Shown piece after piece: positions 1 through 57,674 of a stretch of DNA of 57,674 nt. This stretch comes from a virus. Lineage: Duplodnaviria > Caudoviricetes. The notes under the pieces are model-generated. The model was not told where the DNA came from, did not search any database, and was given only the letters and a program-made list of their open reading frames with translations. Made by a program: the position numbers and the translations under genes. The stretch spans positions 1 to 57,674 of IMG/VR virus record IMGVR_UViG_3300023198_000698. One strand, given 5' to 3'. Positions within the stretch are counted from its first letter, which is position 1. Every line of letters starts with the position of its first letter.

Positions 1-27
1 TTCGTTCCTGTTTCGTTCCTGTCTAAC

Positions 28-58
28 GGCGGCGGGAAGGTAGCGCACTCCCGCCGCC
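28..58 (-). terminator. GC-rich hairpin downstream of the metallophosphoesterase gene
   Basis: GGCGGCGGGA (28-37) pairs with TCCCGCCGCC (49-58); no clear U-tract. Confidence 0.45.
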
Positions 59-71
59 TCCGCAAGTTTTC

Positions 72-1154
72 TTATGAGACGTAGGCTCGATCGTCAATGA
101 TCTTGTAATTGAGGATCTGAAAATTCCCCTTGAGATCCGTCCGTTCGACGATCGCGAAGCCGTGATTCCATCGGAGGCTGACCATGTTATAGCGGGGATG
201 CAGATCGCAGAGGCATCCCTGCGACCAACACGCGATCACCTTGTCATTGATTGACTTGTTCGAGTGGCTGCTCGTTTGGTGTCCGTGTCCTACAAGGGTG
301 CAATTCAGCGTCCGGAGGAAGACTCCTCTCGCCTGATTTACCGGCGAGAAAATCCCTTTGCCGACTTCGTGACCGTGGAGAACCCAAAGGTGACCGATCT
401 TCATCGGTTGGGACTTCACGAACTTAATGTCCAGGTCGTATTCCGGCGCCTCGTCTTCCGGGAAGAACAGCTCCGGGCATTTGAAGATCTTGTCTACCTG
501 CGAGAGTTGCGTCTCCCATAGGGCGGACGACACGTTCGACATGTGATCCGCCCATCGCTCCTCATGGTTCCCCATCTTCCAAGTGATCGGGATCGACGGC
601 CCGAAGATCTTCCGGATCGCCTGGATTAGCTGATAGGTTCCGCGGAGTTCCAGCTCGATCTTCCGGCCCTTCATCGTCTTCGTGAACCGACTAATCTGGT
701 AGAAGTCGATCAGGTCGCCATTGATTAGAATGCTGTCCACCTTGTTCTCGTAGCCGGTCCGTAGGGCGATCTCTAGCGCGTCCTCGTCGTGGAATGGGTA
801 GTGGATATCCGAGATAGAGAGAACCTTCTCTCCAGGGATGTTGTAAGGCGTCCAGATCACGTCCGTCTTCTCTGGCGGCGGAACGGTGGCCAAGACGACC
901 TTCGCTTCATCCCAGGACTTAACCAGCTCGGGTGCCACATTCACGGCTTGCTTGCGGCTCTGCTTCCCGTTCGCTCCGCGCCAGTATCGGATGCGGCCTC
1001 GCGCCATTTCGAGCGTCCACCGATCCGGGAACATTTTAACGAGGCGCTTGGCAAGTGTTCTTGTGGGGACGTCCGGACTTTTCCGGATCGCGGCCATCAC
1101 CAGCTTCGTCTCGCTTGGGTTCCATTGGTTTGTTTTTGGGTTCCGTTTACTCAT
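72..1154 (-). CDS. Calcineurin-like metallophosphoesterase with a basic, possibly HTH-like N-terminal domain
   Basis: Motifs SDIH, GDLID, GNHE, HGH and GHGH in canonical order. Confidence 0.88.
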   Translation of the reverse strand: MSKRNPKTNQWNPSETKLVMAAIRKSPDVPTRTLAKRLVKMFPDRWTLEMARGRIRYWRGANGKQSRKQAVNVAPELVKSWDEAKVVLATVPPPEKTDVIWTPYNIPGEKVLSISDIHYPFHDEDALEIALRTGYENKVDSILINGDLIDFYQISRFTKTMKGRKIELELRGTYQLIQAIRKIFGPSIPITWKMGNHEERWADHMSNVSSALWETQLSQVDKIFKCPELFFPEDEAPEYDLDIKFVKSQPMKIGHLWVLHGHEVGKGIFSPVNQARGVFLRTLNCTLVGHGHQTSSHSNKSINDKVIACWSQGCLCDLHPRYNMVSLRWNHGFAIVERTDLKGNFQILNYKIIDDRAYVS

Positions 1155-1158
1155 AGAT

Positions 1159-1770
1159 TTATTCCCAGTTTTCCAGCCTGCTCTGTAGCTCCTCGACTGC
1201 TTTGATTGTGTGCTCCCTGATCCCCTTCGCTTGGATCGTCTCGATCGGCGCGAAGGCGTCCGGGTTCTCGATGATTTGATTCACATCGAAGGCCCAGTAT
1301 TCTGCCGGATACTTGAGCGGCCCGAACCGATGCTGCCTGATTCTGACAATGATAAAACGTCCGTTGTTGTGGGCGGAGTAGAAGACGCCGTGCTCTTGTG
1401 CGTCTACGAACTTGAAGGCGATCGCCTCCATCGTTGGGACGTGTTCGTCGGGGATGCTTTGCTTTAGAGGTTTCCTGAGTGATCTCCTGAGTCCTTTGAT
1501 TTCATGCTGCATTTTTTTCCTTCTTGGTTCGCTTGCGATCGCGTAGCTCCTGCGAATCTTGCAAGCCGTCGATAACGCGCTTTGGTAGCCTTCGTCCGAT
1601 AGGTGGCGTTCGCTTTCTTCACGGAGTTCTTTCTGCAGCTTCTTGAGCCGCTTGTTCGCTGCCTCGGATGTCATGGCGTTATAACTTCGACTTGGTAGCC
1701 TGTCCTTAGCAGGTAGCTCGTTGTCTGCAGCGCCTTCTTGGATGTCTTGCAGATGTCGAAACAGATCCAC
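1159..1770 (-). CDS. Hypothetical protein
   Basis: 203-aa ORF that fits the operon; start uncertain. Confidence 0.6.
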   Translation of the reverse strand: MDLFRHLQDIQEGAADNELPAKDRLPSRSYNAMTSEAANKRLKKLQKELREESERHLSDEGYQSALSTACKIRRSYAIASEPRRKKMQHEIKGLRRSLRKPLKQSIPDEHVPTMEAIAFKFVDAQEHGVFYSAHNNGRFIIVRIRQHRFGPLKYPAEYWAFDVNQIIENPDAFAPIETIQAKGIREHTIKAVEELQSRLENWE

Positions 1771-1801
1771 GCTCCAGGCGTTACGATGTAGATGATCCAG
1801 G

Positions 1802-2287
1802 TCATGGGAGGCGGGTGTCGAGGTTTTGGTTTAGTTTGTAGGCGGTCAAGACTGGACTCAGGCAGAGCATAACAGGCGAGACGTTTGATGCTGGTATCCG
1901 GGAGAGTAGCTGGACTCCGGACTTCTCCAGTGCCGCGAAGACCAGCTCGGAACAGAACCATTTGCGGTTCGGCGGGTGAGCGCGGCGGGACACGAACCGA
2001 GCGACCCCGCTGAAGTCGTAGGGCTTCCCGACCTGCGCCTCGGCGAACGCCCAAGCGTCCTTGCTTTGCTTCGAGGTGATGCCGGTGATGTTGTAGCGTT
2101 GGACGTTGTCCCAGTTCTTCAGCTCCTTCTTCCGGACGCCACTTGTCCAGGCTTCGATTATGGTGTCGCTGCCGGCGCTCTCGACGAGTGCGGCGTGAGA
2201 CCAGAAGCTTCGGGTCTGCCAGCGGATCGCCCAGGAGACGAATCCGTGACCGTGAAATAATGCGACTTGAACGACTTTTTTATTCAT
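1802..2287 (-). CDS. Permuted papain-like NlpC/P60 amidase (YiiX/YaeF-like)
   Basis: WSHAAL (His first), IIEA, GKPYDF, WFCSELV (Cys last). Confidence 0.85.
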   Translation of the reverse strand: MNKKVVQVALFHGHGFVSWAIRWQTRSFWSHAALVESAGSDTIIEAWTSGVRKKELKNWDNVQRYNITGITSKQSKDAWAFAEAQVGKPYDFSGVARFVSRRAHPPNRKWFCSELVFAALEKSGVQLLSRIPASNVSPVMLCLSPVLTAYKLNQNLDTRLP

Positions 2288-2387
2288 GTGGTTTGTGTTT
2301 AATGGGGTTCGAGGTCGTTTATGTTATGCCTCAAGGTTAGAAGGATCGCTATCGGTATGATTAAACCTAGAAAAATCATTGTGTTGT

Positions 2388-2420
2388 AGGGGTCCGGGGT
2401 TTGCTGTCCCCCGGATTCCT
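2388..2420 (-). terminator. Intergenic hairpin, possible terminator
   Basis: AGGGGTCCGGGG...CCCCGGATTCCT just after the stop at 2432. Confidence 0.45.
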
Positions 2421-2431
2421 TCGGTGGTGGT

Positions 2432-3058
2432 TTACGGTCCGCCGTCGCCGCCTTCCATTTCCCGGCGCTCGTCCTCGGTGAGCGTCCCGCCGGCGGTGTC
2501 GTCGTCGAACTTCTTCTCCCGCTTCTTCGCGGCGGCGTCTTCCTGTTCGCGGTTGAAGGCTTGCTGCTCCTCGATCTCCTTCATCCTGGCAGCGTCGGCT
2601 TCGTCCGGGTTCACGACTTCGACGCCGGCCGTCTTGGTGACTGCCAGCGGCAGCTCGGTCTGATCCGGGTCCGGGACCTGAACCCTGGCGCCGTCCTTCC
2701 AGGCTTGCGAGAACGCGATCCCGACTTTGATCTGCCCCGGCTGGGTCTTCCGGCAGATCTCGATCTTCAGCGCGAACGCAAGGGTCCGCTCCCCGCTATC
2801 CCTGGCGATCTTGTCGATCATCTCGTAATGGCGCTTTATCAGCAGGACCGCCTGCTGAAGGCTTGCGCCGAGTTCCGACTCCTCCCACGGTCCAGATGTG
2901 GGCGGTAGGGCTTCCCGGGCGAGCGATCGCCAATAATCCATGTTCAGCTCGTCACCGGCGCCCTGCGTGATCTCGTCCACTACGGCCATCTCGGCCGGCT
3001 GTTCCGGCGGAGGCGCCGGCTTGTTCGGTTTCATTGCTTTCTTTGGTTTCTTTGCCAT
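2432..3058 (-). CDS. Hypothetical protein
   Basis: 208-aa ORF with AAGGA SD. Confidence 0.7.
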   Translation of the reverse strand: MAKKPKKAMKPNKPAPPPEQPAEMAVVDEITQGAGDELNMDYWRSLAREALPPTSGPWEESELGASLQQAVLLIKRHYEMIDKIARDSGERTLAFALKIEICRKTQPGQIKVGIAFSQAWKDGARVQVPDPDQTELPLAVTKTAGVEVVNPDEADAARMKEIEEQQAFNREQEDAAAKKREKKFDDDTAGGTLTEDERREMEGGDGGP

Positions 3059-3065
3059 GTGTTCC

Positions 3066-3542
3066 TTATGCTGCCTTTGGTTGCGCGGGGTGCTTCGGCA
3101 GCTTCGCCTCCCACGATTTATATCCTCCGAGGATCTCGCGGATCTCCGTGATGATGTTCCCGAGGATTATCGACTGACATCTTCCAGCCTTCAGCGCGGC
3201 TACGATCGACGGCTCCCTCGCGATGATCGTGATCTCGACGAACTCAGGCAGGACTCCGGAGCATCGCAGATCCGGCGTGAGCTTCTTGGTGAATGTTAGG
3301 AGGTTCTTCAGGATGCCGAAGATCCGATCGCTCGCGGTCGTTCCGGTTGTGGCCTTCTCCATCTCGACACGGTGGGTCTTGGTTTTGCCGACCATGATGT
3401 TCCAAGCGTTGTATCCGGTGGCGCCTATAGCGACCTCAATCCTTATGGGGTTGCTGATACCCCGGGAGCGAATCTCCTGTAGTTCCTTGTGCTCCGGTGG
3501 TGTTCTCTCCTGCGGGTTTGGTGTCGGGGATGTCGTCTTCAT
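3066..3542 (-). CDS. Hypothetical protein
   Basis: 158-aa ORF overlapping the 3' end of the helicase gene. Confidence 0.65.
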   Translation of the reverse strand: MKTTSPTPNPQERTPPEHKELQEIRSRGISNPIRIEVAIGATGYNAWNIMVGKTKTHRVEMEKATTGTTASDRIFGILKNLLTFTKKLTPDLRCSGVLPEFVEITIIAREPSIVAALKAGRCQSIILGNIITEIREILGGYKSWEAKLPKHPAQPKAA

Positions 3543-5295
3543 CTATTTTATTTCCAGGCTGCAGCTTGACGAAGTTCACGGACAGGTCGCGCCATAGAAG
3601 GATCACTGGTTCCTTCCCGGTCGATCGTTGCTTGGTGCAATAGATCCATGCGTCGGGTGCTTTAGGGTCTGGCGTGTTGGATTGTTCTTTTCGTCGGTTA
3701 CGATACACCGCAAGAGCGACGGATGTCAAATCGGTGATTGTGGAGGCGCCTCGGACTTCATCGACGGAGTGGATCTGCTTCTTGGCTTGGTCGGTCGGGA
3801 TCTTGCGATGGTGCGCGAGGACCCAGACGGTTACGCGGTTGTCTCGCCCCCAGTCGGTGAGTGTGTTCATGTCGTCGGTCTGCTGCGCGTAGTCGTCCAT
3901 CTTGGTCGTGAGCTTGGTCAGGTTGTCCAAGACAAAGTGAGTGCATCCGAAGCGGCTCTTCGCGTATTCCCAGAAGTCGATAATGTCCGCCAGTCTGGCT
4001 TTGCCTGTCTGTTTTAGCCAGACGAAGGAGTCCCTCTCGGCGAGGTAGTCTTCCAGGATCTCCTTGGTCATCTCGCCGGCGGCGATCCCGATGTCCAGCT
4101 CGACCATCCGACGGACGACGTCCAGGGTGTCCATCTCCAGGCTGGCGATCGCGACCTTCGCCTGATGCTGCTGGGCGATCTCGACCGCAGCCTGATGGAC
4201 GATCTGAGACTTGCCGTGTCCGGTTGGTCCGGACAGAAGGACGGCGTGTCCTGGCAGGAGACGGATGTCCGGGCCGAAAAGCGCGATGTGGGACCCCTCC
4301 TCGATCTCGTTCGAGCGGAGGATGTAGTCGGTGATCTCCTGCGCGTTCTGCGCGGTCGTCAAGATCCTGGAGTCGAACAGTCCCTTCGCTTGGAAGATTG
4401 CCTCCCGGAACTCAGTTGAGGTCCAGCCTTTACAGAGCGCATCGTTCGCGTCCTTGTGCTCCCCGAGGCCGATCACGCGCAGCCGCGCCTTGCCGATCCT
4501 GCGGACGAACTGCTCGACCATCTCCTCGCCAGCTCGGTCCGCGTCCGGGCAGAGGTAGATCGTCTCGAACTGCTGCAGGTTCTCCCAGTCGTAGCCGATC
4601 GCTTCGCCGGCTGAGCTGGCGCCGTTCGGAACGGACAACGCCGGGAATCCCATCGAATGCCATGTCATTGCGTCGATCTCGCCCTCGGTGATGATCACTT
4701 CCGGGGAGTCCTTGGCGAGCGCCTGCCAACCGAAGAAGGACGGGGCGCAGCCGGGGTCTGCGCGGATGATTTTTCTGCCGCGCTCGTCTCTGTTCAGCTT
4801 TAGATATTTGATCGCCACAAGCTCTCCGTCTGGCGATATGAACGGGAAGACGATCTCATTCTTGTCGCGGATCATGCAGGCCTTGAATTGCGCCAAGGTC
4901 TCGGGGTTTATCATTCGGGTCCCGGTCATGTAATCACTAAACTCGTCCCTGAGCTTCTTCGCCGCCGGCTTGTCCGGGGTGCGGTAGGTCTTTTTGTGCG
5001 CGACGACCTCCTCCACTCCAAGGAACGCTTTCGCTTCGATGATTGCCTCCCGCATCGAGATCCCTCGCGCCTTCCTCCAGAGCGTGAGCATGTCGCCGGC
5101 GTAGGAGTCCGGGTTCGCGAAGTCTTTCCCGACGCCCTTGTTGAGATTGATCGAGAGGCTATTGCCGTCGTCCCCGTAGAGATCGCCGGCCTGCCATTCG
5201 CCGCCGACCTTCTTCCCGTGCGGGAGAAGCTTTCGGCAAACCTGCTCAGCTTGCGCGTTCAGGCGCTGAGCTATTTCACGGGGTCCGATCTGCAT
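3436..5295 (-). CDS. Bifunctional primase-helicase (TOPRIM plus SF4/DnaB-like; T7 gp4/Twinkle type)
   Basis: TOPRIM ITEGEIDA and CPDADRAG; Walker A SGPTGHGKS, Walker B FVLDNL, LAHHRK; start set at MQIGPRE. Confidence 0.9.
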   Translation of the reverse strand: MQIGPREIAQRLNAQAEQVCRKLLPHGKKVGGEWQAGDLYGDDGNSLSINLNKGVGKDFANPDSYAGDMLTLWRKARGISMREAIIEAKAFLGVEEVVAHKKTYRTPDKPAAKKLRDEFSDYMTGTRMINPETLAQFKACMIRDKNEIVFPFISPDGELVAIKYLKLNRDERGRKIIRADPGCAPSFFGWQALAKDSPEVIITEGEIDAMTWHSMGFPALSVPNGASSAGEAIGYDWENLQQFETIYLCPDADRAGEEMVEQFVRRIGKARLRVIGLGEHKDANDALCKGWTSTEFREAIFQAKGLFDSRILTTAQNAQEITDYILRSNEIEEGSHIALFGPDIRLLPGHAVLLSGPTGHGKSQIVHQAAVEIAQQHQAKVAIASLEMDTLDVVRRMVELDIGIAAGEMTKEILEDYLAERDSFVWLKQTGKARLADIIDFWEYAKSRFGCTHFVLDNLTKLTTKMDDYAQQTDDMNTLTDWGRDNRVTVWVLAHHRKIPTDQAKKQIHSVDEVRGASTITDLTSVALAVYRNRRKEQSNTPDPKAPDAWIYCTKQRSTGKEPVILLWRDLSVNFVKLQPGNKIDEDDIPDTKPAGENTTGAQGTTGDSLPGYQQPHKD

Positions 5296-6415
5296 CGTTT
5301 TTCTTTCGTTGGTGCTTTGCGGTGATCTCCATCGCCGCGGCGTCGTTCTTTTTCCGGCGCTCAATAGAATCGCACACCGCCTTCGCTTTGTCACGTCCAG
5401 GTTTTAGGACCTGCTCGTCGTAGTCCTTCGCGAAGGTTGTCAGGTGGCGGGTTAGGGCCGCGATTGAATATTCAAAGTGAGGCTTTAGCCACGGCTTGCT
5501 GATCGCCCACTGCATGAGCGCCGGCAGGCTCACCCCGGGAATCCCGTCCTTGTCCCAGATCGTGAGCATGTTCTTGCATTGCGCCATCTCGATCTGAATC
5601 TGGCTCCGGGTTTTCGCCTGACCGCCCACTCCCTCGAACCGCATCGCGGCGTTGATCTCCTTCCAGAGCGTGAAGGTTCGGTTCTGCTTCTTCGGTCGAG
5701 GCGGTTCGGACCCTCTCGCCAGCTCCCGTTTTTCGGCTTCTGTCAGGTCTGGCTCCGGTAGCGTGAAGAGGTCTTGCTGCATGGCTTGTTGTCCTTCCCC
5801 GAAAGTGATCTTAATCACGTTGATCGGTGGAGCATCCGAGAGGATCGCTCCATCCGGAGGATATTGTTTAGATGTTTCCTTAATGTTTACTATATAGGGG
5901 CCTCGCTTTTTTCCGAATGTTGGTAGGCTGTTTTCCGAATGTTGGGGCCTCTTTTTCCGAATGTTGGCAAGGCGCTTTTCCGAATGTTGGGACGTCCTGA
6001 AGGCAGGCACCAGACGCCCGGATGCCGGCGGGAAAGTGCGCGTGTTGGAGAACCTCCAGACCCACTTCCCGAGGCAGGTCCCAGGCTGGGCGTAGCCGAA
6101 GCTACGGAGTTCCGACAATCTGTCGCGAATAGTGTCGGGATTGCATCCGGCCCAGTCCGCCAGGGCGCCGGTCGAGTAGAACCTGGAGGACTGGAGGCCG
6201 GTCTTAGATTTGAAGATCGCGAACAGCAGGCCCCTCGCCTTCTCTCCAAGGTGTTCGTCCCGGGTGAAGGAGGACTCGCCGGCGTCCTTGGTGAAGACGA
6301 AGGAACGATCGGCCACTTGACGAGGCCGGCGTCGGGTGGTAGTGTCCCGACGTTGTTCTTCCGTCGCCCCCTTTGGTGTAGCAGCCAGGGGGGTGTTTTT
6401 TTCTAATTGTCCCAT
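5276..6415 (-). CDS. Putative replication initiator (HTH, lambda O-like organisation)
   Basis: HTH-like STGALADWAGCNPDTIRDRLSELRSFGY, internal iteron repeats, directly upstream of the primase-helicase; start set at MGQLEK. Confidence 0.7.
   Translation of the reverse strand: MGQLEKNTPLAATPKGATEEQRRDTTTRRRPRQVADRSFVFTKDAGESSFTRDEHLGEKARGLLFAIFKSKTGLQSSRFYSTGALADWAGCNPDTIRDRLSELRSFGYAQPGTCLGKWVWRFSNTRTFPPASGRLVPAFRTSQHSEKRLANIRKKRPQHSENSLPTFGKKRGPYIVNIKETSKQYPPDGAILSDAPPINVIKITFGEGQQAMQQDLFTLPEPDLTEAEKRELARGSEPPRPKKQNRTFTLWKEINAAMRFEGVGGQAKTRSQIQIEMAQCKNMLTIWDKDGIPGVSLPALMQWAISKPWLKPHFEYSIAALTRHLTTFAKDYDEQVLKPGRDKAKAVCDSIERRKKNDAAAMEITAKHQRKKNDADRTP
5909..5990. repeat. Four iteron-like 15-bp direct repeats (putative origin)
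   Basis: TTTTCCGAATGTTGG at 5909, 5931, 5953 and 5976 (spacing 22, 22, 23), next to an AT-rich patch at about 5863-5896. Confidence 0.85.
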
Positions 6416-6714
6416 GATTCGATTCCGATGGCTGGGTTCACGATCTGCTTCGCCCAGAGCAGGACTTCCTCTCCTCCTCCGTCCGGGGAGAAGACGAAGG
6501 TCCCGACGTGTTGCAGGTCCCCCTCGACGAAGGGGCGAGCGATGCCGGTCTGCCCGAAGCTTAGGAGGACGTCTTCGTCTGGCCCCTTGACTTGCTTCCC
6601 GACGTAGATCGCCGGAGATGATTCGACGTGCAAGACGTCGCCTTCTTTGATGTCGGTGCTCATGTGGTGCGTTGACTGTAGCGCGTCCGGTTCGGTTTTG
6701 CAAGTTGGGTTCAT
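6403..6714 (-). CDS. Hypothetical protein
   Basis: 103-aa ORF overlapping its neighbours. Confidence 0.65.
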   Translation of the reverse strand: MNPTCKTEPDALQSTHHMSTDIKEGDVLHVESSPAIYVGKQVKGPDEDVLLSFGQTGIARPFVEGDLQHVGTFVFSPDGGGEEVLLWAKQIVNPAIGIESWDN

Positions 6715-6938
6715 TCGGTTATTGTTACATGGAAGCCGTCGGCGATCAGGCCGAGGATCTCGATCTCCATCACCTCGTCGAGGACGCGTAAGTCTCGGAG
6801 GCCCTTGCCGAGGCGCTTCACGCCGACGGCCCCCTCGATCTTAATGATGCGATAGCCTTCCGTGACTGCCTGATAGGCAAACGTCTTGCCTCCAGGTTTG
6901 TCTCTCCATCTCCGGATTGTGATCTTGGTGTCGTTCAT
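6711..6938 (-). CDS. Hypothetical protein
   Basis: 75-aa ORF; stop overlaps the next start (ATGA). Confidence 0.65.
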   Translation of the reverse strand: MNDTKITIRRWRDKPGGKTFAYQAVTEGYRIIKIEGAVGVKRLGKGLRDLRVLDEVMEIEILGLIADGFHVTITE

Positions 6939-6944
6939 ATCATG

Positions 6945-7124
6945 TTAGTCTCCCTGTTTCGTGCTCCACCAGCTCGGATACATTCCGGCCTTCGAGAGCG
7001 ATCGTAGCCACTTCTCCGCGAAGAGCAGGTTCGGGAATTCCACCCTGCTCGCTGCTTTCCGCAGTGCGGATCGCCACTCGGACGCCGGCGCCTGCGGCCC
7101 TTCTTGTTGTTTCTTTGGGATCAT
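6945..7124 (-). CDS. Hypothetical protein (MIPKKQQ...)
   Basis: ATG at 7124 overlaps the upstream TGA; 59 aa. Confidence 0.55.
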   Translation of the reverse strand: MIPKKQQEGPQAPASEWRSALRKAASRVEFPNLLFAEKWLRSLSKAGMYPSWWSTKQGD

Positions 7125-7369
7125 GCTTGGATGCTGAAGACGTTTCCGATCAGGGTCGCTCGATCGAAGCCTTCCATGATTCCGTTGACCTGCATAGATC
7201 CAAACATCGTGGTGGTGACCGCCCACCAAGCTTTGCGCTGATGCGCAAGCATGGAGTGCGGGTTCTGGACGACGATGATCGGGGAGCCGGCCGAGGTCTT
7301 CGTCCACTTGGCGCGGAGGCCGGCGTCCCGAAATGTTGCGACGGTGTATTTCATCGCCTCAAGACCCAT
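7121..7369 (-). CDS. Hypothetical protein
   Basis: 82-aa ORF within the operon. Confidence 0.6.
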   Translation of the reverse strand: MGLEAMKYTVATFRDAGLRAKWTKTSAGSPIIVVQNPHSMLAHQRKAWWAVTTTMFGSMQVNGIMEGFDRATLIGNVFSIQA

Positions 7370-7728
7370 AGCTGCCTTTCAGCGTCTGCCCCATAGACGG
7401 GTGGCGCTTGACGCGGTCGGTCACGACGACGCGGACGTTCTCGTTTATCTCCAGGAGGAACTCCTTCGAGACCCTCTTGAATTTTCCGTTCCGCTCGTTC
7501 GTGCTGATCGCGAGAGCGAGGTCGCGGACCATCTTCTGGTTTATTAGATTCATCTATTTTTTTCATCCTCTCTTTGTGTGCTGCATTGCGTTCCGCCCAC
7601 TCTTTCATGGTCTTGCTCCAGCAAGGATCGCACAAATAAAGCGTGTATTTGTCGTGGCTGGTTTCCGGCCAGCTAAACTTCTCCGACCTAGCCCCGAACT
7701 TCCCGCAAGCTTCACATTTCTCGGGCAT
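7351..7728 (-). CDS. Small Zn-finger protein (CxxC...CxxC); C-terminal half doubtful
   Basis: CEAC and CDPC; first gene after the promoter at 7771-7797; 3' half overlaps the 7359-7553 ORF. Confidence 0.55.
   Translation of the reverse strand: MPEKCEACGKFGARSEKFSWPETSHDKYTLYLCDPCWSKTMKEWAERNAAHKERMKKIDESNKPEDGPRPRSRDQHERAERKIQEGLEGVPPGDKRERPRRRDRPRQAPPVYGADAERQLWVLRR
7359..7553 (-). CDS. Putative small histone-fold protein
   Basis: LINQKMVRDL...KRVSKEFL...VKRH..GQTLK matches the helix1-RVS-helix2-(R/K)T(I/L)K pattern of prokaryotic histones; helix 3 absent. Confidence 0.5.
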   Translation of the reverse strand: MNLINQKMVRDLALAISTNERNGKFKRVSKEFLLEINENVRVVVTDRVKRHPSMGQTLKGSYGS

Positions 7729-7770
7729 GTATTGCCTTTCGTTGTCGGCTGTCAGTAGCCGTTCCTTATG

Positions 7771-7797
7771 TTATCGGCAGATCCTGGAAATACTTTA
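7771..7797 (-). promoter_or_regulatory. Sigma-28/FliA-type promoter
   Basis: Minus strand TAAA-N15-GCCGATAA, perfect consensus; the -35 TAA is the upstream stop codon. Confidence 0.8.
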
Positions 7798-8160
7798 GCG
7801 GCAGAATTTCAGGATGAGCGGATCGGTCGGCTTTGGGCATGGGTTCATCGGCGACTGGTTCGGGGAGACCTGGAACCCAAGCTGGCAGCGGCTTTCGAGG
7901 CCTGAATGATGCTGGCCCACCTTAACCGGCTGTCTGAGCAGCGCATGGCATCCTGAGCAGGACGAGTGCTGCCGCAGCGGCGGCTTCTTGGTGAGCGGCG
8001 TCTGATCGAAGTCGACCCAGACGTGAGCGGAGACCCAGGCGCCGTTCAGGGAGCCGAACTCGCTGATCGCCGGCATGGGTTCGAACTCGATCACCCCGGG
8101 CTTCTCATGGTAAGCCTTCGCCATCTCGACGATCGCGTTCCTGCGTGGTTCGCCCTTCAT
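7795..8160 (-). CDS. Hypothetical protein with Cys-rich C-terminus
   Basis: ATG at 8160 overlaps the upstream TGA; CSGC...C...CPKP. Confidence 0.6.
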   Translation of the reverse strand: MKGEPRRNAIVEMAKAYHEKPGVIEFEPMPAISEFGSLNGAWVSAHVWVDFDQTPLTKKPPLRQHSSCSGCHALLRQPVKVGQHHSGLESRCQLGFQVSPNQSPMNPCPKPTDPLILKFCR

Positions 8161-8903
8161 GATCGGACGCGGACCTCGTCGGTCCATTGGTGCTTAACGC
8201 CAGGGAGGGTGTGGCCGGCTTCCAGGTATTCCCGGATCACGGACTTGATCGGAATCAGCGAAACGCAAGAAGGGTGAGCCTTCAGGAGCGCGTGGACGTC
8301 CGTCACCTCGTAGGACAGGACCTTCTGGATGCTTTGGCCGGTCGCTTTGAGCGCCTTCGGTTTGCCGGCGCGGACCGCGTTGTCGTAGTCCTTCTGGCGC
8401 TTCTCGGCTTCCTCTGTCGCAAGCGCGGCGGCTTCCGCCTCGTTGATGCCTGCGTCTTTCGTGGTAACCTTAGCTTGTGCGGCTTCGGCGGCTTCCTTCG
8501 CGGCTTGGTGATCCTTCCGCGCCTGCTCCATGTCGGCGAATCGCTTCGCCTCGGCGGCGTCGATCCGAGCCTTCTCGGCGGCTTGGAATTCGATCGTCAG
8601 ATTCCCGAGGCGCTTCGCTTCAGTGTCCAGGCCGGCGACGTATTCCTTGCAGGCAGTGTCGATCTTCTGGCCCATCCGGATAAACGGCTCCTTCGCGGCC
8701 TTCCGGAACTTCTCAACGTCGGAAACGAGGGCCTTAAGCATCCGGGCGGTCCGGACGATCATCCCCTGCTTCTCGGCGTCCGGGCAGTCCTGAAATACGG
8801 TCGCTTTGTCGAGGAGTTCCTGGCGCTCCTGAACTGCGGCGGCGGACAAGGTGATCTCGGTGTTCTCAAACGGGAGGCGGTGTTCAATTTTGACAATTTC
8901 CAT
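8157..8903 (-). CDS. Coiled-coil phage protein (Gp157/DUF1351-like)
   Basis: Helical body with C-terminal YEVTD...IREYLEAGHTLPGV, typical of recombination-module neighbours. Confidence 0.6.
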   Translation of the reverse strand: MEIVKIEHRLPFENTEITLSAAAVQERQELLDKATVFQDCPDAEKQGMIVRTARMLKALVSDVEKFRKAAKEPFIRMGQKIDTACKEYVAGLDTEAKRLGNLTIEFQAAEKARIDAAEAKRFADMEQARKDHQAAKEAAEAAQAKVTTKDAGINEAEAAALATEEAEKRQKDYDNAVRAGKPKALKATGQSIQKVLSYEVTDVHALLKAHPSCVSLIPIKSVIREYLEAGHTLPGVKHQWTDEVRVRS

Positions 8904-8955
8904 AATCTTCGTTGTGTTAAGCGGACTTTATTTTCGTCGGTTTGTTTTAAAGGGT

Positions 8956-8988
8956 GGGGCGGGAACCTTTAATTCAGATCCCCGCCCC
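8956..8988 (-). terminator. Hairpin after the SSB gene
   Basis: GGGGCGGG/CCCGCCCC stem followed on the minus strand by ACCCTTT. Confidence 0.5.
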
Positions 8989-8998
8989 GGTGTTTCAA

Positions 8999-9859
8999 TT
9001 AGAACGGGATGTCATCTTCCGGGATGTCGTCCTCGGTCGGTCCAGCCGGCGGGAGCGGCGGGTTCGGTTCGGGTTCGGGTTCCGGCGGAGGCGGAGGAGG
9101 CGCCGGCGGCGGAGCAGATCCCCCGCCTTTGATCGAGGCGATGATCGGCACGACCGACCGGACAGGCATCTCGGAGACCAGCTCCGGACGGGTCTGGAAG
9201 CTCCCGGAGATGTTCAGGAAGAAGGTCGTCGCCAGTGCCTGGACGTCCAGCTCGACGCCTTCCTTCTCCATCTCAGCCTTGACATGCTTCGCGGTGTGGG
9301 CGGCGAGGATGTAGGCGTTCGCGGATCTGGCCAGATATTGCCGCGATCGCATCACATGCTCCCGATCCGCGGGGTCAGACTGGGCCAGAGGCGCTGAATT
9401 CGGGGCGCTACGGGGGGCAGGAGCCATTTTCCCGGCTTGGGTGGTGGCAGTAGAGCTGGGAGCCGCTGCGTAGCCTCCTGGGACGATTGTGGCGGTCTGG
9501 GTGACCAGCAGGACGCGCTCGGTGACTTCGTGCGCTTCCGGGGTGCCTTTCTTGGCGGTGTAGGTGTTGTCCTTCGACTTCAGGCCGAACCAACCCTTGT
9601 CATTGTGGTAAGCCGTCATTATGACGGGTTTGCCGACGGCCGACTTCGGGACCTCGTCGCGGTTCCTGAAGAGCGCCTTCAGCTTAAAATCGCCCTGCCG
9701 GAAGGCTACCTTCTGGAAGGATTGAGAGTTCGCGTCCCCGGGCTTCGCTGGGTAGAAGGGTCCGACGTAGTCAAACGTCGCCTGGACGGCGAAGACGACC
9801 TGATCGTCCTGCATCTCGGTGATCTCCTTCAGGGAGGAGGGCTTTAATTGCGTTGCCAT
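8999..9859 (-). CDS. Putative single-stranded DNA-binding protein
   Basis: Beta-rich N-terminus, Pro-rich linker, acidic tail ending DDIPF; GAAAGGA SD before MATQLKP. Confidence 0.7.
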   Translation of the reverse strand: MATQLKPSSLKEITEMQDDQVVFAVQATFDYVGPFYPAKPGDANSQSFQKVAFRQGDFKLKALFRNRDEVPKSAVGKPVIMTAYHNDKGWFGLKSKDNTYTAKKGTPEAHEVTERVLLVTQTATIVPGGYAAAPSSTATTQAGKMAPAPRSAPNSAPLAQSDPADREHVMRSRQYLARSANAYILAAHTAKHVKAEMEKEGVELDVQALATTFFLNISGSFQTRPELVSEMPVRSVVPIIASIKGGGSAPPPAPPPPPPEPEPEPNPPLPPAGPTEDDIPEDDIPF

Positions 9860-9986
9860 AATTTTCCTTTCGTGAGCGGACCTCTGGCTCCGTTCTTTCG
9901 GGATGCCTTTGATCTCGCTGCGTTGTTCTTTCTCATTCCAGGGTGCCGCCAGGATCGGGCCTCCGCTCACATGCGGAGACTCCGTA

Positions 9987-10013
9987 ATATCGGACGGTAT
10001 CGGAAAAACTCAA
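9987..10013 (-). promoter_or_regulatory. Sigma-28-type promoter variant upstream of the SSB gene
   Basis: TTGA-GTTTT...(N15)-TCCGATAT. Confidence 0.55.
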
Positions 10014-10018
10014 GCGAT

Positions 10019-10145
10019 AAAAAAAACAGGGGAGCAGGAGGCGCTGCCGGTGGCGCTTTAGAAGGGTGTTATCAGCGTCCAGTTATGCAGTACAAACGCC
10101 AAGGAGATCGCGCCAGGAACCGACATCCTGCTCCCCCGAGGGGAG
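10019..10145 (-). ncRNA. Candidate structured RNA or terminator-antiterminator
   Basis: 11-bp closing stem (10029-39 with 10126-36), nested stems with G-U pairs only on the minus strand, U8 tract, competing hairpin at 10131-10145. Confidence 0.5.
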
Positions 10146-10187
10146 GACCAACCATACACCGCGCCGGCCGGCTCCGCAAGTGCCATC

Positions 10188-10664
10188 CTACGAGATCAGC
10201 TTCTGATAAAGTTCGTCGAATTCTGTCGCCTTCGGGGTGAGGTCTGGCCTGCCGTAGCCGTGCGGTATTCGGAGTTCCCTCAGAAGGTGAGCGTGTAGGA
10301 CCTGCCGGCATGGACTCCCGCCGAGCCATTGGATCGCGTCCGTGATGCAGCCGGTCCTCTCCAGGAGCGCGGCTTGGATGATCAGCTTCATCCCGACCTG
10401 CCAGCGGGTGAGGTCGTCCTCCGGTTGAATGCAGCGGACGATCTGCTGGAGGTCTGTCCGGGTGACCGGAAGGGGAGGAGGCGGTTTGATCTGCCGGTCC
10501 GGGAGGAGTGCGTTCTCCCCGACCTTCCGGAGGATGTTCTCGACGAGCGCCAAGATTGAGAGGAGCAGCCATCGCCGGCGTGGGTCCCGCTCATGTCGGG
10601 CGGCGACGGCTGCTTCCTGAAGGATTCCGCGTTCGGTCTGCTGGGCCGTCACGCTACGGGACAA
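10188..10664 (-). CDS. Hypothetical protein
   Basis: 158-aa ORF ending the late operon. Confidence 0.55.
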   Translation of the reverse strand: MSRSVTAQQTERGILQEAAVAARHERDPRRRWLLLSILALVENILRKVGENALLPDRQIKPPPPLPVTRTDLQQIVRCIQPEDDLTRWQVGMKLIIQAALLERTGCITDAIQWLGGSPCRQVLHAHLLRELRIPHGYGRPDLTPKATEFDELYQKLIS

Positions 10665-11238
10665 GCGGAGGAGGTGGTCCGATGATCGTCGGAGCGATCA
10701 GGTTCGAGGACGCCGGCGGATCGACAAGCGGCGGGATAGGCGAGGCGCCTCCCGCCTCGATAATCCCCCTATTGATCATCGTCGCGATCGCGTCGGTAAG
10801 ATGCCAGACCCATTTCTCCGGGTCCATCTTCACGTTCCAGCGGTCGCTGTAAAAGATCGTGTAGATCCCGATCAGCGCGTTCTTCGCGTCCATCACCGCT
10901 TGCGCCCAGTCCTCCTGCATCGGTAGAGTTCCGAATCGGGCGTCCAGGGCCTCGGTAACCACGAAAGGGTTCCACGCGCCAGAGTCCCTGGCATCGGAAA
11001 ACACGTCTGCGATCGCCTGGAAGTAGTTCGTCGATTCCGGGTTCCGCACAATGACCCTGCGGATAACACCAACGGTAAGCGGCTGGATCGCTGCCTTAAA
11101 CTGCGCTGTTTTCGTTGCGTCGTAGACGGGGTCACCTCCCCCTTGCGGCGTCGTCATGCAGCCGGTGAAGGTAAAGGTGATTATCAGGGCGATGATGGCG
11201 ACGGCGAACTGCCATCGCTTACGGAAGTAGTTTCCCAT
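10654..11238 (-). CDS. Predicted lipoprotein (possible lysis or spanin role)
   Basis: Basic N-terminus, hydrophobic stretch, lipobox-like FTG-C, Pro-rich C-terminus. Confidence 0.7.
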   Translation of the reverse strand: MGNYFRKRWQFAVAIIALIITFTFTGCMTTPQGGGDPVYDATKTAQFKAAIQPLTVGVIRRVIVRNPESTNYFQAIADVFSDARDSGAWNPFVVTEALDARFGTLPMQEDWAQAVMDAKNALIGIYTIFYSDRWNVKMDPEKWVWHLTDAIATMINRGIIEAGGASPIPPLVDPPASSNLIAPTIIGPPPPLVP

Positions 11239-11720
11239 TATTCTGCTCTCTTTCTGTTTTGTTCCAGTTGCGTCATCCGTTCTCGCAGGTCGCTCAGTCG
11301 CTGATCCGCGAGTTCTTTCAATAGCTCACCTTCGCGCTTCTGGTGAGAATTTACAAGTGAGATCTTTTCGGCGAGCCATTGCTGGCCCACTTCCAGGGTC
11401 CGGGTCCGCGATTCCAGGGAGTATTTTACAAGACCAGCAGCCAGGACGCAAACAGTAGCGGCGAGGCCGAGGACGCGGACCCAAGGGATCTTGGCGTCGT
11501 TCGAGATCCGCTCGGAGTCCCGCTTGGCGGAGGCGTGGACTTCTCGAAGGCGCTCGTTCCATTCAGAACCGGCAGTCCGGAATTGCAGGACAAGATCCTC
11601 AAACTGCTTCGCCGTATGCTCAGCGTATGCAGCAAGCTCCGCTTCCATACGAGCGATAGCCGTCTCGGTCGCTTCGAGTCGCTCGATGGTTCTGTCTGAA
11701 GGGGTGGTGTCATTGGCCAT
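11238..11720 (-). CDS. Single-TM coiled-coil membrane protein (possible holin or spanin)
   Basis: TM segment IPWVRVLGLAATVCVLAAGLV flanked by coiled coils; lysis-cassette position. Confidence 0.6.
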   Translation of the reverse strand: MANDTTPSDRTIERLEATETAIARMEAELAAYAEHTAKQFEDLVLQFRTAGSEWNERLREVHASAKRDSERISNDAKIPWVRVLGLAATVCVLAAGLVKYSLESRTRTLEVGQQWLAEKISLVNSHQKREGELLKELADQRLSDLRERMTQLEQNRKRAE

Positions 11721-11727
11721 TGTTCTC

Positions 11728-12702
11728 CTAAAAACTTAGCGGATTTGCCACAAGGAACGTGGTTTCTGAGCCGAATACCGGATCTTTGGTTACATCGCAT
11801 CGAAACGAGGCGTTCATCATAACGTCTTGCTTGCCGACTGGGACCGGCTCCCCGGCTTCGACATAAACCTGGAAGGCGTCCAGGGTGACTCCGTCCCAGA
11901 TGCCGCCATCCGAGACGTTGGCCGAGATGGTCAGATGAAAGGGATCTGCCGACCTCATTAATGCTGCCAGATCTACGGTCGTAGTATCCCAATATTGAAT
12001 GATCGTCCCGGTCAGGCTCATATTGCCACTCCGCGCCCACCTTGTCGCCACTCCGTCCGGGCCGTGGACCCCGAAGGTTTTCGGGTCGGTCCATTCGAAA
12101 GAGGCTTCCTGGATTTGGCTGGCGGCAATAAAATTAAACGAAACAGAGATGTTCGGTGGGGCGGCTACGGATCTAGCGTAATCCTGAGCCGTTGGACTCC
12201 ACACTGGATCGGCTCCCAGCTCGGTTCTCGAAGCGGCCTTCCATCCGACCGTGATCTTCGCGACCTGCCCAGCTCGGAACGTCCACCGCATCCGCTCGAT
12301 CACGACCCCGCGATAGAGCGCCCAAGGTCCGCCGTCGAAAGCGAAAAGGAGCTGTCCGGTCTTGGGGACTTGGGCGTGGGGCGCCCGAAACGTCCAATGG
12401 AAATTCCCATTGCCTACGACCGCGTTTACAAGCTCCAAAAGGCATCTGACAAGGGGAACAGTTTGCAGGAGTCTAGGGTCGTATTCCATCTCGAACGTCC
12501 CGGCATAATTCTGGACGCCGATCGCCCGGGTGGTCGGGGTCCTCCAGGCGTTGACCTTGGTGGTCGTGCGCTTCTGATCCGTGTCAATCTCCATGCTGTT
12601 AAAGCGGAGAAGGAAGTTCTCGGCCGGCTCGGTGGCCTGAAGGAAGCTTGTCTCCTCCAGCCCGAACAGGGCAGACCCCGCAAATTGTTCTTTGACTGCC
12701 AT
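11728..12702 (-). CDS. Second tail-tube-like protein (paralog of 25626-26780)
   Basis: Colinear motifs shared with the main tube protein, e.g. SLTGTIIQYWD vs NLTGTINAYFD and DVMMNASF vs DVMVDLEF. Confidence 0.7.
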   Translation of the reverse strand: MAVKEQFAGSALFGLEETSFLQATEPAENFLLRFNSMEIDTDQKRTTTKVNAWRTPTTRAIGVQNYAGTFEMEYDPRLLQTVPLVRCLLELVNAVVGNGNFHWTFRAPHAQVPKTGQLLFAFDGGPWALYRGVVIERMRWTFRAGQVAKITVGWKAASRTELGADPVWSPTAQDYARSVAAPPNISVSFNFIAASQIQEASFEWTDPKTFGVHGPDGVATRWARSGNMSLTGTIIQYWDTTTVDLAALMRSADPFHLTISANVSDGGIWDGVTLDAFQVYVEAGEPVPVGKQDVMMNASFRCDVTKDPVFGSETTFLVANPLSF

Positions 12703-12705
12703 CGG

Positions 12706-13023
12706 TTATTTGTTGGCTGTTGGGTTCTGCGCGACCGCAAGGGATCGAGCCTCTTCCATCGCAAGCATGATCTGACCCTTGCCCATGTTCACAAGGCGGC
12801 GGTCCCTCTCAAGGATGCCGAGGATCGTCTGATAGTCGTCCGGAGCGAGTTCAACCTTTCCTTGCCGGTGGAGCGCGGTCGCAATGTGGAGCAGCTTGAC
12901 GGCTGGGCCTTCGCTGCTTTTCATGAGGGCGTCCGCCAGGACTTTCGCCGCGGTGCTCGCAGGTTTCAATGGTTCTCCGTCCAGGTCGGTCAGGTTCTTC
13001 GTTAGGTCGATTTTTATTTGCAT
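12706..13023 (-). CDS. Hypothetical protein (possible fibre chaperone)
   Basis: 105 aa from MQIKIDL; follows the fibre gene. Confidence 0.6.
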   Translation of the reverse strand: MQIKIDLTKNLTDLDGEPLKPASTAAKVLADALMKSSEGPAVKLLHIATALHRQGKVELAPDDYQTILGILERDRRLVNMGKGQIMLAMEEARSLAVAQNPTANK

Positions 13024-13067
13024 AGGCTTGACAATATCACGGTGATCGGTTCGGTGCAAGCAACCCA

Positions 13068-14099
13068 TTAATCTTGAATGCGGATCGCTACCATGTGGAA
13101 GTGCTCGATGACGATGGTCGTAGTATTCGTCTCGTTGGTCATGGCGAACGAAAGTTCCTGCGATGCCGTCAATGTCATGATGGAGCATCCGCTCATGGAG
13201 CCGGTATCCCCGGCAGCGTTCAGTCTCCGCTCGCCTTGCGCGTAAACGGTTCCCACGACCGAATCAATGATGATGCCCCCCTCGCAGGTCGAGTTCGTCG
13301 GTCCCGAGAAATTGCAAGACCATGTGACAAAATAGTTCCCGGCGTTGGTCATGTCCAGCGCGTGAGCGGTGACAAGGGTCGCCTGATACAGGTTCCGGCT
13401 TCCGAGTCCGGTCGTGATCTCGTAAAACGTCCCGGCGACGGCGATTGTCCGGTTCAGGCTCGCGTCATTGACATAAAGCTCCCCGCTGGCGAGGTTAAGC
13501 TCGGTGTTTCCCTTCAGGGTGTTCGTGACCCCGGTCGCCACTTGGTTAATGATCCCGGCGGTGACGGTGAAGTCCCCGGCTGTCACGGTGAAGTCCCCCA
13601 CGTCCACCACAAAATTCCCAGACAATAGGCTGAAGTGCAGCCCGTTCATATAAAGCGGTGATGGCTCGAACCGCGCCCCGGTCTGATTCCAAAACGGGAA
13701 GCGGAAATTGTGCGTTGCGGTCGTGAGGTCCGTCGCTTTGAAAAAAGCCCTTCCGAATGCTTCATTGGCTGCGTAGTCGGTGCGATACATTTTCATCGTT
13801 ACCCCGCCGCCCGTGTCGGAGCCCCCAGACACAGAGACTTGAAGGCCGCTGGTGAATACCGTTATTACAGATGTTGTCCCATCCGGCCATTCAATAGTTG
13901 CCCCAACGTCGTCGGCTCGGAAACCGTCTTTCGCTGCCCCTGGCGTGTAAAGATAAACGATCCCCGAAAATTGTTCGGCGTTCCATCCCAAGGCTGGCGC
14001 CCAAATGTCTTCGAGCTGATTCCAGTTCCCGTTCACGATAGCGTTCAGGTTCCCGGAGCCGTCCGGGTGATTCTCAAGTCCTGCATTGTAGAGTTGCAT
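13068..14099 (-). CDS. Putative tail fibre or receptor-binding protein
   Basis: Follows the tail tip gene; GDFTVTA repeat; C-terminal beta-sandwich resembling C1q/BclA-like heads. Confidence 0.7.
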   Translation of the reverse strand: MQLYNAGLENHPDGSGNLNAIVNGNWNQLEDIWAPALGWNAEQFSGIVYLYTPGAAKDGFRADDVGATIEWPDGTTSVITVFTSGLQVSVSGGSDTGGGVTMKMYRTDYAANEAFGRAFFKATDLTTATHNFRFPFWNQTGARFEPSPLYMNGLHFSLLSGNFVVDVGDFTVTAGDFTVTAGIINQVATGVTNTLKGNTELNLASGELYVNDASLNRTIAVAGTFYEITTGLGSRNLYQATLVTAHALDMTNAGNYFVTWSCNFSGPTNSTCEGGIIIDSVVGTVYAQGERRLNAAGDTGSMSGCSIMTLTASQELSFAMTNETNTTTIVIEHFHMVAIRIQD

Positions 14100-14105
14100 A
14101 TTTTT

Positions 14106-16730
14106 TTAGCTGACGTTGAATTGTGCGAACCGAACCGACCGCAGTCCGTTCTGAGCCGAGAAAACCCGGACGATCTTCGCCCCGCTTGTCTTGGCTACTG
14201 ACAAGCTTACCACACCAGTCGCCGGATCGTCCAGAACTGGAACCGTCCAGGTGTGCGGGTGAACCGTCGGAGCCGTGAGGACCGTCTCGTCCTGTTCGAG
14301 CTGCTCCACAAAAAAGCTTTGTTCCATCTCCAGGATGGGAGTCGCCATTGCTTCGTAGAACCGCTGAACGCCGGCGCCGGCCGTCGCCCACAAGGGGCGG
14401 ACCTTCAGGGTCATTGTCCCGCCGTCCGTGAGGGCGTAGAACTCCGGAGCCAGTGGGCGGAGGCCGAGTCCGTAGTAGGTCGCGTCCGGTTTGAGCTGCA
14501 GGTTCGAGGCTCCTCCGGTGTATGTCCCGTAGCGGCTGATCGGATGGCCGCGGAAGTAGTAGTCCACGTCCTTCTCGATCAGGGTCGTGATCACCCCGTC
14601 CCGGCGCGTCGGGAAGAAGAAGACGTCCTCGTCCACCGCATGAGCGCGGATCGGTGTCCCGAACAGGCCCCGGACGATGTTCCGCATTTTCACCGTGTCG
14701 GAGTCCACCGTCTCGAAGACCCCGACCCCGATGATCTCGTCCGCGATCACCAGCAGGTTCGTAGCGGAGGCGGTGACGTCCTCCAGGTCGTCGTCCGGGG
14801 TGTCGCAGGTGGTTACGGCGATGAAGTCCGCCAAGTCGTCGGCGTCCGTAAGGTCGATATTGAATCCCCCGGTTGATCGGTCCCAGAACTGCCCCGTGGG
14901 GATCGCGGTCTTCAGGACCCCGGTGAATGAAAAGCAAGGGTAGGTCGCGATCAGGTCGAAGTTCGTCCCGTCCGTCCCGTAGACGTGCTGGATCGAGATC
15001 GCGCTCCCAATCGGCTTCTGTCCGGTGACGACTGTCCGCGCCTGAACCATCCCGGTCGCGATCGCTGGCATCTCGAAGACGTGAGCTGGCGAGATCGGGT
15101 CCTCGATCTTGACGGGGTCCTCGGTCAGGGTGACTTCCCCCTCGTCGATCTCCTGCCAGCGTTCCCAAGGGTAGTATCCAGGGACCTCGGCGATCGTTAG
15201 CTCCTCGCCATCGACCGGCGAGAGGAGCTGATCCTCGACCGCGGTGATCTTTATGTTCTCGGAGTCGCTGGCCCCGTCCTCGATCGTGAGGATCATCCAG
15301 TAAGTCGTCGTGATGTTGTCCCCGAATTCGTTCCAGACGACGCGGGTGATGTCCCCGACCTCAATATGGCTTTTGTAGCGGTTCATCTCCCAGGTCGCCG
15401 TCATGTAAGGGTAGGACAGCTCCGAGAGGATTCGCTGCGCCTGCTGCAGGGAGAGGTTGAACAGGGAGAATCCCGAGAACTGGATGCGGGTCGGGGTGAC
15501 GCGACCGCCGACCGCCTCACGGTTCGCGATGTCCTGGATGTGGACGATGTCCGGGCGATATGATCGGGTCTGGCTCTGGAACTCCGCCCGGACCTCGTTG
15601 ATCGTGTTCGACCACATCGGGCGGTTGACGGTCAGGTCAGAGATCTCGTCCTGATTCAGGGTCTGGATGTATTTATGGGTTTGGCCGACATCCATGAGGC
15701 AGCGCATTTTATACTGCTCCCCGTCCCAGGTGATGATCAGCTTCAGGTGGCGCCTGATCCCCTCCAGGACGTCCGCGATAGACTCCGCCCTGTCCAGGGT
15801 GAAGGACATCCCGATCTTCTTCAGGAGGAAGAACTCGGAGCAGAGCGCGAAAGAGTCTTCATTGATGATGTCCGAGGAGAGGCCGCGCCCCCAGATCTTG
15901 TTCGTGAGGATCTCGTAGACGATCGCCGCGGGGTTCGCTTGCCAGTATTCCACGTCCGAGGCGTTATCACTCGCCCGGGTCTGGATCTCGTCGACGTTGG
16001 TCAGGTCGTCCCGTGTGCAAACCGGCATCCGGCGAACCACGAACTGGAAGGTCGGGACCGTCGGCGATCTGCCATAGGTGAACTTGCCGCCGATCCCCAT
16101 CATGGCGAAGCAGAGGTTCGGATAGTTCATCCCGAGCGACTGATAAACGTCCCCGGATGCGACACGGGTCTGATCGGACGCCCCCCGGTAGACTCTGGAA
16201 GCGCCGAGCTGGGAGTCCGTCCCGGAGAGGCTGAGATCCGCATAGTCCCCGGAGAAGATCGTCCAAAGATCAGGAGTTAGCATCTGAACCTCCCCCGGCA
16301 TCGAGTAGATCTGACCAATCTGATCGACCGGCCCCATGCAGATCCCAAGCTCGAAGTTCAGCTTGTATTCGTAGCCTGTCACCTGCTCCTCCCCGCCGCC
16401 CCCCATCCCGCCCTTGCCGCCGGCCGGCTTCTCGGTGAGCTCGGTGATCTCGTAGGTGTCCGGGTCGTAGTGGAGATGATTCGGCGCGACCCGCATCTCC
16501 CCGAAGACGACCGGGACCGGCGCCCCGACGACGGTCGTCGCCATCTTCAGCTCGGTGTTCCGCGCTCCGTCCTGATCGCTCGCCTCAGGCTGGAACGTGA
16601 GGGAGTAGGCGCCCCCCGCGATCAGCATTGCAGCAGTAAAGAGAAGGTAGAGCTGTCCCGTGTAGATCGCGACGACGCCGATCACGGCTCCGAGGACAAT
16701 CCCGCCTATTCCGCCGGCTTTTCCCGACAT
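14106..16730 (-). CDS. Tail tip / host-specificity protein (gpJ- or GTA-type)
   Basis: GAPVPVVFG, GICMGPVD, ANPAAIVYEILTN, NIVRGLFGT; start set at MSGKAGG. Confidence 0.85.
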   Translation of the reverse strand: MSGKAGGIGGIVLGAVIGVVAIYTGQLYLLFTAAMLIAGGAYSLTFQPEASDQDGARNTELKMATTVVGAPVPVVFGEMRVAPNHLHYDPDTYEITELTEKPAGGKGGMGGGGEEQVTGYEYKLNFELGICMGPVDQIGQIYSMPGEVQMLTPDLWTIFSGDYADLSLSGTDSQLGASRVYRGASDQTRVASGDVYQSLGMNYPNLCFAMMGIGGKFTYGRSPTVPTFQFVVRRMPVCTRDDLTNVDEIQTRASDNASDVEYWQANPAAIVYEILTNKIWGRGLSSDIINEDSFALCSEFFLLKKIGMSFTLDRAESIADVLEGIRRHLKLIITWDGEQYKMRCLMDVGQTHKYIQTLNQDEISDLTVNRPMWSNTINEVRAEFQSQTRSYRPDIVHIQDIANREAVGGRVTPTRIQFSGFSLFNLSLQQAQRILSELSYPYMTATWEMNRYKSHIEVGDITRVVWNEFGDNITTTYWMILTIEDGASDSENIKITAVEDQLLSPVDGEELTIAEVPGYYPWERWQEIDEGEVTLTEDPVKIEDPISPAHVFEMPAIATGMVQARTVVTGQKPIGSAISIQHVYGTDGTNFDLIATYPCFSFTGVLKTAIPTGQFWDRSTGGFNIDLTDADDLADFIAVTTCDTPDDDLEDVTASATNLLVIADEIIGVGVFETVDSDTVKMRNIVRGLFGTPIRAHAVDEDVFFFPTRRDGVITTLIEKDVDYYFRGHPISRYGTYTGGASNLQLKPDATYYGLGLRPLAPEFYALTDGGTMTLKVRPLWATAGAGVQRFYEAMATPILEMEQSFFVEQLEQDETVLTAPTVHPHTWTVPVLDDPATGVVSLSVAKTSGAKIVRVFSAQNGLRSVRFAQFNVS

Positions 16731-17317
16731 AATCTGATAGCTCTCTTTGGTTCGATTTTGAATCCGGGGTGAACGATCCGGACCAGACAATCAGCTTCGT
16801 GCTTCCAGTGGTTCCAGGGCGATCGAATGACTGCCCTTCCGGAGAGACTATGCCACACAAGCTCCGGGGTGTAAAAGCCACAATGCGCGGAGGTCTTGCC
16901 GGTCTTGAAGATCACGATATCCCCGAACTCCGCCTCCCCCGGGTGACGCTCCTCGCTGTAGCAGGCGGCCAGGAAGACGCGCTTCAGGTAGTCGGACGGA
17001 TTGAAGGTCCCGTCCGTGAGCGTGTAGCGGCCGAGGTCGGCCGGCGGAAGGACGCCGCTGTCTATCAGGACCTCATGGACAAAATGAATGCAGTCGATCC
17101 CGGTCGGGTGAACGGCGACTCGGTTCACATGCGGGACCCCAAGCCACTTCTCGCAGGACGCAAGGGCCTGCTTCTGGCGCTCCGGGAGGCTGAACTGGAA
17201 GCCGGTCCAGACCTGCGCGGATGCTTGGAGCTGGGTCTTCACCTCGTCCGGCGATGGCTGCGGAGACTTCTTTATACGCTCCATCCTATCGACGAGCCAA
17301 TCCGGGGCCTGAGTCAC
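16706..17317 (-). CDS. Tail-associated NlpC/P60 peptidase
   Basis: WLGVPH, GIDCIHFV, GDIVIF, AHCG; sits between hub and tip genes. Confidence 0.88.
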   Translation of the reverse strand: MTQAPDWLVDRMERIKKSPQPSPDEVKTQLQASAQVWTGFQFSLPERQKQALASCEKWLGVPHVNRVAVHPTGIDCIHFVHEVLIDSGVLPPADLGRYTLTDGTFNPSDYLKRVFLAACYSEERHPGEAEFGDIVIFKTGKTSAHCGFYTPELVWHSLSGRAVIRSPWNHWKHEADCLVRIVHPGFKIEPKRAIRLCREKPAE

Positions 17318-18246
17318 GACGGGATTCCGTTAATGGTTGGGTTGATGTTCGGGATGTAAGGCATCCCGCCGAACTTAGCCAGATTGTTGAAGACGTCCTC
17401 GCATTGCGTGGAGGTCCGAGAGCATCCGCGGAAGACTTTGATCGAGGAGCCGACCTCTATGTCGTTATGCCACCAACCGATATAAAACCGGACGCCTGCA
17501 GACGCCGGCAGGACAAGGGTCCCGTCGATCCGGACCTTCGTGATCACCGTCGAGCCGCTCATGAGGTAGAACAGTCCGCCCTGAAACATCTCGTTGTCGA
17601 TCGCTTCCCCGTCCAGGGTTAGCTCCGCGATGTCGATCGACCGCTCCCTGGAGTCGATCGCCGTGGTTACCGTGGCGATCCGGAAGGCCGTCTGATCCGG
17701 GTCCACCCCGCAGGCTGTTCCGTAAAGGATGTGCTGGCAGGTCTTCTGCCAGAAGTAGCGGGGAATCATCCCGTTGTTCTGCATGATCTGGGAGATCAGG
17801 TTCAACTGGATAACGTATCGGTTGAAGGTGACGTTCGTCACGACGCCTTTAAAGACGACATAAGCGTCCGTGTTCCAGTCCACCGTTCCGGTCGCGATCA
17901 CCAGCGGGTTCAGTCTCGCGATGATCACCGTGATCGGGTCCGGGACCGTCTGCAGGATGTAGGACTTCACGGATGTCGCGAAGCTGCTGGAGTTCACCCC
18001 TATGTCCATTTGAACCTCGCCAGCGTTGATCTCCGATTCCTGCTTAATCGGTGAATGCTTCGCTTGGCAGGCGGTGAATGTTTGCGGTTCCAGTCCGTGA
18101 GTCGCCGGCAGGTTCGTCATCGAGAGATCGACGTCCGCGTTCGTGAAATGGTAGAGGTTGTCCCCGTGAATCACAATGTAGGCGTAAGTCGGGCGGATCT
18201 TCTCTGCCGCCTCTCTCGTTCTGAGTGCTGAAGGGTGGGTCTTCAT
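17314..18246 (-). CDS. Baseplate hub protein (BR0599/DUF2163-like)
   Basis: CQHILYGTACGV and GCSRTSTQCEDVFNNLAKFGGMPYIP. Confidence 0.88.
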   Translation of the reverse strand: MKTHPSALRTREAAEKIRPTYAYIVIHGDNLYHFTNADVDLSMTNLPATHGLEPQTFTACQAKHSPIKQESEINAGEVQMDIGVNSSSFATSVKSYILQTVPDPITVIIARLNPLVIATGTVDWNTDAYVVFKGVVTNVTFNRYVIQLNLISQIMQNNGMIPRYFWQKTCQHILYGTACGVDPDQTAFRIATVTTAIDSRERSIDIAELTLDGEAIDNEMFQGGLFYLMSGSTVITKVRIDGTLVLPASAGVRFYIGWWHNDIEVGSSIKVFRGCSRTSTQCEDVFNNLAKFGGMPYIPNINPTINGIPS

Positions 18247-18950
18247 CGCAGCCTCTTGACGGTCACCCCGAAGACCTCCATCGCAGGGGTCGCTTTATTC
18301 CACCAGAGATTGAAGTAGTCAAGGGAGCCATAGGTCCCCTCGTCCACCGTGAGGACGTTTCCGGTGTTCTCGGTTACGACCGCCCCGGAAGAAAGCGCAT
18401 GTGATGCGCTCAAGACGTGCTCGGCGTTTTCCCATACGTCTTCGAGGGTGAGATCGACGCCGCCGGTCGCTTCGAAGCCGAGGCTTCCAGTCCATGAGCT
18501 GCCGCTCTTCGAGATCCGAAGGGCGAGCAGACCGCGGAACCAAGACTCCCCGATCGTGTAGGTGGGGACGTAGGGCGTAGTCACCCACACTCCCGCGACG
18601 GTCTTCGCGCTGTCTTCGACCTGGACGTTCCTCCATGTGTTCGTCGTGGTTCGGTATTTATACGGCGAGGCGGATCTTGTCCAGGCGCCGATCCCATCAT
18701 GCCCCTCGACGATGCCGAACCAGTGGGCGCGGGACCCCGAGTTCCAGGAGGAGTTCTCGTCCGTGCAGAGGCCGATCGCTAGGGTAGATCCGGAGATATT
18801 GGCGACACTGTCCTGGAAGCCGAGCTGGACCCCTATCACGATCTCCTCCCAGCCGGCCGGCAGGCCGAGTTCTCGGACGATCTCGTCGCCGCCAAGGGTT
18901 AGGTAGCGATCATTTGCTCCGCTGATTAGTCTCTGTCCACTCGTTGACAT
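18243..18950 (-). CDS. Putative virion beta-sandwich protein
   Basis: Within the tail module; paralogous N-terminus to 19259-20059. Confidence 0.65.
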   Translation of the reverse strand: MSTSGQRLISGANDRYLTLGGDEIVRELGLPAGWEEIVIGVQLGFQDSVANISGSTLAIGLCTDENSSWNSGSRAHWFGIVEGHDGIGAWTRSASPYKYRTTTNTWRNVQVEDSAKTVAGVWVTTPYVPTYTIGESWFRGLLALRISKSGSSWTGSLGFEATGGVDLTLEDVWENAEHVLSASHALSSGAVVTENTGNVLTVDEGTYGSLDYFNLWWNKATPAMEVFGVTVKRLR

Positions 18951-18959
18951 GTTTCCTTT

Positions 18960-19262
18960 CTATTGCACGAATCCGGACGCCGCCCAGCCTGTCCCCCCGA
19001 TCAGGGCTTGGCCGGTGACGGTCCCGTCGCTCAAGTATTCAAGATTATCCCAGGCCATCCGGTAAGTCGTCGGCGCCTGGATCACTCCATCGCCAGCCCA
19101 GCCGGCTCCGCCGGTCAAGGTCAAGGTGATCCCATCGCCAAGCTCTTCCAGAGAGCTTTCAGGATCGGAGCTGCTGCTCGCCGTCAAGGTCTCAAGCTTC
19201 CCTTCCGTCCAGGCTCCGACGGTGTTCGGGATCGACTGATGAAGGCTCAGGATGTGCGTCAT
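18960..19262 (-). CDS. Small virion protein with two GGxGW motifs
   Basis: GGAGWAGDG and GGTGWAASG. Confidence 0.6.
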   Translation of the reverse strand: MTHILSLHQSIPNTVGAWTEGKLETLTASSSSDPESSLEELGDGITLTLTGGAGWAGDGVIQAPTTYRMAWDNLEYLSDGTVTGQALIGGTGWAASGFVQ

Positions 19263-20059
19263 GTTGCCTCGCTGCAGTTGGCAGATCTCGCGCTCACGAC
19301 GAGGGCCGCGCCGGTCGCGCTCCAGTCCCGGAACAGGATGAACATCGAGTCCGGTCTCCCGCGGGTGTTATCCTGCGCGAAGGTTGCGATCACGTTTGAT
19401 CTTGGTTGGAAGCTGTAGTCGTTAAGCCGCATTGCTCCGGTTGTGGTGTAGTGGAGCGGCGACTTGGTTCCTTTGATCATCTCACCATAGCTGCATCCGG
19501 AATTGAATGTCGATGTTCCTGATTCGACGTAGTTACAATGTGCCTTCCAGTTCGCCCCGTAGTCCGCCAGCTCCATAAAGAACGTCCCGCGGCGGGTGTC
19601 GTAGTTCCGGAAGCATTTCATCCCGGCGTGTTTCGCGCTCGTCCCCTCCAAGGTTGTCGATCCGGAGAAGTTCGAGATCAGCCGGCTCCCGGTAGAAGCC
19701 GAGTAGTAGACGTCCCCTCCGGAGTAGTCCTGTTCGACCCAGGTGTCGCCGGCGGTCCAGAGCGCCCCGACCGTCCCGAACCTCCAGCCGATCGCCGTGT
19801 CCATCCCGCTCGCAGGGGTGACTCCCGGGTGATTCACCCCGGACTTGCAGAAGCCTATCACCAGCTCCACGTTCGCCACATTGACAGGCGTCGTGTCCCC
19901 GGACGGGTCTGGCCAGAAGGAAAATTGAACGCCGATTTTTGCCTGATTCCAGGTCGCCGCGAGCGGTAGCTGCTGGACGAGGACAGTCTTCCCCGTCAAG
20001 ACGAGATGTTTGTCGTCGCTATACTCGGCGGTCGCTTGCTCGTAGATTGTCTGAGGCAT
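19259..20059 (-). CDS. Putative virion beta-sandwich protein
   Basis: Within the tail module; Gly/Thr/Trp rich. Confidence 0.65.
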   Translation of the reverse strand: MPQTIYEQATAEYSDDKHLVLTGKTVLVQQLPLAATWNQAKIGVQFSFWPDPSGDTTPVNVANVELVIGFCKSGVNHPGVTPASGMDTAIGWRFGTVGALWTAGDTWVEQDYSGGDVYYSASTGSRLISNFSGSTTLEGTSAKHAGMKCFRNYDTRRGTFFMELADYGANWKAHCNYVESGTSTFNSGCSYGEMIKGTKSPLHYTTTGAMRLNDYSFQPRSNVIATFAQDNTRGRPDSMFILFRDWSATGAALVVSARSANCSEAT

Positions 20060-20063
20060 TGCT

Positions 20064-21044
20064 TTACGGTTGGGGATCGGTTCCGCTCATGTAAAACGCG
20101 AGCGCGTAGATCCGCAGCTTCTTTGTCCCCGTGGACTCGCGATAATGTATAACAGCGTGATCCATTTCGCCATTCGAATAATTCGACGACCCAGAGAAGA
20201 AGCCGCCGGCGCCGAATTGGTTCCCCCCCATCCAGGCGGGTCCGGTTGGAGTTGGCCAAGTGAATCTCGCGAGCCGTAGCGAGTGCGCCGGCTCTCCGTC
20301 TATCACGAACGTCGGATGTCCTCCTGCCGCGGCGTGAGATCTGCCGTTTCCGTTCCAGGTGGTCGGTCCGCGGTGCATCATGATAGACCAGAGGCATCGC
20401 TTCAGCGCGACCGGCCCCGAGTGAGTGGAGATCGCAGATCCGCCGGCTACCCCCATGAGGACATCCCCCACGCCGTTCTGCCTGCGGATTCCGTATTGGT
20501 TCGCGGTGTAGTAGGCGGTCCCGTCCACCCCGTCGACTATCCTCCCGAGAGGCTCGAAGGTGCCGATCCCTCCGGTCCCGTTCGCCCACTTGCTGCCGTA
20601 GAATTGGAGAGTGCTCGCGTTGCTTGGTCCGCCGTCTGCGTCTTTACACCATCCCGCCCACATCTCGACGCTCTGAGCTGCCCCAGAGTCTTCCATGCTG
20701 CAGAGCATGGAGATGCTCACGCGATGGAACGGAGACCACGGGACCAACGGGAAGACGACCTCCCCGCCTGTCCCTGGCAGCTCCAGGCAGTTCTTCGTGA
20801 GGCCGGTCCGCGGCTCGGTGTAGGTCACGATCGCCGCCGCCCCCCACGACACGGAAGGCGCGGCCGAGAATCCTGTCCCGCCTGAGAACGTGGTGATCGC
20901 TCCCGGGGTGTATGATTGCAGGTCGTCAACCGCCCAGTTGCGCCCCCCCGCCTCGGCTGATAGCTGTCCGCTCGCGAAGGTCATCCTCTGATGATAGACT
21001 CCGCCATAGACTCCTGAGCTGAAAATATTTCCTGTAAACGCCAT
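20064..21044 (-). CDS. Putative virion protein
   Basis: Within the tail module; DDLQSY..GGTGF motif; start set at MAFTGN. Confidence 0.65.
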   Translation of the reverse strand: MAFTGNIFSSGVYGGVYHQRMTFASGQLSAEAGGRNWAVDDLQSYTPGAITTFSGGTGFSAAPSVSWGAAAIVTYTEPRTGLTKNCLELPGTGGEVVFPLVPWSPFHRVSISMLCSMEDSGAAQSVEMWAGWCKDADGGPSNASTLQFYGSKWANGTGGIGTFEPLGRIVDGVDGTAYYTANQYGIRRQNGVGDVLMGVAGGSAISTHSGPVALKRCLWSIMMHRGPTTWNGNGRSHAAAGGHPTFVIDGEPAHSLRLARFTWPTPTGPAWMGGNQFGAGGFFSGSSNYSNGEMDHAVIHYRESTGTKKLRIYALAFYMSGTDPQP

Positions 21045-21046
21045 AA

Positions 21047-21901
21047 TTAGGCTGCGTAAAAGATCCCTTGCCCACCCCATCCGCCGCCCCCGCTCATTGC
21101 GGCGATCGCCCCAACTTCATAATCGTTATTGTTATCGTAGCCGAATCCGGGCGGAAAAGCGATCGAAAGGACCCCCGCGGAGAAGGTTCCGATCAGAGAC
21201 GGAGGTCCGCTCTCCTCCTCGGTCAGGAACAGGGTCGCGCTCTCGTAGGCGATCCGATCCTCGATCGTGCTCTCCAGCGCGTCCGCCTCCGCCTCGACGA
21301 CGATGATCTCCTGCGCGGACAGTGTCGTCCTGCAGTTGTCGCCGCCCTCGTAGCTCAGGGAAAGCTCGTCATTCAAGAAGCGGACGTAGTAGACGAAGCC
21401 GACGATGTAGTCGCCCAGAGTGAACGCCTGCGGAACTCCATCCCGCAGGGTGATCGTTTCGGTGGTGGTTCCGCTAACCGCTGTCACCTTGTCAACGTGA
21501 AGGGTTCCGTCTCTGTGTAGTAGGAAGATGTAGTTCCCGAGGCTCGTCGTGCCGTCCAGTGCGCCGAGGGTAGCGAGGTAGCCGACCCCTGTCACCTGGA
21601 GCGATGTTCCCGCTGGAGCGAGGGAGTTCTTCGGTTCAAGCTCCCCGTGCCAGGACGGGATGAAGAAGCCGTCCCACTTCCCTTTGCGATCGTGGAAGAA
21701 CTCCTCCAAGGCGAGGACCTCGCTGTCCCCCTGAAGAACCCATTCGTGGTAAAGGGTGTGAACAACGCGCTTCCCGCGGACCGCCATGATCCGCTGAGCC
21801 GGCGAGAGATCGACCATCTCCTGAATCCGCGTCCCCCTGATTCTCGGAGGGACCGCGAAGTCTGGCTGGATGTCCAGGATCTCGATAGAGTCGATTGTCA
21901 T
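21047..21901 (-). CDS. Distal tail protein (DUF2460-like)
   Basis: EEFFHDRKGKWDGFFIPSW and YVRFLNDEL. Confidence 0.7.
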   Translation of the reverse strand: MTIDSIEILDIQPDFAVPPRIRGTRIQEMVDLSPAQRIMAVRGKRVVHTLYHEWVLQGDSEVLALEEFFHDRKGKWDGFFIPSWHGELEPKNSLAPAGTSLQVTGVGYLATLGALDGTTSLGNYIFLLHRDGTLHVDKVTAVSGTTTETITLRDGVPQAFTLGDYIVGFVYYVRFLNDELSLSYEGGDNCRTTLSAQEIIVVEAEADALESTIEDRIAYESATLFLTEEESGPPSLIGTFSAGVLSIAFPPGFGYDNNNDYEVGAIAAMSGGGGWGGQGIFYAA

Positions 21902-22506
21902 AATTGCGCGAAGTCCAAGACCTCGTCCGTGAGGTTCACTCTCTGCCGTGAGATCTGGAAGGTGCTCTCGTTCCGGACGCCAAGAAGGGCGGGGTAGACG
22001 TAGGCGGCGGAGTAAGCCTGGACGCTCTCCCCGCTTGGGAAGGCGACCGGCGCGGCCTCGAAGGAGATCTTCTCGTTCGTGTCGTCGATCGCGGTGATCA
22101 CTCGGAAGGTGTTCAGCAGGACGCCGGCGGGGTCCTCGAAGTAGGCATATTGTCCGACCCGGAACGGCGCCTTCGTGAGCTGCCGGTTCTTCGCGTCTAC
22201 GGTGACGATGTTCGCGGTCTCGGAAACGAAGTCGAAGCGGTGAGTCCAGATCGGAACCACGATCGGCGCCCCCATCTCCTGGATCTGCGCCATGTGGCGA
22301 GCGGAGAACGTCCCGAGGTTCATCGCGTTATAGCGATAGATGAACTGGTAGGTCGGCAGCTCCCGCCGCCGCGCTCTCTGCTCCGCCCCACTCCAAGCCA
22401 GGGAGATGTCAGTCCACCATTGTTGAGTGAGCCGGATATCCTCCAGCCAGTCCGGGTGTATCTCCAGGAACTTCGGGATGGTGTTCGTACTGTCAGATAA
22501 TGACAT
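21898..22506 (-). CDS. Distal-tail-related protein
   Basis: PDW...SGAEQR...P..VPIW; directly after the tape measure gene. Confidence 0.65.
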   Translation of the reverse strand: MSLSDSTNTIPKFLEIHPDWLEDIRLTQQWWTDISLAWSGAEQRARRRELPTYQFIYRYNAMNLGTFSARHMAQIQEMGAPIVVPIWTHRFDFVSETANIVTVDAKNRQLTKAPFRVGQYAYFEDPAGVLLNTFRVITAIDDTNEKISFEAAPVAFPSGESVQAYSAAYVYPALLGVRNESTFQISRQRVNLTDEVLDFAQL

Positions 22507-24840
22507 TTAAGATCCAATCCCAAGGGTTCGGCGGATTGACTGCCGGTTCCGGTTGATCACGTTCAGGACCGCGTCCGGGTTCGCTGCGATCCGCTCGTCC
22601 ACCATGCTCGGATCGGCGACGTTGATGATCTCGACCGGCTGGCTGCGGTCTCCCCCGCTAACAGCTTGCCCGAGTGCGGCCATTTGATCCTTTGTGAAGA
22701 CCCCCTCGCCGCGGTGGGCGACGATCGGGACCTCGTCCCCGGCGATCCCGCCCCCGCTGAATCGGTTCGCCCCAGCGAATGCGGAGGCGCCGACTTGGCG
22801 GGTGGGTCCGCCGGCTCCGACGACGCCGCCAGAGTGCATCACTGGCGCCCCACCGCCGCCCCCGAAGGCGGTCATGAGGCTCCGAACGATCAGTTGTTGC
22901 ACCATGATTCGAATCAGATCCGCGACCATTGCGTTCGCGAAGTCCCGGAAGGCTTCGCCGGCGCTCTTGGTTCCGTCGATGAAGGAGACGAGCGCGTCGG
23001 TCATGTTCGCGTCGATCGAGTAGGCGATCCCTTCCCCCATGTCCGAGACGCGCTGATTGAAGTCCCCGAACCGATCCAGGGCAGTGTCGAAGCCGAGGAC
23101 GAGGGAGTCCAGGCTCTCTCCCATCCGGTCGAAGATGTTCCTCTCGTCCTCCTTGGCCTGAACCTCGTCCAGGGCGTCCTTCAGCTTGTCGAGCGCGTCT
23201 TGCTTTGCCTTGAGGTCGGATTCCCCGCTCTGCGCGAGCTGGGAGGCTTTGGTCCGCTCGAAGGACCGCTCCCCTACGGCGCTGATCCGGGCGGCGTTCC
23301 GGGCCTCGGACTCGGCCTGGATCTGGGCGGCTCTGGCGAAAGCGGAGTCTGCTGCCCCCCTGGCGGACGAAGGAGCCAGCAAACCGGCCTTGACGGCTCC
23401 CAGGCTGCCCCCTGCTGCGTCCAATCGGTCCGCGATGGCTCCTCCACCTGGAAGCGCCCTTGCGACGACTGAAGCCTTCGAGACGAGGAACTGCATCTTG
23501 GAGATCTGGGACGCGATCATCTTCCCGAACTGCTCCTCCAGCGCGGCGAAGATCGTGAATAGCACTCCCTTAAGGTCGAACCATCCCGCTTTGATGTGCG
23601 CGAGAGCTGTGTCGAAGCCGTTCTGGAGTGCCGTTGAAAGCACATCCGCGAAGTCCTCGATGTCCAGCATCGTCATCACGGCGGCGTTCCGTAGGTGGTT
23701 CCAGTTGTCGATCAGCCATCTGACCCCTTTCGTGACACTCTGGAGCAGGTCCCGCATCGAGCCGCCGGCGCCGTCCTCTCCCAGGCTGATAGCGACCTCG
23801 GAGATCGCGCTCTTCAGCTTCAGCCAGTCCCCGATCAGGTTGTCCATCCGCGCCTCTGCCATCCGCTTCGCGGCCCCCTCCGCTTTGGTGAGTTCGTCGG
23901 TGAGCTTCCGCATCTCAGGGACCGCCTTCTGCAGAGCCAGGAAGCCTGTCACCCCGCGGACCTCGAAGACCTTCGCTGCGTCGGTGACGCTGATCTGAGC
24001 GTCCGCCAGTCGCTGCAGGACGTTGGTGAATCCGTGGACCTGAGGGTCCAGGTCCTCCATCGCGAAGCCGTAGGTCGCCAGGGCCTTCTTCGCCTCGGTG
24101 CTCGGCTTTATTAGCGAGAGCATCACGCGGCGGAGAACAGTCCCTGCTTCCCCGCCCTTAATGCCGGCGTTAGATAGGGTGCCGATCGCTGCCGAGACCT
24201 CCTCGATCTCCACCCCGAGGTTCGAGGCGATAGGCGCGGAAAACTTCATTGCCTCGCCTAGCTCGAAGACGTTGGTGTTCGCTGAGGCGGAGGTAAGCGC
24301 CAGGACATCGCCGACCCTCCCCATCTCCTTCGCTTGAAGTCCGAAGCCGGCCAGGATGTTTGTGGCGATGTCGGCGGCAGCTCCCAGGTCGATCATCCCG
24401 GCAGCGGCCAGATCGAGGGTTCCGGGCATGGCTGCGAGAATCTGGTTAGTCTCCAGGCCAGCCATCGCCATAAACTGCATTCCCTTGGCGGCTTCGGCTG
24501 CGGTGAATTTTGTCGTGGACCCAAGCTCCCGGGCGAGCTTCTGCATGTTGTCCATTTCCTCGGCTGTCGCCTGCGTGAGCGCCTGGACTCCGGACATCTC
24601 CTGCCCGAAGGATGCGATCGTTCTGATCCCCGCCCGGAACGCCATCGCGCCGGCGACCCCGGCGATCAGAAGGCGCATCTTGGAGGCAGCCGCCCCGACC
24701 TTGTTCATAGCGGCGGTCCCCTGCATACCTGCGCGGGTTGATGTGTCACCGAAGCCGATCATCTGGCGCTTTGCGCGGTTAATCGCGCTGACCGCCCTCT
24801 TCGATGAAACACTAAGTTCTAGCTCTGCGAGGTCTGGCAT
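22507..24840 (-). CDS. Tail tape measure protein (TP901-like)
   Basis: LGSTTKFTAAEAA, MAGL..ILAAMPGTLDLAAA, C-terminal HSGG...GDEVP..HRGEGV. Confidence 0.95.
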   Translation of the reverse strand: MPDLAELELSVSSKRAVSAINRAKRQMIGFGDTSTRAGMQGTAAMNKVGAAASKMRLLIAGVAGAMAFRAGIRTIASFGQEMSGVQALTQATAEEMDNMQKLARELGSTTKFTAAEAAKGMQFMAMAGLETNQILAAMPGTLDLAAAGMIDLGAAADIATNILAGFGLQAKEMGRVGDVLALTSASANTNVFELGEAMKFSAPIASNLGVEIEEVSAAIGTLSNAGIKGGEAGTVLRRVMLSLIKPSTEAKKALATYGFAMEDLDPQVHGFTNVLQRLADAQISVTDAAKVFEVRGVTGFLALQKAVPEMRKLTDELTKAEGAAKRMAEARMDNLIGDWLKLKSAISEVAISLGEDGAGGSMRDLLQSVTKGVRWLIDNWNHLRNAAVMTMLDIEDFADVLSTALQNGFDTALAHIKAGWFDLKGVLFTIFAALEEQFGKMIASQISKMQFLVSKASVVARALPGGGAIADRLDAAGGSLGAVKAGLLAPSSARGAADSAFARAAQIQAESEARNAARISAVGERSFERTKASQLAQSGESDLKAKQDALDKLKDALDEVQAKEDERNIFDRMGESLDSLVLGFDTALDRFGDFNQRVSDMGEGIAYSIDANMTDALVSFIDGTKSAGEAFRDFANAMVADLIRIMVQQLIVRSLMTAFGGGGGAPVMHSGGVVGAGGPTRQVGASAFAGANRFSGGGIAGDEVPIVAHRGEGVFTKDQMAALGQAVSGGDRSQPVEIINVADPSMVDERIAANPDAVLNVINRNRQSIRRTLGIGS

Positions 24841-25195
24841 GTTTGGTTCCGTGGGTTTTGGCAGTCCCCGACTTGCCGGTTCTCGTCTGCTTCTTATTGT
24901 AGTCCTCTAAATAGATCCTGTCTAGGTATTGGATCGCTTGGACGAAGAACGCCGGCTGGCAATGCGGGAAGAGTGAGAGATAGACGGCCATCTCGGACAA
25001 CTTAATGAATCCGGGTCCGAAGCCGGTGTCCCGCGTCCGGTGAAGAACCCAGAACGCTTCCCAGACCTCGACAAGATCCTCGAAAAGCTCCGGTTTACGC
25101 GACAAGGCAGGAACCGGCTTCCCCGATTCCCGCTCCATGTCCTGGAGGCTTTCCTCGTTCTTGCCCCACTCCAGCTCCCACTCTAACCTTTTCCC
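24812..25195 (-). CDS. Tail assembly chaperone, -1 frameshift extension (gpGT-like)
   Basis: Frame open from the slippery site at 25195 to the stop at 24812. Confidence 0.8.
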   Translation of the reverse strand, partial: GKRLEWELEWGKNEESLQDMERESGKPVPALSRKPELFEDLVEVWEAFWVLHRTRDTGFGPGFIKLSEMAVYLSLFPHCQPAFFVQAIQYLDRIYLEDYNKKQTRTGKSGTAKTHGTKHARPRRART

Positions 25196-25593
25196 AGGTT
25201 TTCTTTCCCTTCATCGTCAAGGGTTGCCTGGAATGCAGCTTCGTTCATGGCGAACTCGGCCACTAACGCAGAGAAGCGCGGATATTTCAGCATCATCTCC
25301 TTCGCCGCCGCCGCGGAGAATTCGATAGGCTTCCCGGCTTCCGTCACGTTCTCCCAACCGAGGAGAATCGTCTCCGCCATCGCCTCGGTCGCCAGCCGCT
25401 CCGCGGTGTCGGCGTTCATCGAGTTCCGGCGGATCTGCGCCTTGTAGGGCGCTCGCTTAATCTGCAGGACGTCCTGGAATCGCTGCGAGTTGATGCTTGC
25501 GATCAGGAGACGTGAGTCGTCCCACTCGAACCATTTCCCTGCCTGCTCCGCAGGTGACGGGATCATCTTGTTGAGTTCCATTTTTCCTTTCAT
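25183..25593 (-). CDS. Tail assembly chaperone (gpG-like)
   Basis: Between tube and tape measure genes; ILLGWENV motif. Confidence 0.85.
   Translation of the reverse strand: MKGKMELNKMIPSPAEQAGKWFEWDDSRLLIASINSQRFQDVLQIKRAPYKAQIRRNSMNADTAERLATEAMAETILLGWENVTEAGKPIEFSAAAAKEMMLKYPRFSALVAEFAMNEAAFQATLDDEGKENLGKG
25189..25195 (-). other. Programmed -1 frameshift slippery site G GGA AAA
   Basis: X XXY YYZ heptamer one codon before the TAG; the -1 frame reads ..RLEWELEWGKNEESLQD into MERESGK. Confidence 0.8.
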
Positions 25594-25625
25594 TGGGTTT
25601 GCCTGCCGGACCTTCCGGCCGGCGG

Positions 25626-26780
25626 TTATGCGTCGAGCTGATCGACCTGGATGATATATCCGGCGGTCGTGTCGAGGGTCGCCTGGAATTCCAGGTCAAC
25701 CATCACGTCGGTATTGATCGCCTCGATCTCCGGGTTCCCGTTCGAGAACTGGATCTTCGGGAGATGAATGGACATCGTGTTCCCGTCGGCGTCCACCAGC
25801 GGGACGAGAAGCTCGGCGTTCGAGTGGTCGATGAAGGCGCTCAGGAGCGTGTCATCGTCGAAGTAGGCGTTGATTGTTCCCGTGAGGTTGATCGTTCCCT
25901 TGCCGTGTTCGAGGGTGACCTCGGACGAGATCCGCGGCCGATCGCGGAGGTTGTTGTTCATCGCGAAGGAGAGGGACATCACGTTCGACGCGAACGCTGA
26001 GCCGTTCCAGAGCAGGCCCCCGACGTTGGAGGTCGCGTTCAGGATCGGATTCGTGCTCGGCGTGTCCGGAGAACCGTCGCCGTAGGTCGCCGCCCCTTCG
26101 AGCTGCTTCGTCCCCATGAATGAGAAGGTCGAGAGCGCCCTCGCTCTGGCTTCCAGCTCGATCGTCCACTCGTTCACGGTCGAACCGAGGCAGGCGACAA
26201 AGTGTGGCGTGTCCAGGCTCAGGAACTGCTTCTCGATCAGGAAGGACGTCGCGGTGACCCCGTTCCTGGCGTAGTTCACTTGGTAGGAGTTGGTCTCCCC
26301 GACGGCGTTCGTGAGTGTCCCGGTGATCACCATCACGGTCGCCGAGCAGGAGACCACGGGATAAATCCCGTCTTCCGCGGACACGGTGAGTCCTGCAAGC
26401 TTGACATATTTCGCCCCCTGGACAGCGGCGGTGAATGCTCCAGCGGTCAGGGTGAGGGTGGTCCCGAGGGTGATCGTGGTAGTCCCCGCGGCGTAAGTCT
26501 CGCTCGTCCAGGCAGACGCCATGAGGGCGCCGAGGATGAACGGATTATACTGGGTGAGGGACAGCTCGACATTGATCGCGCCGGCCATTGCGGTCCCGAC
26601 TTCGGTTAAGTCGGTGATTGATCGGTCGGATCGGATCTCCTCAGATGCGACGGTCTGCTTCTCATGAGCGAGGCTCTCTCCGGTGAATCGGATCTCCTGG
26701 AGTGTTTCCCCGAGGTCGGGAGTCTCGCCGAATGCGGACTCGGTTGAAAAAAGCAATTTGGTGATGTTTGCGTCTGACAT
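25626..26780 (-). CDS. Major tail tube protein
   Basis: ESAFGETP..IRFTGESL..SEEIRSDR, the phage tail tube 2 family pattern; position. Confidence 0.88.
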   Translation of the reverse strand: MSDANITKLLFSTESAFGETPDLGETLQEIRFTGESLAHEKQTVASEEIRSDRSITDLTEVGTAMAGAINVELSLTQYNPFILGALMASAWTSETYAAGTTTITLGTTLTLTAGAFTAAVQGAKYVKLAGLTVSAEDGIYPVVSCSATVMVITGTLTNAVGETNSYQVNYARNGVTATSFLIEKQFLSLDTPHFVACLGSTVNEWTIELEARARALSTFSFMGTKQLEGAATYGDGSPDTPSTNPILNATSNVGGLLWNGSAFASNVMSLSFAMNNNLRDRPRISSEVTLEHGKGTINLTGTINAYFDDDTLLSAFIDHSNAELLVPLVDADGNTMSIHLPKIQFSNGNPEIEAINTDVMVDLEFQATLDTTAGYIIQVDQLDA

Positions 26781-26787
26781 GGTTTTC

Positions 26788-27216
26788 CTATGTGGTTACG
26801 AGCTGCCCCTCGAAAGGGACGTTTACATTCAACTGAAAATGCGACTGCTGCTCAGGCCCCCGCGTGACGTATGGCGCCTCCATTGATACCGTCACGGTTC
26901 CGTTTGTCAACTGCTTATAACGCAGGGCTTCTCCAGCTTTGTCCGCAAGATCATTTGCGGGTTTAGTGCCTCCGCTCTTCGGAACGAAGACCCCGACCAT
27001 GCAGACCCCCGGCTGCTTCTCCAGCGGTGTCGATCCGAGGCTTGCCTGGAATCCTTGTCCGAAGTTAATCGTGACGCGGACCCAGATCCCGCTCGCCGGC
27101 TGATTGAAGGGAACCTCCCCCCAAGCAATCGGGACGCCGCCTCCGACTGAAGACCAAGTCGTATTGAACTCAGTCTCAATCAGTGCGCGGATCGGATCGA
27201 AAACTTCGTTTGCCAT
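26788..27216 (-). CDS. Tail terminator
   Basis: Position; WVRVTI and VFVPKSGG. Confidence 0.75.
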   Translation of the reverse strand: MANEVFDPIRALIETEFNTTWSSVGGGVPIAWGEVPFNQPASGIWVRVTINFGQGFQASLGSTPLEKQPGVCMVGVFVPKSGGTKPANDLADKAGEALRYKQLTNGTVTVSMEAPYVTRGPEQQSHFQLNVNVPFEGQLVTT

Positions 27217-27228
27217 CGTTGGACTCTA

Positions 27229-27600
27229 TCACGGTCCGAGATCATGTTCAAGGAGAGCTTTCTCGCTGGCGATCGAGGTCTTCACCATTCCAGCCGGCGC
27301 CTGCGAGGAGTGTCCCTCCTCAAGCGCCAGGATGTAATGCAGATTATTTGAGATTGTCCAGGAGTCCGCGCTCGTCGCGGTCGGCATCGGAGAAGGCTCC
27401 CCTGCGTCCCGGGTTGTCAGATCGGCGACATCGCCCGGGACGAGGTTCCAGTTCGATTGTGCTCGGCCGGTGTCCCGCGGAGTTGCGTCGATCAGCCGGC
27501 CCCACAATCCGAACGCGATCCGCTTCAGTAAGACGCGCTGGCTGATGTTCGCCCGGACCGCCCACCGCTTCACCTGAGATTTGAACCGTTGCTGGGCCAT
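27229..27600 (-). CDS. Tail completion protein (HK97 gp10-like)
   Basis: TPRDTGRAQSNW and NNLHYILALEEGHSSQAPAG. Confidence 0.85.
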   Translation of the reverse strand: MAQQRFKSQVKRWAVRANISQRVLLKRIAFGLWGRLIDATPRDTGRAQSNWNLVPGDVADLTTRDAGEPSPMPTATSADSWTISNNLHYILALEEGHSSQAPAGMVKTSIASEKALLEHDLGP

Positions 27601-27977
27601 TACATCACCCTCCGGACCTGGAAGATGTAGACCGTCTCGGTCGGATCGAATTTGAAGTTCACAATCTGCCAGATCACCCCGGAGATCGTGATCCTATCGT
27701 CGAGGCGGACGGAGGTCACCGTTGACAGCTCGCTCGCCCGGACGATCATCTTCTTGTCCCCGATCTTGACGACGTCCCCGTCGATCTCGTTCGCCTTGTA
27801 GACCGCCTCCAAGACGTTCACGGTCGGCTCCTGGACGACCGGAGTCAGGCCCCCAGTAGCTGGGTCGTAGCCGCCTGAGGTGGTGTGGGTGTAGGTCGCC
27901 GAGACGACGATCTGATCGGCCAGATCGAAGCCGAGGTCTACCATGTCAGGGACGAGGCTGTTCAGGTCGATCGCCAT
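27600..27977 (-). CDS. Head closure / head-tail joining protein
   Basis: YDPATG and GDKK; position. Confidence 0.75.
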   Translation of the reverse strand: MAIDLNSLVPDMVDLGFDLADQIVVSATYTHTTSGGYDPATGGLTPVVQEPTVNVLEAVYKANEIDGDVVKIGDKKMIVRASELSTVTSVRLDDRITISGVIWQIVNFKFDPTETVYIFQVRRVM

Positions 27978-28528
27978 TATGCCCTTTGAAGTTTAGCCGA
28001 TCCCCCGCCGGCGACGGAGCCGTATTTCAGCAGCTCCGACCAGATGTAGGACGGGATCACTGGCGCCTTCGTGGTCTTGTCGAAGATCACTTCCAGGACG
28101 TCGGTCAGGACGAACTCCCTGATCCCCTCGCCGTCCGGGTCCTTCTGCCGGTCCTTCTTGATCAGCATCTGAGCCAGCTCCGCGGCTGCGTTAGATAAAA
28201 ACACTGGAATTGAATCTGATGCGATGTAGGCGACGTTCGGGATCGTTCGAGACGGGTAGGTCGCCGCGACCCTGTCCGGGTCCGGGACGTCCGCCCTCGG
28301 CCATTGAAGCGCCTGCGTGGTGGTGGCCTTCCAGCCGAACCAGTAGAACTGCTGGTCAAGGACGCGGGTCGCCATCGCGAGCGCGATGTTCTTCTGCGCG
28401 TCGGTGGCCCCGTCCCAGTCGGTTGTGTAGAGGTGGGCCTCGTAGTAGGTGTCCGCGGCTGCGAGGGTGATGTAGGTGTTCGCGCCGGCGAGTCCTGTCC
28501 CGTCTTCGACGACTAAGGTGATTGCCAT
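27977..28528 (-). CDS. Head-tail adaptor
   Basis: VEDGTGLAGANTY and QALQWPR. Confidence 0.8.
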   Translation of the reverse strand: MAITLVVEDGTGLAGANTYITLAAADTYYEAHLYTTDWDGATDAQKNIALAMATRVLDQQFYWFGWKATTTQALQWPRADVPDPDRVAATYPSRTIPNVAYIASDSIPVFLSNAAAELAQMLIKKDRQKDPDGEGIREFVLTDVLEVIFDKTTKAPVIPSYIWSELLKYGSVAGGGSAKLQRA

Positions 28529-28578
28529 GTTCTGGCCTTTCGTTTACTGGGCGGTAAGAATTGCGCTTCTCGGTGAGA

Positions 28579-28737
28579 TCAGTTCCCGAAGCGAGGCTTC
28601 GGGCCTTTGACGCCGATCGTGTCTTCGCGCCAGAACTTCTCCTGACCCTTCACGTCAACCGGGATGATCGAGGTCCGATCCGCCCGGGTGTCAGGCGGGA
28701 ATTGCAGGATCTTTTTTCGCGGTCTTTTTCTTGGCAT
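28579..28737 (-). CDS. Small basic hypothetical protein (52 aa, not in the ORF track)
   Basis: MPRKRPRKKILQFPP...PKPRFGN fills the gap before the adaptor gene. Confidence 0.4.
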   Translation of the reverse strand: MPRKRPRKKILQFPPDTRADRTSIIPVDVKGQEKFWREDTIGVKGPKPRFGN

Positions 28738-29083
28738 GGCTCTTGAGAATTTGCCGGCGCGACGTCTCGGTCTGGGTCGGCGGTTGTGGTTTCGGAGCCG
28801 GTGTCGGCGGAGCCTGTTCCGTCGATGCGATCACTGGCATCCCTTCATCTGCGTCCGTGCCTGCTGTAACCGGCTTGAGCGTCGGCTCGGCGGCTTTGGC
28901 TGCTTTCTTCGCGTCTTCGATTTCCTGCGCTTGCTCTGATAGCCTGCGGAACCGTGCCACTTTCCCGCTCTGCGTTTCCATTGGCCGGCGAACTCTTCTC
29001 ACCATCGGATACAATCCAAACATACTTCTTGCCTTTCTTTTCGTTAAAACGGGGTCCTCGCTTCGCTGGAGGACGGCGAGCAA
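28691..29083 (-). CDS. Low-complexity Lys/Pro/Ala-rich protein
   Basis: ORF after the head genes; true start probably downstream. Confidence 0.5.
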   Translation of the reverse strand: MLAVLQRSEDPVLTKRKARSMFGLYPMVRRVRRPMETQSGKVARFRRLSEQAQEIEDAKKAAKAAEPTLKPVTAGTDADEGMPVIASTEQAPPTPAPKPQPPTQTETSRRQILKSHAKKKTAKKDPAIPA

Positions 29084-29136
29084 GGACCCCGGTGTCGGTT
29101 GACTTTGCCGAGGCAGGTCAGTCTCGGCGGTAGATT

Positions 29137-29679
29137 TTACAGTGATCCGTGGGCGACCTTCTTCCAGTTGGCATCGGCGACCGTGTTGTCCGCGGTGCAG
29201 ATGTAGATGTTCGTCGCGTCCACTCGGATCGCGCCTTGCTCCGCGACGGTCCCGTCCACCCCGCCGGTCAGGGTAGCGGCCCCGAAGGAGGCGTTCGCGC
29301 AGTCGGTGGTCGTCGCTTTGGCGTTCATGGCAGCGCCCTTGACGTCCGCGGTGAGGTCCACGACGTCTCCGGTCCCGTCCACTCCGCCGATCGCCTGCGT
29401 GTCGGATGCGGTGATTGACGCGGCGAGTGCGGTGACTGCGTCGGAGGCTGTCGCGCCCCCGGAGACGTCCACCAGGATGTTCCCGGCGGTGACTGCGGCG
29501 TCCGTGTCGAATTCGTAGGTGTCTGCCCCGATCACTACGACTTCCCCGTCCGAGACTACCCCGGTGAAGGTGAGTGCTCCTGTCGCGGCGACCGCGTCCA
29601 CGGGAGTCCCGGTGGCGGATCGCGCCAGAAGCTCGGCGTTAATGGAAGCCGATCCATTTTGTCCTCTTGCCAGTGCCAT
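29137..29679 (-). CDS. Capsid decoration / head fibre protein
   Basis: Follows the capsid gene; Ala/Thr/Gly rich; IYICTADN...NWKKV. Confidence 0.65.
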   Translation of the reverse strand: MALARGQNGSASINAELLARSATGTPVDAVAATGALTFTGVVSDGEVVVIGADTYEFDTDAAVTAGNILVDVSGGATASDAVTALAASITASDTQAIGGVDGTGDVVDLTADVKGAAMNAKATTTDCANASFGAATLTGGVDGTVAEQGAIRVDATNIYICTADNTVADANWKKVAHGSL

Positions 29680-29718
29680 ATTTCGAAGGTCTTTCTTGGT
29701 TGAGAGTTGGTGGGGGCT

Positions 29719-29740
29719 GGGCGGGAATCCGTTCCCGCCC
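29719..29740. terminator. Hairpin after the major capsid gene
   Basis: GGGCGGGAA-TCCG-TTCCCGCCC, 9-bp stem. Confidence 0.5.
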
Positions 29741-29762
29741 TTTCCCGTGCGATGTGTCTCGC

Positions 29763-30788
29763 TTACTGGTCGAGGTTATGCTCGATGATCACGATCCGGA
29801 CGTTCTTCGATTCGAAGACGATGTCCCAGTTCGCGGCCAGAGCGCATTCCACGTTGGTCGGCGACTGCGCGACGACCGAGCTGGAGGTCCACTTGATGCC
29901 CCGCGGATGCAGGATGTGGCGCCGGCGATTGATCAGGATCGAGTCGTGATCCAGGGGGACCCGGGCGAACTCGACGCCTTCAGTCCCGAAGCCGCCGTCC
30001 AGCGGTTCGCCGCTGAGCGAGGCCGAGCCGGCACCGAAGGCGCCAGAACCGAACAAAACCGACTTGTATACCAAGCCGTCGGTCGTCCCTGCGCGGGTTG
30101 CGAGGTCGTCGTCCACTACGACGCGCCGGCCCTGGAAGGTGGCGATCTGCGCCTTGCCTTCGGAGTCGGGGACGTAGTCGATCAGGTCGGCCTTCTTGAG
30201 CTGCGCCTCGGTGGCGGAGTGGATCGCGATCGCGGTCAGGCGGGAACTCATGTCCCCGAGGACCTGGAGCGCGTCGATGAAGGTCGTCCCGGTGAGCTGA
30301 GTGTCCGCGGTGGTGGCCGCGATGCTCTCGCTGGCGATCTTGAGGATGTTCGGATCGCCGGATTCGGCGTCCAGGCTCAGATAGAGGCCATTGATGCAGG
30401 CGACCAGCAAGGTCTCGTCTTCCCGCGCCCAGTAGGCCGCGACGAGTTCGCCGATGGCTTTCATGGGGTCGGAGCCGGCCAGCATCCCGGCCAGGAGAGT
30501 CGTGCTCCAGGCGTTCGCGTCGTTGTGGATCGCCGCGATGTCGGAGGTGGCGCCGATCTTGACGGTGGTCAAGGAGGTGTCGTCTTTGATGAGCTGCCGG
30601 CCTCCGCTGATGTCCTGCCAGAACGGCATGTTCGCGACGGTCCCAGGACCGGCGGCGAGTGCGGAGAACGTCGGATCGTTGTTGATGATTCCCGACTGGG
30701 CGAACTTCGGAAGCTCGGCAGTGCGTTCAATGACGTATTTCTCGAAAACTTCCGGGACAATTACGTCGCTTACAACTGTTTTAGCCAT
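29763..30788 (-). CDS. Major capsid protein
   Basis: DVIVPEVF, MPFWQD, GSDPMKAIG, GRRVVVDD, HILHPRG. Confidence 0.92.
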   Translation of the reverse strand: MAKTVVSDVIVPEVFEKYVIERTAELPKFAQSGIINNDPTFSALAAGPGTVANMPFWQDISGGRQLIKDDTSLTTVKIGATSDIAAIHNDANAWSTTLLAGMLAGSDPMKAIGELVAAYWAREDETLLVACINGLYLSLDAESGDPNILKIASESIAATTADTQLTGTTFIDALQVLGDMSSRLTAIAIHSATEAQLKKADLIDYVPDSEGKAQIATFQGRRVVVDDDLATRAGTTDGLVYKSVLFGSGAFGAGSASLSGEPLDGGFGTEGVEFARVPLDHDSILINRRRHILHPRGIKWTSSSVVAQSPTNVECALAANWDIVFESKNVRIVIIEHNLDQ

Positions 30789-30827
30789 AGGTCAGTCTCT
30801 TTCGGTTTTGGTTCCGAATCGTCCGGT

Positions 30828-31613
30828 CTACCCAGTGGCTTCCGCTTCGAGGCGTTTGGCCAGCTTCGGGTCCTTCCGGATGATTCTCATTTGCTCGGTT
30901 AAGTTGTGCGTTTCAGCCTTCCAAGGGTTCTTAATCTTGGAGGCGCCAGCTCCACCGGAGCCATTACCGGAAGCACCGCTCCCGCTGCTAGGTTCGAACA
31001 GGTGAGGCGCCTCGGCGGTGAGTGTCTCGACCCATTCGGGTATTTCGAGTGGTGTGGCATCTTTGCCAAACCGAACGGTTTTTCCGTCGCCTTCGTAGGC
31101 GGTCGGTCTGCCGTCCTGCAATTTAAATAACATACGAGCGCGGGATGTCAAGTCCATGATCGCAGAAGCGCGGAGACCCTTCTTCGTCGCTGCGGTGATC
31201 GCGGCTTGGTCGATCGTGAGAGAGGTCAGGCCCTGATCCAGTCTCGCGTTCTCGTCCTGGACCTTCTTCATCGCGGCGGCGTGTTCCGCCTTCAGGCGAT
31301 CGGTCCGGGTCTTCAGCTCCGCCTCGATCTCTTCGCTGCCCTTTGCCTTGCTGCTGCGGATCTGGTCCGCCTTTGCGACAAGCTCCTTGACCTCTTCGGG
31401 CGACATGTCAACGCCGGCCCAGAGATCGGTCAGCTCCTCGATCTTCTTTCGTTGCGCGATATTGTTGTCCCGGAACTCATTCAGCTTGTCCCGGTCGACT
31501 GCTCCCTCCACTTTCAGGAGCCAAACCTTGGCGCCTTTGATTTCTTTCTCTTCGTAGAGGTCGCGGTGTGCTTCGTCTACTTCTTCGAGGTTTGTTACTT
31601 TGAATTTCAGCAT
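30828..31613 (-). CDS. Capsid scaffolding protein
   Basis: Coiled coil, APHLF..S.GSGA..G, NPWK..NLTEQ; precedes the capsid gene. Confidence 0.8.
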   Translation of the reverse strand: MLKFKVTNLEEVDEAHRDLYEEKEIKGAKVWLLKVEGAVDRDKLNEFRDNNIAQRKKIEELTDLWAGVDMSPEEVKELVAKADQIRSSKAKGSEEIEAELKTRTDRLKAEHAAAMKKVQDENARLDQGLTSLTIDQAAITAATKKGLRASAIMDLTSRARMLFKLQDGRPTAYEGDGKTVRFGKDATPLEIPEWVETLTAEAPHLFEPSSGSGASGNGSGGAGASKIKNPWKAETHNLTEQMRIIRKDPKLAKRLEAEATG

Positions 31614-31684
31614 TTTATCCGCCCAGCGGTTGAGGTTGTCCCCTCCACCTTGGAGGGGGAATTGTTCTGAAGATTATCATCTGA

Positions 31685-32134
31685 TTAGAAGCGAGTCAAA
31701 TCTTTGTGCCGAATTAAGACCTCCTCCCGGATGTTGTCCGCCTCCTTCTCGGTGAGTCCATACTCGTCGTGATTGATCGACATCTCCTTTGAGTAGCTGT
31801 CCCGCGCCTGCTTCCTGACTATCACCGCCAGGGCGTAAATCGCCTCTTTCCGGGTCGGCTCTCTCCCAGGTGCGATCGCGAAGATCAGCTCCCACCAAGC
31901 GCGATAATGAGCCAGCTCCTCCCGGTCGAGGTGGCGCGTCATTGTCTCGCAGTATCCCGTCTGAAGGAAGGACTCCCAGGTCGGGATAAGGTGAGCCAGT
32001 CGCATCGTCCGCATGTTCACGCGGATATGCTTCACCAGCTTCGGCAGTGATCGGATGACGTTCTTCCAGATCTGGATTTGATGATTTACGTTCGCGAGTC
32101 CGTTTATGTGGATTGGTGTGTTCTTGTTGTTCAT
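31685..32134 (-). CDS. Hypothetical protein
   Basis: 149-aa ORF between MuF and scaffold genes. Confidence 0.65.
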   Translation of the reverse strand: MNNKNTPIHINGLANVNHQIQIWKNVIRSLPKLVKHIRVNMRTMRLAHLIPTWESFLQTGYCETMTRHLDREELAHYRAWWELIFAIAPGREPTRKEAIYALAVIVRKQARDSYSKEMSINHDEYGLTEKEADNIREEVLIRHKDLTRF

Positions 32135-32138
32135 GATT

Positions 32139-32339
32139 TTAGATGATTGCGTCGGGTGGTAGGCCCTGCGCGATGTCCAGCTCCTCCTGCGGGAGATCCA
32201 GGCGGAGGCATCGCTCGATCCATTGCTTGTGCGTGGACTGGGCGCGGCCGATAGACGGCCAGATCTCTCCGAATCTCTCGAAGTATCGGCGATTAAGATT
32301 GGCGAGTTCTCTGTCTGCTTTCCTGCTTTCTTTGCTCAT
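32139..32339 (-). CDS. Small protein coupled to MuF (candidate immunity/partner)
   Basis: Start overlaps the MuF stop; 66 aa. Confidence 0.6.
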   Translation of the reverse strand: MSKESRKADRELANLNRRYFERFGEIWPSIGRAQSTHKQWIERCLRLDLPQEELDIAQGLPPDAII

Positions 32340-34405
32340 AGCATGGCTTTCCTTCCGAACTCCAGAAGCTCAGGGAAAAACTTCTCGATATAAACATTCC
32401 CGTCGAGGACTGCCGTGAACATGTGGGCCGCGACCTCTTGATATTTGAACGTCATGGTCTTGTAGTATTTCACAGTATGCCCGTATCCCATCCTCCCCTC
32501 GGTGAGCGACCCGATTATATCGGCGAATTCTCCAAACGCTTCCCGGTCTATAACCTTCCCGATTGGAAGCTCCGCTTCGGTGATCCCCATTAAACCGCGA
32601 AGCTTTTCCCGTGCGGTATAGTCGAACTTGTTCCTGAATATTGCGACCATCTTCTCGTTCCCTTTGTCGAGAAACCTCTTCCGCATTGAAAAGAACAAGT
32701 CCTCGAAGTCCTTGCGAACCTTGAAGGACGAGGCGATCGCCTGCTCGTTGTGGTAGTGGTGGCCGGTCTCATGAAGTAGCGTCCGCTTTCCGGCTGCGTT
32801 CTCCGCTGTCTCGCCCATCTGCAGGATGCCCCTTGTCTCGGCGTCCTTCAGTCTAACGAAGCGGTCGTAGTGTGCGCGTTGCCCCCGCCTGTAATTGGCT
32901 GGGCAAGGTCGCATTTGTCGGCGAACGTTCTCTGGGATCTTCTCGTAAAACGCCGGCTTGTATTGGCCAAGTCCTTCCGTCCATTTGGCGTCTGCTGCCG
33001 CGTTCCACTCATACTTCATCCGCGGATCGGTTGGATTGACGACCGGATTCGGCGCCTGCCCTGCCGGCGGGGCGCCTGTCACCTTCGGGGCGGGTGTAGC
33101 CGGCGGCGGCTGGCTGGGTGGCGGCGGGGTCCTCGGCGGCGGGTTCGGTGGCAGTCCTCCAGTCGCTCCGCTGCCGAACGGCGGGATCGCCGGCGGTGTG
33201 CTCAGGTTCGCGATCGCTGGGATCTGCGGTGTCCCGGGGACGTTCAGCAGCTCCTTGAGCGGAAGCGGTCGGCCTTTCTGGCTGATCAGATCGGAGACGG
33301 AAATCTTCCCGTCCCGGAACAGATTGGCCCTGCCCTTGCCCAGCATCTGATCCTGGACGGTCTTGGAGCGCGAGTTCAGCCAGGAGTCGAAGCTCATGTC
33401 CCGGGCGACCTGTCCGTCCATCGAGGCCCTGGCGTTGAACTTCGCCTTCGCGATGTTCGCGTCCGACATGCCGGCGCTCCGGAGGTTCTTCTCGAAGGAC
33501 GCTTGGAAGTTCGTCGGGCGTCCGCCGGTCCGGACGGCGCCGTCCTCGGACAGCTCCGAATAGGATTTAAGCACTGGAGTTTGACCAGATCGGCAGTTCC
33601 AGTGTGCGGTCGGTCCGGGGAACTCCTTGTCGTGTCCCTTCGGCTTCAGGTTCCCCTCGGAGTCGTAGACCCAGATTTTGCCATGCAGCGCCATGCAGAT
33701 GTCAGTCGTCCGCTTGTCCAGGGTGGCCGACCATTGGACCCCGTTGGTCACGTCCTGATTCTTCTTGTAGGTCTCCAGCCGTGAGGAGTTCGCGGCCGTC
33801 TGGACGGAGGTCCGGACGAGCGCCTCGGCGTTGTGGCGGGGGACCGACATGATCCCATCGGTGAACCCTTTCGCCCGGGTCCCGCGGATGCGGCGGACGA
33901 TCTCCGGTGTGGTCTCCCCGCGGAGCATCCCTTGGCGGACCTGAGTCGCGAACCGATGCTGGATGTCGGGCGCCATCTTCTTTTTCCACCAATCCGCGGA
34001 CGGCGCCCCCTCGATTAGCGCGTCCGAAGCGATCGCTGAGACCTGATCGGGCGAGAGAGCGACACTCATGAGATCGACCCCGACCTGATGGCGGACTTCA
34101 TTGATCAGGTATTGGCTCTCCGCCTTCGCGACCGTGGTCAGGTTCCGGACGGTGGTTCTTGCCGCCTTCGTGGTGTAGGCCGAGATGGACCGTTGCGTCT
34201 GCTTTAGCAGGCGCTCCAGGCGTTGCTGTTTGAAGGCTGTCCGGGTGGCGGCGGCTGGATTGTTCGCCGCGAGGTCGTTCAGGAGCGTCCCTTCCAGCTC
34301 CTTCAGGGTCCGGAAGACGTCTTGGCGCATCCCTTCCTTGACACGCTCCAAGACGATCGCCCTGTCGGTGATGGCAAATTGCAGATTCTGATTGGCGCTC
34401 GGCAT
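32336..34405 (-). CDS. MuF/SPP1 gp7-like head morphogenesis protein with a C-terminal zincin-like domain
   Basis: ATLDKRTTDICMALHG and PTAHWNCRS; Pro-rich linker; LLHETGHH...GH..YY...EVAA. Confidence 0.88.
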   Translation of the reverse strand: MPSANQNLQFAITDRAIVLERVKEGMRQDVFRTLKELEGTLLNDLAANNPAAATRTAFKQQRLERLLKQTQRSISAYTTKAARTTVRNLTTVAKAESQYLINEVRHQVGVDLMSVALSPDQVSAIASDALIEGAPSADWWKKKMAPDIQHRFATQVRQGMLRGETTPEIVRRIRGTRAKGFTDGIMSVPRHNAEALVRTSVQTAANSSRLETYKKNQDVTNGVQWSATLDKRTTDICMALHGKIWVYDSEGNLKPKGHDKEFPGPTAHWNCRSGQTPVLKSYSELSEDGAVRTGGRPTNFQASFEKNLRSAGMSDANIAKAKFNARASMDGQVARDMSFDSWLNSRSKTVQDQMLGKGRANLFRDGKISVSDLISQKGRPLPLKELLNVPGTPQIPAIANLSTPPAIPPFGSGATGGLPPNPPPRTPPPPSQPPPATPAPKVTGAPPAGQAPNPVVNPTDPRMKYEWNAAADAKWTEGLGQYKPAFYEKIPENVRRQMRPCPANYRRGQRAHYDRFVRLKDAETRGILQMGETAENAAGKRTLLHETGHHYHNEQAIASSFKVRKDFEDLFFSMRKRFLDKGNEKMVAIFRNKFDYTAREKLRGLMGITEAELPIGKVIDREAFGEFADIIGSLTEGRMGYGHTVKYYKTMTFKYQEVAAHMFTAVLDGNVYIEKFFPELLEFGRKAML

Positions 34406-34417
34406 AGCCGGGGGATG

Positions 34418-35965
34418 TTAATCCTCGTCCTCGGGATTGACCGGCGGACCGCTATCGTCCTCTCCAGGTCGGCCGAGTGCGCCCTCGATGCCGAGCAGCT
34501 CCTCCTCCTGTTCCGGGGTTCGGCCGGGAGGCAGGATCTCGCCCTGCTGCAGGTTCCAGTGGAGGGTGTTCCGGGAGATCCCGCGCTGAATCCAGGCGGA
34601 TGTCAAGGCGACGACGTCGGTCGAGGACAGCTTCACCGCTACAAAGTCGGTATTGATGGCGATGCTCACCGCGTCGTCTTCGATCTCCTCCGGGGAGTCG
34701 GCTGTCCCGCTCCACCAAGCCGCGATCTTGACCGCTCGGGTGAGGGTGGTCGAGATCACGCCGGCGACATGCTGCAGGACGGACGCCTCGCCGCCTTGGC
34801 GGATCTGCAGGGTCTCCGCGGCTTCCGCCGACTTCTTCTGCTGCTCCAGGAGGCGAGCGCCGAGGACCGCCATCCGGATCTCGGACTTCTCCAGGTAGGT
34901 CGAGAACTCGCTCAGGCCCTTCCCGGTGAACTCCAGGAAGCCGGCGTGGGCAGTCGGTTCGGGTGAGATCCAGGCGGTCGAGGAGCCGATCTTCAGGATT
35001 GTCTTCTCCGGGAAGCCTGCGACCCAGGCGGTCGGGAGTGCGGTGTAGTGCATCCCGTGCTTGTAGTCTGCGGTGGTCTTGTAGTGGTCGATATTCAGCT
35101 CCGCGAGATCCTCCAGGGGCGGACGGTCGACGGAGGCGTCCCCATCGTCGGAGCCGTGGAAGACGAACGGGATGTCCTCCAGGAACTTCCCTTTCCGGTC
35201 TGGCTGCTCGATGTCGGTCAGAACCCAGTGCGTCGAGGTCTTGCCGGCGGCGTCTTCCTTGGTGGCCTTCTCCCAGATCTCGGCGATGTATTGCATCGGA
35301 ACGGTCGGAGCGCCTTCTTCGGGCGGGATGTCCATCTGCGGGACGAGGCGGAGGACACGGATTCGATCGGTCACCTTGTCGGTGTAGGGGTCGCCGCCCT
35401 TGGCGATATTGTCCGATGTGGTTCCGATGGTGAGCCGGCTATGGTCCGGGTTGGTCGTCGATTCATTCAGGACGACGAGTGTCAACTTGATCCCGTTCTC
35501 CACTCGCTCAGTCCTCCAGCTCAGGACGTCCTCCGCCTTGTATTGGATGAAGAACGGCTGCTCCAGGCCGGCGTCCCAGTCCACAAGGGTCCCGCCGCGG
35601 CCGACTGCCAGGACCTCCTCGGTGATGTTCCGGGAGTAGGCTTCGAGGGAGTTCCCCTTCAGATCTGCGTCGAGCCAGAAGTTGTTCATCGACTTGCTGG
35701 CCCCGCCTTCGCCCTTCGCCATCTTCACGGTCGGGTCCTTGCGGAACAGCATCCCCACAAGTCCTTCGTGCGTCCGGGCGGTCGCGTTCCAGAACGGGGT
35801 CCGGTCCCTGTAAGCGAGGTATTCACTCTCCCCTTGCGCCTCCAGGCGCGGGAGGTAAGCCTCGGCCCTCCCCTTCACTGCGTCGGCGCCGGCGAGGACG
35901 TCTCGCATCCGCATCCATTTGTGTTGATTGTCGGCGTATTCGTCGTGAACTGTGTCGATAGGCAT
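34418..35965 (-). CDS. Portal protein (DUF4055-like)
   Basis: YLPRL..Y.AY..R, IPFVF, PPLEDLAELNIDHY; follows terL. Confidence 0.9.
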   Translation of the reverse strand: MPIDTVHDEYADNQHKWMRMRDVLAGADAVKGRAEAYLPRLEAQGESEYLAYRDRTPFWNATARTHEGLVGMLFRKDPTVKMAKGEGGASKSMNNFWLDADLKGNSLEAYSRNITEEVLAVGRGGTLVDWDAGLEQPFFIQYKAEDVLSWRTERVENGIKLTLVVLNESTTNPDHSRLTIGTTSDNIAKGGDPYTDKVTDRIRVLRLVPQMDIPPEEGAPTVPMQYIAEIWEKATKEDAAGKTSTHWVLTDIEQPDRKGKFLEDIPFVFHGSDDGDASVDRPPLEDLAELNIDHYKTTADYKHGMHYTALPTAWVAGFPEKTILKIGSSTAWISPEPTAHAGFLEFTGKGLSEFSTYLEKSEIRMAVLGARLLEQQKKSAEAAETLQIRQGGEASVLQHVAGVISTTLTRAVKIAAWWSGTADSPEEIEDDAVSIAINTDFVAVKLSSTDVVALTSAWIQRGISRNTLHWNLQQGEILPPGRTPEQEEELLGIEGALGRPGEDDSGPPVNPEDED

Positions 35966-35980
35966 GGCTCGGTCTTTCGG

Positions 35981-37333
35981 TTATACTCCCACAAGCTTCC
36001 CGACCTTCACCGCTCCGGTCCTCTGCTGGAGACCGTATCGGAGTGCGTCGTAGCCGTGGTCTTCTGCTGTCGTGTCAACGTCTTCCGGATCGAGTCCGTC
36101 GATCGGTAGCGCCGGGATCGTTCTGATCAGATTCGCGCAGTTAGAAAACACCTGAATCTTCGGGAGGCCGTCGGTCAGCTTCTGCTTCAGCATCGCGTGG
36201 ACGAGCTGGCATCCTTGCCGGCGCGAGTTCGGCCCTTTGTGAGCTGGTTGCCATTGACAGCCTAGCTCGTTCATCTGCTTCCCGCGGCTCTCTCCGCGGT
36301 TCCGTTTCAAGCCGATGTCGGCGAACGCGGACGAGTCGATCACCCCGGTTAGGATTCCGCCGTGATCCCTGATCACTCCGCTCCCGTCGGTGATCGGTAG
36401 ACGCTTGTCGCGTTTGAGGACGATCTCTGCCATCTCTCCCGCGATCATCCCGTTCCGATACAGCTCGGCGACAACATAGACCCTGCCGTCGATCTCTGCA
36501 AACCATAAAACGCAGGCCGGCGCGTTGTAGCCGTCGTCCGCGGATCGCCACATCCTGGAGCCGGCAGGGATCGGGAACGGATGGCAGACGTGGGTCCGGT
36601 GATCCCACTCGGAGAACATCACCCCTTCGAGGATGTCCCAGCGTCCCTCCTTCAGCATCCGCTTGAGGTTGTCCGGTAAGGCTTCGAGGTCGGTCTCGTA
36701 GGTGGTTCCATGCAGGAACGGATTGTCCACCAGCTTCGCGGGGATGAAGCGCCTCCAGGTTCCGGTGTTCTGATCCTTGAACTCGGTTGGGCCTCCAGCG
36801 TCCAGGATTCCGAAGCGGGTCTTGACCCAGTGATGGCCGACTCCGCCCGGGTTCGTTGTCGCTCGGACGCGGAGCGTCACGTTCGACCCCTTCGGAGCGC
36901 GGAGACGTGAGAGCATGTAAACGTAGCTCTTGTCATCCTTCCATTGCGTTAGCTCGTCCCAACCGATGTAGGAGAACTGCCTGCCTTGGTAGAGATACTT
37001 GTCCTGATCGCGCTTCAGGTAGGCGAACTCCACGATCCCGCCGGCCGGGAAGAACCACTCCTTCGAGGTCTCCCGGAATCGGCCCTGGATCGCTGGATAC
37101 AGCTCACGCGATCGGCGAATGAGGTCCTTCAGCTCGGTGTAAGTCCGCCGGAAGATGATAGACCGCATGTGCGGCTTTAGGTAGTCATGGACCGCGGAGA
37201 TCAGGAGCGCGTCCGACTTCCCGCCGCCGGCAGCTCCACCGTAGAGGACCTCCCGGTCTCGGCAGGATACAAATTTATACTGCGGCCCCTTGTTCGGGCG
37301 CCAGAGCGTCGGTCGAGATGTCGCCTGCTGCAT
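35981..37333 (-). CDS. terL: Terminase large subunit
   Basis: YGGAAGGGKS, WDELT, TTNPGG, C-terminal DHGYDALRY. Confidence 0.95.
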   Translation of the reverse strand: MQQATSRPTLWRPNKGPQYKFVSCRDREVLYGGAAGGGKSDALLISAVHDYLKPHMRSIIFRRTYTELKDLIRRSRELYPAIQGRFRETSKEWFFPAGGIVEFAYLKRDQDKYLYQGRQFSYIGWDELTQWKDDKSYVYMLSRLRAPKGSNVTLRVRATTNPGGVGHHWVKTRFGILDAGGPTEFKDQNTGTWRRFIPAKLVDNPFLHGTTYETDLEALPDNLKRMLKEGRWDILEGVMFSEWDHRTHVCHPFPIPAGSRMWRSADDGYNAPACVLWFAEIDGRVYVVAELYRNGMIAGEMAEIVLKRDKRLPITDGSGVIRDHGGILTGVIDSSAFADIGLKRNRGESRGKQMNELGCQWQPAHKGPNSRRQGCQLVHAMLKQKLTDGLPKIQVFSNCANLIRTIPALPIDGLDPEDVDTTAEDHGYDALRYGLQQRTGAVKVGKLVGV

Positions 37334-37336
37334 GGT

Positions 37337-37432
37337 TCACTTGCTGAACAGGTGGCAATAGGCCAGCATACTGGCGAGTATGCCAGCGCAGACGATCAGT
37401 ATCGGAATCAGGTTCGCGCTTAAGAATTCCAT
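37337..37432 (-). CDS. 31-aa single-TM peptide between terS and terL (not in the ORF track)
   Basis: MEFLSANLIPILIVCAGILASMLAYCHLFSK; ATG overlaps the terS TGA. Confidence 0.5.
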   Translation of the reverse strand: MEFLSANLIPILIVCAGILASMLAYCHLFSK

Positions 37433-37989
37433 CACTTGGCCCCCTTCGGTTGGGTGACCGGCAGCGGCTCGGAATAGGCTGGGATCATGATCACGCCGCC
37501 GGCGAACTGCTGCGGGGTGTCGTCTCCGGGGACGATCCGCGGGATCTTGGTCCCGATCAGATCAGCTTCGAGGGAGATCAGATCCCGGACGAGGGTGAGG
37601 AACTTCGATTGTCCAGGGGTGTTCTTGGTCCGAACGGTCTCACGGCTCCCGACCGCCTTGGTGGCGCCGGCGCCGAGCTGGCGCTTCTCCTTGGTCTCCT
37701 CCTTCTCGGGTTCCCTGGACTTGTTCCAGGCGTCCCAGGCTTGGGATCGTGCCTGCTGGATCTCCCGGACCTGCCGCGTCCGGACACGTTGCATGTCCAG
37801 GATGCCGTCCTTCCGCCAGCGGTTCTCCAGTTCGAGCAGGTCTTTAAAGGTCGTGCTCCTGCTCACGTTCAGCTCCGCGGCGATCTCCGTGATCGTCTTC
37901 CCCTGCTCATGGAGCTTTGCCGTCTTGGCGAGGTCGTGTTCCTTCTCCGTGCGGGTCCGTCCCACCTTCCCGCTTCTCTTCGTTCTCAT
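37432..37989 (-). CDS. Putative terminase small subunit
   Basis: HTH TITEIAAELNVSRSTTFKDL upstream of terL; start set at MRTKRSG. Confidence 0.75.
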   Translation of the reverse strand: MRTKRSGKVGRTRTEKEHDLAKTAKLHEQGKTITEIAAELNVSRSTTFKDLLELENRWRKDGILDMQRVRTRQVREIQQARSQAWDAWNKSREPEKEETKEKRQLGAGATKAVGSRETVRTKNTPGQSKFLTLVRDLISLEADLIGTKIPRIVPGDDTPQQFAGGVIMIPAYSEPLPVTQPKGAK

Positions 37990-38012
37990 GATGTCCCTTC
38001 GGGTTTGTTCCG

Positions 38013-38051
38013 CCTCCCACCTTGGGAGGGGTCTCTCCCACCTTGGGAGAG
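38013..38051 (-). repeat. Two tandem AGG-triloop hairpins upstream of terS
   Basis: CTCCCACCTTGGGAG occurs twice on the plus strand. Confidence 0.7.
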
Positions 38052-38127
38052 CGTCCCTACTGTGCATCATGTTTATGTGGCTGGCAAGATCAGAGGATCG
38101 AACGGAGCGGTTTTAGGGATCGAACAA

Positions 38128-38490
38128 TTATCCCGCCGGTTTCCCGATGGCTCTGCGGTAGGCGGTGAAGGCGTCAAAAACTAACTTCTGTTGGTCAATT
38201 CCAGCTCCCTGCCCGGCCACGATTGTGTCCGTCACTTCCTGCATCCACGCTTCCAGTGCTTGTTCCTGTTCTGTCAGGCGGACCTTTAGCTGGAAGGGTT
38301 TGCTGACGATTACAGACGGGTCTCCACCCGGAACTCCTTCGGAGCGTTCAATCCCCACCGGCTCACACAGGTGGTCTTTGATGGCGGTGAGTTCTTTGAT
38401 CCAACGCCAGTATGTTGTAGCATTTTCATGCAATTCAGCTTCCGCTGCGTCTTGCCGCCACTTCTCCAGCAGTTCATCGATGGGTTTCAT
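38128..38490 (-). CDS. Hypothetical protein (lower GC)
   Basis: 120-aa ORF. Confidence 0.65.
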   Translation of the reverse strand: MKPIDELLEKWRQDAAEAELHENATTYWRWIKELTAIKDHLCEPVGIERSEGVPGGDPSVIVSKPFQLKVRLTEQEQALEAWMQEVTDTIVAGQGAGIDQQKLVFDAFTAYRRAIGKPAG

Positions 38491-38569
38491 GGGTTTTGTG
38501 GATCGTTTATCTAGTGAAGCCTCCCCTGATCCGTGCTGATCAGATCAGGGGAGTGCGGCTTGCGTTGTG

Positions 38570-39040
38570 TTAGTGCGATGTGGACGGTCGCCCGGGCATC
38601 GGGTAGCTCTTGGCCGGCATCTGCGGGTGACGTGACTCCTGCGCGGCGGCTTTGGCCTGCAGGGCGAGCGCGTCCCGGCTGGCTTTGGCTTCCGTGGAGA
38701 GGATCGCTCGCTTGACGGCGTGTTCGGCGGTCCCGCGCTTCCAGGCGACGGCGACGACCATGTCCGCGGACGTCCTCAGCTTCTCCAGGGTTGCGGGGAC
38801 GTCGATCCGGAAGGAGGCTCCTTCGCCCTTCCAGACGAGGCGCGGGTCCTTGCAGCGTTGCCGCTCGGCGGTGGTGCGGTTGTCGATCTTCACCTGATGC
38901 GGCTCGTCCGCGGTCGGGGCGATGTTGAACTGCTTCAGGGTCACACCCTGCTCTTGTCCGATGATGTCGGAGATGTGGGTCGCCCACGTTGTCCCCTTCG
39001 AATCGTTGAAGGTGGCCTCGATTGTTAATTTGTAGGTCAT
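38570..39040 (-). CDS. Hypothetical protein
   Basis: 156-aa ORF; start overlaps the stop of an alternative-frame ORF. Confidence 0.65.
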   Translation of the reverse strand: MTYKLTIEATFNDSKGTTWATHISDIIGQEQGVTLKQFNIAPTADEPHQVKIDNRTTAERQRCKDPRLVWKGEGASFRIDVPATLEKLRTSADMVVAVAWKRGTAEHAVKRAILSTEAKASRDALALQAKAAAQESRHPQMPAKSYPMPGRPSTSH

Positions 39041-39046
39041 GGAATT

Positions 39047-39658
39047 TTATCTGTTTCGTTCGTCTTCCTTGGTGGTTTGGTCCTGTAAAATCGGTTCGCG
39101 GCCGCCGTAGCGGTAAACCAAGGCTCGGATGAAGCTCTCCTTCTTCTGCTGCAGGACCTCGGACTTGAATTGTCCGCAGTATCCTTGACGGTCGACATGG
39201 CTCCCGTCCTTGAACATATAACACCATGCGCCAGGGTGGTAGGTCGGCGTCCCGGGCTTCTGGACGTGATCGCAGGCATGGCAGATGCCGTGCCCAACGG
39301 CGGTCGATGCGTAGTGCTCCTTCTCCATGTCGTCCTTGCAGCCGTCGCAGATCCCTTGAGTCTCCCCGGGTGGCAGCTTGGCCCCCGGGAAACACCATGA
39401 GCAGCGGCAGTCTACGACCTCAAAGTCTGCTCCGTCGCTGGCTTCGCATAGCCGGCGCCAAGCGTCCCCGACGTCGATCTGGGTCGTGGTGCCCTCTTCG
39501 AGGTTGCGCTCGACCCAGTCCATCGCGAGATCGGTCAGGTCCGACCGGACGGTCCGGAGGGTCATGATCGGCTGGTATTCGGCGTTCCCGTGTCGGTCGG
39601 TCGTGAGCCGGCGGATAGAGTAGGTCCGCCCGGGTCCCATTGATTGGCTAGCCTTCAT
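39047..39658 (-). CDS. Cys-rich (Zn-finger) hypothetical protein
   Basis: CSWC, CDGC, CHAC and further Cys. Confidence 0.65.
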   Translation of the reverse strand: MKASQSMGPGRTYSIRRLTTDRHGNAEYQPIMTLRTVRSDLTDLAMDWVERNLEEGTTTQIDVGDAWRRLCEASDGADFEVVDCRCSWCFPGAKLPPGETQGICDGCKDDMEKEHYASTAVGHGICHACDHVQKPGTPTYHPGAWCYMFKDGSHVDRQGYCGQFKSEVLQQKKESFIRALVYRYGGREPILQDQTTKEDERNR

Positions 39659-39860
39659 GTTGTCCTTTCTGTCCGTTCATTATTGCTTGCATTGCCTTCT
39701 TGACCTTTGGGTCTTCCGGGTCCGCCTTCGCGGCGTCCAGGATGTGCATTCCTGCCGACATGTGCGCCCTGTATCTTGCGCCGTTGTCGAGTGTTTCATT
39801 TCTGGCGATAGCGTAGTCCATTCTCGCCATTTGTAAAGAGTGGGAAGCGGCTGGGTTCAT
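39648..39860 (-). CDS. Hypothetical protein
   Basis: 70 aa with AAGGA SD. Confidence 0.6.
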   Translation of the reverse strand: MNPAASHSLQMARMDYAIARNETLDNGARYRAHMSAGMHILDAAKADPEDPKVKKAMQAIMNGQKGQHEG

Positions 39861-39867
39861 GGTTCCT

Positions 39868-40299
39868 TTATCCTGCGATCGCCTTCGCGAGCGCGATCGT
39901 TTCCGGGTCGTTGGTTACGTCTTCCGGGTTGTGCATCGTGGGTGATAACGTGACCTGCAGCGTTCCGGGTTTTACCCCGTAAGCTCCAGCCTTGGCGGCT
40001 AGGAACTGCCTGAGGTGATTGGCGGATCGGATCTCCTTCGACGTCTTGCCCAGGTCTTCGGTCCTGAAGACGATCCGGACCTTGTCCCAGGAGACGGTCA
40101 GGTTGAATGTCTGATCCGCGAGCGGGTCCCGCGGCTTCGGTGGCGCCGGCGCCTTGTAGCCGATCGCGTCCCGCGCCTGCTCCAGTGCCTTCGGGTCGTG
40201 CTGCTCCAGGAAGGCGCGGGTGTGCGGCGTGAGGATCAGGACCTCGATCGCCTTCTTCATCTTCCGGCGTTGTGCTTCTCTTGCTTCGGTGGTTTTCAT
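39868..40299 (-). CDS. Hypothetical protein
   Basis: 143-aa ORF. Confidence 0.65.
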   Translation of the reverse strand: MKTTEAREAQRRKMKKAIEVLILTPHTRAFLEQHDPKALEQARDAIGYKAPAPPKPRDPLADQTFNLTVSWDKVRIVFRTEDLGKTSKEIRSANHLRQFLAAKAGAYGVKPGTLQVTLSPTMHNPEDVTNDPETIALAKAIAG

Positions 40300-40336
40300 G
40301 ATCTGATATTGGTTGAGTGTTTTCGTTTGATTCGGT

Positions 40337-40975
40337 TTAGCTTCGGCCTTCTTCGCGGACTAGCCGACCGTATTCGGTCAGGTGCCAATGCTTGGAGGTT
40401 AGCCGGATGCGGGGGATCTGGTGAAGGCTGACAGGTTTTTTGTCGCCTTCCACTAGGTAAGCCTTCCACGTTCCGCGGGTTGAGTGGTTGTAGGTGACTC
40501 GGGTGTAAAGTCTCGCGCCGTCGTGTCGGGTGGCTTCGTGCATGTAAGTGTAGCGGCCGAGGCTGGCGCTCTGCTCGGCGGTCAGGTCTACGTTCGGCGC
40601 GTCTTTGAGCGCGAGCCGCTGCTTCTCATGGGGGACCGCGGCCGGCCGCTTGACTGAGTTGCACTCAATTACGACTTCCACATGGGAGATTACGAGGCCC
40701 TTAAACGCATTGGCGGCGGTCTCTTCGAACCACATGGCTCCGGGTTGGAAGGTCTTCAGGCCCTCGATCACGGCGTCCACAGTGGCGGCTGCGGCGATGT
40801 CGTGGCAGATCTGGACGAAGGCCGCATTCTCCGGATGCTTGGCGGCGTCGTTCGTGAAGGTATCCTGGAGGGCGCCGTTCGCGGCTTGGAAAGCCTTCAG
40901 GAGGGCCATATTCCCGCGGTGTCCGTGGGTGGCGAGTGTTTCGACTGCTTGCTTCAGGTATTGTGTGCTATTCAT
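40337..40975 (-). CDS. Hypothetical protein
   Basis: 212 aa with its own promoter and GGAGA SD. Confidence 0.75.
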   Translation of the reverse strand: MNSTQYLKQAVETLATHGHRGNMALLKAFQAANGALQDTFTNDAAKHPENAAFVQICHDIAAAATVDAVIEGLKTFQPGAMWFEETAANAFKGLVISHVEVVIECNSVKRPAAVPHEKQRLALKDAPNVDLTAEQSASLGRYTYMHEATRHDGARLYTRVTYNHSTRGTWKAYLVEGDKKPVSLHQIPRIRLTSKHWHLTEYGRLVREEGRS

Positions 40976-41023
40976 GATCTTTTTCTCCGTCGTTCGTTTG
41001 TTTCGTTTTCCGTCTCTGGTTTA

Positions 41024-41050
41024 CTATCGGCAGATCCCGGCAGGACTTTA
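41024..41050 (-). promoter_or_regulatory. Sigma-28-type promoter
   Basis: TAAA-N15-GCCGATAG. Confidence 0.8.
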
Positions 41051-41311
41051 GTCGGCCGGCGTCCAGTGTTGGAGCTTCATCCCGCGGTAGGCGATCCCGT
41101 AGGCTCGGCGGATGCCTTCCCGGTGTCCGACGCGGAGCGTGATGTCCGTCGCCTCGAGCTCCTCTTTCAGGGATGCCAGGACATGCTCCAGGACTTGCGC
41201 CGTGGTCCGCTGCTTCAGCTCGAAGATGGAAGCGTCCACCGTTCCGAGGCGAATCGCGAAGTGAAGCGCCTTCTCCCAGGGGGCTGAATTGTCTAAGTCT
41301 ATTCGTTTCAT
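41048..41311 (-). CDS. Hypothetical protein
   Basis: 87 aa; CGGAGACAAGATCATG start module. Confidence 0.7.
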   Translation of the reverse strand: MKRIDLDNSAPWEKALHFAIRLGTVDASIFELKQRTTAQVLEHVLASLKEELEATDITLRVGHREGIRRAYGIAYRGMKLQHWTPAD

Positions 41312-41327
41312 GATCTTGTCTCCGTGG

Positions 41328-41639
41328 TTATTCGGCTGTCAGGCCGAGGTTTTCGTCTTCCCATCCGTTCGCGATCGCGTCAACCATGCTGCAGAGGTGG
41401 CTGTTCAGAGCTGATTTGGCTGCGTCCGCGTTGTAAAATCTAGTTGCGTTGTAGCTCGGTCCCGGCTTCGTGATCGGCGCGGTCCTCATGATCGCCGCCC
41501 GGACCTTCCGGACCTGCGGCAGGGTGACCCCGTGAGCCTCGGCGGTGAGGCCGATCATCTGCCGGTCTTCGATCCCGCCTTCGACGAGATCCTTCGCGAT
41601 CGCCGCCGCCTTCGTCCGATTCATTGTCTTCGCTCTCAT
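41328..41639 (-). CDS. Hypothetical protein, possible HTH
   Basis: 103-aa ORF. Confidence 0.6.
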   Translation of the reverse strand: MRAKTMNRTKAAAIAKDLVEGGIEDRQMIGLTAEAHGVTLPQVRKVRAAIMRTAPITKPGPSYNATRFYNADAAKSALNSHLCSMVDAIANGWEDENLGLTAE

Positions 41640-41650
41640 GGGGGCCTCGG

Positions 41651-41752
41651 TTACAGGATCGCCAGGACAACGAAGCCGATCCCGATGATCGTTCCGATGA
41701 TTAGGGTCAGATTCGCCTTCGCGGCTTCGAGCAGGTCTTCGGTTCGGTTCAT
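41651..41752 (-). CDS. 33-aa single-TM peptide (not in the ORF track)
   Basis: MNRTEDLLEAAKANLTLIIGTIIGIGFVVLAIL directly under the promoter at 41798. Confidence 0.6.
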   Translation of the reverse strand: MNRTEDLLEAAKANLTLIIGTIIGIGFVVLAIL

Positions 41753-41797
41753 GTCGTTCTTTCGGTTCGGTCGTTTCGTTATCCGTCTCTGGTTATG

Positions 41798-41824
41798 TTA
41801 TCGGCAGGCCGGCGGGGAACTTTA
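41798..41824 (-). promoter_or_regulatory. Sigma-28-type promoter
   Basis: TAAAGTT...(N15)-GCCGATAA, perfect consensus. Confidence 0.85.
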
Positions 41825-41845
41825 GCCCCCGCCTGCCGTTTTTCT

Positions 41846-42097
41846 TTACCGGACCCCGATCCATTCGTAGGTGGCCAGATCCATGTCGCGGAGGACGTCG
41901 TAGCTCGGGACGATCGCTACGTTCCCGGCCTCGACTTGGGAGGCGAGGAAGAGGACGAGGGCGGTCGCTCGGGGACCTTGGCAGGCGCCGACATGGCGCT
42001 GGAGGCGTTCGAGGCTGATAAAGGGATGCTTCTTGATGGTCGCGATGATTTTTGCGTTCATGATCTTGTCTCCGGTTTTTTCGTTGTTCTCGTTCAC
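41846..42097 (-). CDS. Hypothetical protein (GTG 42097 or ATG 42061)
   Basis: Own promoter and repeated SD module. Confidence 0.7.
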   Translation of the reverse strand: MNENNEKTGDKIMNAKIIATIKKHPFISLERLQRHVGACQGPRATALVLFLASQVEAGNVAIVPSYDVLRDMDLATYEWIGVR

Positions 42098-42104
42098 ACC
42101 TATA

Positions 42105-42131
42105 ATATCGGCAGGACCGCTGGGAACTTTA
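42105..42131 (-). promoter_or_regulatory. Sigma-28-type promoter
   Basis: TAAA-N15-GCCGATAT. Confidence 0.82.
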
Positions 42132-42157
42132 GCGTCCCCGCAGGTCCTTGATTTGTA

Positions 42158-42376
42158 TCAGCTTAGCTCGCGAGCTTTGAGGGTGACGGGGCCGTCTTGG
42201 CGGTCGTATCCGGATCGTTCCAGGTCGCGGCGAGCGAGCTTGACGGCGTCGGCCTTGGTGGCGGCTTCGTATTCGTCCACGCTCGGCTGCTCATGGAGGG
42301 CGGGGAACTTCGCGGTGATCGTGACTTCGTAGCGTTTCATCTGTTTTCCTTCGGTTTTTTCGATTGTTCCGTTCAC
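42158..42376 (-). CDS. Hypothetical protein (GTG 42376 or ATG 42340)
   Basis: Own promoter. Confidence 0.7.
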   Translation of the reverse strand: MNGTIEKTEGKQMKRYEVTITAKFPALHEQPSVDEYEAATKADAVKLARRDLERSGYDRQDGPVTLKARELS

Positions 42377-42383
42377 GCTTATA

Positions 42384-42410
42384 CTATCGGCAGATCCGCG
42401 GGAGACTTTA
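42384..42410 (-). promoter_or_regulatory. Sigma-28-type promoter
   Basis: TAAA-N15-GCCGATAG. Confidence 0.82.
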
Positions 42411-42442
42411 GCGCCTCCCGCAGGCCCCTGCCTTTGAAGATC

Positions 42443-42697
42443 TTAGGCGGCTTCGCCGGCCAGCGTCCCGGCTTCCTCGGCGTTCCGCAGGTAGGCGCGG
42501 ATGTCGGAGATGTTCACATATCCGTCGAGGCGGTCGCCGCATCGGAATTTAGAGCTTGCGAGGTGGCTGCGGAGGTCGTCGAGGCCCTGCTTCACGGCGG
42601 CGAGTTCTTTTTTGGCGGCGGCGGCTTCGAGCTGGAGGCGTTTGATGTAGTTCATCTTGTTTCCTTCGGTCTTCGGTGTTTCGTTTATTCCGTTCAC
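42443..42697 (-). CDS. Hypothetical protein (GTG 42697 or ATG 42655)
   Basis: Own promoter. Confidence 0.7.
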   Translation of the reverse strand: MNGINETPKTEGNKMNYIKRLQLEAAAAKKELAAVKQGLDDLRSHLASSKFRCGDRLDGYVNISDIRAYLRNAEEAGTLAGEAA

Positions 42698-42704
42698 ACC
42701 TATA

Positions 42705-42731
42705 CCATCGGAAGAACTCCGCGGAACTTTA
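42705..42731 (-). promoter_or_regulatory. Sigma-28-type promoter
   Basis: TAAA-N15-TCCGATGG. Confidence 0.72.
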
Positions 42732-42739
42732 GCCTGATT

Positions 42740-44143
42740 TTAATCTTCTCGGAAGTGCTTCTGCCAGAGGCGTCCCAGGACCTCGATCGCGAGGCTCCCC
42801 TGCTTCGCCTTGCCTTCTCCGTCGATCAGCCGGCCGGCGAGGGCGCCCTTGGCCAGGACGCAGCGGTCGACCTCCTCGTCCACGGAGAACATCCGCGGCC
42901 ATATCGCCGTCACTGGATTGAATTGTCCTGCTCGGTGGGCGCGGTCCTCCGCCTGCTCGGCGTCCGCCAGGGTCCAGGGGCGATCGACAAGGATGATGTA
43001 GGACGCCCGGGTGAGGTTCAGGCCGACGCCGCCGGCGTAGGTGAAGGAGACCGCCTTCGATGCGCCATCCTGGAAGCCGTCCACGATCTCCTGCCGGCGC
43101 TTCTTGGTGGTCTCCCCGGTGAAGATCGGGACGCGGAGGCTGGCGCCGATCGTCTCCGCGGTCTCGATGTAGGCCGAGAACAGAAGGACGGAGTGTCCTT
43201 GCCCGATCAGGTCTTGAGCCAGGGTGACGACGTGCGGGACCTTCCAGGCCGAGCAGAGCATCCGGGTTTGCGAGAGCGCGGTGATCGCCAGGGTCCCCGG
43301 GTCTCCGCCTTCCTCCGCCTTCTCTCTGGCGTCGTCGATCGCCCGGGAGAGTGCTCGCCTGTAGTCCACCGCCTCCTCTTGGCTCGGCTCGATCTCTAGG
43401 ATCTGGCGCGTCTTCGGTGGCAGGTCCAGGCAATCCTTCTTCAGCCGGCGGATCGTAAACGGCGCCATGATGCCGTGAAGCTCCTCGATGTTTGTCGCTC
43501 CGGAGTTCTCCCAGAAGTGAATCGTCTTCCCGGTTTTCTTCTGAATCTTCCGCAGGTGGCCGGCGCAATAACGCTTGTCGTAGTCGGTTGATCGGTCGGC
43601 GATCTCATGTCCGAGAGCGCGGAGGATCGGGAACAGCTCACGCGCTCTGCCGTTCCGGGTCGGTGTTCCGGAGACCGCGAAGACTGCGGCAGCATGTTTC
43701 GCCCAATCCAGGAACCGCTTCGTCCGGACGGACTTCATGGACTGGATCTGCTGGACTTCGTCCCCTACCAGAACGAACGGGAAGTCTCCGCCGAACATCT
43801 CGAACATCGGCTCCGGGATGCTGGCCCAGGAGAACGTCGAGACGCGGACCCCGACGATCCGGGCCTCTCGCTGCCAGTTCGTTGTCAGGCTCGCGGGACA
43901 CGCGACGAAGACGGGGAGGTTCATCCATCGCTGGATCTCCAAGCAAGCCAGCAGGACGGAGCGCGTCTTGCCGGTCCCCATCTCGGATGCGAGCAGGATT
44001 CGGCCGTCTCGGAGCATCTGCTCGGCGTCCTCGATCTGGTGGGCGAACGGCTTGGAGCCGTCCTTGAATTCGAAGCCGTGGAGGCCGGCGGTCTCGATCA
44101 GGTTCCAGCGGCTCCACTCTTTGCGGCGTTCTTCGAAGGTCAT
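42740..44143 (-). CDS. SNF2-family helicase
   Basis: EMGTGKT, GDEVQ, SGTP, GVGLNLT, QAEDRAHRAGQ; ATG overlaps the vWA gene TGA. Confidence 0.9.
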   Translation of the reverse strand: MTFEERRKEWSRWNLIETAGLHGFEFKDGSKPFAHQIEDAEQMLRDGRILLASEMGTGKTRSVLLACLEIQRWMNLPVFVACPASLTTNWQREARIVGVRVSTFSWASIPEPMFEMFGGDFPFVLVGDEVQQIQSMKSVRTKRFLDWAKHAAAVFAVSGTPTRNGRARELFPILRALGHEIADRSTDYDKRYCAGHLRKIQKKTGKTIHFWENSGATNIEELHGIMAPFTIRRLKKDCLDLPPKTRQILEIEPSQEEAVDYRRALSRAIDDAREKAEEGGDPGTLAITALSQTRMLCSAWKVPHVVTLAQDLIGQGHSVLLFSAYIETAETIGASLRVPIFTGETTKKRRQEIVDGFQDGASKAVSFTYAGGVGLNLTRASYIILVDRPWTLADAEQAEDRAHRAGQFNPVTAIWPRMFSVDEEVDRCVLAKGALAGRLIDGEGKAKQGSLAIEVLGRLWQKHFRED

Positions 44144-45546
44144 TCCACCGCCTCCAGGCAGGTCCCGAAGTTCGGCTTGCCGTAGCGCCAGTCGTGCTGC
44201 GCGGTCTTGACCCAGAAGCAAGGGACGCCAGGGTTCACGACGGCCGTCATGGGGAGATACATGTCCGAGATCACGATCACCCAGGCCCACTCTTTCGCGC
44301 CGGCTTGGTAGCCGATCTGAGTCAGGGCGGGATTCAGGTCCGTCCCGCCGCGTCCATACCATTCGGTCGGGACCTTGATCGGGAAGTCCGCCGCGGTGAA
44401 CTTCTTCTCTTCGCCGACGATCCGCGTGTCGCACTGGATCAGACTGATCTCTGCGCCGGCGAATTCGCGGACGATCTCTTCGATCCGGGCGAGGGTGCTG
44501 TCCATCTCTTTCGCGGACATGCTACCGGACGTATCGACGAGGACGACGCCCTTCCCATTATTCCGATCGACGTTCGACGGCATGATCACGTCCGAGCGCC
44601 AGGAGGACTTCCGGTTCGCCCGGGAGTAGCTCTGGCCATCGTCGCCGAGTTCCTGCATGAGGTTCTTCAGGTGGTGGAACCACTGGACGCGGTTCTTGGA
44701 GGCGAGCGCCTGCTGCATTTGCTTGGCCCAACCGGGCGAATTGCCGGCCATCTCCGCCGCCAGGATACCCTCGGAGACGATCTCTTCCCAGGTCTGCTCC
44801 GCCTGCTGGACTTCCTCAGGCTTGACTTCGAGGACTTCGCCGACGTCGCCTTCTCCCGCGGTGGCCGGATCGAAGGTCTTTTCGCCTTTGTTTTCGCCCT
44901 GCTCGCTGCCGGGATTCGATTCTCCGCCACTTTGATCGGGTGAGCTGCTAGATCCATCGTCTTTTTGATCGGGATCGCTCTCCGTCGATTCTCCGGACTC
45001 TCCGGGATAGCCGTCTTTATCGTCGAGCTGATCGCCTTCGCCCTGCTCGCCGGCGTCCGATTTGTCCTCTGACTTGTCTTCCGACTTGTCCTGCTCCTGC
45101 TGGCTCTTCTGGAGTTCCTTCAGGTAGAATTCGGCGTCCTTGTTGATCGGCAGCTCGGCGAACGATCCCATCCCCGGGAAGCATCCCAGAGCGCGGAGGC
45201 GATCAGGGCAGCGGCCCTGTATCAGCCAGTTAGCGGCGAGGTCGAAAGCTTGGTTCCGGATCTCCTTGTCGGCGCCGAGGCATCGGAAGTGATGGCCGAG
45301 GAAAACATGAGCGGCTTCGTGAAGGACGACCCAAGCGGCTTCTTCGTTCGTCATCCAGTCCACGAAGGAGCGGTTCCAGAACAGCTCTCCGCCGTTCGTC
45401 GTCATCGTGTCGGTGATCTTGTTGTCTTCGCGGACCGTCCACTGGGCGCGGACAGAGGTGAAGCAGGGGAAGTCTTCGATCAGGCGGTCGAGCGCCCGGG
45501 TGATCTTCGTCTCTGCCTTCGTGATCGTGATTTTGTTTCCGTTCAT
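44140..45546 (-). CDS. Metallopeptidase-vWA protein (DUF2201-like)
   Basis: HEAAH..GH, acidic linker, MIDAS DTSGS, GRGGTD, ISD; ATG at the predicted +1. Confidence 0.88.
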   Translation of the reverse strand: MNGNKITITKAETKITRALDRLIEDFPCFTSVRAQWTVREDNKITDTMTTNGGELFWNRSFVDWMTNEEAAWVVLHEAAHVFLGHHFRCLGADKEIRNQAFDLAANWLIQGRCPDRLRALGCFPGMGSFAELPINKDAEFYLKELQKSQQEQDKSEDKSEDKSDAGEQGEGDQLDDKDGYPGESGESTESDPDQKDDGSSSSPDQSGGESNPGSEQGENKGEKTFDPATAGEGDVGEVLEVKPEEVQQAEQTWEEIVSEGILAAEMAGNSPGWAKQMQQALASKNRVQWFHHLKNLMQELGDDGQSYSRANRKSSWRSDVIMPSNVDRNNGKGVVLVDTSGSMSAKEMDSTLARIEEIVREFAGAEISLIQCDTRIVGEEKKFTAADFPIKVPTEWYGRGGTDLNPALTQIGYQAGAKEWAWVIVISDMYLPMTAVVNPGVPCFWVKTAQHDWRYGKPNFGTCLEAVE

Positions 45547-45553
45547 GGTAGTA

Positions 45554-45580
45554 ATATCGGCGCGGCAGCGGAAAACTTCA
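45554..45580 (-). promoter_or_regulatory. Sigma-28-type promoter (leaderless ATG)
   Basis: TGAAGTTT...(N15)-GCCGATAT. Confidence 0.75.
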
Positions 45581-45626
45581 CCTTTTATTGTCAGAAATTT
45601 GTGCCTCTTTTTCTGACATTGAGTGT

Positions 45627-45980
45627 CTACTTTTTGGACAGCTCTCGGAGCGCGGCTTCTAGCTGGTTCACCGCCTCGGACAGGGTCCCGGGCAGCGCCT
45701 GAGAATGCCGGCGTCCGGATCGCGGCGGCGGGATCTCCATCTCGATCGTCTCGATCGCCGACCTGATCAGACCCTCGGCGGTGGGCGGCGGGGTGGTGAT
45801 GTGGCTCGCGACCCAAGCCTTGCAGTCCCGGAGCGTCGTCCGGTCATGCAGCGGCTTGCATTCGGCGCCCTGGAAAACTGCGTAGCAACGGACATGGTCG
45901 TCGCTCAGATTCACGATGCAGATGTCCGGATAGGCCGACGACCTCCAAGCGGTCGGGGTAGTCTTTTTCCATGTTGCCAT
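45627..45980 (-). CDS. Hypothetical protein
   Basis: 117 aa; TAATG coupling. Confidence 0.65.
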   Translation of the reverse strand: MATWKKTTPTAWRSSAYPDICIVNLSDDHVRCYAVFQGAECKPLHDRTTLRDCKAWVASHITTPPPTAEGLIRSAIETIEMEIPPPRSGRRHSQALPGTLSEAVNQLEAALRELSKK

Positions 45981-46564
45981 TATTCGGCCTCCTGGACTTC
46001 GCGGATCGCCTTCAGGACCTTCGCGAGGTTCTTGTTGTTCACTTGGACGGAGACGATCGACTCGCCAGACGTCGGCTGCATGTCAACCTTGACCGCGTGA
46101 GCCGGGAAGAAGACGGAGTCGCCCCTGTTCTCGGTGTCCGCGATCTCCGGGAAGACTTTCCCGATGATCGCCGTCCGCTCTCGGAGGCGGAAGCTGGCCT
46201 GCTTCTCCAGGGTCTCCCGGTTGTGCATGTCGAGGGTCAAGCGGTCGAAGTTCTGGGCGAACTCTCTGGCGATCTTGAATGTCTTTTCGTCTGTAACCTT
46301 CCGGATCTTGCGGAGACCTCCGCGGCCGTAGCTCTTGCGCCATTCGATCTCTGCGGTGTCGCTGATGTGGTTCCAGCGGACGGCGATCAGCTCGCGGACA
46401 TGGCGACCGAAGGAGCCGCTCTTCTCCAGGGTGACGAAGCCCCGGGGGATCTTGGTCCCTTTGTTAGCGATCATCTCGGGCTGGCCGGACGGCATGTAGC
46501 CTTTAACGGTGTTCGCGATCTGGTCGATGATGCTGTTCACTGTTTTGATCTGGTCTAGGTTCAT
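45980..46564 (-). CDS. Hypothetical protein (MNLDQIK...)
   Basis: Start reassigned to 46564 after an A-rich leader. Confidence 0.7.
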   Translation of the reverse strand: MNLDQIKTVNSIIDQIANTVKGYMPSGQPEMIANKGTKIPRGFVTLEKSGSFGRHVRELIAVRWNHISDTAEIEWRKSYGRGGLRKIRKVTDEKTFKIAREFAQNFDRLTLDMHNRETLEKQASFRLRERTAIIGKVFPEIADTENRGDSVFFPAHAVKVDMQPTSGESIVSVQVNNKNLAKVLKAIREVQEAE

Positions 46565-46629
46565 GGTCTTTTCTTTCTTGGTTGGGGAAGGGAGGCTTCC
46601 TTGCCTGCCCTTCCCGGGTTGGGCAGTTC

Positions 46630-47541
46630 TTAGAATTGGAAATTGTCGAGTTCGTCGATCGTGTCGGCGGCGACCTGCTTCACTTCGTTCCGGACCGTCC
46701 GGGACTCGCGGACCGCGTCCGGGTTCATCGCGCCGAACTTGTCGCTGATCCGCTTCAGGGTCTCGTCGAGCTTCACGGAGCCGACGACGTTCAGGCCCTG
46801 CATCTCGTCGCACAATTCCCAGACGTTTGTCAGGAGGCTATCCTTAAAATGCTTGTCGGTGTTCGGCTGATTGCACTCTTCCAGCTTCTTGACGACGTGG
46901 GCGAGCTTCTTGGAGACCCGGGCGAGAACGTCGCGCTGGGATTCGAAGAGCTGCTCTCGGACGGAGGCTTCCTGGCTGGCTTTGATCTTCTCGACTTCTT
47001 CGGCCGGAAGCGAGGCGAGGCGGATGTCGGAGGCGCGGGAGACCGCGGAGGTCCGGACGTTGAAGCGGAACTTGCCGGCGAAGCCAGCCTTGTCCGGGAA
47101 GTTGACTTCCGGGGTGAGACCGTTCAGGCGCTTGTGGACCTTCGCGGCGATCTCGTCGTAGCGGCCGACCGCGGCTTGAACGGCGTCTTCGAACTTCGCC
47201 TTCGCGACTTCGAGCGCGTCCTTGGTTTTCAGGTAGCGGCCGACGGGGACCAAGCGCATCCCGTTATCTTCCCACGGGAGGCTGCTCCCGATCCAGACGG
47301 CTCTCGCTTCGCTGCGAGCTGCCATGATGTCCTTACGGTCGGCGGGGTCCATCGCTTTCAGGACCGTCGAGATCGCGTCTTCGTCGGCGCCGTGAGTCGC
47401 TGCGGCTTCCTTGGAAAGCTTGTCGCATTTGACGTTGCCGGCGTAGGTTCCGACGCTGAGCTTGACTAGGACGCATTGTTCGCTGATGTCTTTTGTTTGG
47501 TTCATGATCTTGTCTCCGTTCTTTGTTTGGTTTTCCGTCAC
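46630..47541 (-). CDS. Helical protein typical of AAA/vWA loci (DUF3150-like)
   Basis: SLPWEDNGMRLVP..Y; own promoter. Confidence 0.65.
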   Translation of the reverse strand: MTENQTKNGDKIMNQTKDISEQCVLVKLSVGTYAGNVKCDKLSKEAAATHGADEDAISTVLKAMDPADRKDIMAARSEARAVWIGSSLPWEDNGMRLVPVGRYLKTKDALEVAKAKFEDAVQAAVGRYDEIAAKVHKRLNGLTPEVNFPDKAGFAGKFRFNVRTSAVSRASDIRLASLPAEEVEKIKASQEASVREQLFESQRDVLARVSKKLAHVVKKLEECNQPNTDKHFKDSLLTNVWELCDEMQGLNVVGSVKLDETLKRISDKFGAMNPDAVRESRTVRNEVKQVAADTIDELDNFQF

Positions 47542-47548
47542 TGGTTTA

Positions 47549-47575
47549 CTATCGGCTAATCTGCTGAAAGCTTTA
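47549..47575 (-). promoter_or_regulatory. Sigma-28-type promoter
   Basis: TAAA-N15-GCCGATAG. Confidence 0.82.
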
Positions 47576-47579
47576 GGAT

Positions 47580-47789
47580 TTATTCGCTTGCCCAGTCGAT
47601 CACCGCGTTCGCGTCTGCCGTGTGCCTCGCCGCCGAGGTCTGGGTCGCGACGATCTGCTTTGCGCTGCTCTTCGCGAATTGGGCGAGCTGTCCGCCTTTG
47701 AAGGTGATCAGGAGCGCCACTGCGAGGAGGAGGATCGAGCCGGTTTTTTTCATCTTGCTGCTTTCGTTTTTTTCGTTGTTTCCGTTCAC
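47580..47789 (-). CDS. Small secreted or membrane protein
   Basis: MKKTGSILLLAVALLITF signal-like sequence from ATG 47753. Confidence 0.65.
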   Translation of the reverse strand: MNGNNEKNESSKMKKTGSILLLAVALLITFKGGQLAQFAKSSAKQIVATQTSAARHTADANAVIDWASE

Positions 47790-47796
47790 AGTAATA

Positions 47797-47823
47797 ATAT
47801 CGGCCAGATCTGGCTATTCTTTA
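47797..47823 (-). promoter_or_regulatory. Sigma-28-type promoter
   Basis: TAAA-N15-GCCGATAT. Confidence 0.82.
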
Positions 47824-48101
47824 GGGTTTTTCTCTCTTTTCTCGTAAGTGCCTGATCCGGTGAGGTTTGTCTGGAAGACTCCAGGAACGCCTTCCCAGGT
47901 CGCTTTGCAGTCAGGGCAGGAGCAAGGCTCGATCCGCTTGGCGGCGGCTCGGAGGTCCGCCCGGGTCCATTCGTGGAGCGCGTGGACGCCGTCGCAGGCC
48001 CAGCCGGTCTTCAGGTTCGCCCAGAAGCCGTCGCCGGTTCCGGCCTCGCTCCAGACCTCGGAGATCCGGGGATCTTTTCGGAGCTGTTCGAGTATGGTCA
48101 T
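47814..48101 (-). CDS. Hypothetical protein with CxCxxC
   Basis: 95 aa; GAAAGG SD. Confidence 0.65.
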   Translation of the reverse strand: MTILEQLRKDPRISEVWSEAGTGDGFWANLKTGWACDGVHALHEWTRADLRAAAKRIEPCSCPDCKATWEGVPGVFQTNLTGSGTYEKREKNPKE

Positions 48102-48181
48102 GTTGCGCCTTTCGATTTAAAGGGTCCGGGAGGAGGAGGACGGAGAGGCCTCCCTCCCTCCCGGCAGCAGGCGTCCGCGGA

Positions 48182-49210
48182 TCAGGCGGCTCGCTTGCCT
48201 TCCCAGATTTGATACTCGGTCGTCGCGACGATCTCAGGGCAAGCCTTGGCGAGCTGCCGGATGAAGAAGGAGGCTTGCTCGGTCGCCCAGCGCATCGCGT
48301 AGGTCAGGAACTTCTTGGCCTTCGTCGGCGTCTCTTTCGCCTTGCGGACGAGGAAGAGCGAGAGCGCGAACGTCACGTCCACCTTGTCGGGTAGTCTGCA
48401 GCCGGCCGGATCTTTCAGGATCTCGTCTTCGGTCGGCGCGTTCTTCCAGATCTTCACCCATCCCATGAATTCGTTCGCGGCTTCGCTGCCGACGCAGCCG
48501 GCGACCACTGCGCGGATGATATCGCCGACCGGGAAGTTCACCGTCTCGCTGATCTGGTGAAGCGTGTCGGCCATCTCCCAGGTCCGCTTCGTGACGCTGC
48601 CAAGCTCGATCATCTCGCCGCCGGCGGGACCGTTCCAGACGTCGTTCCGATACTGCGCGAAGGCTCGCATTGCGGGAGAGATCCCGGCGTCTTCGGCCCA
48701 GCTATCCCAAGCTTCCAGGGCCTGCTCGGAGTCGGTTTCCATGTAGATGTGAACCATCCGCGAAGCGGCAGCTTTGGACATCATGTTCGTCCCGACGTCG
48801 GTCGCCTGATTGCCGGCGATCACCATCCGGGCGCCGGATTTGATCTTGCGGCCGAAGACTTGGCGGTCGAGGACGATCTGGAGGCTCATGTTCTGAACCT
48901 GCATCTTGGCGCGGTCGTATTCGTCCAGGAAGACGATCGACTTCTCGTCGTCGGCGCCGATGCCTTGGAAGGGGATCAGGTCCGTCATGAGATACTTCAG
49001 GCGCTCGCCGTCCGGGAACGGGATCGCGAAGTCCGAAGGCTCCTTGTCACCCAGGCGGACGTCGTAAAGGTTCCATTTGAGGCGCTTCGCGATCTGCGCG
49101 ACGATCGCCGACTTGCCGGTTCCAGGTTTGCACCAGACCGCGACGGGGATGTTTGCCTTCAGGCAGAGGGCGATCGCTCGGGCGGTTTGTTCTTGGTTCA
49201 GTTTTTGCAT
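48182..49210 (-). CDS. AAA+ ATPase (MoxR/AAA_5-like)
   Basis: Walker A PGTGKS, Walker B VFLDEYDRA, IAGN, SRM, KRTWE. Confidence 0.9.
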   Translation of the reverse strand: MQKLNQEQTARAIALCLKANIPVAVWCKPGTGKSAIVAQIAKRLKWNLYDVRLGDKEPSDFAIPFPDGERLKYLMTDLIPFQGIGADDEKSIVFLDEYDRAKMQVQNMSLQIVLDRQVFGRKIKSGARMVIAGNQATDVGTNMMSKAAASRMVHIYMETDSEQALEAWDSWAEDAGISPAMRAFAQYRNDVWNGPAGGEMIELGSVTKRTWEMADTLHQISETVNFPVGDIIRAVVAGCVGSEAANEFMGWVKIWKNAPTEDEILKDPAGCRLPDKVDVTFALSLFLVRKAKETPTKAKKFLTYAMRWATEQASFFIRQLAKACPEIVATTEYQIWEGKRAA

Positions 49211-49255
49211 GATCTTGTCTCCGTTTCGTTGTTTCGTTGTCCGTCTCTGCTTAAG

Positions 49256-49282
49256 CTATCGGCATCCTTGCCGAAAGCTTGA
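49256..49282 (-). promoter_or_regulatory. Sigma-28-type promoter
   Basis: TCAA-N15-GCCGATAG. Confidence 0.78.
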
Positions 49283-49296
49283 GATGTTTTTTCTGA

Positions 49297-49695
49297 TTAA
49301 TGATCTCCCGCGGGACCCTTGCGATAGCCAATGCTGCGGACTTCGAACTGTATCGTCCCCGGGATCTGGGTCACTGTCGCGACCGTCGCGGTCATGAATT
49401 CGATTGCTGCCAGGACGATCTCGATCTCTCCGACCAAGATGTTCGCGAAGATCGGGGCCTTCCAGTCGGCCGGATTGGCGACCGCGGTGAAGGCAGTCTT
49501 CAGGGCGCCGACCGTGAACTTGCCGCAGGTCTGCGCGTTCATCTCGGCGGCTTGCGCGGCGTCCAGCTCACGATAGAGGCGTTCCAGTCTTTCGGTGGCT
49601 CCGCAGACCCCGCCGGCGTCCAGGACTTGGGAGGCGGCGTAGCGGTTCTGGTTCTCGATCTCGATCTGCTTTTTGATTTGTTCGGTTTTGGTCAT
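49297..49695 (-). CDS. Hypothetical protein
   Basis: 132 aa; own promoter and SD module. Confidence 0.72.
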   Translation of the reverse strand: MTKTEQIKKQIEIENQNRYAASQVLDAGGVCGATERLERLYRELDAAQAAEMNAQTCGKFTVGALKTAFTAVANPADWKAPIFANILVGEIEIVLAAIEFMTATVATVTQIPGTIQFEVRSIGYRKGPAGDH

Positions 49696-49740
49696 GATCT
49701 TGTCTCCGGTTTTTGTTCTTGTTTCCCGTCTCTGGTTATA

Positions 49741-49767
49741 ACATCGGCAGGCCCCAAGATTACTTTA
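49741..49767 (-). promoter_or_regulatory. Sigma-28-type promoter
   Basis: TAAA-N15-GCCGATGT. Confidence 0.8.
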
Positions 49768-49786
49768 GGCCCACCGTGAGATTTGT

Positions 49787-49975
49787 TTAGGCAATGCGAT
49801 CGAGGATCGCGACCGAGGACCTGATCCGGGACGCTTCGGCGGCGAGGTCGTCGATCTTGCGGAGCAGGGCTCCGGTGCCTTGTTGGTGACGGCCGCAGGC
49901 GATGTTCGCCGCGTGGTGAGTCTTCCGTAGTTCCGCTTTGATCTCTTCGAGTCTGTTTTCGAGCTGGCTTTTCAT
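49787..49975 (-). CDS. Hypothetical protein
   Basis: 62 aa; own promoter. Confidence 0.68.
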   Translation of the reverse strand: MKSQLENRLEEIKAELRKTHHAANIACGRHQQGTGALLRKIDDLAAEASRIRSSVAILDRIA

Positions 49976-50020
49976 CGTTTTTCCTTCGGTTCGTCGTTTC
50001 GTTTCCCGTCTCTGGTGGTA

Positions 50021-50048
50021 ACATCGGTAGCTTCTGGCGAAAGCTTTA
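50021..50048 (-). promoter_or_regulatory. Sigma-28-type promoter
   Basis: TAAA-N16-ACCGATGT. Confidence 0.68.
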
Positions 50049-50051
50049 GGA

Positions 50052-50300
50052 TTATTTCACCCATTCGGCGCCGGCGGTCGTTAGCTTGTTTCCGGCCCAG
50101 CCGTCCGTCACCGTGTATTCGATGATTCCAGCCTCACGGAGTTCGGCGAGCGCGGCCTTCGTGGTGGGGCGGAGGTTCGGGGCCTTGACCCAGCCGGTCC
50201 CGTGCGCGTTGTCGTGGGCGGTGGCGAGGATCGCTTGCTGGGTTTTATTGAGCTTTTTCATCTTTTTGCCTTCGGTCTTCGTTGTCTCGTTCTCTGTCAC
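50052..50300 (-). CDS. Small winged-helix-like protein (GTG 50300 or ATG 50261)
   Basis: KLNKTQQAIL...LAELREAGII...LTTAG. Confidence 0.65.
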   Translation of the reverse strand: MTENETTKTEGKKMKKLNKTQQAILATAHDNAHGTGWVKAPNLRPTTKAALAELREAGIIEYTVTDGWAGNKLTTAGAEWVK

Positions 50301-50307
50301 TGGTTTA

Positions 50308-50334
50308 ATATCGGCAGCTTCTGGCGAGACCTGA
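50308..50334 (-). promoter_or_regulatory. Sigma-28-type promoter
   Basis: TCAG-N15-GCCGATAT. Confidence 0.7.
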
Positions 50335-50348
50335 AGGATTATTTCAGA

Positions 50349-50591
50349 TTATTCGACCCCGCTGAATCCGCCGCCCTTGACCTCGGACCTCATGGCTGCT
50401 GTGCTGGCGAGATCGGTGGCCTTCCAGGTCCTCCATTCCTGCTCTGCCGCGGCCTTCGTTTCCTTGGGTTCCCCTACGGTCCATCCCATCGACCGATCGA
50501 CGGCGAACCATTTTCCGGTCTTGGGATGCTTCGCCGTGCTGGGAGTCAGCTCTGCGGCTATTGCTTTGGCTTTTTCGAAGAGTGCGTTCAT
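50349..50591 (-). CDS. Hypothetical protein
   Basis: 80 aa; AAGGAAAGGA SD. Confidence 0.68.
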   Translation of the reverse strand: MNALFEKAKAIAAELTPSTAKHPKTGKWFAVDRSMGWTVGEPKETKAAAEQEWRTWKATDLASTAAMRSEVKGGGFSGVE

Positions 50592-50604
50592 GGGTTCCTT
50601 TCCT

Positions 50605-50736
50605 TTAGTGCTTTTTGAGTTCGCGGACGATCCCGGCCCAATGCCACTTGACCTTGTGGTCGAGGGCGAGGCAGTAGGTGTGTAGGATGATTCTCCCCGT
50701 CCGGGTCGTCGCCAGTTTTGATTTTATCGCTCTCAC
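50605..50736 (-). CDS. 43-aa leaderless basic peptide
   Basis: GTG at the predicted +1 of the 50744 promoter, in frame to the stop at 50605. Confidence 0.5.
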   Translation of the reverse strand: MRAIKSKLATTRTGRIILHTYCLALDHKVKWHWAGIVRELKKH

Positions 50737-50743
50737 GATAATA

Positions 50744-50770
50744 CCATCGGCATCCCGCAGAAAAACTTCA
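50744..50770 (-). promoter_or_regulatory. Sigma-28-type promoter
   Basis: TGAAGTTT...(N15)-GCCGATGG. Confidence 0.72.
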
Positions 50771-50951
50771 GGAGTTTTTTTCACTTTCCCCGGTGTCCAT
50801 TGTTGAGACAGTTCCTGTCCCAAAAGTAGACCTGGATTCCGGGAGTGCAAGATGGAAGCGTGAGAAGCTGCAGGAAGGGGGCGCCGGCGCGCCCAGGCTC
50901 GCCAGGAGACGCCGGCCGACCGTCTGAAGGGGATCAGGGCAGGCGGACCGC

Positions 50952-51185
50952 TTAAAGCCTCCTGAGTGATCCGTCCGGACGCCATTGGTAGGCGCGTCCG
51001 TCGTGCATCTTGAAGGGTTTAGCGGAATCGGATGGAATCCCGTTATGGAAGCCGGCGCGATGCAGTAGGGCGAACCTGGACGGAATCTGCCGGTGGAGTC
51101 CAGGGGCGCGGTCCGCCCGGAAGCGGCTGCGGATCGGGGCGCCTTTGTCTGGCGTGAATATCGGGTGATAGTGTGATGCTTTCAT
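50952..51185 (-). CDS. Hypothetical basic protein
   Basis: 77 aa; GAAAGG SD. Confidence 0.55.
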   Translation of the reverse strand: MKASHYHPIFTPDKGAPIRSRFRADRAPGLHRQIPSRFALLHRAGFHNGIPSDSAKPFKMHDGRAYQWRPDGSLRRL

Positions 51186-51198
51186 GGTGTGCCTTTCG

Positions 51199-51744
51199 TT
51201 ATGTTGAGATCGGATTGAGGAAGGAGAAGCTGATCAGCTCCTGCCCTGTCCCGGTAAAGTTCGTGAAGGTCTCCGTCCCCAGGCTGAACGGGATCGACTT
51301 CCGGCCGGCGTTCTGCTCTTCCCACTGGGAAAGGAGCCGGTATGGAATCCAGACGACCTTCGGCGGGGTGTCGTGTTTTGCGTGGAATGCTTTGGGGCGA
51401 AACTCCCAGAGGACCCCGGAGATCGCGCCGGCCCAGTACCAGAGCGCCAGGGACTCGAACTGCTTCGTGGTGAGTCCGGACTTCTTGACCTTGAAGCCGA
51501 GGCGCGGCTCCGCGGTGCTCTTCGCCTCGATCCAGATCGCCCTCCCATCGACGACGCGGGTCCCGGTGTAGTCCAGGCAGTCGTTCCGGAGCTGGATCAC
51601 GACCGGCTTCCCTCCGATCCGGATCACCTTGGTCGGCGGCTCGATCTTGCGGAGGACGATGATCCGGTTCATCTCCGCCCAGCCGGCGGAGAGGTCTATC
51701 CGGCGCTCGAAGTCTTGCCCGGGGGTTTGTGGCTTAGTCTTCAT
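51199..51744 (-). CDS. recU: RecU-like Holliday junction resolvase
   Basis: G..FE..I, LRKIEPP, DYTG...WIEAKST, Q...L. Confidence 0.78.
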   Translation of the reverse strand: MKTKPQTPGQDFERRIDLSAGWAEMNRIIVLRKIEPPTKVIRIGGKPVVIQLRNDCLDYTGTRVVDGRAIWIEAKSTAEPRLGFKVKKSGLTTKQFESLALWYWAGAISGVLWEFRPKAFHAKHDTPPKVVWIPYRLLSQWEEQNAGRKSIPFSLGTETFTNFTGTGQELISFSFLNPIST

Positions 51745-51982
51745 GGCGCGGATTGACGTTCACGATCTTCGGCGGGACGAGCTTTTCCATTGTTGCCGCG
51801 ATGTCCCCGAGGATCTCAACTTGCTTGCTGTGCCTGTCGAGTGATTCCCGCCAGAAGGCTTTGATCTCTTCGCGGCTTTGCTTGTCCTTGAGTTGGACCG
51901 CCAGCGCGACCATGCAGACGGTCGCAACTGCTCCGCCAATGAAGGCCGCTCCGCAAAGGAAGCTTAGGATGATTGTGTTCAT
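51734..51982 (-). CDS. Small membrane protein
   Basis: N-terminal TM helix. Confidence 0.6.
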   Translation of the reverse strand: MNTIILSFLCGAAFIGGAVATVCMVALAVQLKDKQSREEIKAFWRESLDRHSKQVEILGDIAATMEKLVPPKIVNVNPRHED

Positions 51983-51986
51983 GTTT

Positions 51987-52385
51987 TCATTTTTCTTTCG
52001 GTTTGCTGTTCCATCCGCCTTCTTCGGCGATTAATCCTTCGGCCCTCGCTGCGGTCGGGTTCCTTCCGATCCACTCATGGCAGGCGAAGCAGACCGCGGC
52101 GAAGAAGTCCTGATTGTGGAGGAGGTCCCCGATCCTGCCTCGCTTGTGGTGAATGTGCTCGCTCTTCTTGGCCCAGCATCGTTCGCAGATCGGGTGAGTC
52201 TTCAGATATCGCCGCTTCTCCCTTGCGTAGAGCGTGAGGTTCGCCTTCCGCGCCTTCGAGACCGGACTGATCCGCTTCTTCTTGGAGGCGCCGGCGGGGC
52301 GAGCTGTCTTCGGGCGTTCCTTTCGGGTTTTCCACCCATTCGGCTTCGTCCCGCCGGCTAAAGTTGTCCAGAGCGCGTTCCCCAT
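51987..52385 (-). CDS. HNH-like nuclease (NinG-like)
   Basis: CERC..EHIHH.RGR...AVCFACH. Confidence 0.72.
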   Translation of the reverse strand: MGNALWTTLAGGTKPNGWKTRKERPKTARPAGASKKKRISPVSKARKANLTLYAREKRRYLKTHPICERCWAKKSEHIHHKRGRIGDLLHNQDFFAAVCFACHEWIGRNPTAARAEGLIAEEGGWNSKPKEK

Positions 52386-52397
52386 GTCGCCAATCTA

Positions 52398-52595
52398 TCA
52401 CAAGGCTATGATGATGCGAGCGAATTTCCAGGCGATCCCGATCGCGATCCCTACGCCGGCGCCGGCAGCGCAGGCGATGGCGAGCGCGTATAACGCAAGG
52501 CGCCAGGGTGGGCGTCTCGGCTTAGGTGTCGGCGGGGTGATGTAGGTCCTCGGTCCTATTCCGGGCAAGGCTGTTTCGTGATTGTTCGGTTTCAT
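52398..52595 (-). CDS. Small membrane protein
   Basis: C-terminal hydrophobic helix. Confidence 0.6.
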   Translation of the reverse strand: MKPNNHETALPGIGPRTYITPPTPKPRRPPWRLALYALAIACAAGAGVGIAIGIAWKFARIIIAL

Positions 52596-52930
52596 TCTTC
52601 TTTCGTTCTTCGTTGGTGTTCCCTTGTCAGCATCGCGCCGACAAGGAGGTCACGGACCTTTGTGATGTGTTTACACTGCAGCGGGAGGCCCTTGTTCGCT
52701 CCGCTGTTCAGGTGCTTCTGCTTCTTGAACGTGAACTCCTCGCATGTGCAAGATCCGTTTCGGTCGCCCTGAAGTTCGTAGTCCATCAAGTCGACGAGAT
52801 ACTCCTTCCCTGGAGTTGTCTCGGACTCGACGATCCAGCGCGTCCAGTCGTCCTCCTCCGGTCTCGCTCTGGCGGTCAGCTTGCGGACAAGCTGGGCGAC
52901 CCAGGACACGCCCGAAGGGATCATGTTCAT
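52592..52930 (-). CDS. SWIM zinc-finger protein
   Basis: YLVDL...SCTCEEF...CKHI. Confidence 0.75.
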   Translation of the reverse strand: MNMIPSGVSWVAQLVRKLTARARPEEDDWTRWIVESETTPGKEYLVDLMDYELQGDRNGSCTCEEFTFKKQKHLNSGANKGLPLQCKHITKVRDLLVGAMLTREHQRRTKEE

Positions 52931-53391
52931 CGGCTGGCGGTCGCCGGCTTCCAGCCTGCCTTAGGCTTCCAGTTCTTCCAGGGTTTGCCGTTGCCGTGAG
53001 TTGCGACGATCGTCACCGCTTCGGCCGGCGGTGGGATGATGAACGGCGCCGGCGCGGCGGCAGGGATCTCCATCGCCTTCCAGTATCGGATCGGGACGCG
53101 GTTCGTTCGCCCCATGAAGACGGTCTCCACCTTCCAGGCGAAGTTCCAGCTCTGCGGGGTCGGCGGCTGCTGGCAGTGCTGCGCGGTCCGCCAGTCCACA
53201 AGGTTAGTCGATGTGAGGAGCAGCCAGTTCGTGACGGACGTCCGGGTCGTGACGGTCCCCTCATGGAGGCCGGTTAAGTGATTGCCGAGGACGATCGGTT
53301 CGGCGTTTGCTACGCGGACCGCCGCCCATAGCAACGCTGCCAGCGTGATCATGATCGCGATATAGAATTTTTTGAATTTGTGCTTGTTCAT
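52927..53391 (-). CDS. Secreted protein with an STNLxxW motif
   Basis: Signal peptide ending ANA; LLTSTNLVDW...RYWK. Confidence 0.65.
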   Translation of the reverse strand: MNKHKFKKFYIAIMITLAALLWAAVRVANAEPIVLGNHLTGLHEGTVTTRTSVTNWLLLTSTNLVDWRTAQHCQQPPTPQSWNFAWKVETVFMGRTNRVPIRYWKAMEIPAAAPAPFIIPPPAEAVTIVATHGNGKPWKNWKPKAGWKPATASR

Positions 53392-53445
53392 AATACTTCA
53401 GATGTTGTCCTTCGTTTGGTTGTCCCGGCTCCATCTCCGGGGAAA

Positions 53446-53976
53446 TTATTTAGGGTGAGAGATCAGATCGACGTGGACGACATGCTTCATCGACTTGCCG
53501 ATCCCGTGGAATAGCGCCTCGAACGATCGCTGCAGGCGCGGAACCTTCGAGATGTTCGGCGCGTCGTTTGGGACCCTGATCTCGAAGACGGTGATCGTCG
53601 GGCTTGCGGATTTAACCTCGATGGCGACGGAGCAGAAGATCGCCTCGGATGTATCCTTCAGGAGCTTCTCGAATGTCGCCTTGTCCCAGTTTTCTTGTGC
53701 GACAAATTTGTGAGTCGGTGGCGTCTTGCTTGTGGCGGTCGGCTCCAGGAGTTCGATTCTCACAAGCTTCCCGTGTCGGTCGCCGGCTTCTTCGGAGACG
53801 GCGATCAGCGCGTCCAGCGTCGAGCGTTGCTGTCCGAGGACCTTCCCTTGGTCGTGCTTTCCGACTTGAATGGTGAGGATCGTCGATCGCTGGAGGGCGC
53901 ACTCCGTTACGATTGCAGATCTCTTGTCCCAAACCAATCCGTTCACTAGTCTTTTAACGAGTTCCATGATGTTCAT
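53446..53976 (-). CDS. Tandem KH-domain protein (KhpA-like)
   Basis: ELVKRLV..LV...TIQV..HDQGKVLG..STLDAL..V.IEL; degenerate second repeat. Confidence 0.72.
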   Translation of the reverse strand: MNIMELVKRLVNGLVWDKRSAIVTECALQRSTILTIQVGKHDQGKVLGQQRSTLDALIAVSEEAGDRHGKLVRIELLEPTATSKTPPTHKFVAQENWDKATFEKLLKDTSEAIFCSVAIEVKSASPTITVFEIRVPNDAPNISKVPRLQRSFEALFHGIGKSMKHVVHVDLISHPK

Positions 53977-54003
53977 ATCTTTTTTTCCTGCCGGCAGCTT
54001 AAT

Positions 54004-54921
54004 CTATGGCGTTCTCCTTTGCAAATCCGAAACGAACAGGGAGTCAGAGTGGAGCTGGCGGATCACTTCCTGGATCAGGAGGTCCCGCGGCCATTCGGCA
54101 GGATTCGCTCCGCTCTTGTCCCGCATGTCCTCCAGGAGTTGGACGTCTTCGCGGGTGGCGTTTGATATCGGCGCCGAGCCGAGCTGTTTGATCATGATCT
54201 GGGTCGAGCCGGCCTGAGATCTGATTGAATTCCTGAGCGCCCGAATCCATTCGATGTTCGTCGGCCTCGCCCGGGGGCCTGATTCTCCTCCGATGATCAC
54301 CCAGTCCGGAGCGATGCCTCGCGGATTGATCGGTCCCAGCATTGGCTCGACGGAGACGAACCGCATCCGCGCCGGCGTCCCCATGAGGATCGGGACCTTG
54401 TGATCCCAGCAGTCTTGATTCTCGGCGGTGACGCCAAGCGCGACGTTGTCCCACGGGAGGTCCGGGAGCCGGCTGATCTGCTCCAGCATCTGGGCGGGTC
54501 GCTTCGTGAGCAGGAGCCAGAAAAGATTTGTGCATTCGGCTATGATGGTGAAGAGCTGCTTCCGCCAGTCCGGATCGACTTCCTGATCGAAGACGTCCAT
54601 GAGCGAACCGCAGAAGACGGACGGCTTCCTGGATGTGATAAAGCTCTGATGTTTTGAGCAGGTCAAGACGTGTTCGGCCGCTTGCTTGTTCCAGAGCCAT
54701 GTCCCGCAGACCTCGCAGCGTTGCTTGCGGACGTTCAGCGCCCGGGCGATCGTCTGCCATGCCTTCGTTTGCCGGCGGGGTTTGCCGGCGCCCCATTCGA
54801 TTCCGAAGCGGGAGCCATATTCTGCGGCGTAGCAGTGAAGGCAGGCTGGGGAAACGCGGGTGCATCCGATCCACGGGTTCAGCGTGAAGTCGGTCCAGAT
54901 GATGTTCGATTCATTCTTCAT
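54004..54921 (-). CDS. Phage Gp37/Gp68 (DUF5131) radical SAM-like protein
   Basis: IIWTDFTLNPWIGCTRVSPACLHCYA, LLTKRP, SVEPMLG, WVIIGGESG; start set at MKNESN. Confidence 0.9.
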   Translation of the reverse strand: MKNESNIIWTDFTLNPWIGCTRVSPACLHCYAAEYGSRFGIEWGAGKPRRQTKAWQTIARALNVRKQRCEVCGTWLWNKQAAEHVLTCSKHQSFITSRKPSVFCGSLMDVFDQEVDPDWRKQLFTIIAECTNLFWLLLTKRPAQMLEQISRLPDLPWDNVALGVTAENQDCWDHKVPILMGTPARMRFVSVEPMLGPINPRGIAPDWVIIGGESGPRARPTNIEWIRALRNSIRSQAGSTQIMIKQLGSAPISNATREDVQLLEDMRDKSGANPAEWPRDLLIQEVIRQLHSDSLFVSDLQRRTP

Positions 54922-55066
54922 TCGTTCTTTAAAAGGTTGGCCAAAGGGGTGCCAGACGTTGGGTTTGCAAGTCCCATATTCCGCTGCTAGTTGCAGCCTC
55001 CCCATCCAGCGAGCAAGCTCGCTATTCTAATTTATCGTCCCTTGAACTATTGGCCGGCGCAAGCTA

Positions 55067-56371
55067 CTACCTTCCCGCCCCGCGGTCAAGTTCTCGCTGC
55101 GCCCTAATCTCTCGGATGCGGGTTCTGGTTTCGTCGATGCTGAGGACCCACTCCGTCCGGATGTTCCGGAACTGGAAGATCGGGATGCCTTTGTTCCTGG
55201 CGGTCGCGATCTCAGCCATCACGCCGGCGCCGATCTTTCCATCGTCGAAGGTTCGGTAGACGAGGATGTCGGCCCACTCCTCGATAGCTATCTTGCAGGC
55301 TGTCATGCCTGCGCCAGATCCGGACGTCCGGAAGATCTCCTGGAAGCGTTCGGTGTTCGGATTGATCACCGCCCAGCCGGCGTTCGCGATGTCGATCAGG
55401 TCGAGCTTCTCTTCCTCCTCGCCGTAGAGCGTGATCGGGTGGGCGTAGTAGCAGCGGAGCTTGAGCGGCTTCAGGTCGTCAGGGTCAGGCGGTGCTGCCT
55501 TTTTGGCGGCTTCCAGGGCCGAGGTCAGGCCATCCCCAAGCATCCGTTGGAACTCTTTTCGGGTGAGCGGCGTCGGATCGGTTTTCGGCGGGATAGGCCC
55601 TTGCGCCTTCAGCTCCTCGGACTCCTTCCGGAGCGTCTCCAGGGTGGCCTTGCTGGCGTCGATCCGTCGCTCCAGCTCCGCGGCCTTCGCTCTGTCCGCG
55701 GCGTCCTTCCGTTCAGCTTCCAGGTCTTTAGCGTCCACGGCCATCCGCCTCATGCTGGCGGCGAGATCCGACGCGCTCCTGCCCATGCTTCGGCCGACCT
55801 CAGCGAACCGCTTCGCCAGGATGCCGGCGTTCACCCATCCGCCCGGATCAGCTTCGAAGTCTGGGTTGGTCGAGATGGTTTGCGTTATCGGCCAAGCGAC
55901 CCCGACCTTCACGTTCCCGCAGATCGCGTCCATCACGGGGGCGATCAGGTTGTCCAGTTCGGCCGGCAGCAGGCTCCGCTTGATCATCTCCGCCGTGTCG
56001 ATCATGGACATGATGTTCCAGGCCGCGGCGAGCAAGTGAGGCTCCTCGCGTTCCCCGCGCTGATGCTTGAACAGGTGGCGGAGCGCGGCGTCCAGGTAGA
56101 CGGAGAGCGGCTGGCCTTTGCGCCAGTTGTTCTCCCCGTAGATCGCCGCACCGTGCTCGTAGTGGTTCGCCAGGGCCTGCATCGCGTAGCCGGGGAGCAG
56201 GTCGAAGCGCCCCTTGTTCTTGGCTCCTCCGCGGTGGGCGCCGGTCCCGAATTCACGCTTGCCGGCGTCCGCTTTGATCGGTCCGCTGCTGGTTCCGGTG
56301 GTGGCGGCTTCGTCCAGGTCTTTGAAGTCTTGCATCATTTTTGCCTTCTCGGTTGGTGACATTGTTTCCAT
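55067..56371 (-). CDS. dATP/dGTP diphosphohydrolase (DUF5664-like) fused to an NDT-like domain
   Basis: KGRFDLLP..GAAIYGENNWRKG..AALRHL..HLLAAAWN; C-terminal YYAHP..NP..G.GV..E...A..KGIP. Confidence 0.8.
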   Translation of the reverse strand: METMSPTEKAKMMQDFKDLDEAATTGTSSGPIKADAGKREFGTGAHRGGAKNKGRFDLLPGYAMQALANHYEHGAAIYGENNWRKGQPLSVYLDAALRHLFKHQRGEREEPHLLAAAWNIMSMIDTAEMIKRSLLPAELDNLIAPVMDAICGNVKVGVAWPITQTISTNPDFEADPGGWVNAGILAKRFAEVGRSMGRSASDLAASMRRMAVDAKDLEAERKDAADRAKAAELERRIDASKATLETLRKESEELKAQGPIPPKTDPTPLTRKEFQRMLGDGLTSALEAAKKAAPPDPDDLKPLKLRCYYAHPITLYGEEEEKLDLIDIANAGWAVINPNTERFQEIFRTSGSGAGMTACKIAIEEWADILVYRTFDDGKIGAGVMAEIATARNKGIPIFQFRNIRTEWVLSIDETRTRIREIRAQRELDRGAGR

Positions 56372-56376
56372 TGCGG

Positions 56377-57674
56377 TTAGTTTGGGCGCTTGCCGTGAAG
56401 TTTTTCCAGCAGGTCCAGCTTTTCAAGCTTCACGCGGTCGATCGCTGCCTGCATCTCGGCGAGGCGAGCGCCTTGTCCGCTGAGCTGCTGGCTCGCTTTA
56501 AGGGCCTGAGCTTGCAGCCTAACGATCCTCTTCCGATCCTCGTCCAGGAGGCCGCGCAGCGTGTCGATGGTCTCGCCGGCGGCGTGGAGCCGGCCGCGGA
56601 GGTTTTCGAGATCACGGAGAAGCGCCCCGTCTCGGAGGTCGAATTTTGAGGCTATGTTTCCGGCTTCCTTGCGGTGGACTGACAGCCGATCGCAAAGCTC
56701 CTGTACTTGGACTCTGTAGCTGGCGCGTTCCTTCTTTACCTGCGCCAGCGCGGCCTCCAGGCGGTCGATCGCGGCGTTCCTCTCCGCGCCCTTATGGTCT
56801 CGATCGCGAAGCATCTCGCTGAGGTCGCGGACCTGAGTCTCCAGGTGGGCGATCTGGGTCCGGAGTTCCCTGATTGTGGCAAGCCCTTGGTTTGCGGTCG
56901 GTCCGAAGGTTTCCAGGTCCCGGACCTTGCATCCGAGGCTCTGATTCTTTCCTTCCATCTCACGAAGGCGCGACCCCTGCGCCTGCGCTTCCAGGTGGAG
57001 TTCCTGGATCTCCGCCGCCTTGTTGTCCGCTGAGTGCTGAGCTGAATCAGCTCGGCCGCGCTGGCGGTCGGCTTCGGAGCGGATGGCGCTGATCGTGATC
57101 TTCTGCTCTTCGATGTTGTGCCTGAGTTCGTGGAACTGCTTCGCGTTCGCGTCCTTCATCCGGCGCTGCTCGTCCAGCTCCCTGCGGAGCGCGATGATCT
57201 GATCCACTTGATCGGAGACGGCTTGCCCTGATCGTGAGAGCTTCCCGCGGAGTCCTTCGATCTCGTCGTTCAGCCCCGAGACTCTGTCCTTCATCCCAGC
57301 CATCCCTTTGCGCTGGTTCTCGTTCATCTCGGAGAGTCCAGCGGTCCGCGCCTTCAGCTCCTCGATCTGTTTATCGAGCGAGACGACGCGCTTCGATTGG
57401 TTGGTGATCACTTGGAGGGCGTTGTCGCGTTCGCGTCGGACGGCGGTGAGGTCGCGCTTCATCTCCGCGATCAGCTCCGGGTCGGTCATGGTGCCGTCGC
57501 GTTCTTCTAGGGTTGCCTGGAGGCGCTTCACCGTCTCCGCCTGCTGGACGATCCGGTCCTGCCGGTCGGCCGCGGTCTTTCCGAGTGCGGTGGCCATACT
57601 CTCGGCCGCGCTGATCTGTCCCCTAAGATGCTTCTTGTCGGCCTCCAGTGCCTTATTCTTGTCGGTGAGGTCGT
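56377..57674 (-). CDS. Long coiled-coil protein, 5'-truncated by the window edge
   Basis: Frame stays open to the window end (DLTDKNKALEADKK...); heptad-rich. Confidence 0.75.
   Translation of the reverse strand, partial: DLTDKNKALEADKKHLRGQISAAESMATALGKTAADRQDRIVQQAETVKRLQATLEERDGTMTDPELIAEMKRDLTAVRRERDNALQVITNQSKRVVSLDKQIEELKARTAGLSEMNENQRKGMAGMKDRVSGLNDEIEGLRGKLSRSGQAVSDQVDQIIALRRELDEQRRMKDANAKQFHELRHNIEEQKITISAIRSEADRQRGRADSAQHSADNKAAEIQELHLEAQAQGSRLREMEGKNQSLGCKVRDLETFGPTANQGLATIRELRTQIAHLETQVRDLSEMLRDRDHKGAERNAAIDRLEAALAQVKKERASYRVQVQELCDRLSVHRKEAGNIASKFDLRDGALLRDLENLRGRLHAAGETIDTLRGLLDEDRKRIVRLQAQALKASQQLSGQGARLAEMQAAIDRVKLEKLDLLEKLHGKRPN

Follow-up and report, generated by a model that had tools for sequence, protein, structure and literature searches.

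In T7 (promoters A1-A3), T5 and lambda, the host RNA polymerase, in unmodified form and with its primary sigma factor, transcribes from arrays of early promoters. SPO1 (gp28 and gp34) and T4 (gp55) employ cascades of phage-encoded sigma factors, with a phage-specific promoter consensus. In bacteria, promoters of the FliA type are normally reserved for the late flagellar genes, and at the flagellar checkpoint FliA is freed once the anti-sigma factor FlgM has been exported. The FliA consensus is given as TAAAGTTT-N11-GCCGATAA in PMC7286023. Clusters of CtrA-binding sites have been described in phages of Alphaproteobacteria that bind the pilus or the flagellum, with an independent origin in several lineages, according to PMC9437464.

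The DNA analysed here, IMGVR_UViG_3300023198_000698, is that of an uncultivated tailed phage, a siphovirus, and its whole contig of 57,674 bp is referred to as the window. CheckV estimates its completeness at ~71%; the contig ends do not overlap each other, and the contig end falls inside a coiled-coil ORF that is open at its 5' side. The packaging, head and tail genes lie within 10.1-41.0 kb, the majority of the ORFs have no assigned family, and a protein atlas comparison covered two of the uncharacterised ORFs. The nearest cultured relatives of the large terminase are phages of marine Alphaproteobacteria, with ~41% identity.

A first-pass annotation of this DNA had reported a degenerate repeated motif at 13 sites in an array and at two outlying sites. 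Scanning the whole window with this pattern and its N15 spacer gave 15 matches, 15 out of 15 on the minus strand, against a chance expectation of 1.01 (sd 1.04, largest 5) in 100 dinucleotide-preserving shuffles, none of which reached 15. The repetition of the motif in the window is confirmed. Twelve of the 13 array sites and the outlying site at 7,772 match the pattern (coordinates are 1 nt higher here than in the annotation, where the trailing N was counted), and the remaining array site, said to have a 16-nt spacer, was borne out at 50,022-50,048; the other outlying site, at 9,988 (TTGAG...TCCGATA), fails the pattern. Two further matches, at 54,166 and 55,886, lie inside ORFs, lack a leader, score below 8 bits and were counted as chance. 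Altogether, 14 strong copies of CTAAAG-N14-GCCGAT(A/G) are present on the minus strand, in the stretch 41.0-50.8 kb and near 7.8 kb (Table 1). A position-weight matrix gave 24.1-39.2 bits for the 13 N15 copies from which it was built, so that their high scores are partly circular, and 13.8 bits for the best other site of the window, a value above that of the 9,988 copy (12.0 bits). Between 10.1 and 41.0 kb the whole-window scan found no strong copy, in keeping with the earlier remark that the motif is missing ahead of the structural genes.

Each strong copy belongs to a cassette in which a putative promoter is followed by a conserved leader, 35-42 nt long and poor in T, and then by a Shine-Dalgarno (SD) sequence and an ATG. 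That copies precede genes, as had been noted, is seen in 11 of the 14 strong copies as a GGAG or GAAGG followed by an ATG 43-50 nt past CCGAT(A/G); in the other three, the ATG is at +8 (45,555), a 33-codon ORF begins at +46 (41,799) or the next ORF begins at +153 (50,745). The leaders contain 50% A and 4% T, where the strand as a whole has 24% A and 16% T; they are less folded than their shuffles (mean z +0.83). The phage consensus, CTAAAGTtt...cTGCCGATA, falls into two blocks, and the spacer between them is constant in length and free in sequence. As a unit, the cassette is repeated over up to 83 nt (repeat families D1-D5), and no paralogy was detected among the proteins encoded downstream of the cassettes, the sole blastp match being a marginal one (E 0.004) to a doubtful ORF. 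Behind the cassettes lie many small uncharacterised ORFs, together with genes for an AAA ATPase, for a VWA/DUF2201 protein and for an SNF2 helicase (42740-44143), whose ATG overlaps the stop of the preceding gene. A primase/helicase gene (3436-5394) is found downstream of the 7,772 and 9,988 copies, outside the main array. The labels 'early' and 'replication', which the first-pass annotation gave to the genes that the cassettes would drive, are putative.

Table 1. Motif copies, putative cassettes and the largest genes behind the array
Feature	Coordinates	Strand	Predicted start	Remarks
Putative promoter TGAAG-N14-GCCGATG	50745-50770	-	50736	28.6 bits; in 3' part of ORF 50605-50985; next ORF 153 nt downstream
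Cassette, TCAGG-N14-GCCGATA (50309-50334)	50262-50334	-	50300	39-nt leader; ATG of 69-aa ORF 50052-50261
Cassette, 16-nt spacer, TAAAG-N15-ACCGATG (50022-50048)	49976-50048	-	50013	Leader; ATG of 62-aa ORF 49787-49975
Cassette, TAAAG-N14-GCCGATG (49742-49767)	49696-49767	-	49733	Leader with GGAGACAAGATC before ATG; 132-aa ORF 49297-49695; -35 in hairpin loop
Cassette, TCAAG-N14-GCCGATA (49257-49282)	49211-49282	-	49248	Leader; MoxR-like AAA ATPase gene 48182-49210
Cassette, TAAAG-N14-GCCGATA (47798-47823)	47754-47823	-	47789	Leader; 57-aa hydrophobic ORF 47580-47753
Cassette, TAAAG-N14-GCCGATA (47550-47575)	47506-47575	-	47541	Leader; uncharacterised 291-aa ORF 46630-47505
Putative promoter TGAAG-N14-GCCGATA (45555-45580)	45544-45580	-	45546	DUF2201/VWA gene 44140-45546; sole usable in-frame start ATG 8 nt after -10
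Cassette, TAAAG-N14-TCCGATG (42706-42731)	42656-42731	-	42697	Leader; 70-aa ORF 42443-42655
Cassette, TAAAG-N14-GCCGATA (42385-42410)	42341-42410	-	42376	Leader; 60-aa ORF 42158-42340; hairpin -32 kcal/mol, -35 in loop
Cassette, TAAAG-N14-GCCGATA (42106-42131)	42062-42131	-	42097	Leader; 71-aa ORF 41846-42061; hairpin across -35
Cassette, TAAAG-N14-GCCGATA (41799-41824)	41753-41824	-	41790	Leader; 33-codon hydrophobic ORF 41651-41752, then 103-aa ORF; hairpin across -35
Cassette, TAAAG-N14-GCCGATA (41025-41050)	40976-41050	-	41016	41-nt leader; 212-aa ORF 40337-40975; final copy before packaging/structural genes
Weak degenerate copy, TTGAG-N14-TCCGATA	9988-10013	-		12.0 bits; after T-run, 101-nt intergenic gap before 323-aa ORF 8999-9970
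Cassette, TAAAG-N14-GCCGATA (7772-7797)	7729-7797	-	7763	38.4 bits; different leader; 125-aa ORF 7351-7728; upstream of iteron-like repeats and primase/helicase gene
Largest genes putatively driven by the array	42740-49210	-		MoxR-like AAA ATPase 48182-49210; DUF2201 metallopeptidase-like/VWA 44140-45546; SNF2-family helicase 42740-44143

Similarly to the arrays of T7, T5 and lambda, that of the window places several strong, similar promoter-like sites in one orientation before genes presumed to be expressed first, and in two complete viral genomes with arrays (G002 and G003) these lie at the genome end. Those phages use the primary sigma factor, whereas the array region of the window has no sigma-70-type site. 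As in SPO1 and T4, repeated non-sigma-70 promoters seem to mark a temporal class of genes; however, those two phages have a phage-specific consensus and carry the sigma gene themselves, while the window shows a cellular sigma-28 consensus and profile searches of it detected no sigma gene. Both blocks of the phage motif and their spacing agree with the FliA consensus of late flagellar promoters (PMC7286023). The reading of the copies as sigma-28-class promoters, proposed in the first-pass annotation, agrees with the sequence of the two blocks, with the distance between them and with the orientation of the copies and their placement ahead of genes, and on these sequence features the repeats are rather probably promoters of the sigma-28 (FliA/SigD/WhiG) class, likely read by the host holoenzyme. 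The phage differs from bacteria in packing 14-15 copies, of which seven are strict matches, into 57.7 kb, compared with 0-6 per multi-megabase genome, and in that its copies precede non-flagellar, mostly uncharacterised genes and are fused to a common T-poor leader. The CtrA-site phages, as described in PMC9437464, share with the window phage a dense, promoter-associated host regulatory signal tied to a motile or cell-cycle state. In those phages the site of a response regulator is added to promoters, whereas here the promoter itself would belong to an alternative-sigma class. The factor is another one, as is the probable host phylum, and the binding of pilus or flagellum is a property of the CtrA phages (PMC9437464). 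No earlier description of such a sigma-28-type promoter array in a phage was found in the literature searched.

With regard to the host, the head genes of the window are nearest to prophages in Verrucomicrobiota genomes. Among 42 genome loci that encode a related portal, 40 were in Verrucomicrobiota MAGs (best identity 56%, in G007), and the major capsid protein matches a locus in G010 at 59% identity. This assignment, drawn from the head genes only, suggests that the host may be a flagellated member of the Verrucomicrobiota. FliA exceeded the curated cut-off in G007 (227 bits) and G010 (260 bits) and was not found above it in G006, G008 and G009. In G007 and G010, the two closest genomes, fliS (Pfam E 6e-33) and cheW (E 1.5e-36) have the strict motif ahead of them, and four out of seven flagellin-family loci have TAAAG or TCAAG-N14/15-(G/A)CCGAT(A/G) 75-170 nt upstream, the same TAAAG/TCAAG variants that the phage copies carry. 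Several results count against this picture. The large terminase has its nearest cultured relatives among phages of Alphaproteobacteria, as stated above, no homologues of the early genes of the window were detected in the 42 genome loci, and 17.7 kb of the window gave no CRISPR-like or prophage DNA match to 301 Verrucomicrobiota genomes, of which only 33 have FliA above the cut-off. An array is missing from all 122 related-portal loci (80 metagenome and 42 genome loci, ~1.37 Mb); the trait is not common to the nearest accessible relatives.

Similar arrays recur in viral contigs unrelated to the window. A motif scan of other sequences returned at least 120 stretches, and 10 among those listed had three or more loose matches on the same strand; after inspection, at least seven distinct viral contigs (GC 33-47%) presented arrays followed by an SD and an ATG. 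G002 and G003 are complete genomes with direct terminal repeats, with the array at 0.8-9.5 kb in the former and at 54.5-59 kb, plus a copy at 526, in the latter. One protein, the AAA ATPase, is common to the array-bearing contigs and the window, at 26% identity. These arrays and the leader fused to the promoters are additions to what the first-pass annotation had described.

A possible but rather unlikely alternative is that a sigma factor of the phage itself recognises the sigma-28-type promoters, either a FliA-like protein encoded beyond the contig or a divergent product of one of the unassigned ORFs. Such a gene could exist because the contig is incomplete and broken inside a gene, most of its ORFs have no family, and the block at 57.6-51 kb is devoid of cassettes, so that its transcription must come from upstream; phage-encoded sigma cascades are, moreover, well known. 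Nevertheless, six-frame searches of this ~71% complete contig with PF04545, PF04542, TIGR02479 and TIGR02937, which can miss very divergent phage sigma factors, returned nothing over the cut-off, in agreement with the earlier statement that the window holds no sigma gene. The best matches below the cut-off were a helix-turn-helix protein adjoining the large terminase gene (15.8 bits) and a stretch inside the AAA ATPase (12.4 bits). Some array-bearing phages do carry sigma-related proteins, which counts against a host sigma factor as the reader: a 212-aa protein of G003 matches Sigma70_r4_2 over the cut-off (32.6 bits), and an 85-aa ORF of G001 matches sigma region 4 (27.9 bits). However, the G003 protein lacks region 2 and is encoded ~8 kb downstream of the array, and the complete 87-kb G002, with its array at the end, has no match to PF04542, PF04545 or TIGR02937. 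The genome-end arrays, located where the first-expressed genes are expected, would have to be read by a factor of the host, barring the injection of a protein. Furthermore, an exact cellular sigma-28 consensus with the TAAAG/TCAAG wobble of the G007 flagellin promoters is what the reuse of a host factor predicts. Were the reader phage-encoded, the cassettes would belong to a phage-internal cascade and their expression would not report the motility state of the host.

It appears very improbable that the primary sigma factor of the host reads the motif, be it through an unusual housekeeping consensus or with the TA-rich bases after CCGATA as the real -10. Many copies, from the window as well as from other contigs, do have a TATAA-like stretch after CCGATA, TTGAC(A) is present inside the spacer of some G002 and G003 copies, and the promoter consensus sequences of Verrucomicrobiota are little studied. 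Yet this alternative -10 places the -35 in the variable spacer and leaves the conserved TAAAG and GCCGAT unexplained, and positions 38,000-57,674 contain no sigma-70-like site where 2.8 are expected. The motif is unchanged across viral contigs of 33% to 60% GC. Nor does it look like the routine promoter of the host lineage, the case that the annotation had named as removing its coupling to a cell state: in 301 Verrucomicrobiota genomes the strict motif is rare (0-6 per genome, at least one match in 102), with counts of the same order as a reversed-pattern control. By a hand tally, 21 of 36 genomes with a FliA-type match contain the strict motif, versus 81 of 265 others. The idea that the repeats are not promoters at all, and instead binding sites of a phage regulator or boundaries of mobile or duplicated modules, draws on the repetition of the cassette as a unit and on strong inverted repeats overlapping four copies, and it is the least credible, given the fixed-length spacer of free sequence, the shared orientation and fixed distance to SD and ATG, the identical motif before flagellin, fliS and cheW genes, and hairpins at only four of 15 copies, of a kind seen after stop codons elsewhere in the genome.

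Each cassette combines a putative C-TAAAG -35, a variable spacer (15 nt from TAAA to GCCGAT), a putative (T)GCCGAT(A/G) -10 and a short AT-rich stretch, and transcription is predicted to start at a purine located 9 nt past the final base of CCGAT(A/G). The A-rich, nearly T-free and weakly folded leader of 35-42 nt comes next and ends in GGAG or GAAGG before the ATG. The cassettes would be reusable units set before unrelated genes and driving the non-structural genes of the phage, with the 7,772 and 9,988 copies serving the genes up to the primase/helicase. If, as is likely, the host's own sigma-28 holoenzyme is the reader, expression would need free FliA, and with it a flagellated cell that has exported FlgM; the tie to a motile cell state and the titration of the sigma factor that the first-pass annotation raised may then apply. 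The cassettes suggest that the phage turns on its non-structural genes through the motility sigma factor of its host. The DUF2201/VWA mRNA may be leaderless, since its start ATG sits at the predicted +1. As a minor observation, the hairpins at some copies look like those, rich in GC, found behind numerous stop codons of the phage genome.

The degenerate pattern proposed in the first-pass annotation matches 15 times in the window, always on the minus strand, which carries nearly all of the genes, against 1.01 matches expected by shuffling. None of 100 shuffles reaches 15, and the claim of a repeated motif is thereby borne out. In a position-weight scan, the 13 copies with an N15 spacer scored 24.1-39.2 bits and the next best site on either strand 13.8 bits; since the matrix was derived from these same 13 copies, the gap to the next site counts for more than the absolute bits. 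With regard to the individual sites listed at first pass, the one at 7,772 and 12 of those in the array match the N15 pattern, and at 50,022 the spacer is 16 nt as described, but the site at 9,988 is weak (12.0 bits). Matches at 54,166 and 55,886 were put down to chance, being intragenic, devoid of a leader and below 8 bits. Across the 14 strong copies, CCGAT never varies, nor do the T, A and G of T-N-A-R-G, and the base 5' of CCGAT is G in 12. The distance from TAAA to GCCGATAA is N15 in 13 of the 14 and N16 in the remaining one, with a variable spacer sequence, in agreement with the earlier description of a spacer constant in length and variable in sequence. All copies lie in sense orientation on the coding strand, and the window scan found no strong copy 5' of the packaging, head or tail genes, where the motif had already been reported as absent.

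The sigma-28 consensus is conserved across phyla, and the idea that a phage uses promoters of this class is for that reason directly testable. The FliA consensus is TAAAGTTT-N11-GCCGATAA, as quoted in PMC7286023, and in comparison with it the phage consensus shares both the blocks, TAAA(G) and GCCGATA(A), and the spacing. Block sequences, spacing, strand and position upstream of genes all fit the initial assignment of the motif to the sigma-28 class. The elements resemble bacterial late flagellar promoters in every sequence-level feature of that class, and they are very probably sigma-28-class promoters.

The promoters belong to a larger cassette, which when aligned reads C-TAAAG-T-(pyrimidine-rich)...c-TGCCGAT(A/G)-n-TA-n-n-n-n-R-(T/A)-GA(A)CGG-A/C-rich...GGAG or GAAGG...ATG. 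The copies had been described as sitting just upstream of genes, and indeed a Shine-Dalgarno (SD) sequence and an ATG follow CCGAT(A/G), the ATG at 43-50 nt, in 11 of the 14, with an ATG at the predicted +1 in one more. Measured in 12 copies, the leader is 35-42 nt long and consists of 50% A, 20% C, 26% G and 4% T, compared with 24% A and 16% T strand-wide; these leaders fold less well than their own shuffles (mean z +0.83). There is no paralogy among the proteins encoded after the cassettes. Conservation of the regulatory unit without conservation of its cargo points to selection on the cassette rather than to recent whole-gene duplication. Such a unit of promoter plus leader would represent a compact, natural and portable module for sigma-28-dependent expression. 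Control of the leaders by CsrA was considered and rejected: two GGA are present in eight of the 12, but their composition predicts about 1.3 per leader and the SD supplies one.

If the -10 block is GCCGATAN and ends at about -8, as in the numbering of the sigma-28 literature, transcription would start at a conserved purine that lies 9 nt below the final position of CCGAT(A/G). In several copies, a naive ORF finder places GTG or ATG 'starts' exactly at this distance. At the 45,555 copy, the predicted start (45546, minus strand) coincides with the A of the ATG that is the sole usable in-frame start codon for the DUF2201/VWA gene; no SD precedes this ATG, and the copy reads ACC where its sister cassettes have ATG. 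In this one case the mRNA may be leaderless from 45546, consistent with the predicted start. Furthermore, the -35 block of four copies (42,385; 42,106; 41,799; 49,742) lies in the loop of a strong GC-rich hairpin, to -32 kcal/mol. Comparable GC-rich hairpins, likewise lacking a T-run, are found after many stop codons of the genome. We infer that those at the four copies are 3'-end or terminator-like structures, which extend into the following promoter where the genes are densely spaced.

Features of the window and their positions, gene blocks in order of transcription
Feature	Position	Remarks
Coiled-coil ORF, 5'-open	56377-57672	purely coiled-coil; runs off contig end; 431 aa read, no stop upstream
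dATP/dGTP-diphosphohydrolase N-terminal domain protein, DUF5131 protein, KH-domain protein, HNH endonuclease, RecU-like resolvase	57.6-51 kb	
Promoter array and many small ORFs, MoxR-like AAA ATPase, DUF2201/VWA protein, SNF2 helicase	50.8-41 kb	
Helix-turn-helix protein, large terminase, portal, head-morphogenesis protein, scaffold, SPP1-type major capsid protein, tape measure, central tail protein	38-13 kb	
Two further promoter copies, iteron-like repeats, primase/helicase, metallophosphoesterase	10-0 kb	final block
Metallophosphoesterase, DNA-repair exonuclease type	72-1154	opposite contig end from coiled-coil ORF
Hairpins enclosing the -35 of the next promoter	42385-42430, 42106-42150, 41799-41840, 49742-49790	
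Other GC-rich hairpins after stop codons	29700-29760, 8930-8990, 46570-46625, 48110-48175, 6350-6400, 2380-2430	no T-run

Phage early transcription is usually put down to the primary sigma of the host, to sigma factors that the phage encodes or to phage RNA polymerases. For the present array, it seems moderately likely that the host sigma-28 holoenzyme reads the copies, so that the non-structural genes would be expressed only where FliA is free. A six-frame search of the window with the profiles Sigma70_r4 (PF04545), Sigma70_r2 (PF04542), FliA_WhiG (TIGR02479) and sigma70-ECF (TIGR02937) returned no match over cut-off; the best matches below it fell in the helix-turn-helix protein beside the terminase (15.8 bits) and within the AAA ATPase (12.4 bits). 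The initial statement that no sigma gene lies in the window holds in these searches, from which very divergent sigma factors can escape. The same property of profiles leaves some room for the main rival, a phage-encoded sigma of the same specificity whose gene would lie in the missing part of the genome, as does the state of the contig: the window is the whole of a 57,674-bp IMG/VR viral record classed as linear, CheckV estimates its completeness at 71%, the two ends do not overlap, with no 14-mer common to both, and the contig breaks within a gene. We nonetheless regard a phage sigma as unlikely, as no gene with sigma regions 2 and 4 is found in the six frames of the window. Two unassigned proteins of the cassette-free block were checked for a hidden sigma: the protein atlas identifies the 176-aa one as KhpA-like, with an RNA-binding KH domain, and gives weak matches (0.86) for the 154-aa one, to unnamed Verrucomicrobiota clusters.

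Reading of the motif by the primary sigma is a poor fit to the data and very improbable. The TA-rich stretch 3' of CCGATA could be taken for a -10 hexamer, but this would put the -35 in the variable spacer and leave both conserved blocks, which miss the hexamer positions, without a role. Moreover, a consensus scan found 0 TTGACA-N16-18-TATAAT-like sites in 38,000-57,674, where 2.8 were expected. That the repeats are not promoters at all fits the data poorly as well and is scarcely credible. Promoters of a T7-like single-subunit RNA polymerase were rejected, the motif being bipartite with a free spacer and not contiguous over about 20 bp. A gene for such a polymerase was likewise rejected by assignment, not by profile, of the ORFs of at least 500 aa, namely the tail protein, tape measure, head morphogenesis, primase/helicase, SNF2, DUF2201 and portal genes.

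The head genes suggest a Verrucomicrobiota host: portal alignment in species-representative genomes yielded 42 related loci, 40 of them in Verrucomicrobiota MAGs, with a best portal match of 56% identity (genome G007), and the major capsid protein is 59% identical to that of a locus in genome G010. The nearest cultured relatives of the large terminase are phages of marine Alphaproteobacteria (~41% identity), and the early genes have no homologue in the 42 genome loci. A DNA search of 17.7 of the 57.7 kb of the window against 301 Verrucomicrobiota genomes revealed no spacer-like or prophage match; it matched a conserved SNF2 segment (69-76% identity), in addition to short chance-level matches.

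Out of five portal- or capsid-related genomes, FliA exceeds the curated cut-off in G007 and G010 and not in the other three. The strict motif, TAAAG-N14-GCCGATA, is present in 3, 3, 1, 0 and 0 copies across the five, and in 7 copies in the 57.7-kb phage contig. In G010, a strict copy lies 5' of a small ORF and fliS (Pfam E 6e-33), 14 kb from fliA, and in G007 a strict copy, TAAAGTCTTTCCCCGGCCTGCCGATA, lies 5' of cheW (Pfam E 1.5e-36). An 89-aa ORF 5' of fliS in G010 is FlgM-like by position and has no Pfam match. Additionally, four of the seven flagellin-family loci of these two genomes have TAAAG or TCAAG-N14/15-(G/A)CCGAT(A/G) 75-170 nt upstream, and the same TAAAG/TCAAG wobble is seen among the phage copies. 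The motif thus marks flagellar and chemotaxis genes (fliS, cheW and the flagellins) in the candidate host lineage. Among the 301 sampled Verrucomicrobiota genomes, 102 have at least one strict match, with a maximum of 6 and a reversed-pattern control of the same order, and only 33 have a FliA over cut-off; by hand tally, a strict match is found in 21 of 36 genomes with a FliA-type hit and in 81 of 265 others. From its flagellar placement and its scarcity across the 301 genomes, the motif is therefore a rare flagellum-associated signal in the phylum and not a housekeeping promoter. With 0-6 strict matches per genome, the concern of the first-pass annotation that it could be the routine promoter of the host lineage is not borne out. 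Both candidate-host genomes also have csrA inside flagellar clusters (G010 C165 3288-4016; G007 C8 100177-143536); the G010 gene is directly 5' of a flagellin gene, and about 75 kb of G007 contig 8 hold fliA, csrA, three flagellin-family genes and the cheW promoter.

Similar arrays are present in other viral contigs. The pattern CTAAAGT-N12-TGCCGATA was found in at least 120 stretches of the viral collection and, among the matches listed (120 stretches), 10 have at least three loose matches on the same strand. Stretches L288 and L305 belong to one contig, G003, and L281 was set aside as it looks like divergent cellular flagellar promoters. There are at least seven distinct array contigs (G001/L304, G002/L243, G003, G004/L045, G005/L214, L326 and L234), and the copies of L236 resemble those of L304. 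In all of these (L304, L243/G002, L288/G003, L045, L214, L326, L234 and L236; GC 33-47%) the promoters are of the TAAAGTTTTT...TGCCGATAAG type and lie on the same strand, with an A-rich stretch upstream and an SD and ATG 20-50 nt downstream. G002 (87,126 bp) and G003 (60,009 bp) are complete genomes with direct terminal repeats, whose copies have a single orientation and lie at one genome end, six good ones at 0.8-9.5 kb in the former and five, at 54.5-59 kb and at 526, in the latter. TTGAC(A) is found inside the spacer in G003 and partly in G002, which hints at overlapping promoters of two classes. With regard to sigma genes, G002 has no match to Sigma70_r2, Sigma70_r4 or sigma70-ECF, and G001 has a region-4-like 85-aa ORF. 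In G003, the 212-aa protein encoded at 46021-46659 (L337 6021-6659, minus strand) matches Sigma70_r4_2 with 32.6 bits and has a second, weaker helix-turn-helix but no region 2; located between the DnaB and ThyX genes, about 8 kb downstream of the array, it may be an incomplete sigma or a regulator that acts late.

The only protein common to the window and these array contigs is the AAA ATPase, at 26% identity (G002 15620-16438). Furthermore, none of 122 loci with a related portal (80 metagenome and 42 genome) has an array. Given arrays in unrelated contigs and none in the 122 portal relatives, the trait thus appears to be scattered among unrelated phages rather than passed on together with the head module. 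The nearest portal homologue, P0002, has 59% identity; a portal query of the viral collection returned one locus of 37% identity, and a further portal search yielded relatives of 41-44%. The AAA ATPase query found no relative in the viral collection, and megablast against the phage collection found nothing for the array region or for G002 and G003. A scan of the viral collection with the cassette pattern gave seven stretches with single matches in low-GC contigs without arrays, judged to be chance, and the 16-mer spanning the start codon was matched 68 times, always singly and never as an array. With arrays ahead of non-structural genes in unrelated phages of 33-60% GC, and at the genome end where the genome is complete, we tentatively propose, as a possibility still open to considerable doubt, that first-phase transcription by the flagellar sigma could be a recurrent phage strategy.

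In the flagellar assembly checkpoint, export of FlgM frees FliA. Phage gene expression would be licensed by this host checkpoint, once FlgM is exported and FliA is free, and such licensing would especially suit flagellum-binding phages because the receptor itself would signal a permissive cell state. With its many strong sites, replicating phage DNA could also divert sigma-28 from the flagellar and chemotaxis genes of the host. Such titration of sigma-28 by the array is conceivable, as is binding of flagella by this phage; the tail proteins offered no hint of a receptor, since the 343-aa protein that follows the central tail protein has no match in the phage collection and the central tail protein itself has matches of only 22-24% there. 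If the phage relies on the motility sigma, productive infection would take place only in cells that build or carry flagella, and bacterial behaviour would thereby be linked to the host range of the infection, to its timing and to its dormancy. Recurrence of similar arrays in several unrelated viral contigs suggests a general signature, for which phage genomes can be searched and which could serve to predict, for uncultivated phages, that the host is motile and encodes FliA. What is new here is the setting in which a known class of promoter is found, together with a genomic signature that recurs, and no description of sigma-28 promoters in phage was found in the main texts of open-access papers and preprints. 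The nearest concept found in print concerns clusters of CtrA-binding sites in pilus- and flagellum-binding phages of Alphaproteobacteria, which its authors read as phages monitoring the state of the host (PMC9437464).

From its gene order the phage is a siphovirus, and no close cultured relative of it was found. At 54004-56371, the DUF5131 protein (E 1e-55) has as its neighbour a protein of 434 aa whose N-terminal domain is of the dATP/dGTP diphosphohydrolase type (E 1e-18), and the pair may form a nucleotide-pool or DNA-modification module. The genes for the MoxR-like AAA ATPase, the DUF2201 metallopeptidase-like/VWA protein and the SNF2 helicase lie on one strand within about 6.5 kb (42740-49210); other ORFs separate the first two, and the stop codon of the VWA gene overlaps the ATG of the helicase. 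A 523-nt 'gap' in a simple ORF list at 16791-17313 (minus strand) reads by eye as open cysteine/histidine cell-wall-hydrolase-like sequence and may encode a lysin associated with the tail, whose start would be unusual. The gap 5' of the primase/helicase gene (5906-5995) holds four head-to-tail units with TTTTCCGAATGTTGG (plus-strand reading), about 22-23 nt apart, which look like iterons and may constitute a replication origin or an operator array. On the coding (minus) strand, A is far above T, with a plus-strand AT skew of -0.2 to -0.3.

Follow-up and report, generated by a model that had tools for sequence, protein, structure and literature searches.

The whole stretch of DNA that was analysed (57,674 nucleotides, in the following called the window) carries fourteen sigma-28-type promoters on its minus strand, which serve a block of small genes. 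Thirteen of them lie in the cluster at 41016-50736 and one at 7763 (Table 1). The latter, unit 14, falls outside the range covered by an earlier note on this DNA.

Table 1. Promoter units on the minus strand of the window. Values of +9 and +10 give the distance of the codon from CCGAT in nt where it is listed per unit.
Unit	Span (strand)	Promoter	Codon	Leader	Downstream ATG	N-terminal tag	Remarks
1	50605..50771 (-)	CTGAAG-N15-CCGAT	GTG 50736				43-codon ORF 50605-50736; without SD and without second start
2	50259..50336 (-)	CTTCAG-N16-CCGAT	GTG 50300	39 nt	50261, in frame	MTENETTKTEGKK
3	49973..50049 (-)	CTAAAG-N16-CCGAT (+10)	GAG 50012	37 nt	49975, out of frame
4	49693..49768 (-)	CTAAAG-N15-CCGAT (+10)	GAG 49732	37 nt	49695, GGAG-led, out of frame
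5	49208..49283 (-)	CTCAAG-N15-CCGAT (+10)	GAG 49247	37 nt	49210, GGAG-led, out of frame		ATG opens MoxR-like AAA ATPase
6	47751..47824 (-)	CTAAAG-N15-CCGAT	GTG 47789	36 nt	47753, in frame	MNGNNEKNESSK	weak SD
7	47503..47576 (-)	CTAAAG-N15-CCGAT	GTG 47541	36 nt	47505, GGAG-led, in frame	MTENQTKNGDKI
8	44140..45581 (-)	GTGAAG-N15-CCGAT (45547-45581)	ATG 45546				sole start; DUF2201/VWA-like protein 44140-45546
9	42653..42732 (-)	CTAAAG-N15-CCGAT	GTG 42697	42 nt	42655, AAGGA-led, in frame	MNGINETPKTEGNK
10	42338..42411 (-)	promoter	GTG 42376	36 nt	42340, AAGGA-led, in frame	MNGTIEKTEGKQ
11	42059..42132 (-)	promoter	GTG 42097	36 nt	42061, GGAG-led, in frame	MNENNEKTGDKI
12	41750..41825 (-)	promoter (+10)	GAG 41789	37 nt	41752, out of frame
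13	40973..41051 (-)	promoter (+9)	GAG 41016	41 nt	40975, GGAG-led, out of frame
14	7726..7798 (-)	CTAAAG-N15-CCGAT	AAC 7763	35 nt, structured	7728, out of frame

The promoter motif of the window, CTAAAG-N15-CCGAT, matches the sigma-28 (FliA) consensus TAAAGTTT-N11-GCCGATAA in the form given in the published table (PMC2859248, Table 1), where 11 nt between the octamers equal 15 nt between TAAAG and CCGAT. In the whole window the exact pattern TAAAG-N15-CCGAT occurs nine times on the minus strand, while it is absent from the plus strand and in reversed form. Allowing for at most one mismatch, 15 matches were obtained, all of them on the minus strand, compared to 1.87 ± 1.38 in shuffled sequences; none of 100 shuffles attained 15. 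At the TAAAGTTT-like -35 element TAAAG is exact in nine of the 14 units at N15 and additionally in unit 3 at N16, with the other four units being off by one or two bases (CTGAAG, CTCAAG, GTGAAG and CTTCAG). At the -10 element GCCGATAA, all 14 units contain CCGAT, which is preceded by G in 12 units. The spacing between TAAAG and CCGAT is essentially fixed (15 nt in 12 units, 16 nt in 2). A search for sigma-70-like promoters in 40200-51300 found none, with 1.7 being expected. Judged by their sequence the 14 promoters are of the sigma-28/FliA (SigD) class and not of the sigma-70 class, with a sigma factor of the sigma-28 family as the predicted partner. The earlier note had not recognised this promoter class. 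No sigma-28 gene scored over the cut-off in the window, the record being estimated as 71% complete, and no FliA_WhiG match over the cut-off was obtained in five Verrucomicrobiota genomes with distant relatives of the portal gene.

In the cited passages, late flagellar promoters of sigma-28 (FliA/SigD), such as E. coli tar and aer and P. aeruginosa fliC, have the same -35 TAAAG and -10 GCCGAT, the same 11-nt gap between the octamers and the same A at -11 (PMC2859248, PMC12784957, PMC4183435); the positions of the elements are identical to those given there for fliC. Flagellar promoters serve flagellar and chemotaxis genes, whereas the promoters of the window form a 14-fold array in a phage, stand before small phage genes and replication-type genes and, in eight units, have a start codon at the predicted +1. 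A literature search over titles and abstracts returned no description of phage arrays of such promoters.

The transcription start was placed on the codon because of the published sigma-28 geometry, the class being defined by a start 6-8 nt past the octamer. The part of the fliC study that gives the numbering places the elements at (-36)TCTAAAG(-30) and (-15)GCCGATAA(-8), with A-11 flipped out (PMC12784957). By this numbering +1 falls on the first base of the codon, G or A, for nine of the 13 cluster units, those in which the codon lies 9 nt past CCGAT (all eight start-codon units and 41016). In the remaining four GAG units the codon lies 10 nt past CCGAT. Start sites differ by 1-2 nt among the sigma-28 promoters in the cited parts of PMC2859248 and PMC12784957, and by the alternative published spacing the predicted start lies 1-2 nt before the GTG, such that the message would be near-leaderless and not exactly leaderless. 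The first base of the codon is thus a predicted start position; a search for sequencing runs covering the region listed none.

Around these codons the observations of the earlier note were reproduced. Each of its 13 coordinates was confirmed on the minus strand, with GTG seven times, ATG once and GAG five times at the same place, which lies, as described, 7 nt after the -10 box if the box is taken as GATnnT. The distances to the next ATG agree as well (36, 36, 42, 36, 36 and 39 nt for six GTG leaders; 41, 37, 37, 37 and 37 nt for the GAG leaders), as do the six N-terminal tags. That the second ATG is usually SD-led could be seen from GGAG or AAGG(A) 6-9 nt upstream in five of the six GTG leaders, the signal at 47789 being weak. 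All eight start codons are in the frame of the gene, as had been claimed, and none of the five GAG leaders is. For the leaders, however, the further statement that the codon opens the frame reduces to a length divisible by three, since nearly T-free leaders cannot hold stop codons: the 11 leaders contain 14 T in 414 nt, and six of these belong to the GTG codons. Folding of the first 45 nt gave values of 0 to -2.8 kcal/mol for 12 of the 13 cluster units, compared to a background of -10.4 ± 4.4 kcal/mol. T-poverty and lack of structure provide no specific argument for leaderless use, because the GAG leaders equal the GTG leaders in both.

Two genes of the cluster bear on leaderless use. The protein that begins at ATG 45546 matches the Pfam family DUF2201_N from residue 12, aligned to profile position 3, and the N-termini of seven homologues align with this ATG, and the next ATG follows 141 nt downstream. 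Here and at 50736 the position of an SD upstream of the start is filled by the promoter. With a true N-terminus and no upstream SD, the 45546 unit has a purely leaderless design, the 5' end of its transcript being predicted. The 43-codon ORF at 50736 belongs to a conserved family of small proteins (144 matches), the short homologues of which begin at the same residue, one of them with V. A leaderless start at 50736 would be consistent with these short homologues. The start varies within the family, with 59 of 139 homologues (up to 150 aa) having at least 10 extra N-terminal residues, and the frame is open upstream to GTG 50784 and ATG 50985. The product of the gene caller is longer than the 43-codon gene, with 16 additional codons that run through the promoter.

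The same promoter type was compared in four other phage records with a total of 26 sigma-28-type promoters. An ATG at offset 9 past CCGAT was found at 10 of the 26 sites, all in three unrelated records of the four; each of the other offsets between 0 and 19 had an ATG at most once. All ten offset-9 ATGs open at least 59 codons, compared to 17.7% of the 2443 ATGs of these loci, and in three of the ten ORFs Pfam domains start near residue 10-20. Two genes of the window and ten genes of other phages have the codon at the predicted +1 as their only possible start. In one unrelated phage an ATG at +1 is followed by GGAG and, 12 nt on, by an in-frame ATG before an IS200-like transposase. A related record (L020) contains one ATG at the homologous place, which is out of frame (41 nt). 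In L020 the promoters ahead of four homologous leaders are sigma-70-like (TGGACT-N17-TATTGT type), GACGG being located at the seventh base past the -10 hexamer, and the out-of-frame ATG is probably located upstream of the transcription start.

The two genes without any other homologue-consistent start, together with the offset-9 ATGs of other phages, make leaderless initiation at +1 probable, as the earlier note had proposed. Ribosomes probably begin at the start codon on +1 of these promoters. The motif and its geometry, the frame pattern and the lack of structure are observed, and from them we infer where transcription starts, which sigma factor acts, that ribosomes do initiate at GUG and that selection shaped the frame pattern. 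We favour, with a probability of roughly 0.5, that the 5' GUG of sigma-28-type transcripts is read, that out-of-frame starts have been purged and that in-frame ones give a longer isoform. A sigma-28-type holoenzyme, with a host-encoded or an unrecognised phage sigma factor, would start 8 nt past the GCCGATnn octamer on the first base of a GTG, ATG or GAG codon. Ribosomes would bind directly to messages that begin with AUG or GUG, i.e. by leaderless initiation, on which the genes at 45546 and 50736 would rely alone. The other eleven units combine an unstructured, A-rich and almost T-free leader with an ordinary SD-led ATG. As stop codons are absent from such a leader, ribosomes starting at the 5' end would pass through the SD and the ATG. 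Out of frame, they would block the real start and yield junk protein; such starts would therefore be removed by a change from GTG to GAG or by adjustment of the leader length. An in-frame 5' start would be harmless, adding 12-14 N-terminal residues to the same protein.

Alternatively, a few ancestral leaders may by descent and chance have paired GTG with a length divisible by three and GAG with 37 nt. The SD-led ATG would then be the sole start in the dual leaders, with the 5' GUG being unused by ribosomes. In agreement with this, the four GTGAACGG leaders belong to a single family, four of the GAG leaders are 37 nt long, and the GTG and GAG classes alike have kept the SD-led ATG. Furthermore, all six dual leaders carry GTG, in E. 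coli a poor leaderless start with less than 10% of the ATG level as quoted in PMC4633059. The units are, however, homologous and mosaic, and GTG and GAG units have near-identical segments in common, a unit of one class being closest to one of the other in its promoter or in the 5' or 3' part of its leader: units 11 and 4 have an identical 18-nt 3' leader, the 5' leaders of units 7 and 13 are 94% identical, and the promoters of units 2 and 3 are 82% identical. Due to this mosaicism a single ancestral split cannot account for the frame pattern. In addition, the in-frame lengths of 36, 39 and 42 nt require separate frame-keeping events, and there are genes, both in this phage and in others, that have no start but the one at +1. 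We consider this explanation unlikely. Shared ancestry nevertheless weakens the statistics, as the earlier note had conceded, since mosaic homologous units are not 11 independent trials. For independent units, 6 of 6 versus 0 of 5 in frame would have a probability of 1/462 (hypergeometric count); about 3-4 independent GTG/GAG contrasts provide a rough p of 0.01-0.04, i.e. modest statistics. The link between frame and start codon thus appears to hold up only moderately against ancestry.

In an adaptive dual mode, positive selection would keep an in-frame 5' GUG as well as the SD-led AUG, perhaps for two useful isoforms or as a backup when SD use is impaired. In favour of this, GTG is present in all six in-frame leaders, none having drifted to a non-start codon, and within the 'ACGG' leader family GTG occurs in just two leaders, which are also the only ones in frame. 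The leader before the IS200-like transposase likewise has a start codon at +1 and a second one in frame. For the 303-residue protein of the 47541 unit an in-frame N-terminal extension is annotated in one of three homologues, and a 5'-terminal AUG can bring in ribosomes for the cistron behind it in E. coli, as described in the cited part of PMC4965119. On the other hand, numbers are small, the longer form is absent from five homologous genes, and the likeness of the tags comes only from homologous leader DNA, with no conservation seen at the amino-acid level. Purging alone predicts the same pattern, and we judge purging with the longer isoform as by-product to be more economical, and selected dual initiation to be quite unlikely. 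Very unlikely is a transcription start elsewhere, e.g. at the conserved GACGG two bases on, where it is also predicted in L020, or set by a phage factor of other geometry, such that the GTG would not be at the 5' end and its frame would be irrelevant to translation: the GACGG position in the L020 leaders and the published 1-2 nt variation of sigma-28 starts would allow for it, but the offset-9 ATGs (10 of 26 elsewhere and 45546 here) make sense only with a start at or just before that base, and among the published sigma-28 spacings in the cited passages none was found with a start 10 nt past the octamer.

The design can be compared to known leaderless messages. The leaderless message of lambda cI comes from PRM. 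This gene is named as naturally leaderless in the cited part of PMC4965119. Leaderless mRNAs, including those under the mycobacterial 'RTG at +1' rule, have their start codon at the first base, lack an SD and accept ATG or GTG, according to the passage cited (PMC4633059). In contrast to these, the design found here is tied to one class of alternative-sigma promoter, and six units add a further start downstream, which is SD-led and in frame with the first. Transcripts with both a 5'-terminal and an SD-led start were described as 5'-uAUG mRNAs of E. coli (Beck, Fleming and Janssen 2016), and SD-led mRNAs with a 5'-terminal AUG work there in both modes; in the part cited, each tested 5' ORF lay in another frame or ended before the gene, giving a separate small peptide (PMC4965119). 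The dual leaders likewise have an SD-led coding sequence on the same predicted transcript. A separate upstream ORF is not found: in all six leaders the 5' codon, GUG in place of AUG, shares the frame of the gene, which stays open as far as the ATG; out-of-frame cases are absent, and a longer isoform would result. We tried the dual leaders as members of the 5'-uAUG class and rejected them, all six (6/6) having GTG and none (0/6) ATG. For them to act like this class, the host would have to accept a 5' GUG.

If the 5' GUG is read, the cluster represents a natural experiment with thirteen near-identical units that differ in the +2 base (T or A) and in leader length and that appear sorted by reading frame through selection. 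It would provide direct genomic evidence that ribosomes of an uncultivated host see a start codon on the first base, and the thirteen units would be a ready-made set of reporter constructs. More tentatively, and somewhat against the odds, phages of several unrelated lineages may run gene blocks from sigma-28/FliA-type promoters and let the start codon coincide with the base at which transcription begins, such that the flagellar checkpoint of the host gates an SD-independent expression; in the present phage this would be combined with SD-led starts that obey a strict in-frame rule, giving two isoforms by two initiation mechanisms. The genes would then be read only in motile cells with active FliA. 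Arrays of flagellar-sigma type in phages, often with leaderless ATGs, would couple phage gene expression to host motility, and as an annotation rule a codon 9 nt past CCGAT would be a candidate start.

In four units the -35 element lies in the loop of a hairpin: unit 4 (-19.7 kcal/mol, z -3.3), unit 10 (-30.9 kcal/mol, z -5.5), unit 11 (z -4.5) and unit 12 (z -4.2).

The repeated element of the window reads CTAAAG, 15 nt, CCGAT, the latter usually within GCCGATA. Its sequence is that of the sigma-28 (FliA) promoter consensus, given in Table 1 of PMC2859248 as TAAAGTTT-n11-GCCGATAA; FliA sites of E. coli are compiled in PMC4183435. The exact pattern TAAAG-N15-CCGAT was found nine times on the minus strand of the window, and neither on the plus strand nor in reversed form. 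Allowing up to one mismatch raised the number of matches to 15, none of them on the plus strand, compared to 1.87 ± 1.38 in shuffled sequences; 12 of these 15 belong to the units described here, i.e. to promoters with their leaders. The spacer comprised 15 nt in 12 of the 14 units and 16 nt in the other two. An assignment as sigma-70 promoter was rejected, since the -35 element does not fit and a search for sigma-70-like promoters between 40200 and 51300 returned 0 sites. A promoter of a phage single-subunit RNA polymerase was dropped, as such a gene was not seen among the PHROG and Pfam matches.

For the fliC promoter of P. aeruginosa the elements are numbered (-36)TCTAAAG(-30) and (-15)GCCGATAA(-8), with A-11 flipped out, in the description of PMC12784957. 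Applied to the window, this numbering would let +1 coincide precisely with the first base of a GTG or ATG codon. The aer transcript of E. coli starts 6 bp beyond the octamer (PMC2859248), which differs from the fliC geometry, such that the predicted +1 is uncertain by 1-2 nt. On the minus strand, each of the 13 sites of the earlier note was recovered as stated, and the N-terminal tags quoted there match those that we read. The invariant CCGAT is followed by 9 nt and then by a start codon, seven times GTG and once ATG. Six of the seven GTG units have an ATG 36, 36, 42, 36, 36 or 39 nt after the GTG; its Shine-Dalgarno (SD) sequence is GGAG or AAGG(A) in five of these dual leaders and a weak site in unit 47789 (units are named after the first base of the codon). 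Five homologous leaders start with GAG at 41, 37, 37, 37 and 37 nt from the ATG; in four of them the GAG lies one base farther from CCGAT.

Characteristic for the leaders is their scarcity of T: 11 leaders contain 14 T in a total of 414 nt, six of which are the T of the GTG, and in the 34 nt upstream of the ATG the T content is 2.1% versus 14.8% at 66 other genes. All stop codons as well as the start codons ATG, GTG and TTG contain a T. Its near absence therefore leaves all three frames open and other starts absent. The claim that the +1 codon always opens the frame of the gene is thus true, but in such T-poor leaders it amounts only to a leader length divisible by three. The first 45 nt had folding energies of 0 to -2.8 kcal/mol in 12 of the 13 units of the cluster, compared to a background of -10.4 ± 4.4 kcal/mol. 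The GAG leaders are equally unstructured, so that SD-led initiation benefits from this openness no less than leaderless initiation does. The leaders have two GGA motifs, for which binding of a CsrA-type protein was considered as an idea but not retained.

Taken as independent, 6/6 in-frame GTG leaders versus 0/5 in-frame GAG leaders correspond to a probability of 1/462 by our own count. The caution that shared ancestry weakens the statistics was well placed: the units are related and mosaic, which leaves about 3-4 independent contrasts. Four GTG leaders have the 5' end GTGAACGG in common, and four GAG leaders the length of 37 nt. Units 42097 (GTG, 36 nt) and 49732 (GAG, 37 nt) are identical over their last 18 nt, 47541 (GTG, 36 nt) and 41016 (GAG, 41 nt) have 5' leaders of 94% identity behind the same -10 region, and the promoters of 50300 (GTG, 39 nt) and 50012 (GAG, 37 nt) are 82% identical. 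In the 'ACGG' family GTG occurs in just two leaders, which are also the only ones in frame, and the 6-nt length difference in unit 42697 left the frame intact. With 3-4 independent contrasts and an in-frame chance of about 1/3 for each we estimate p ~0.01-0.04. As judged from these alignments, a frame rule beyond ancestry is suggestive, not overwhelming.

Protein homology provides a separate view on the codon at +1. The DUF2201/VWA-like protein opens at ATG 45546, where the promoter occupies the space of a would-be SD sequence and the next ATG lies 141 nt downstream. The Pfam N-terminal domain match begins at residue 12 of this protein, corresponding to position 3 of the profile, and the N-termini of seven homologues (33-59% identity) lie within 0-8 residues of this start. 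The 59% identical homologue has an annotated V as first residue at the N-terminal position matching ATG 45546. GTG 50736, which opens an ORF of 43 codons, is a weaker case. The ORF belongs to a widespread small-protein family (144 representatives at E ≤ 0.001), the short homologues of which begin at the residue of GTG 50736, one of them with V. Of the 139 homologues with 150 residues or fewer, 61 begin no earlier than this residue if up to 2 additional residues are tolerated, whereas 3-9 additional residues are present in 19 and 10 or more in 59; the frame is also open farther upstream. The 43-residue product has the core KxKLAxTxxGRIxLHxxCLxxDHKxxWHWAGIxREL; its family is large, consists of proteins of 40-60 residues and is not represented in Pfam, and the core motif is also repeated within a few long proteins. 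For a 303-residue protein, the conserved Met is preceded by the in-frame extension MKEEKN in one of three homologues.

Evidence from other phages for use of the +1 start is stronger than that within the window. Scanning IMG/VR gave at least 112 stretches for a spacing of N15 versus 19 for N14, an excess that wants a proper control, many matches being single sites inside genes. Among the 19 N14 stretches the locus L007 held the sole real sigma-28-type promoter array (one N14 and three N15 sites). Four records of 32-50% G+C, those of L267 (G002), L007 (G003), L184 (G004) and L220 (G005), have several sites each (counts of 11, 3, 7 and 5), and the reversed pattern is absent from all four. Ten of their 26 distinct promoters, from three of the four records, have an ATG at offset 9 after CCGAT, and none of the remaining offsets between 0 and 19 has an ATG more than once. 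All ten offset-9 ATGs open ORFs of 59 to >130 codons, compared to 17.7% among 2443 ATGs of the same loci. In three of the ten ORFs a Pfam domain starts at residue 10-20 (DUF4116 twice, IS200-like transposase once). Five further sites have AGG at +1, mostly as AGGAG, and in at least four of them a nearby ATG follows. A single GTG site in these records was left uncounted as a probable chance match inside a gene. A start codon that is fixed to one base past the promoter can only be understood if transcription begins at that base and ribosomes initiate on the codon. The IS200-like Y1 transposase gene at L301:1535-1957 (+) starts with an ATG that coincides with +1 of a promoter of the sigma-28 type, directly followed by GGAG and, in frame, by a second ATG 12 nt after the first. 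From its sequence, this gene start is a compact form of the dual arrangement in an unrelated phage.

The best reading of the data is a mechanism in four steps. A sigma-28-type holoenzyme would start transcription on the first base of the codon, and ribosomes would bind messages starting with AUG or GUG directly. Ribosomes coming from the 5' start would then traverse the SD-led start, the leader being free of stop codons. Due to this run-through, out-of-frame 5' starts would be purged, and in-frame ones could persist, adding 12-14 residues. In mycobacteria an ATG or GTG at the 5' end is described as necessary and sufficient for initiation (PMC4633059). The same source describes a 5'-terminal GTG as poor in E. 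coli. For SD-led E. coli mRNAs with a 5'-terminal AUG both modes of initiation are reported in PMC4965119, where the 5' ORFs tested were all out of frame or terminated upstream, whereas in the six dual leaders of the phage the 5' codon is GUG and in frame. New here is the in-frame, GUG-based and rule-bound version within a phage promoter array, with initiation at GUG being predicted.

Close relatives were sought by several routes. A megablast comparison of the region with the phages in GenBank found no match, and IMG/VR searches with the single AAA ATPase protein and with a portal alignment returned no close relative. The DUF2201 alignment found only distant loci in IMG/VR (L020 with 41%, L021 and L022 with ~30% identity), and among the metagenome contigs the matches listed did not include those that encode the 58-59% relatives. 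For the leader pattern AGACGG..AACGAAAC there were 119 single matches, none of them related, for the ribosome-binding cassette CGGAGACAAGATCATG 68 matches, all in unrelated phages, and for the promoter-plus-leader pattern 101 matches, with the -35 element in none but one chance match. L020, whose DUF2201 protein and portal are 41% and 48% identical to those of the window, carries four leaders homologous to ours, of the form GACGGTAGAA...GAACGAACGAA...ATG. The promoter in front of them is different and sigma-70-like (TGGACT-N17-TATTGT type), and GACGG begins seven bases past its -10 hexamer. The leader family therefore either predates the promoter type or is independent of it. At the homologous place these leaders have CTG, ATG, ACG and CCG, out of frame in all four cases. 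The ATG opens a potential 19-codon ORF overlapping the gene start; because the promoter geometry puts it probably just upstream of the predicted transcript, it is a caveat rather than a counter-example. At ~9998 (+) of L021, a 31% identical DUF2201 homologue has its ATG six bases past a perfect TATAAT, another leaderless-looking start in the same gene family.

No sigma-factor domain exceeded the cut-off in the window, where sub-threshold matches lie in the AAA ATPase and in an HTH protein beside the terminase, nor in the four other phage records (sigma70_r2 included) or the record of L020. A FliA-type sigma factor is to be expected in the host lineage, unless the phage encodes one in the 29% of its genome that is missing. 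Among GTDB genomes, the best portal matches were 39-44% identical; 80 of 172 confirmed matches were kept, and 60 of these 80 name Verrucomicrobiota or Limisphaerales in their titles. The 80 loci (1.02 Mb) held 0 sigma-28-type motifs and an nhmmer search with the leader model found nothing in them; FliA_WhiG was over the cut-off in none of five such genomes (best 117.7 bits versus 189.6).

The window is a complete, linear IMG/VR virus record of 57,674 bases with an estimated completeness of 71%. PHROG and Pfam matches to terminase, portal, major head protein, tape measure, primase-helicase and exonuclease identify a tailed phage. No tRNA genes were found, and Rfam gave nothing relevant for 40000-51500. 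All genes lie on the minus strand, and the block of small genes also encodes an SNF2-type helicase, the DUF2201/VWA-like protein and a MoxR-like AAA ATPase. Over the whole window T makes up 15.9% of the coding strand (A 24.1, C 30.4, G 29.6%), a strong asymmetry for a genome of 60% G+C.

Positions of features in the window and of the homologous leaders in L020
Feature	Position	Strand	Remark
Block of mostly small genes	40.3-50.8 kb	minus	flanked by resolvase/HNH region and packaging genes
43-codon ORF	50605-50736	minus	opens at GTG 50736
14th unit	7763-7798	minus	codon AAC, structured 35-nt leader, out of frame
-35-loop hairpin	49733-49790	minus	predicted fold
-35-loop hairpin	42377-42430	minus	predicted fold
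-35-loop hairpin	42098-42150	minus	predicted fold
-35-loop hairpin	41790-41850	minus	predicted fold
Ribosome-site cassette, 15 bases, GGAGACAAGATCATG	41297-41311	minus	exact copy
Ribosome-site cassette	42047-42061	minus	exact copy
Ribosome-site cassette	47491-47505	minus	exact copy
Ribosome-site cassette	49196-49210	minus	exact copy
Ribosome-site cassette	49681-49695	minus	exact copy
L020 leader	743	plus	sequence homology
L020 leader	1192	plus	sequence homology
L020 leader	2544	plus	sequence homology
L020 leader	3825	plus	sequence homology

One copy of the cassette GGAGACAAGATCATG precedes the gene at 41048-41311, which is without a promoter of its own. In four of the 14 units the TAAAG -35 element lies in the loop of a strong predicted hairpin (-19.7 to -30.9 kcal/mol, z -3.3 to -5.5). 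The 3' arm of this hairpin is the promoter spacer, and the stem sequences vary from unit to unit with the pairing kept. Such a hairpin may represent the 3' end or terminator of the gene upstream, accommodated within the promoter that follows.
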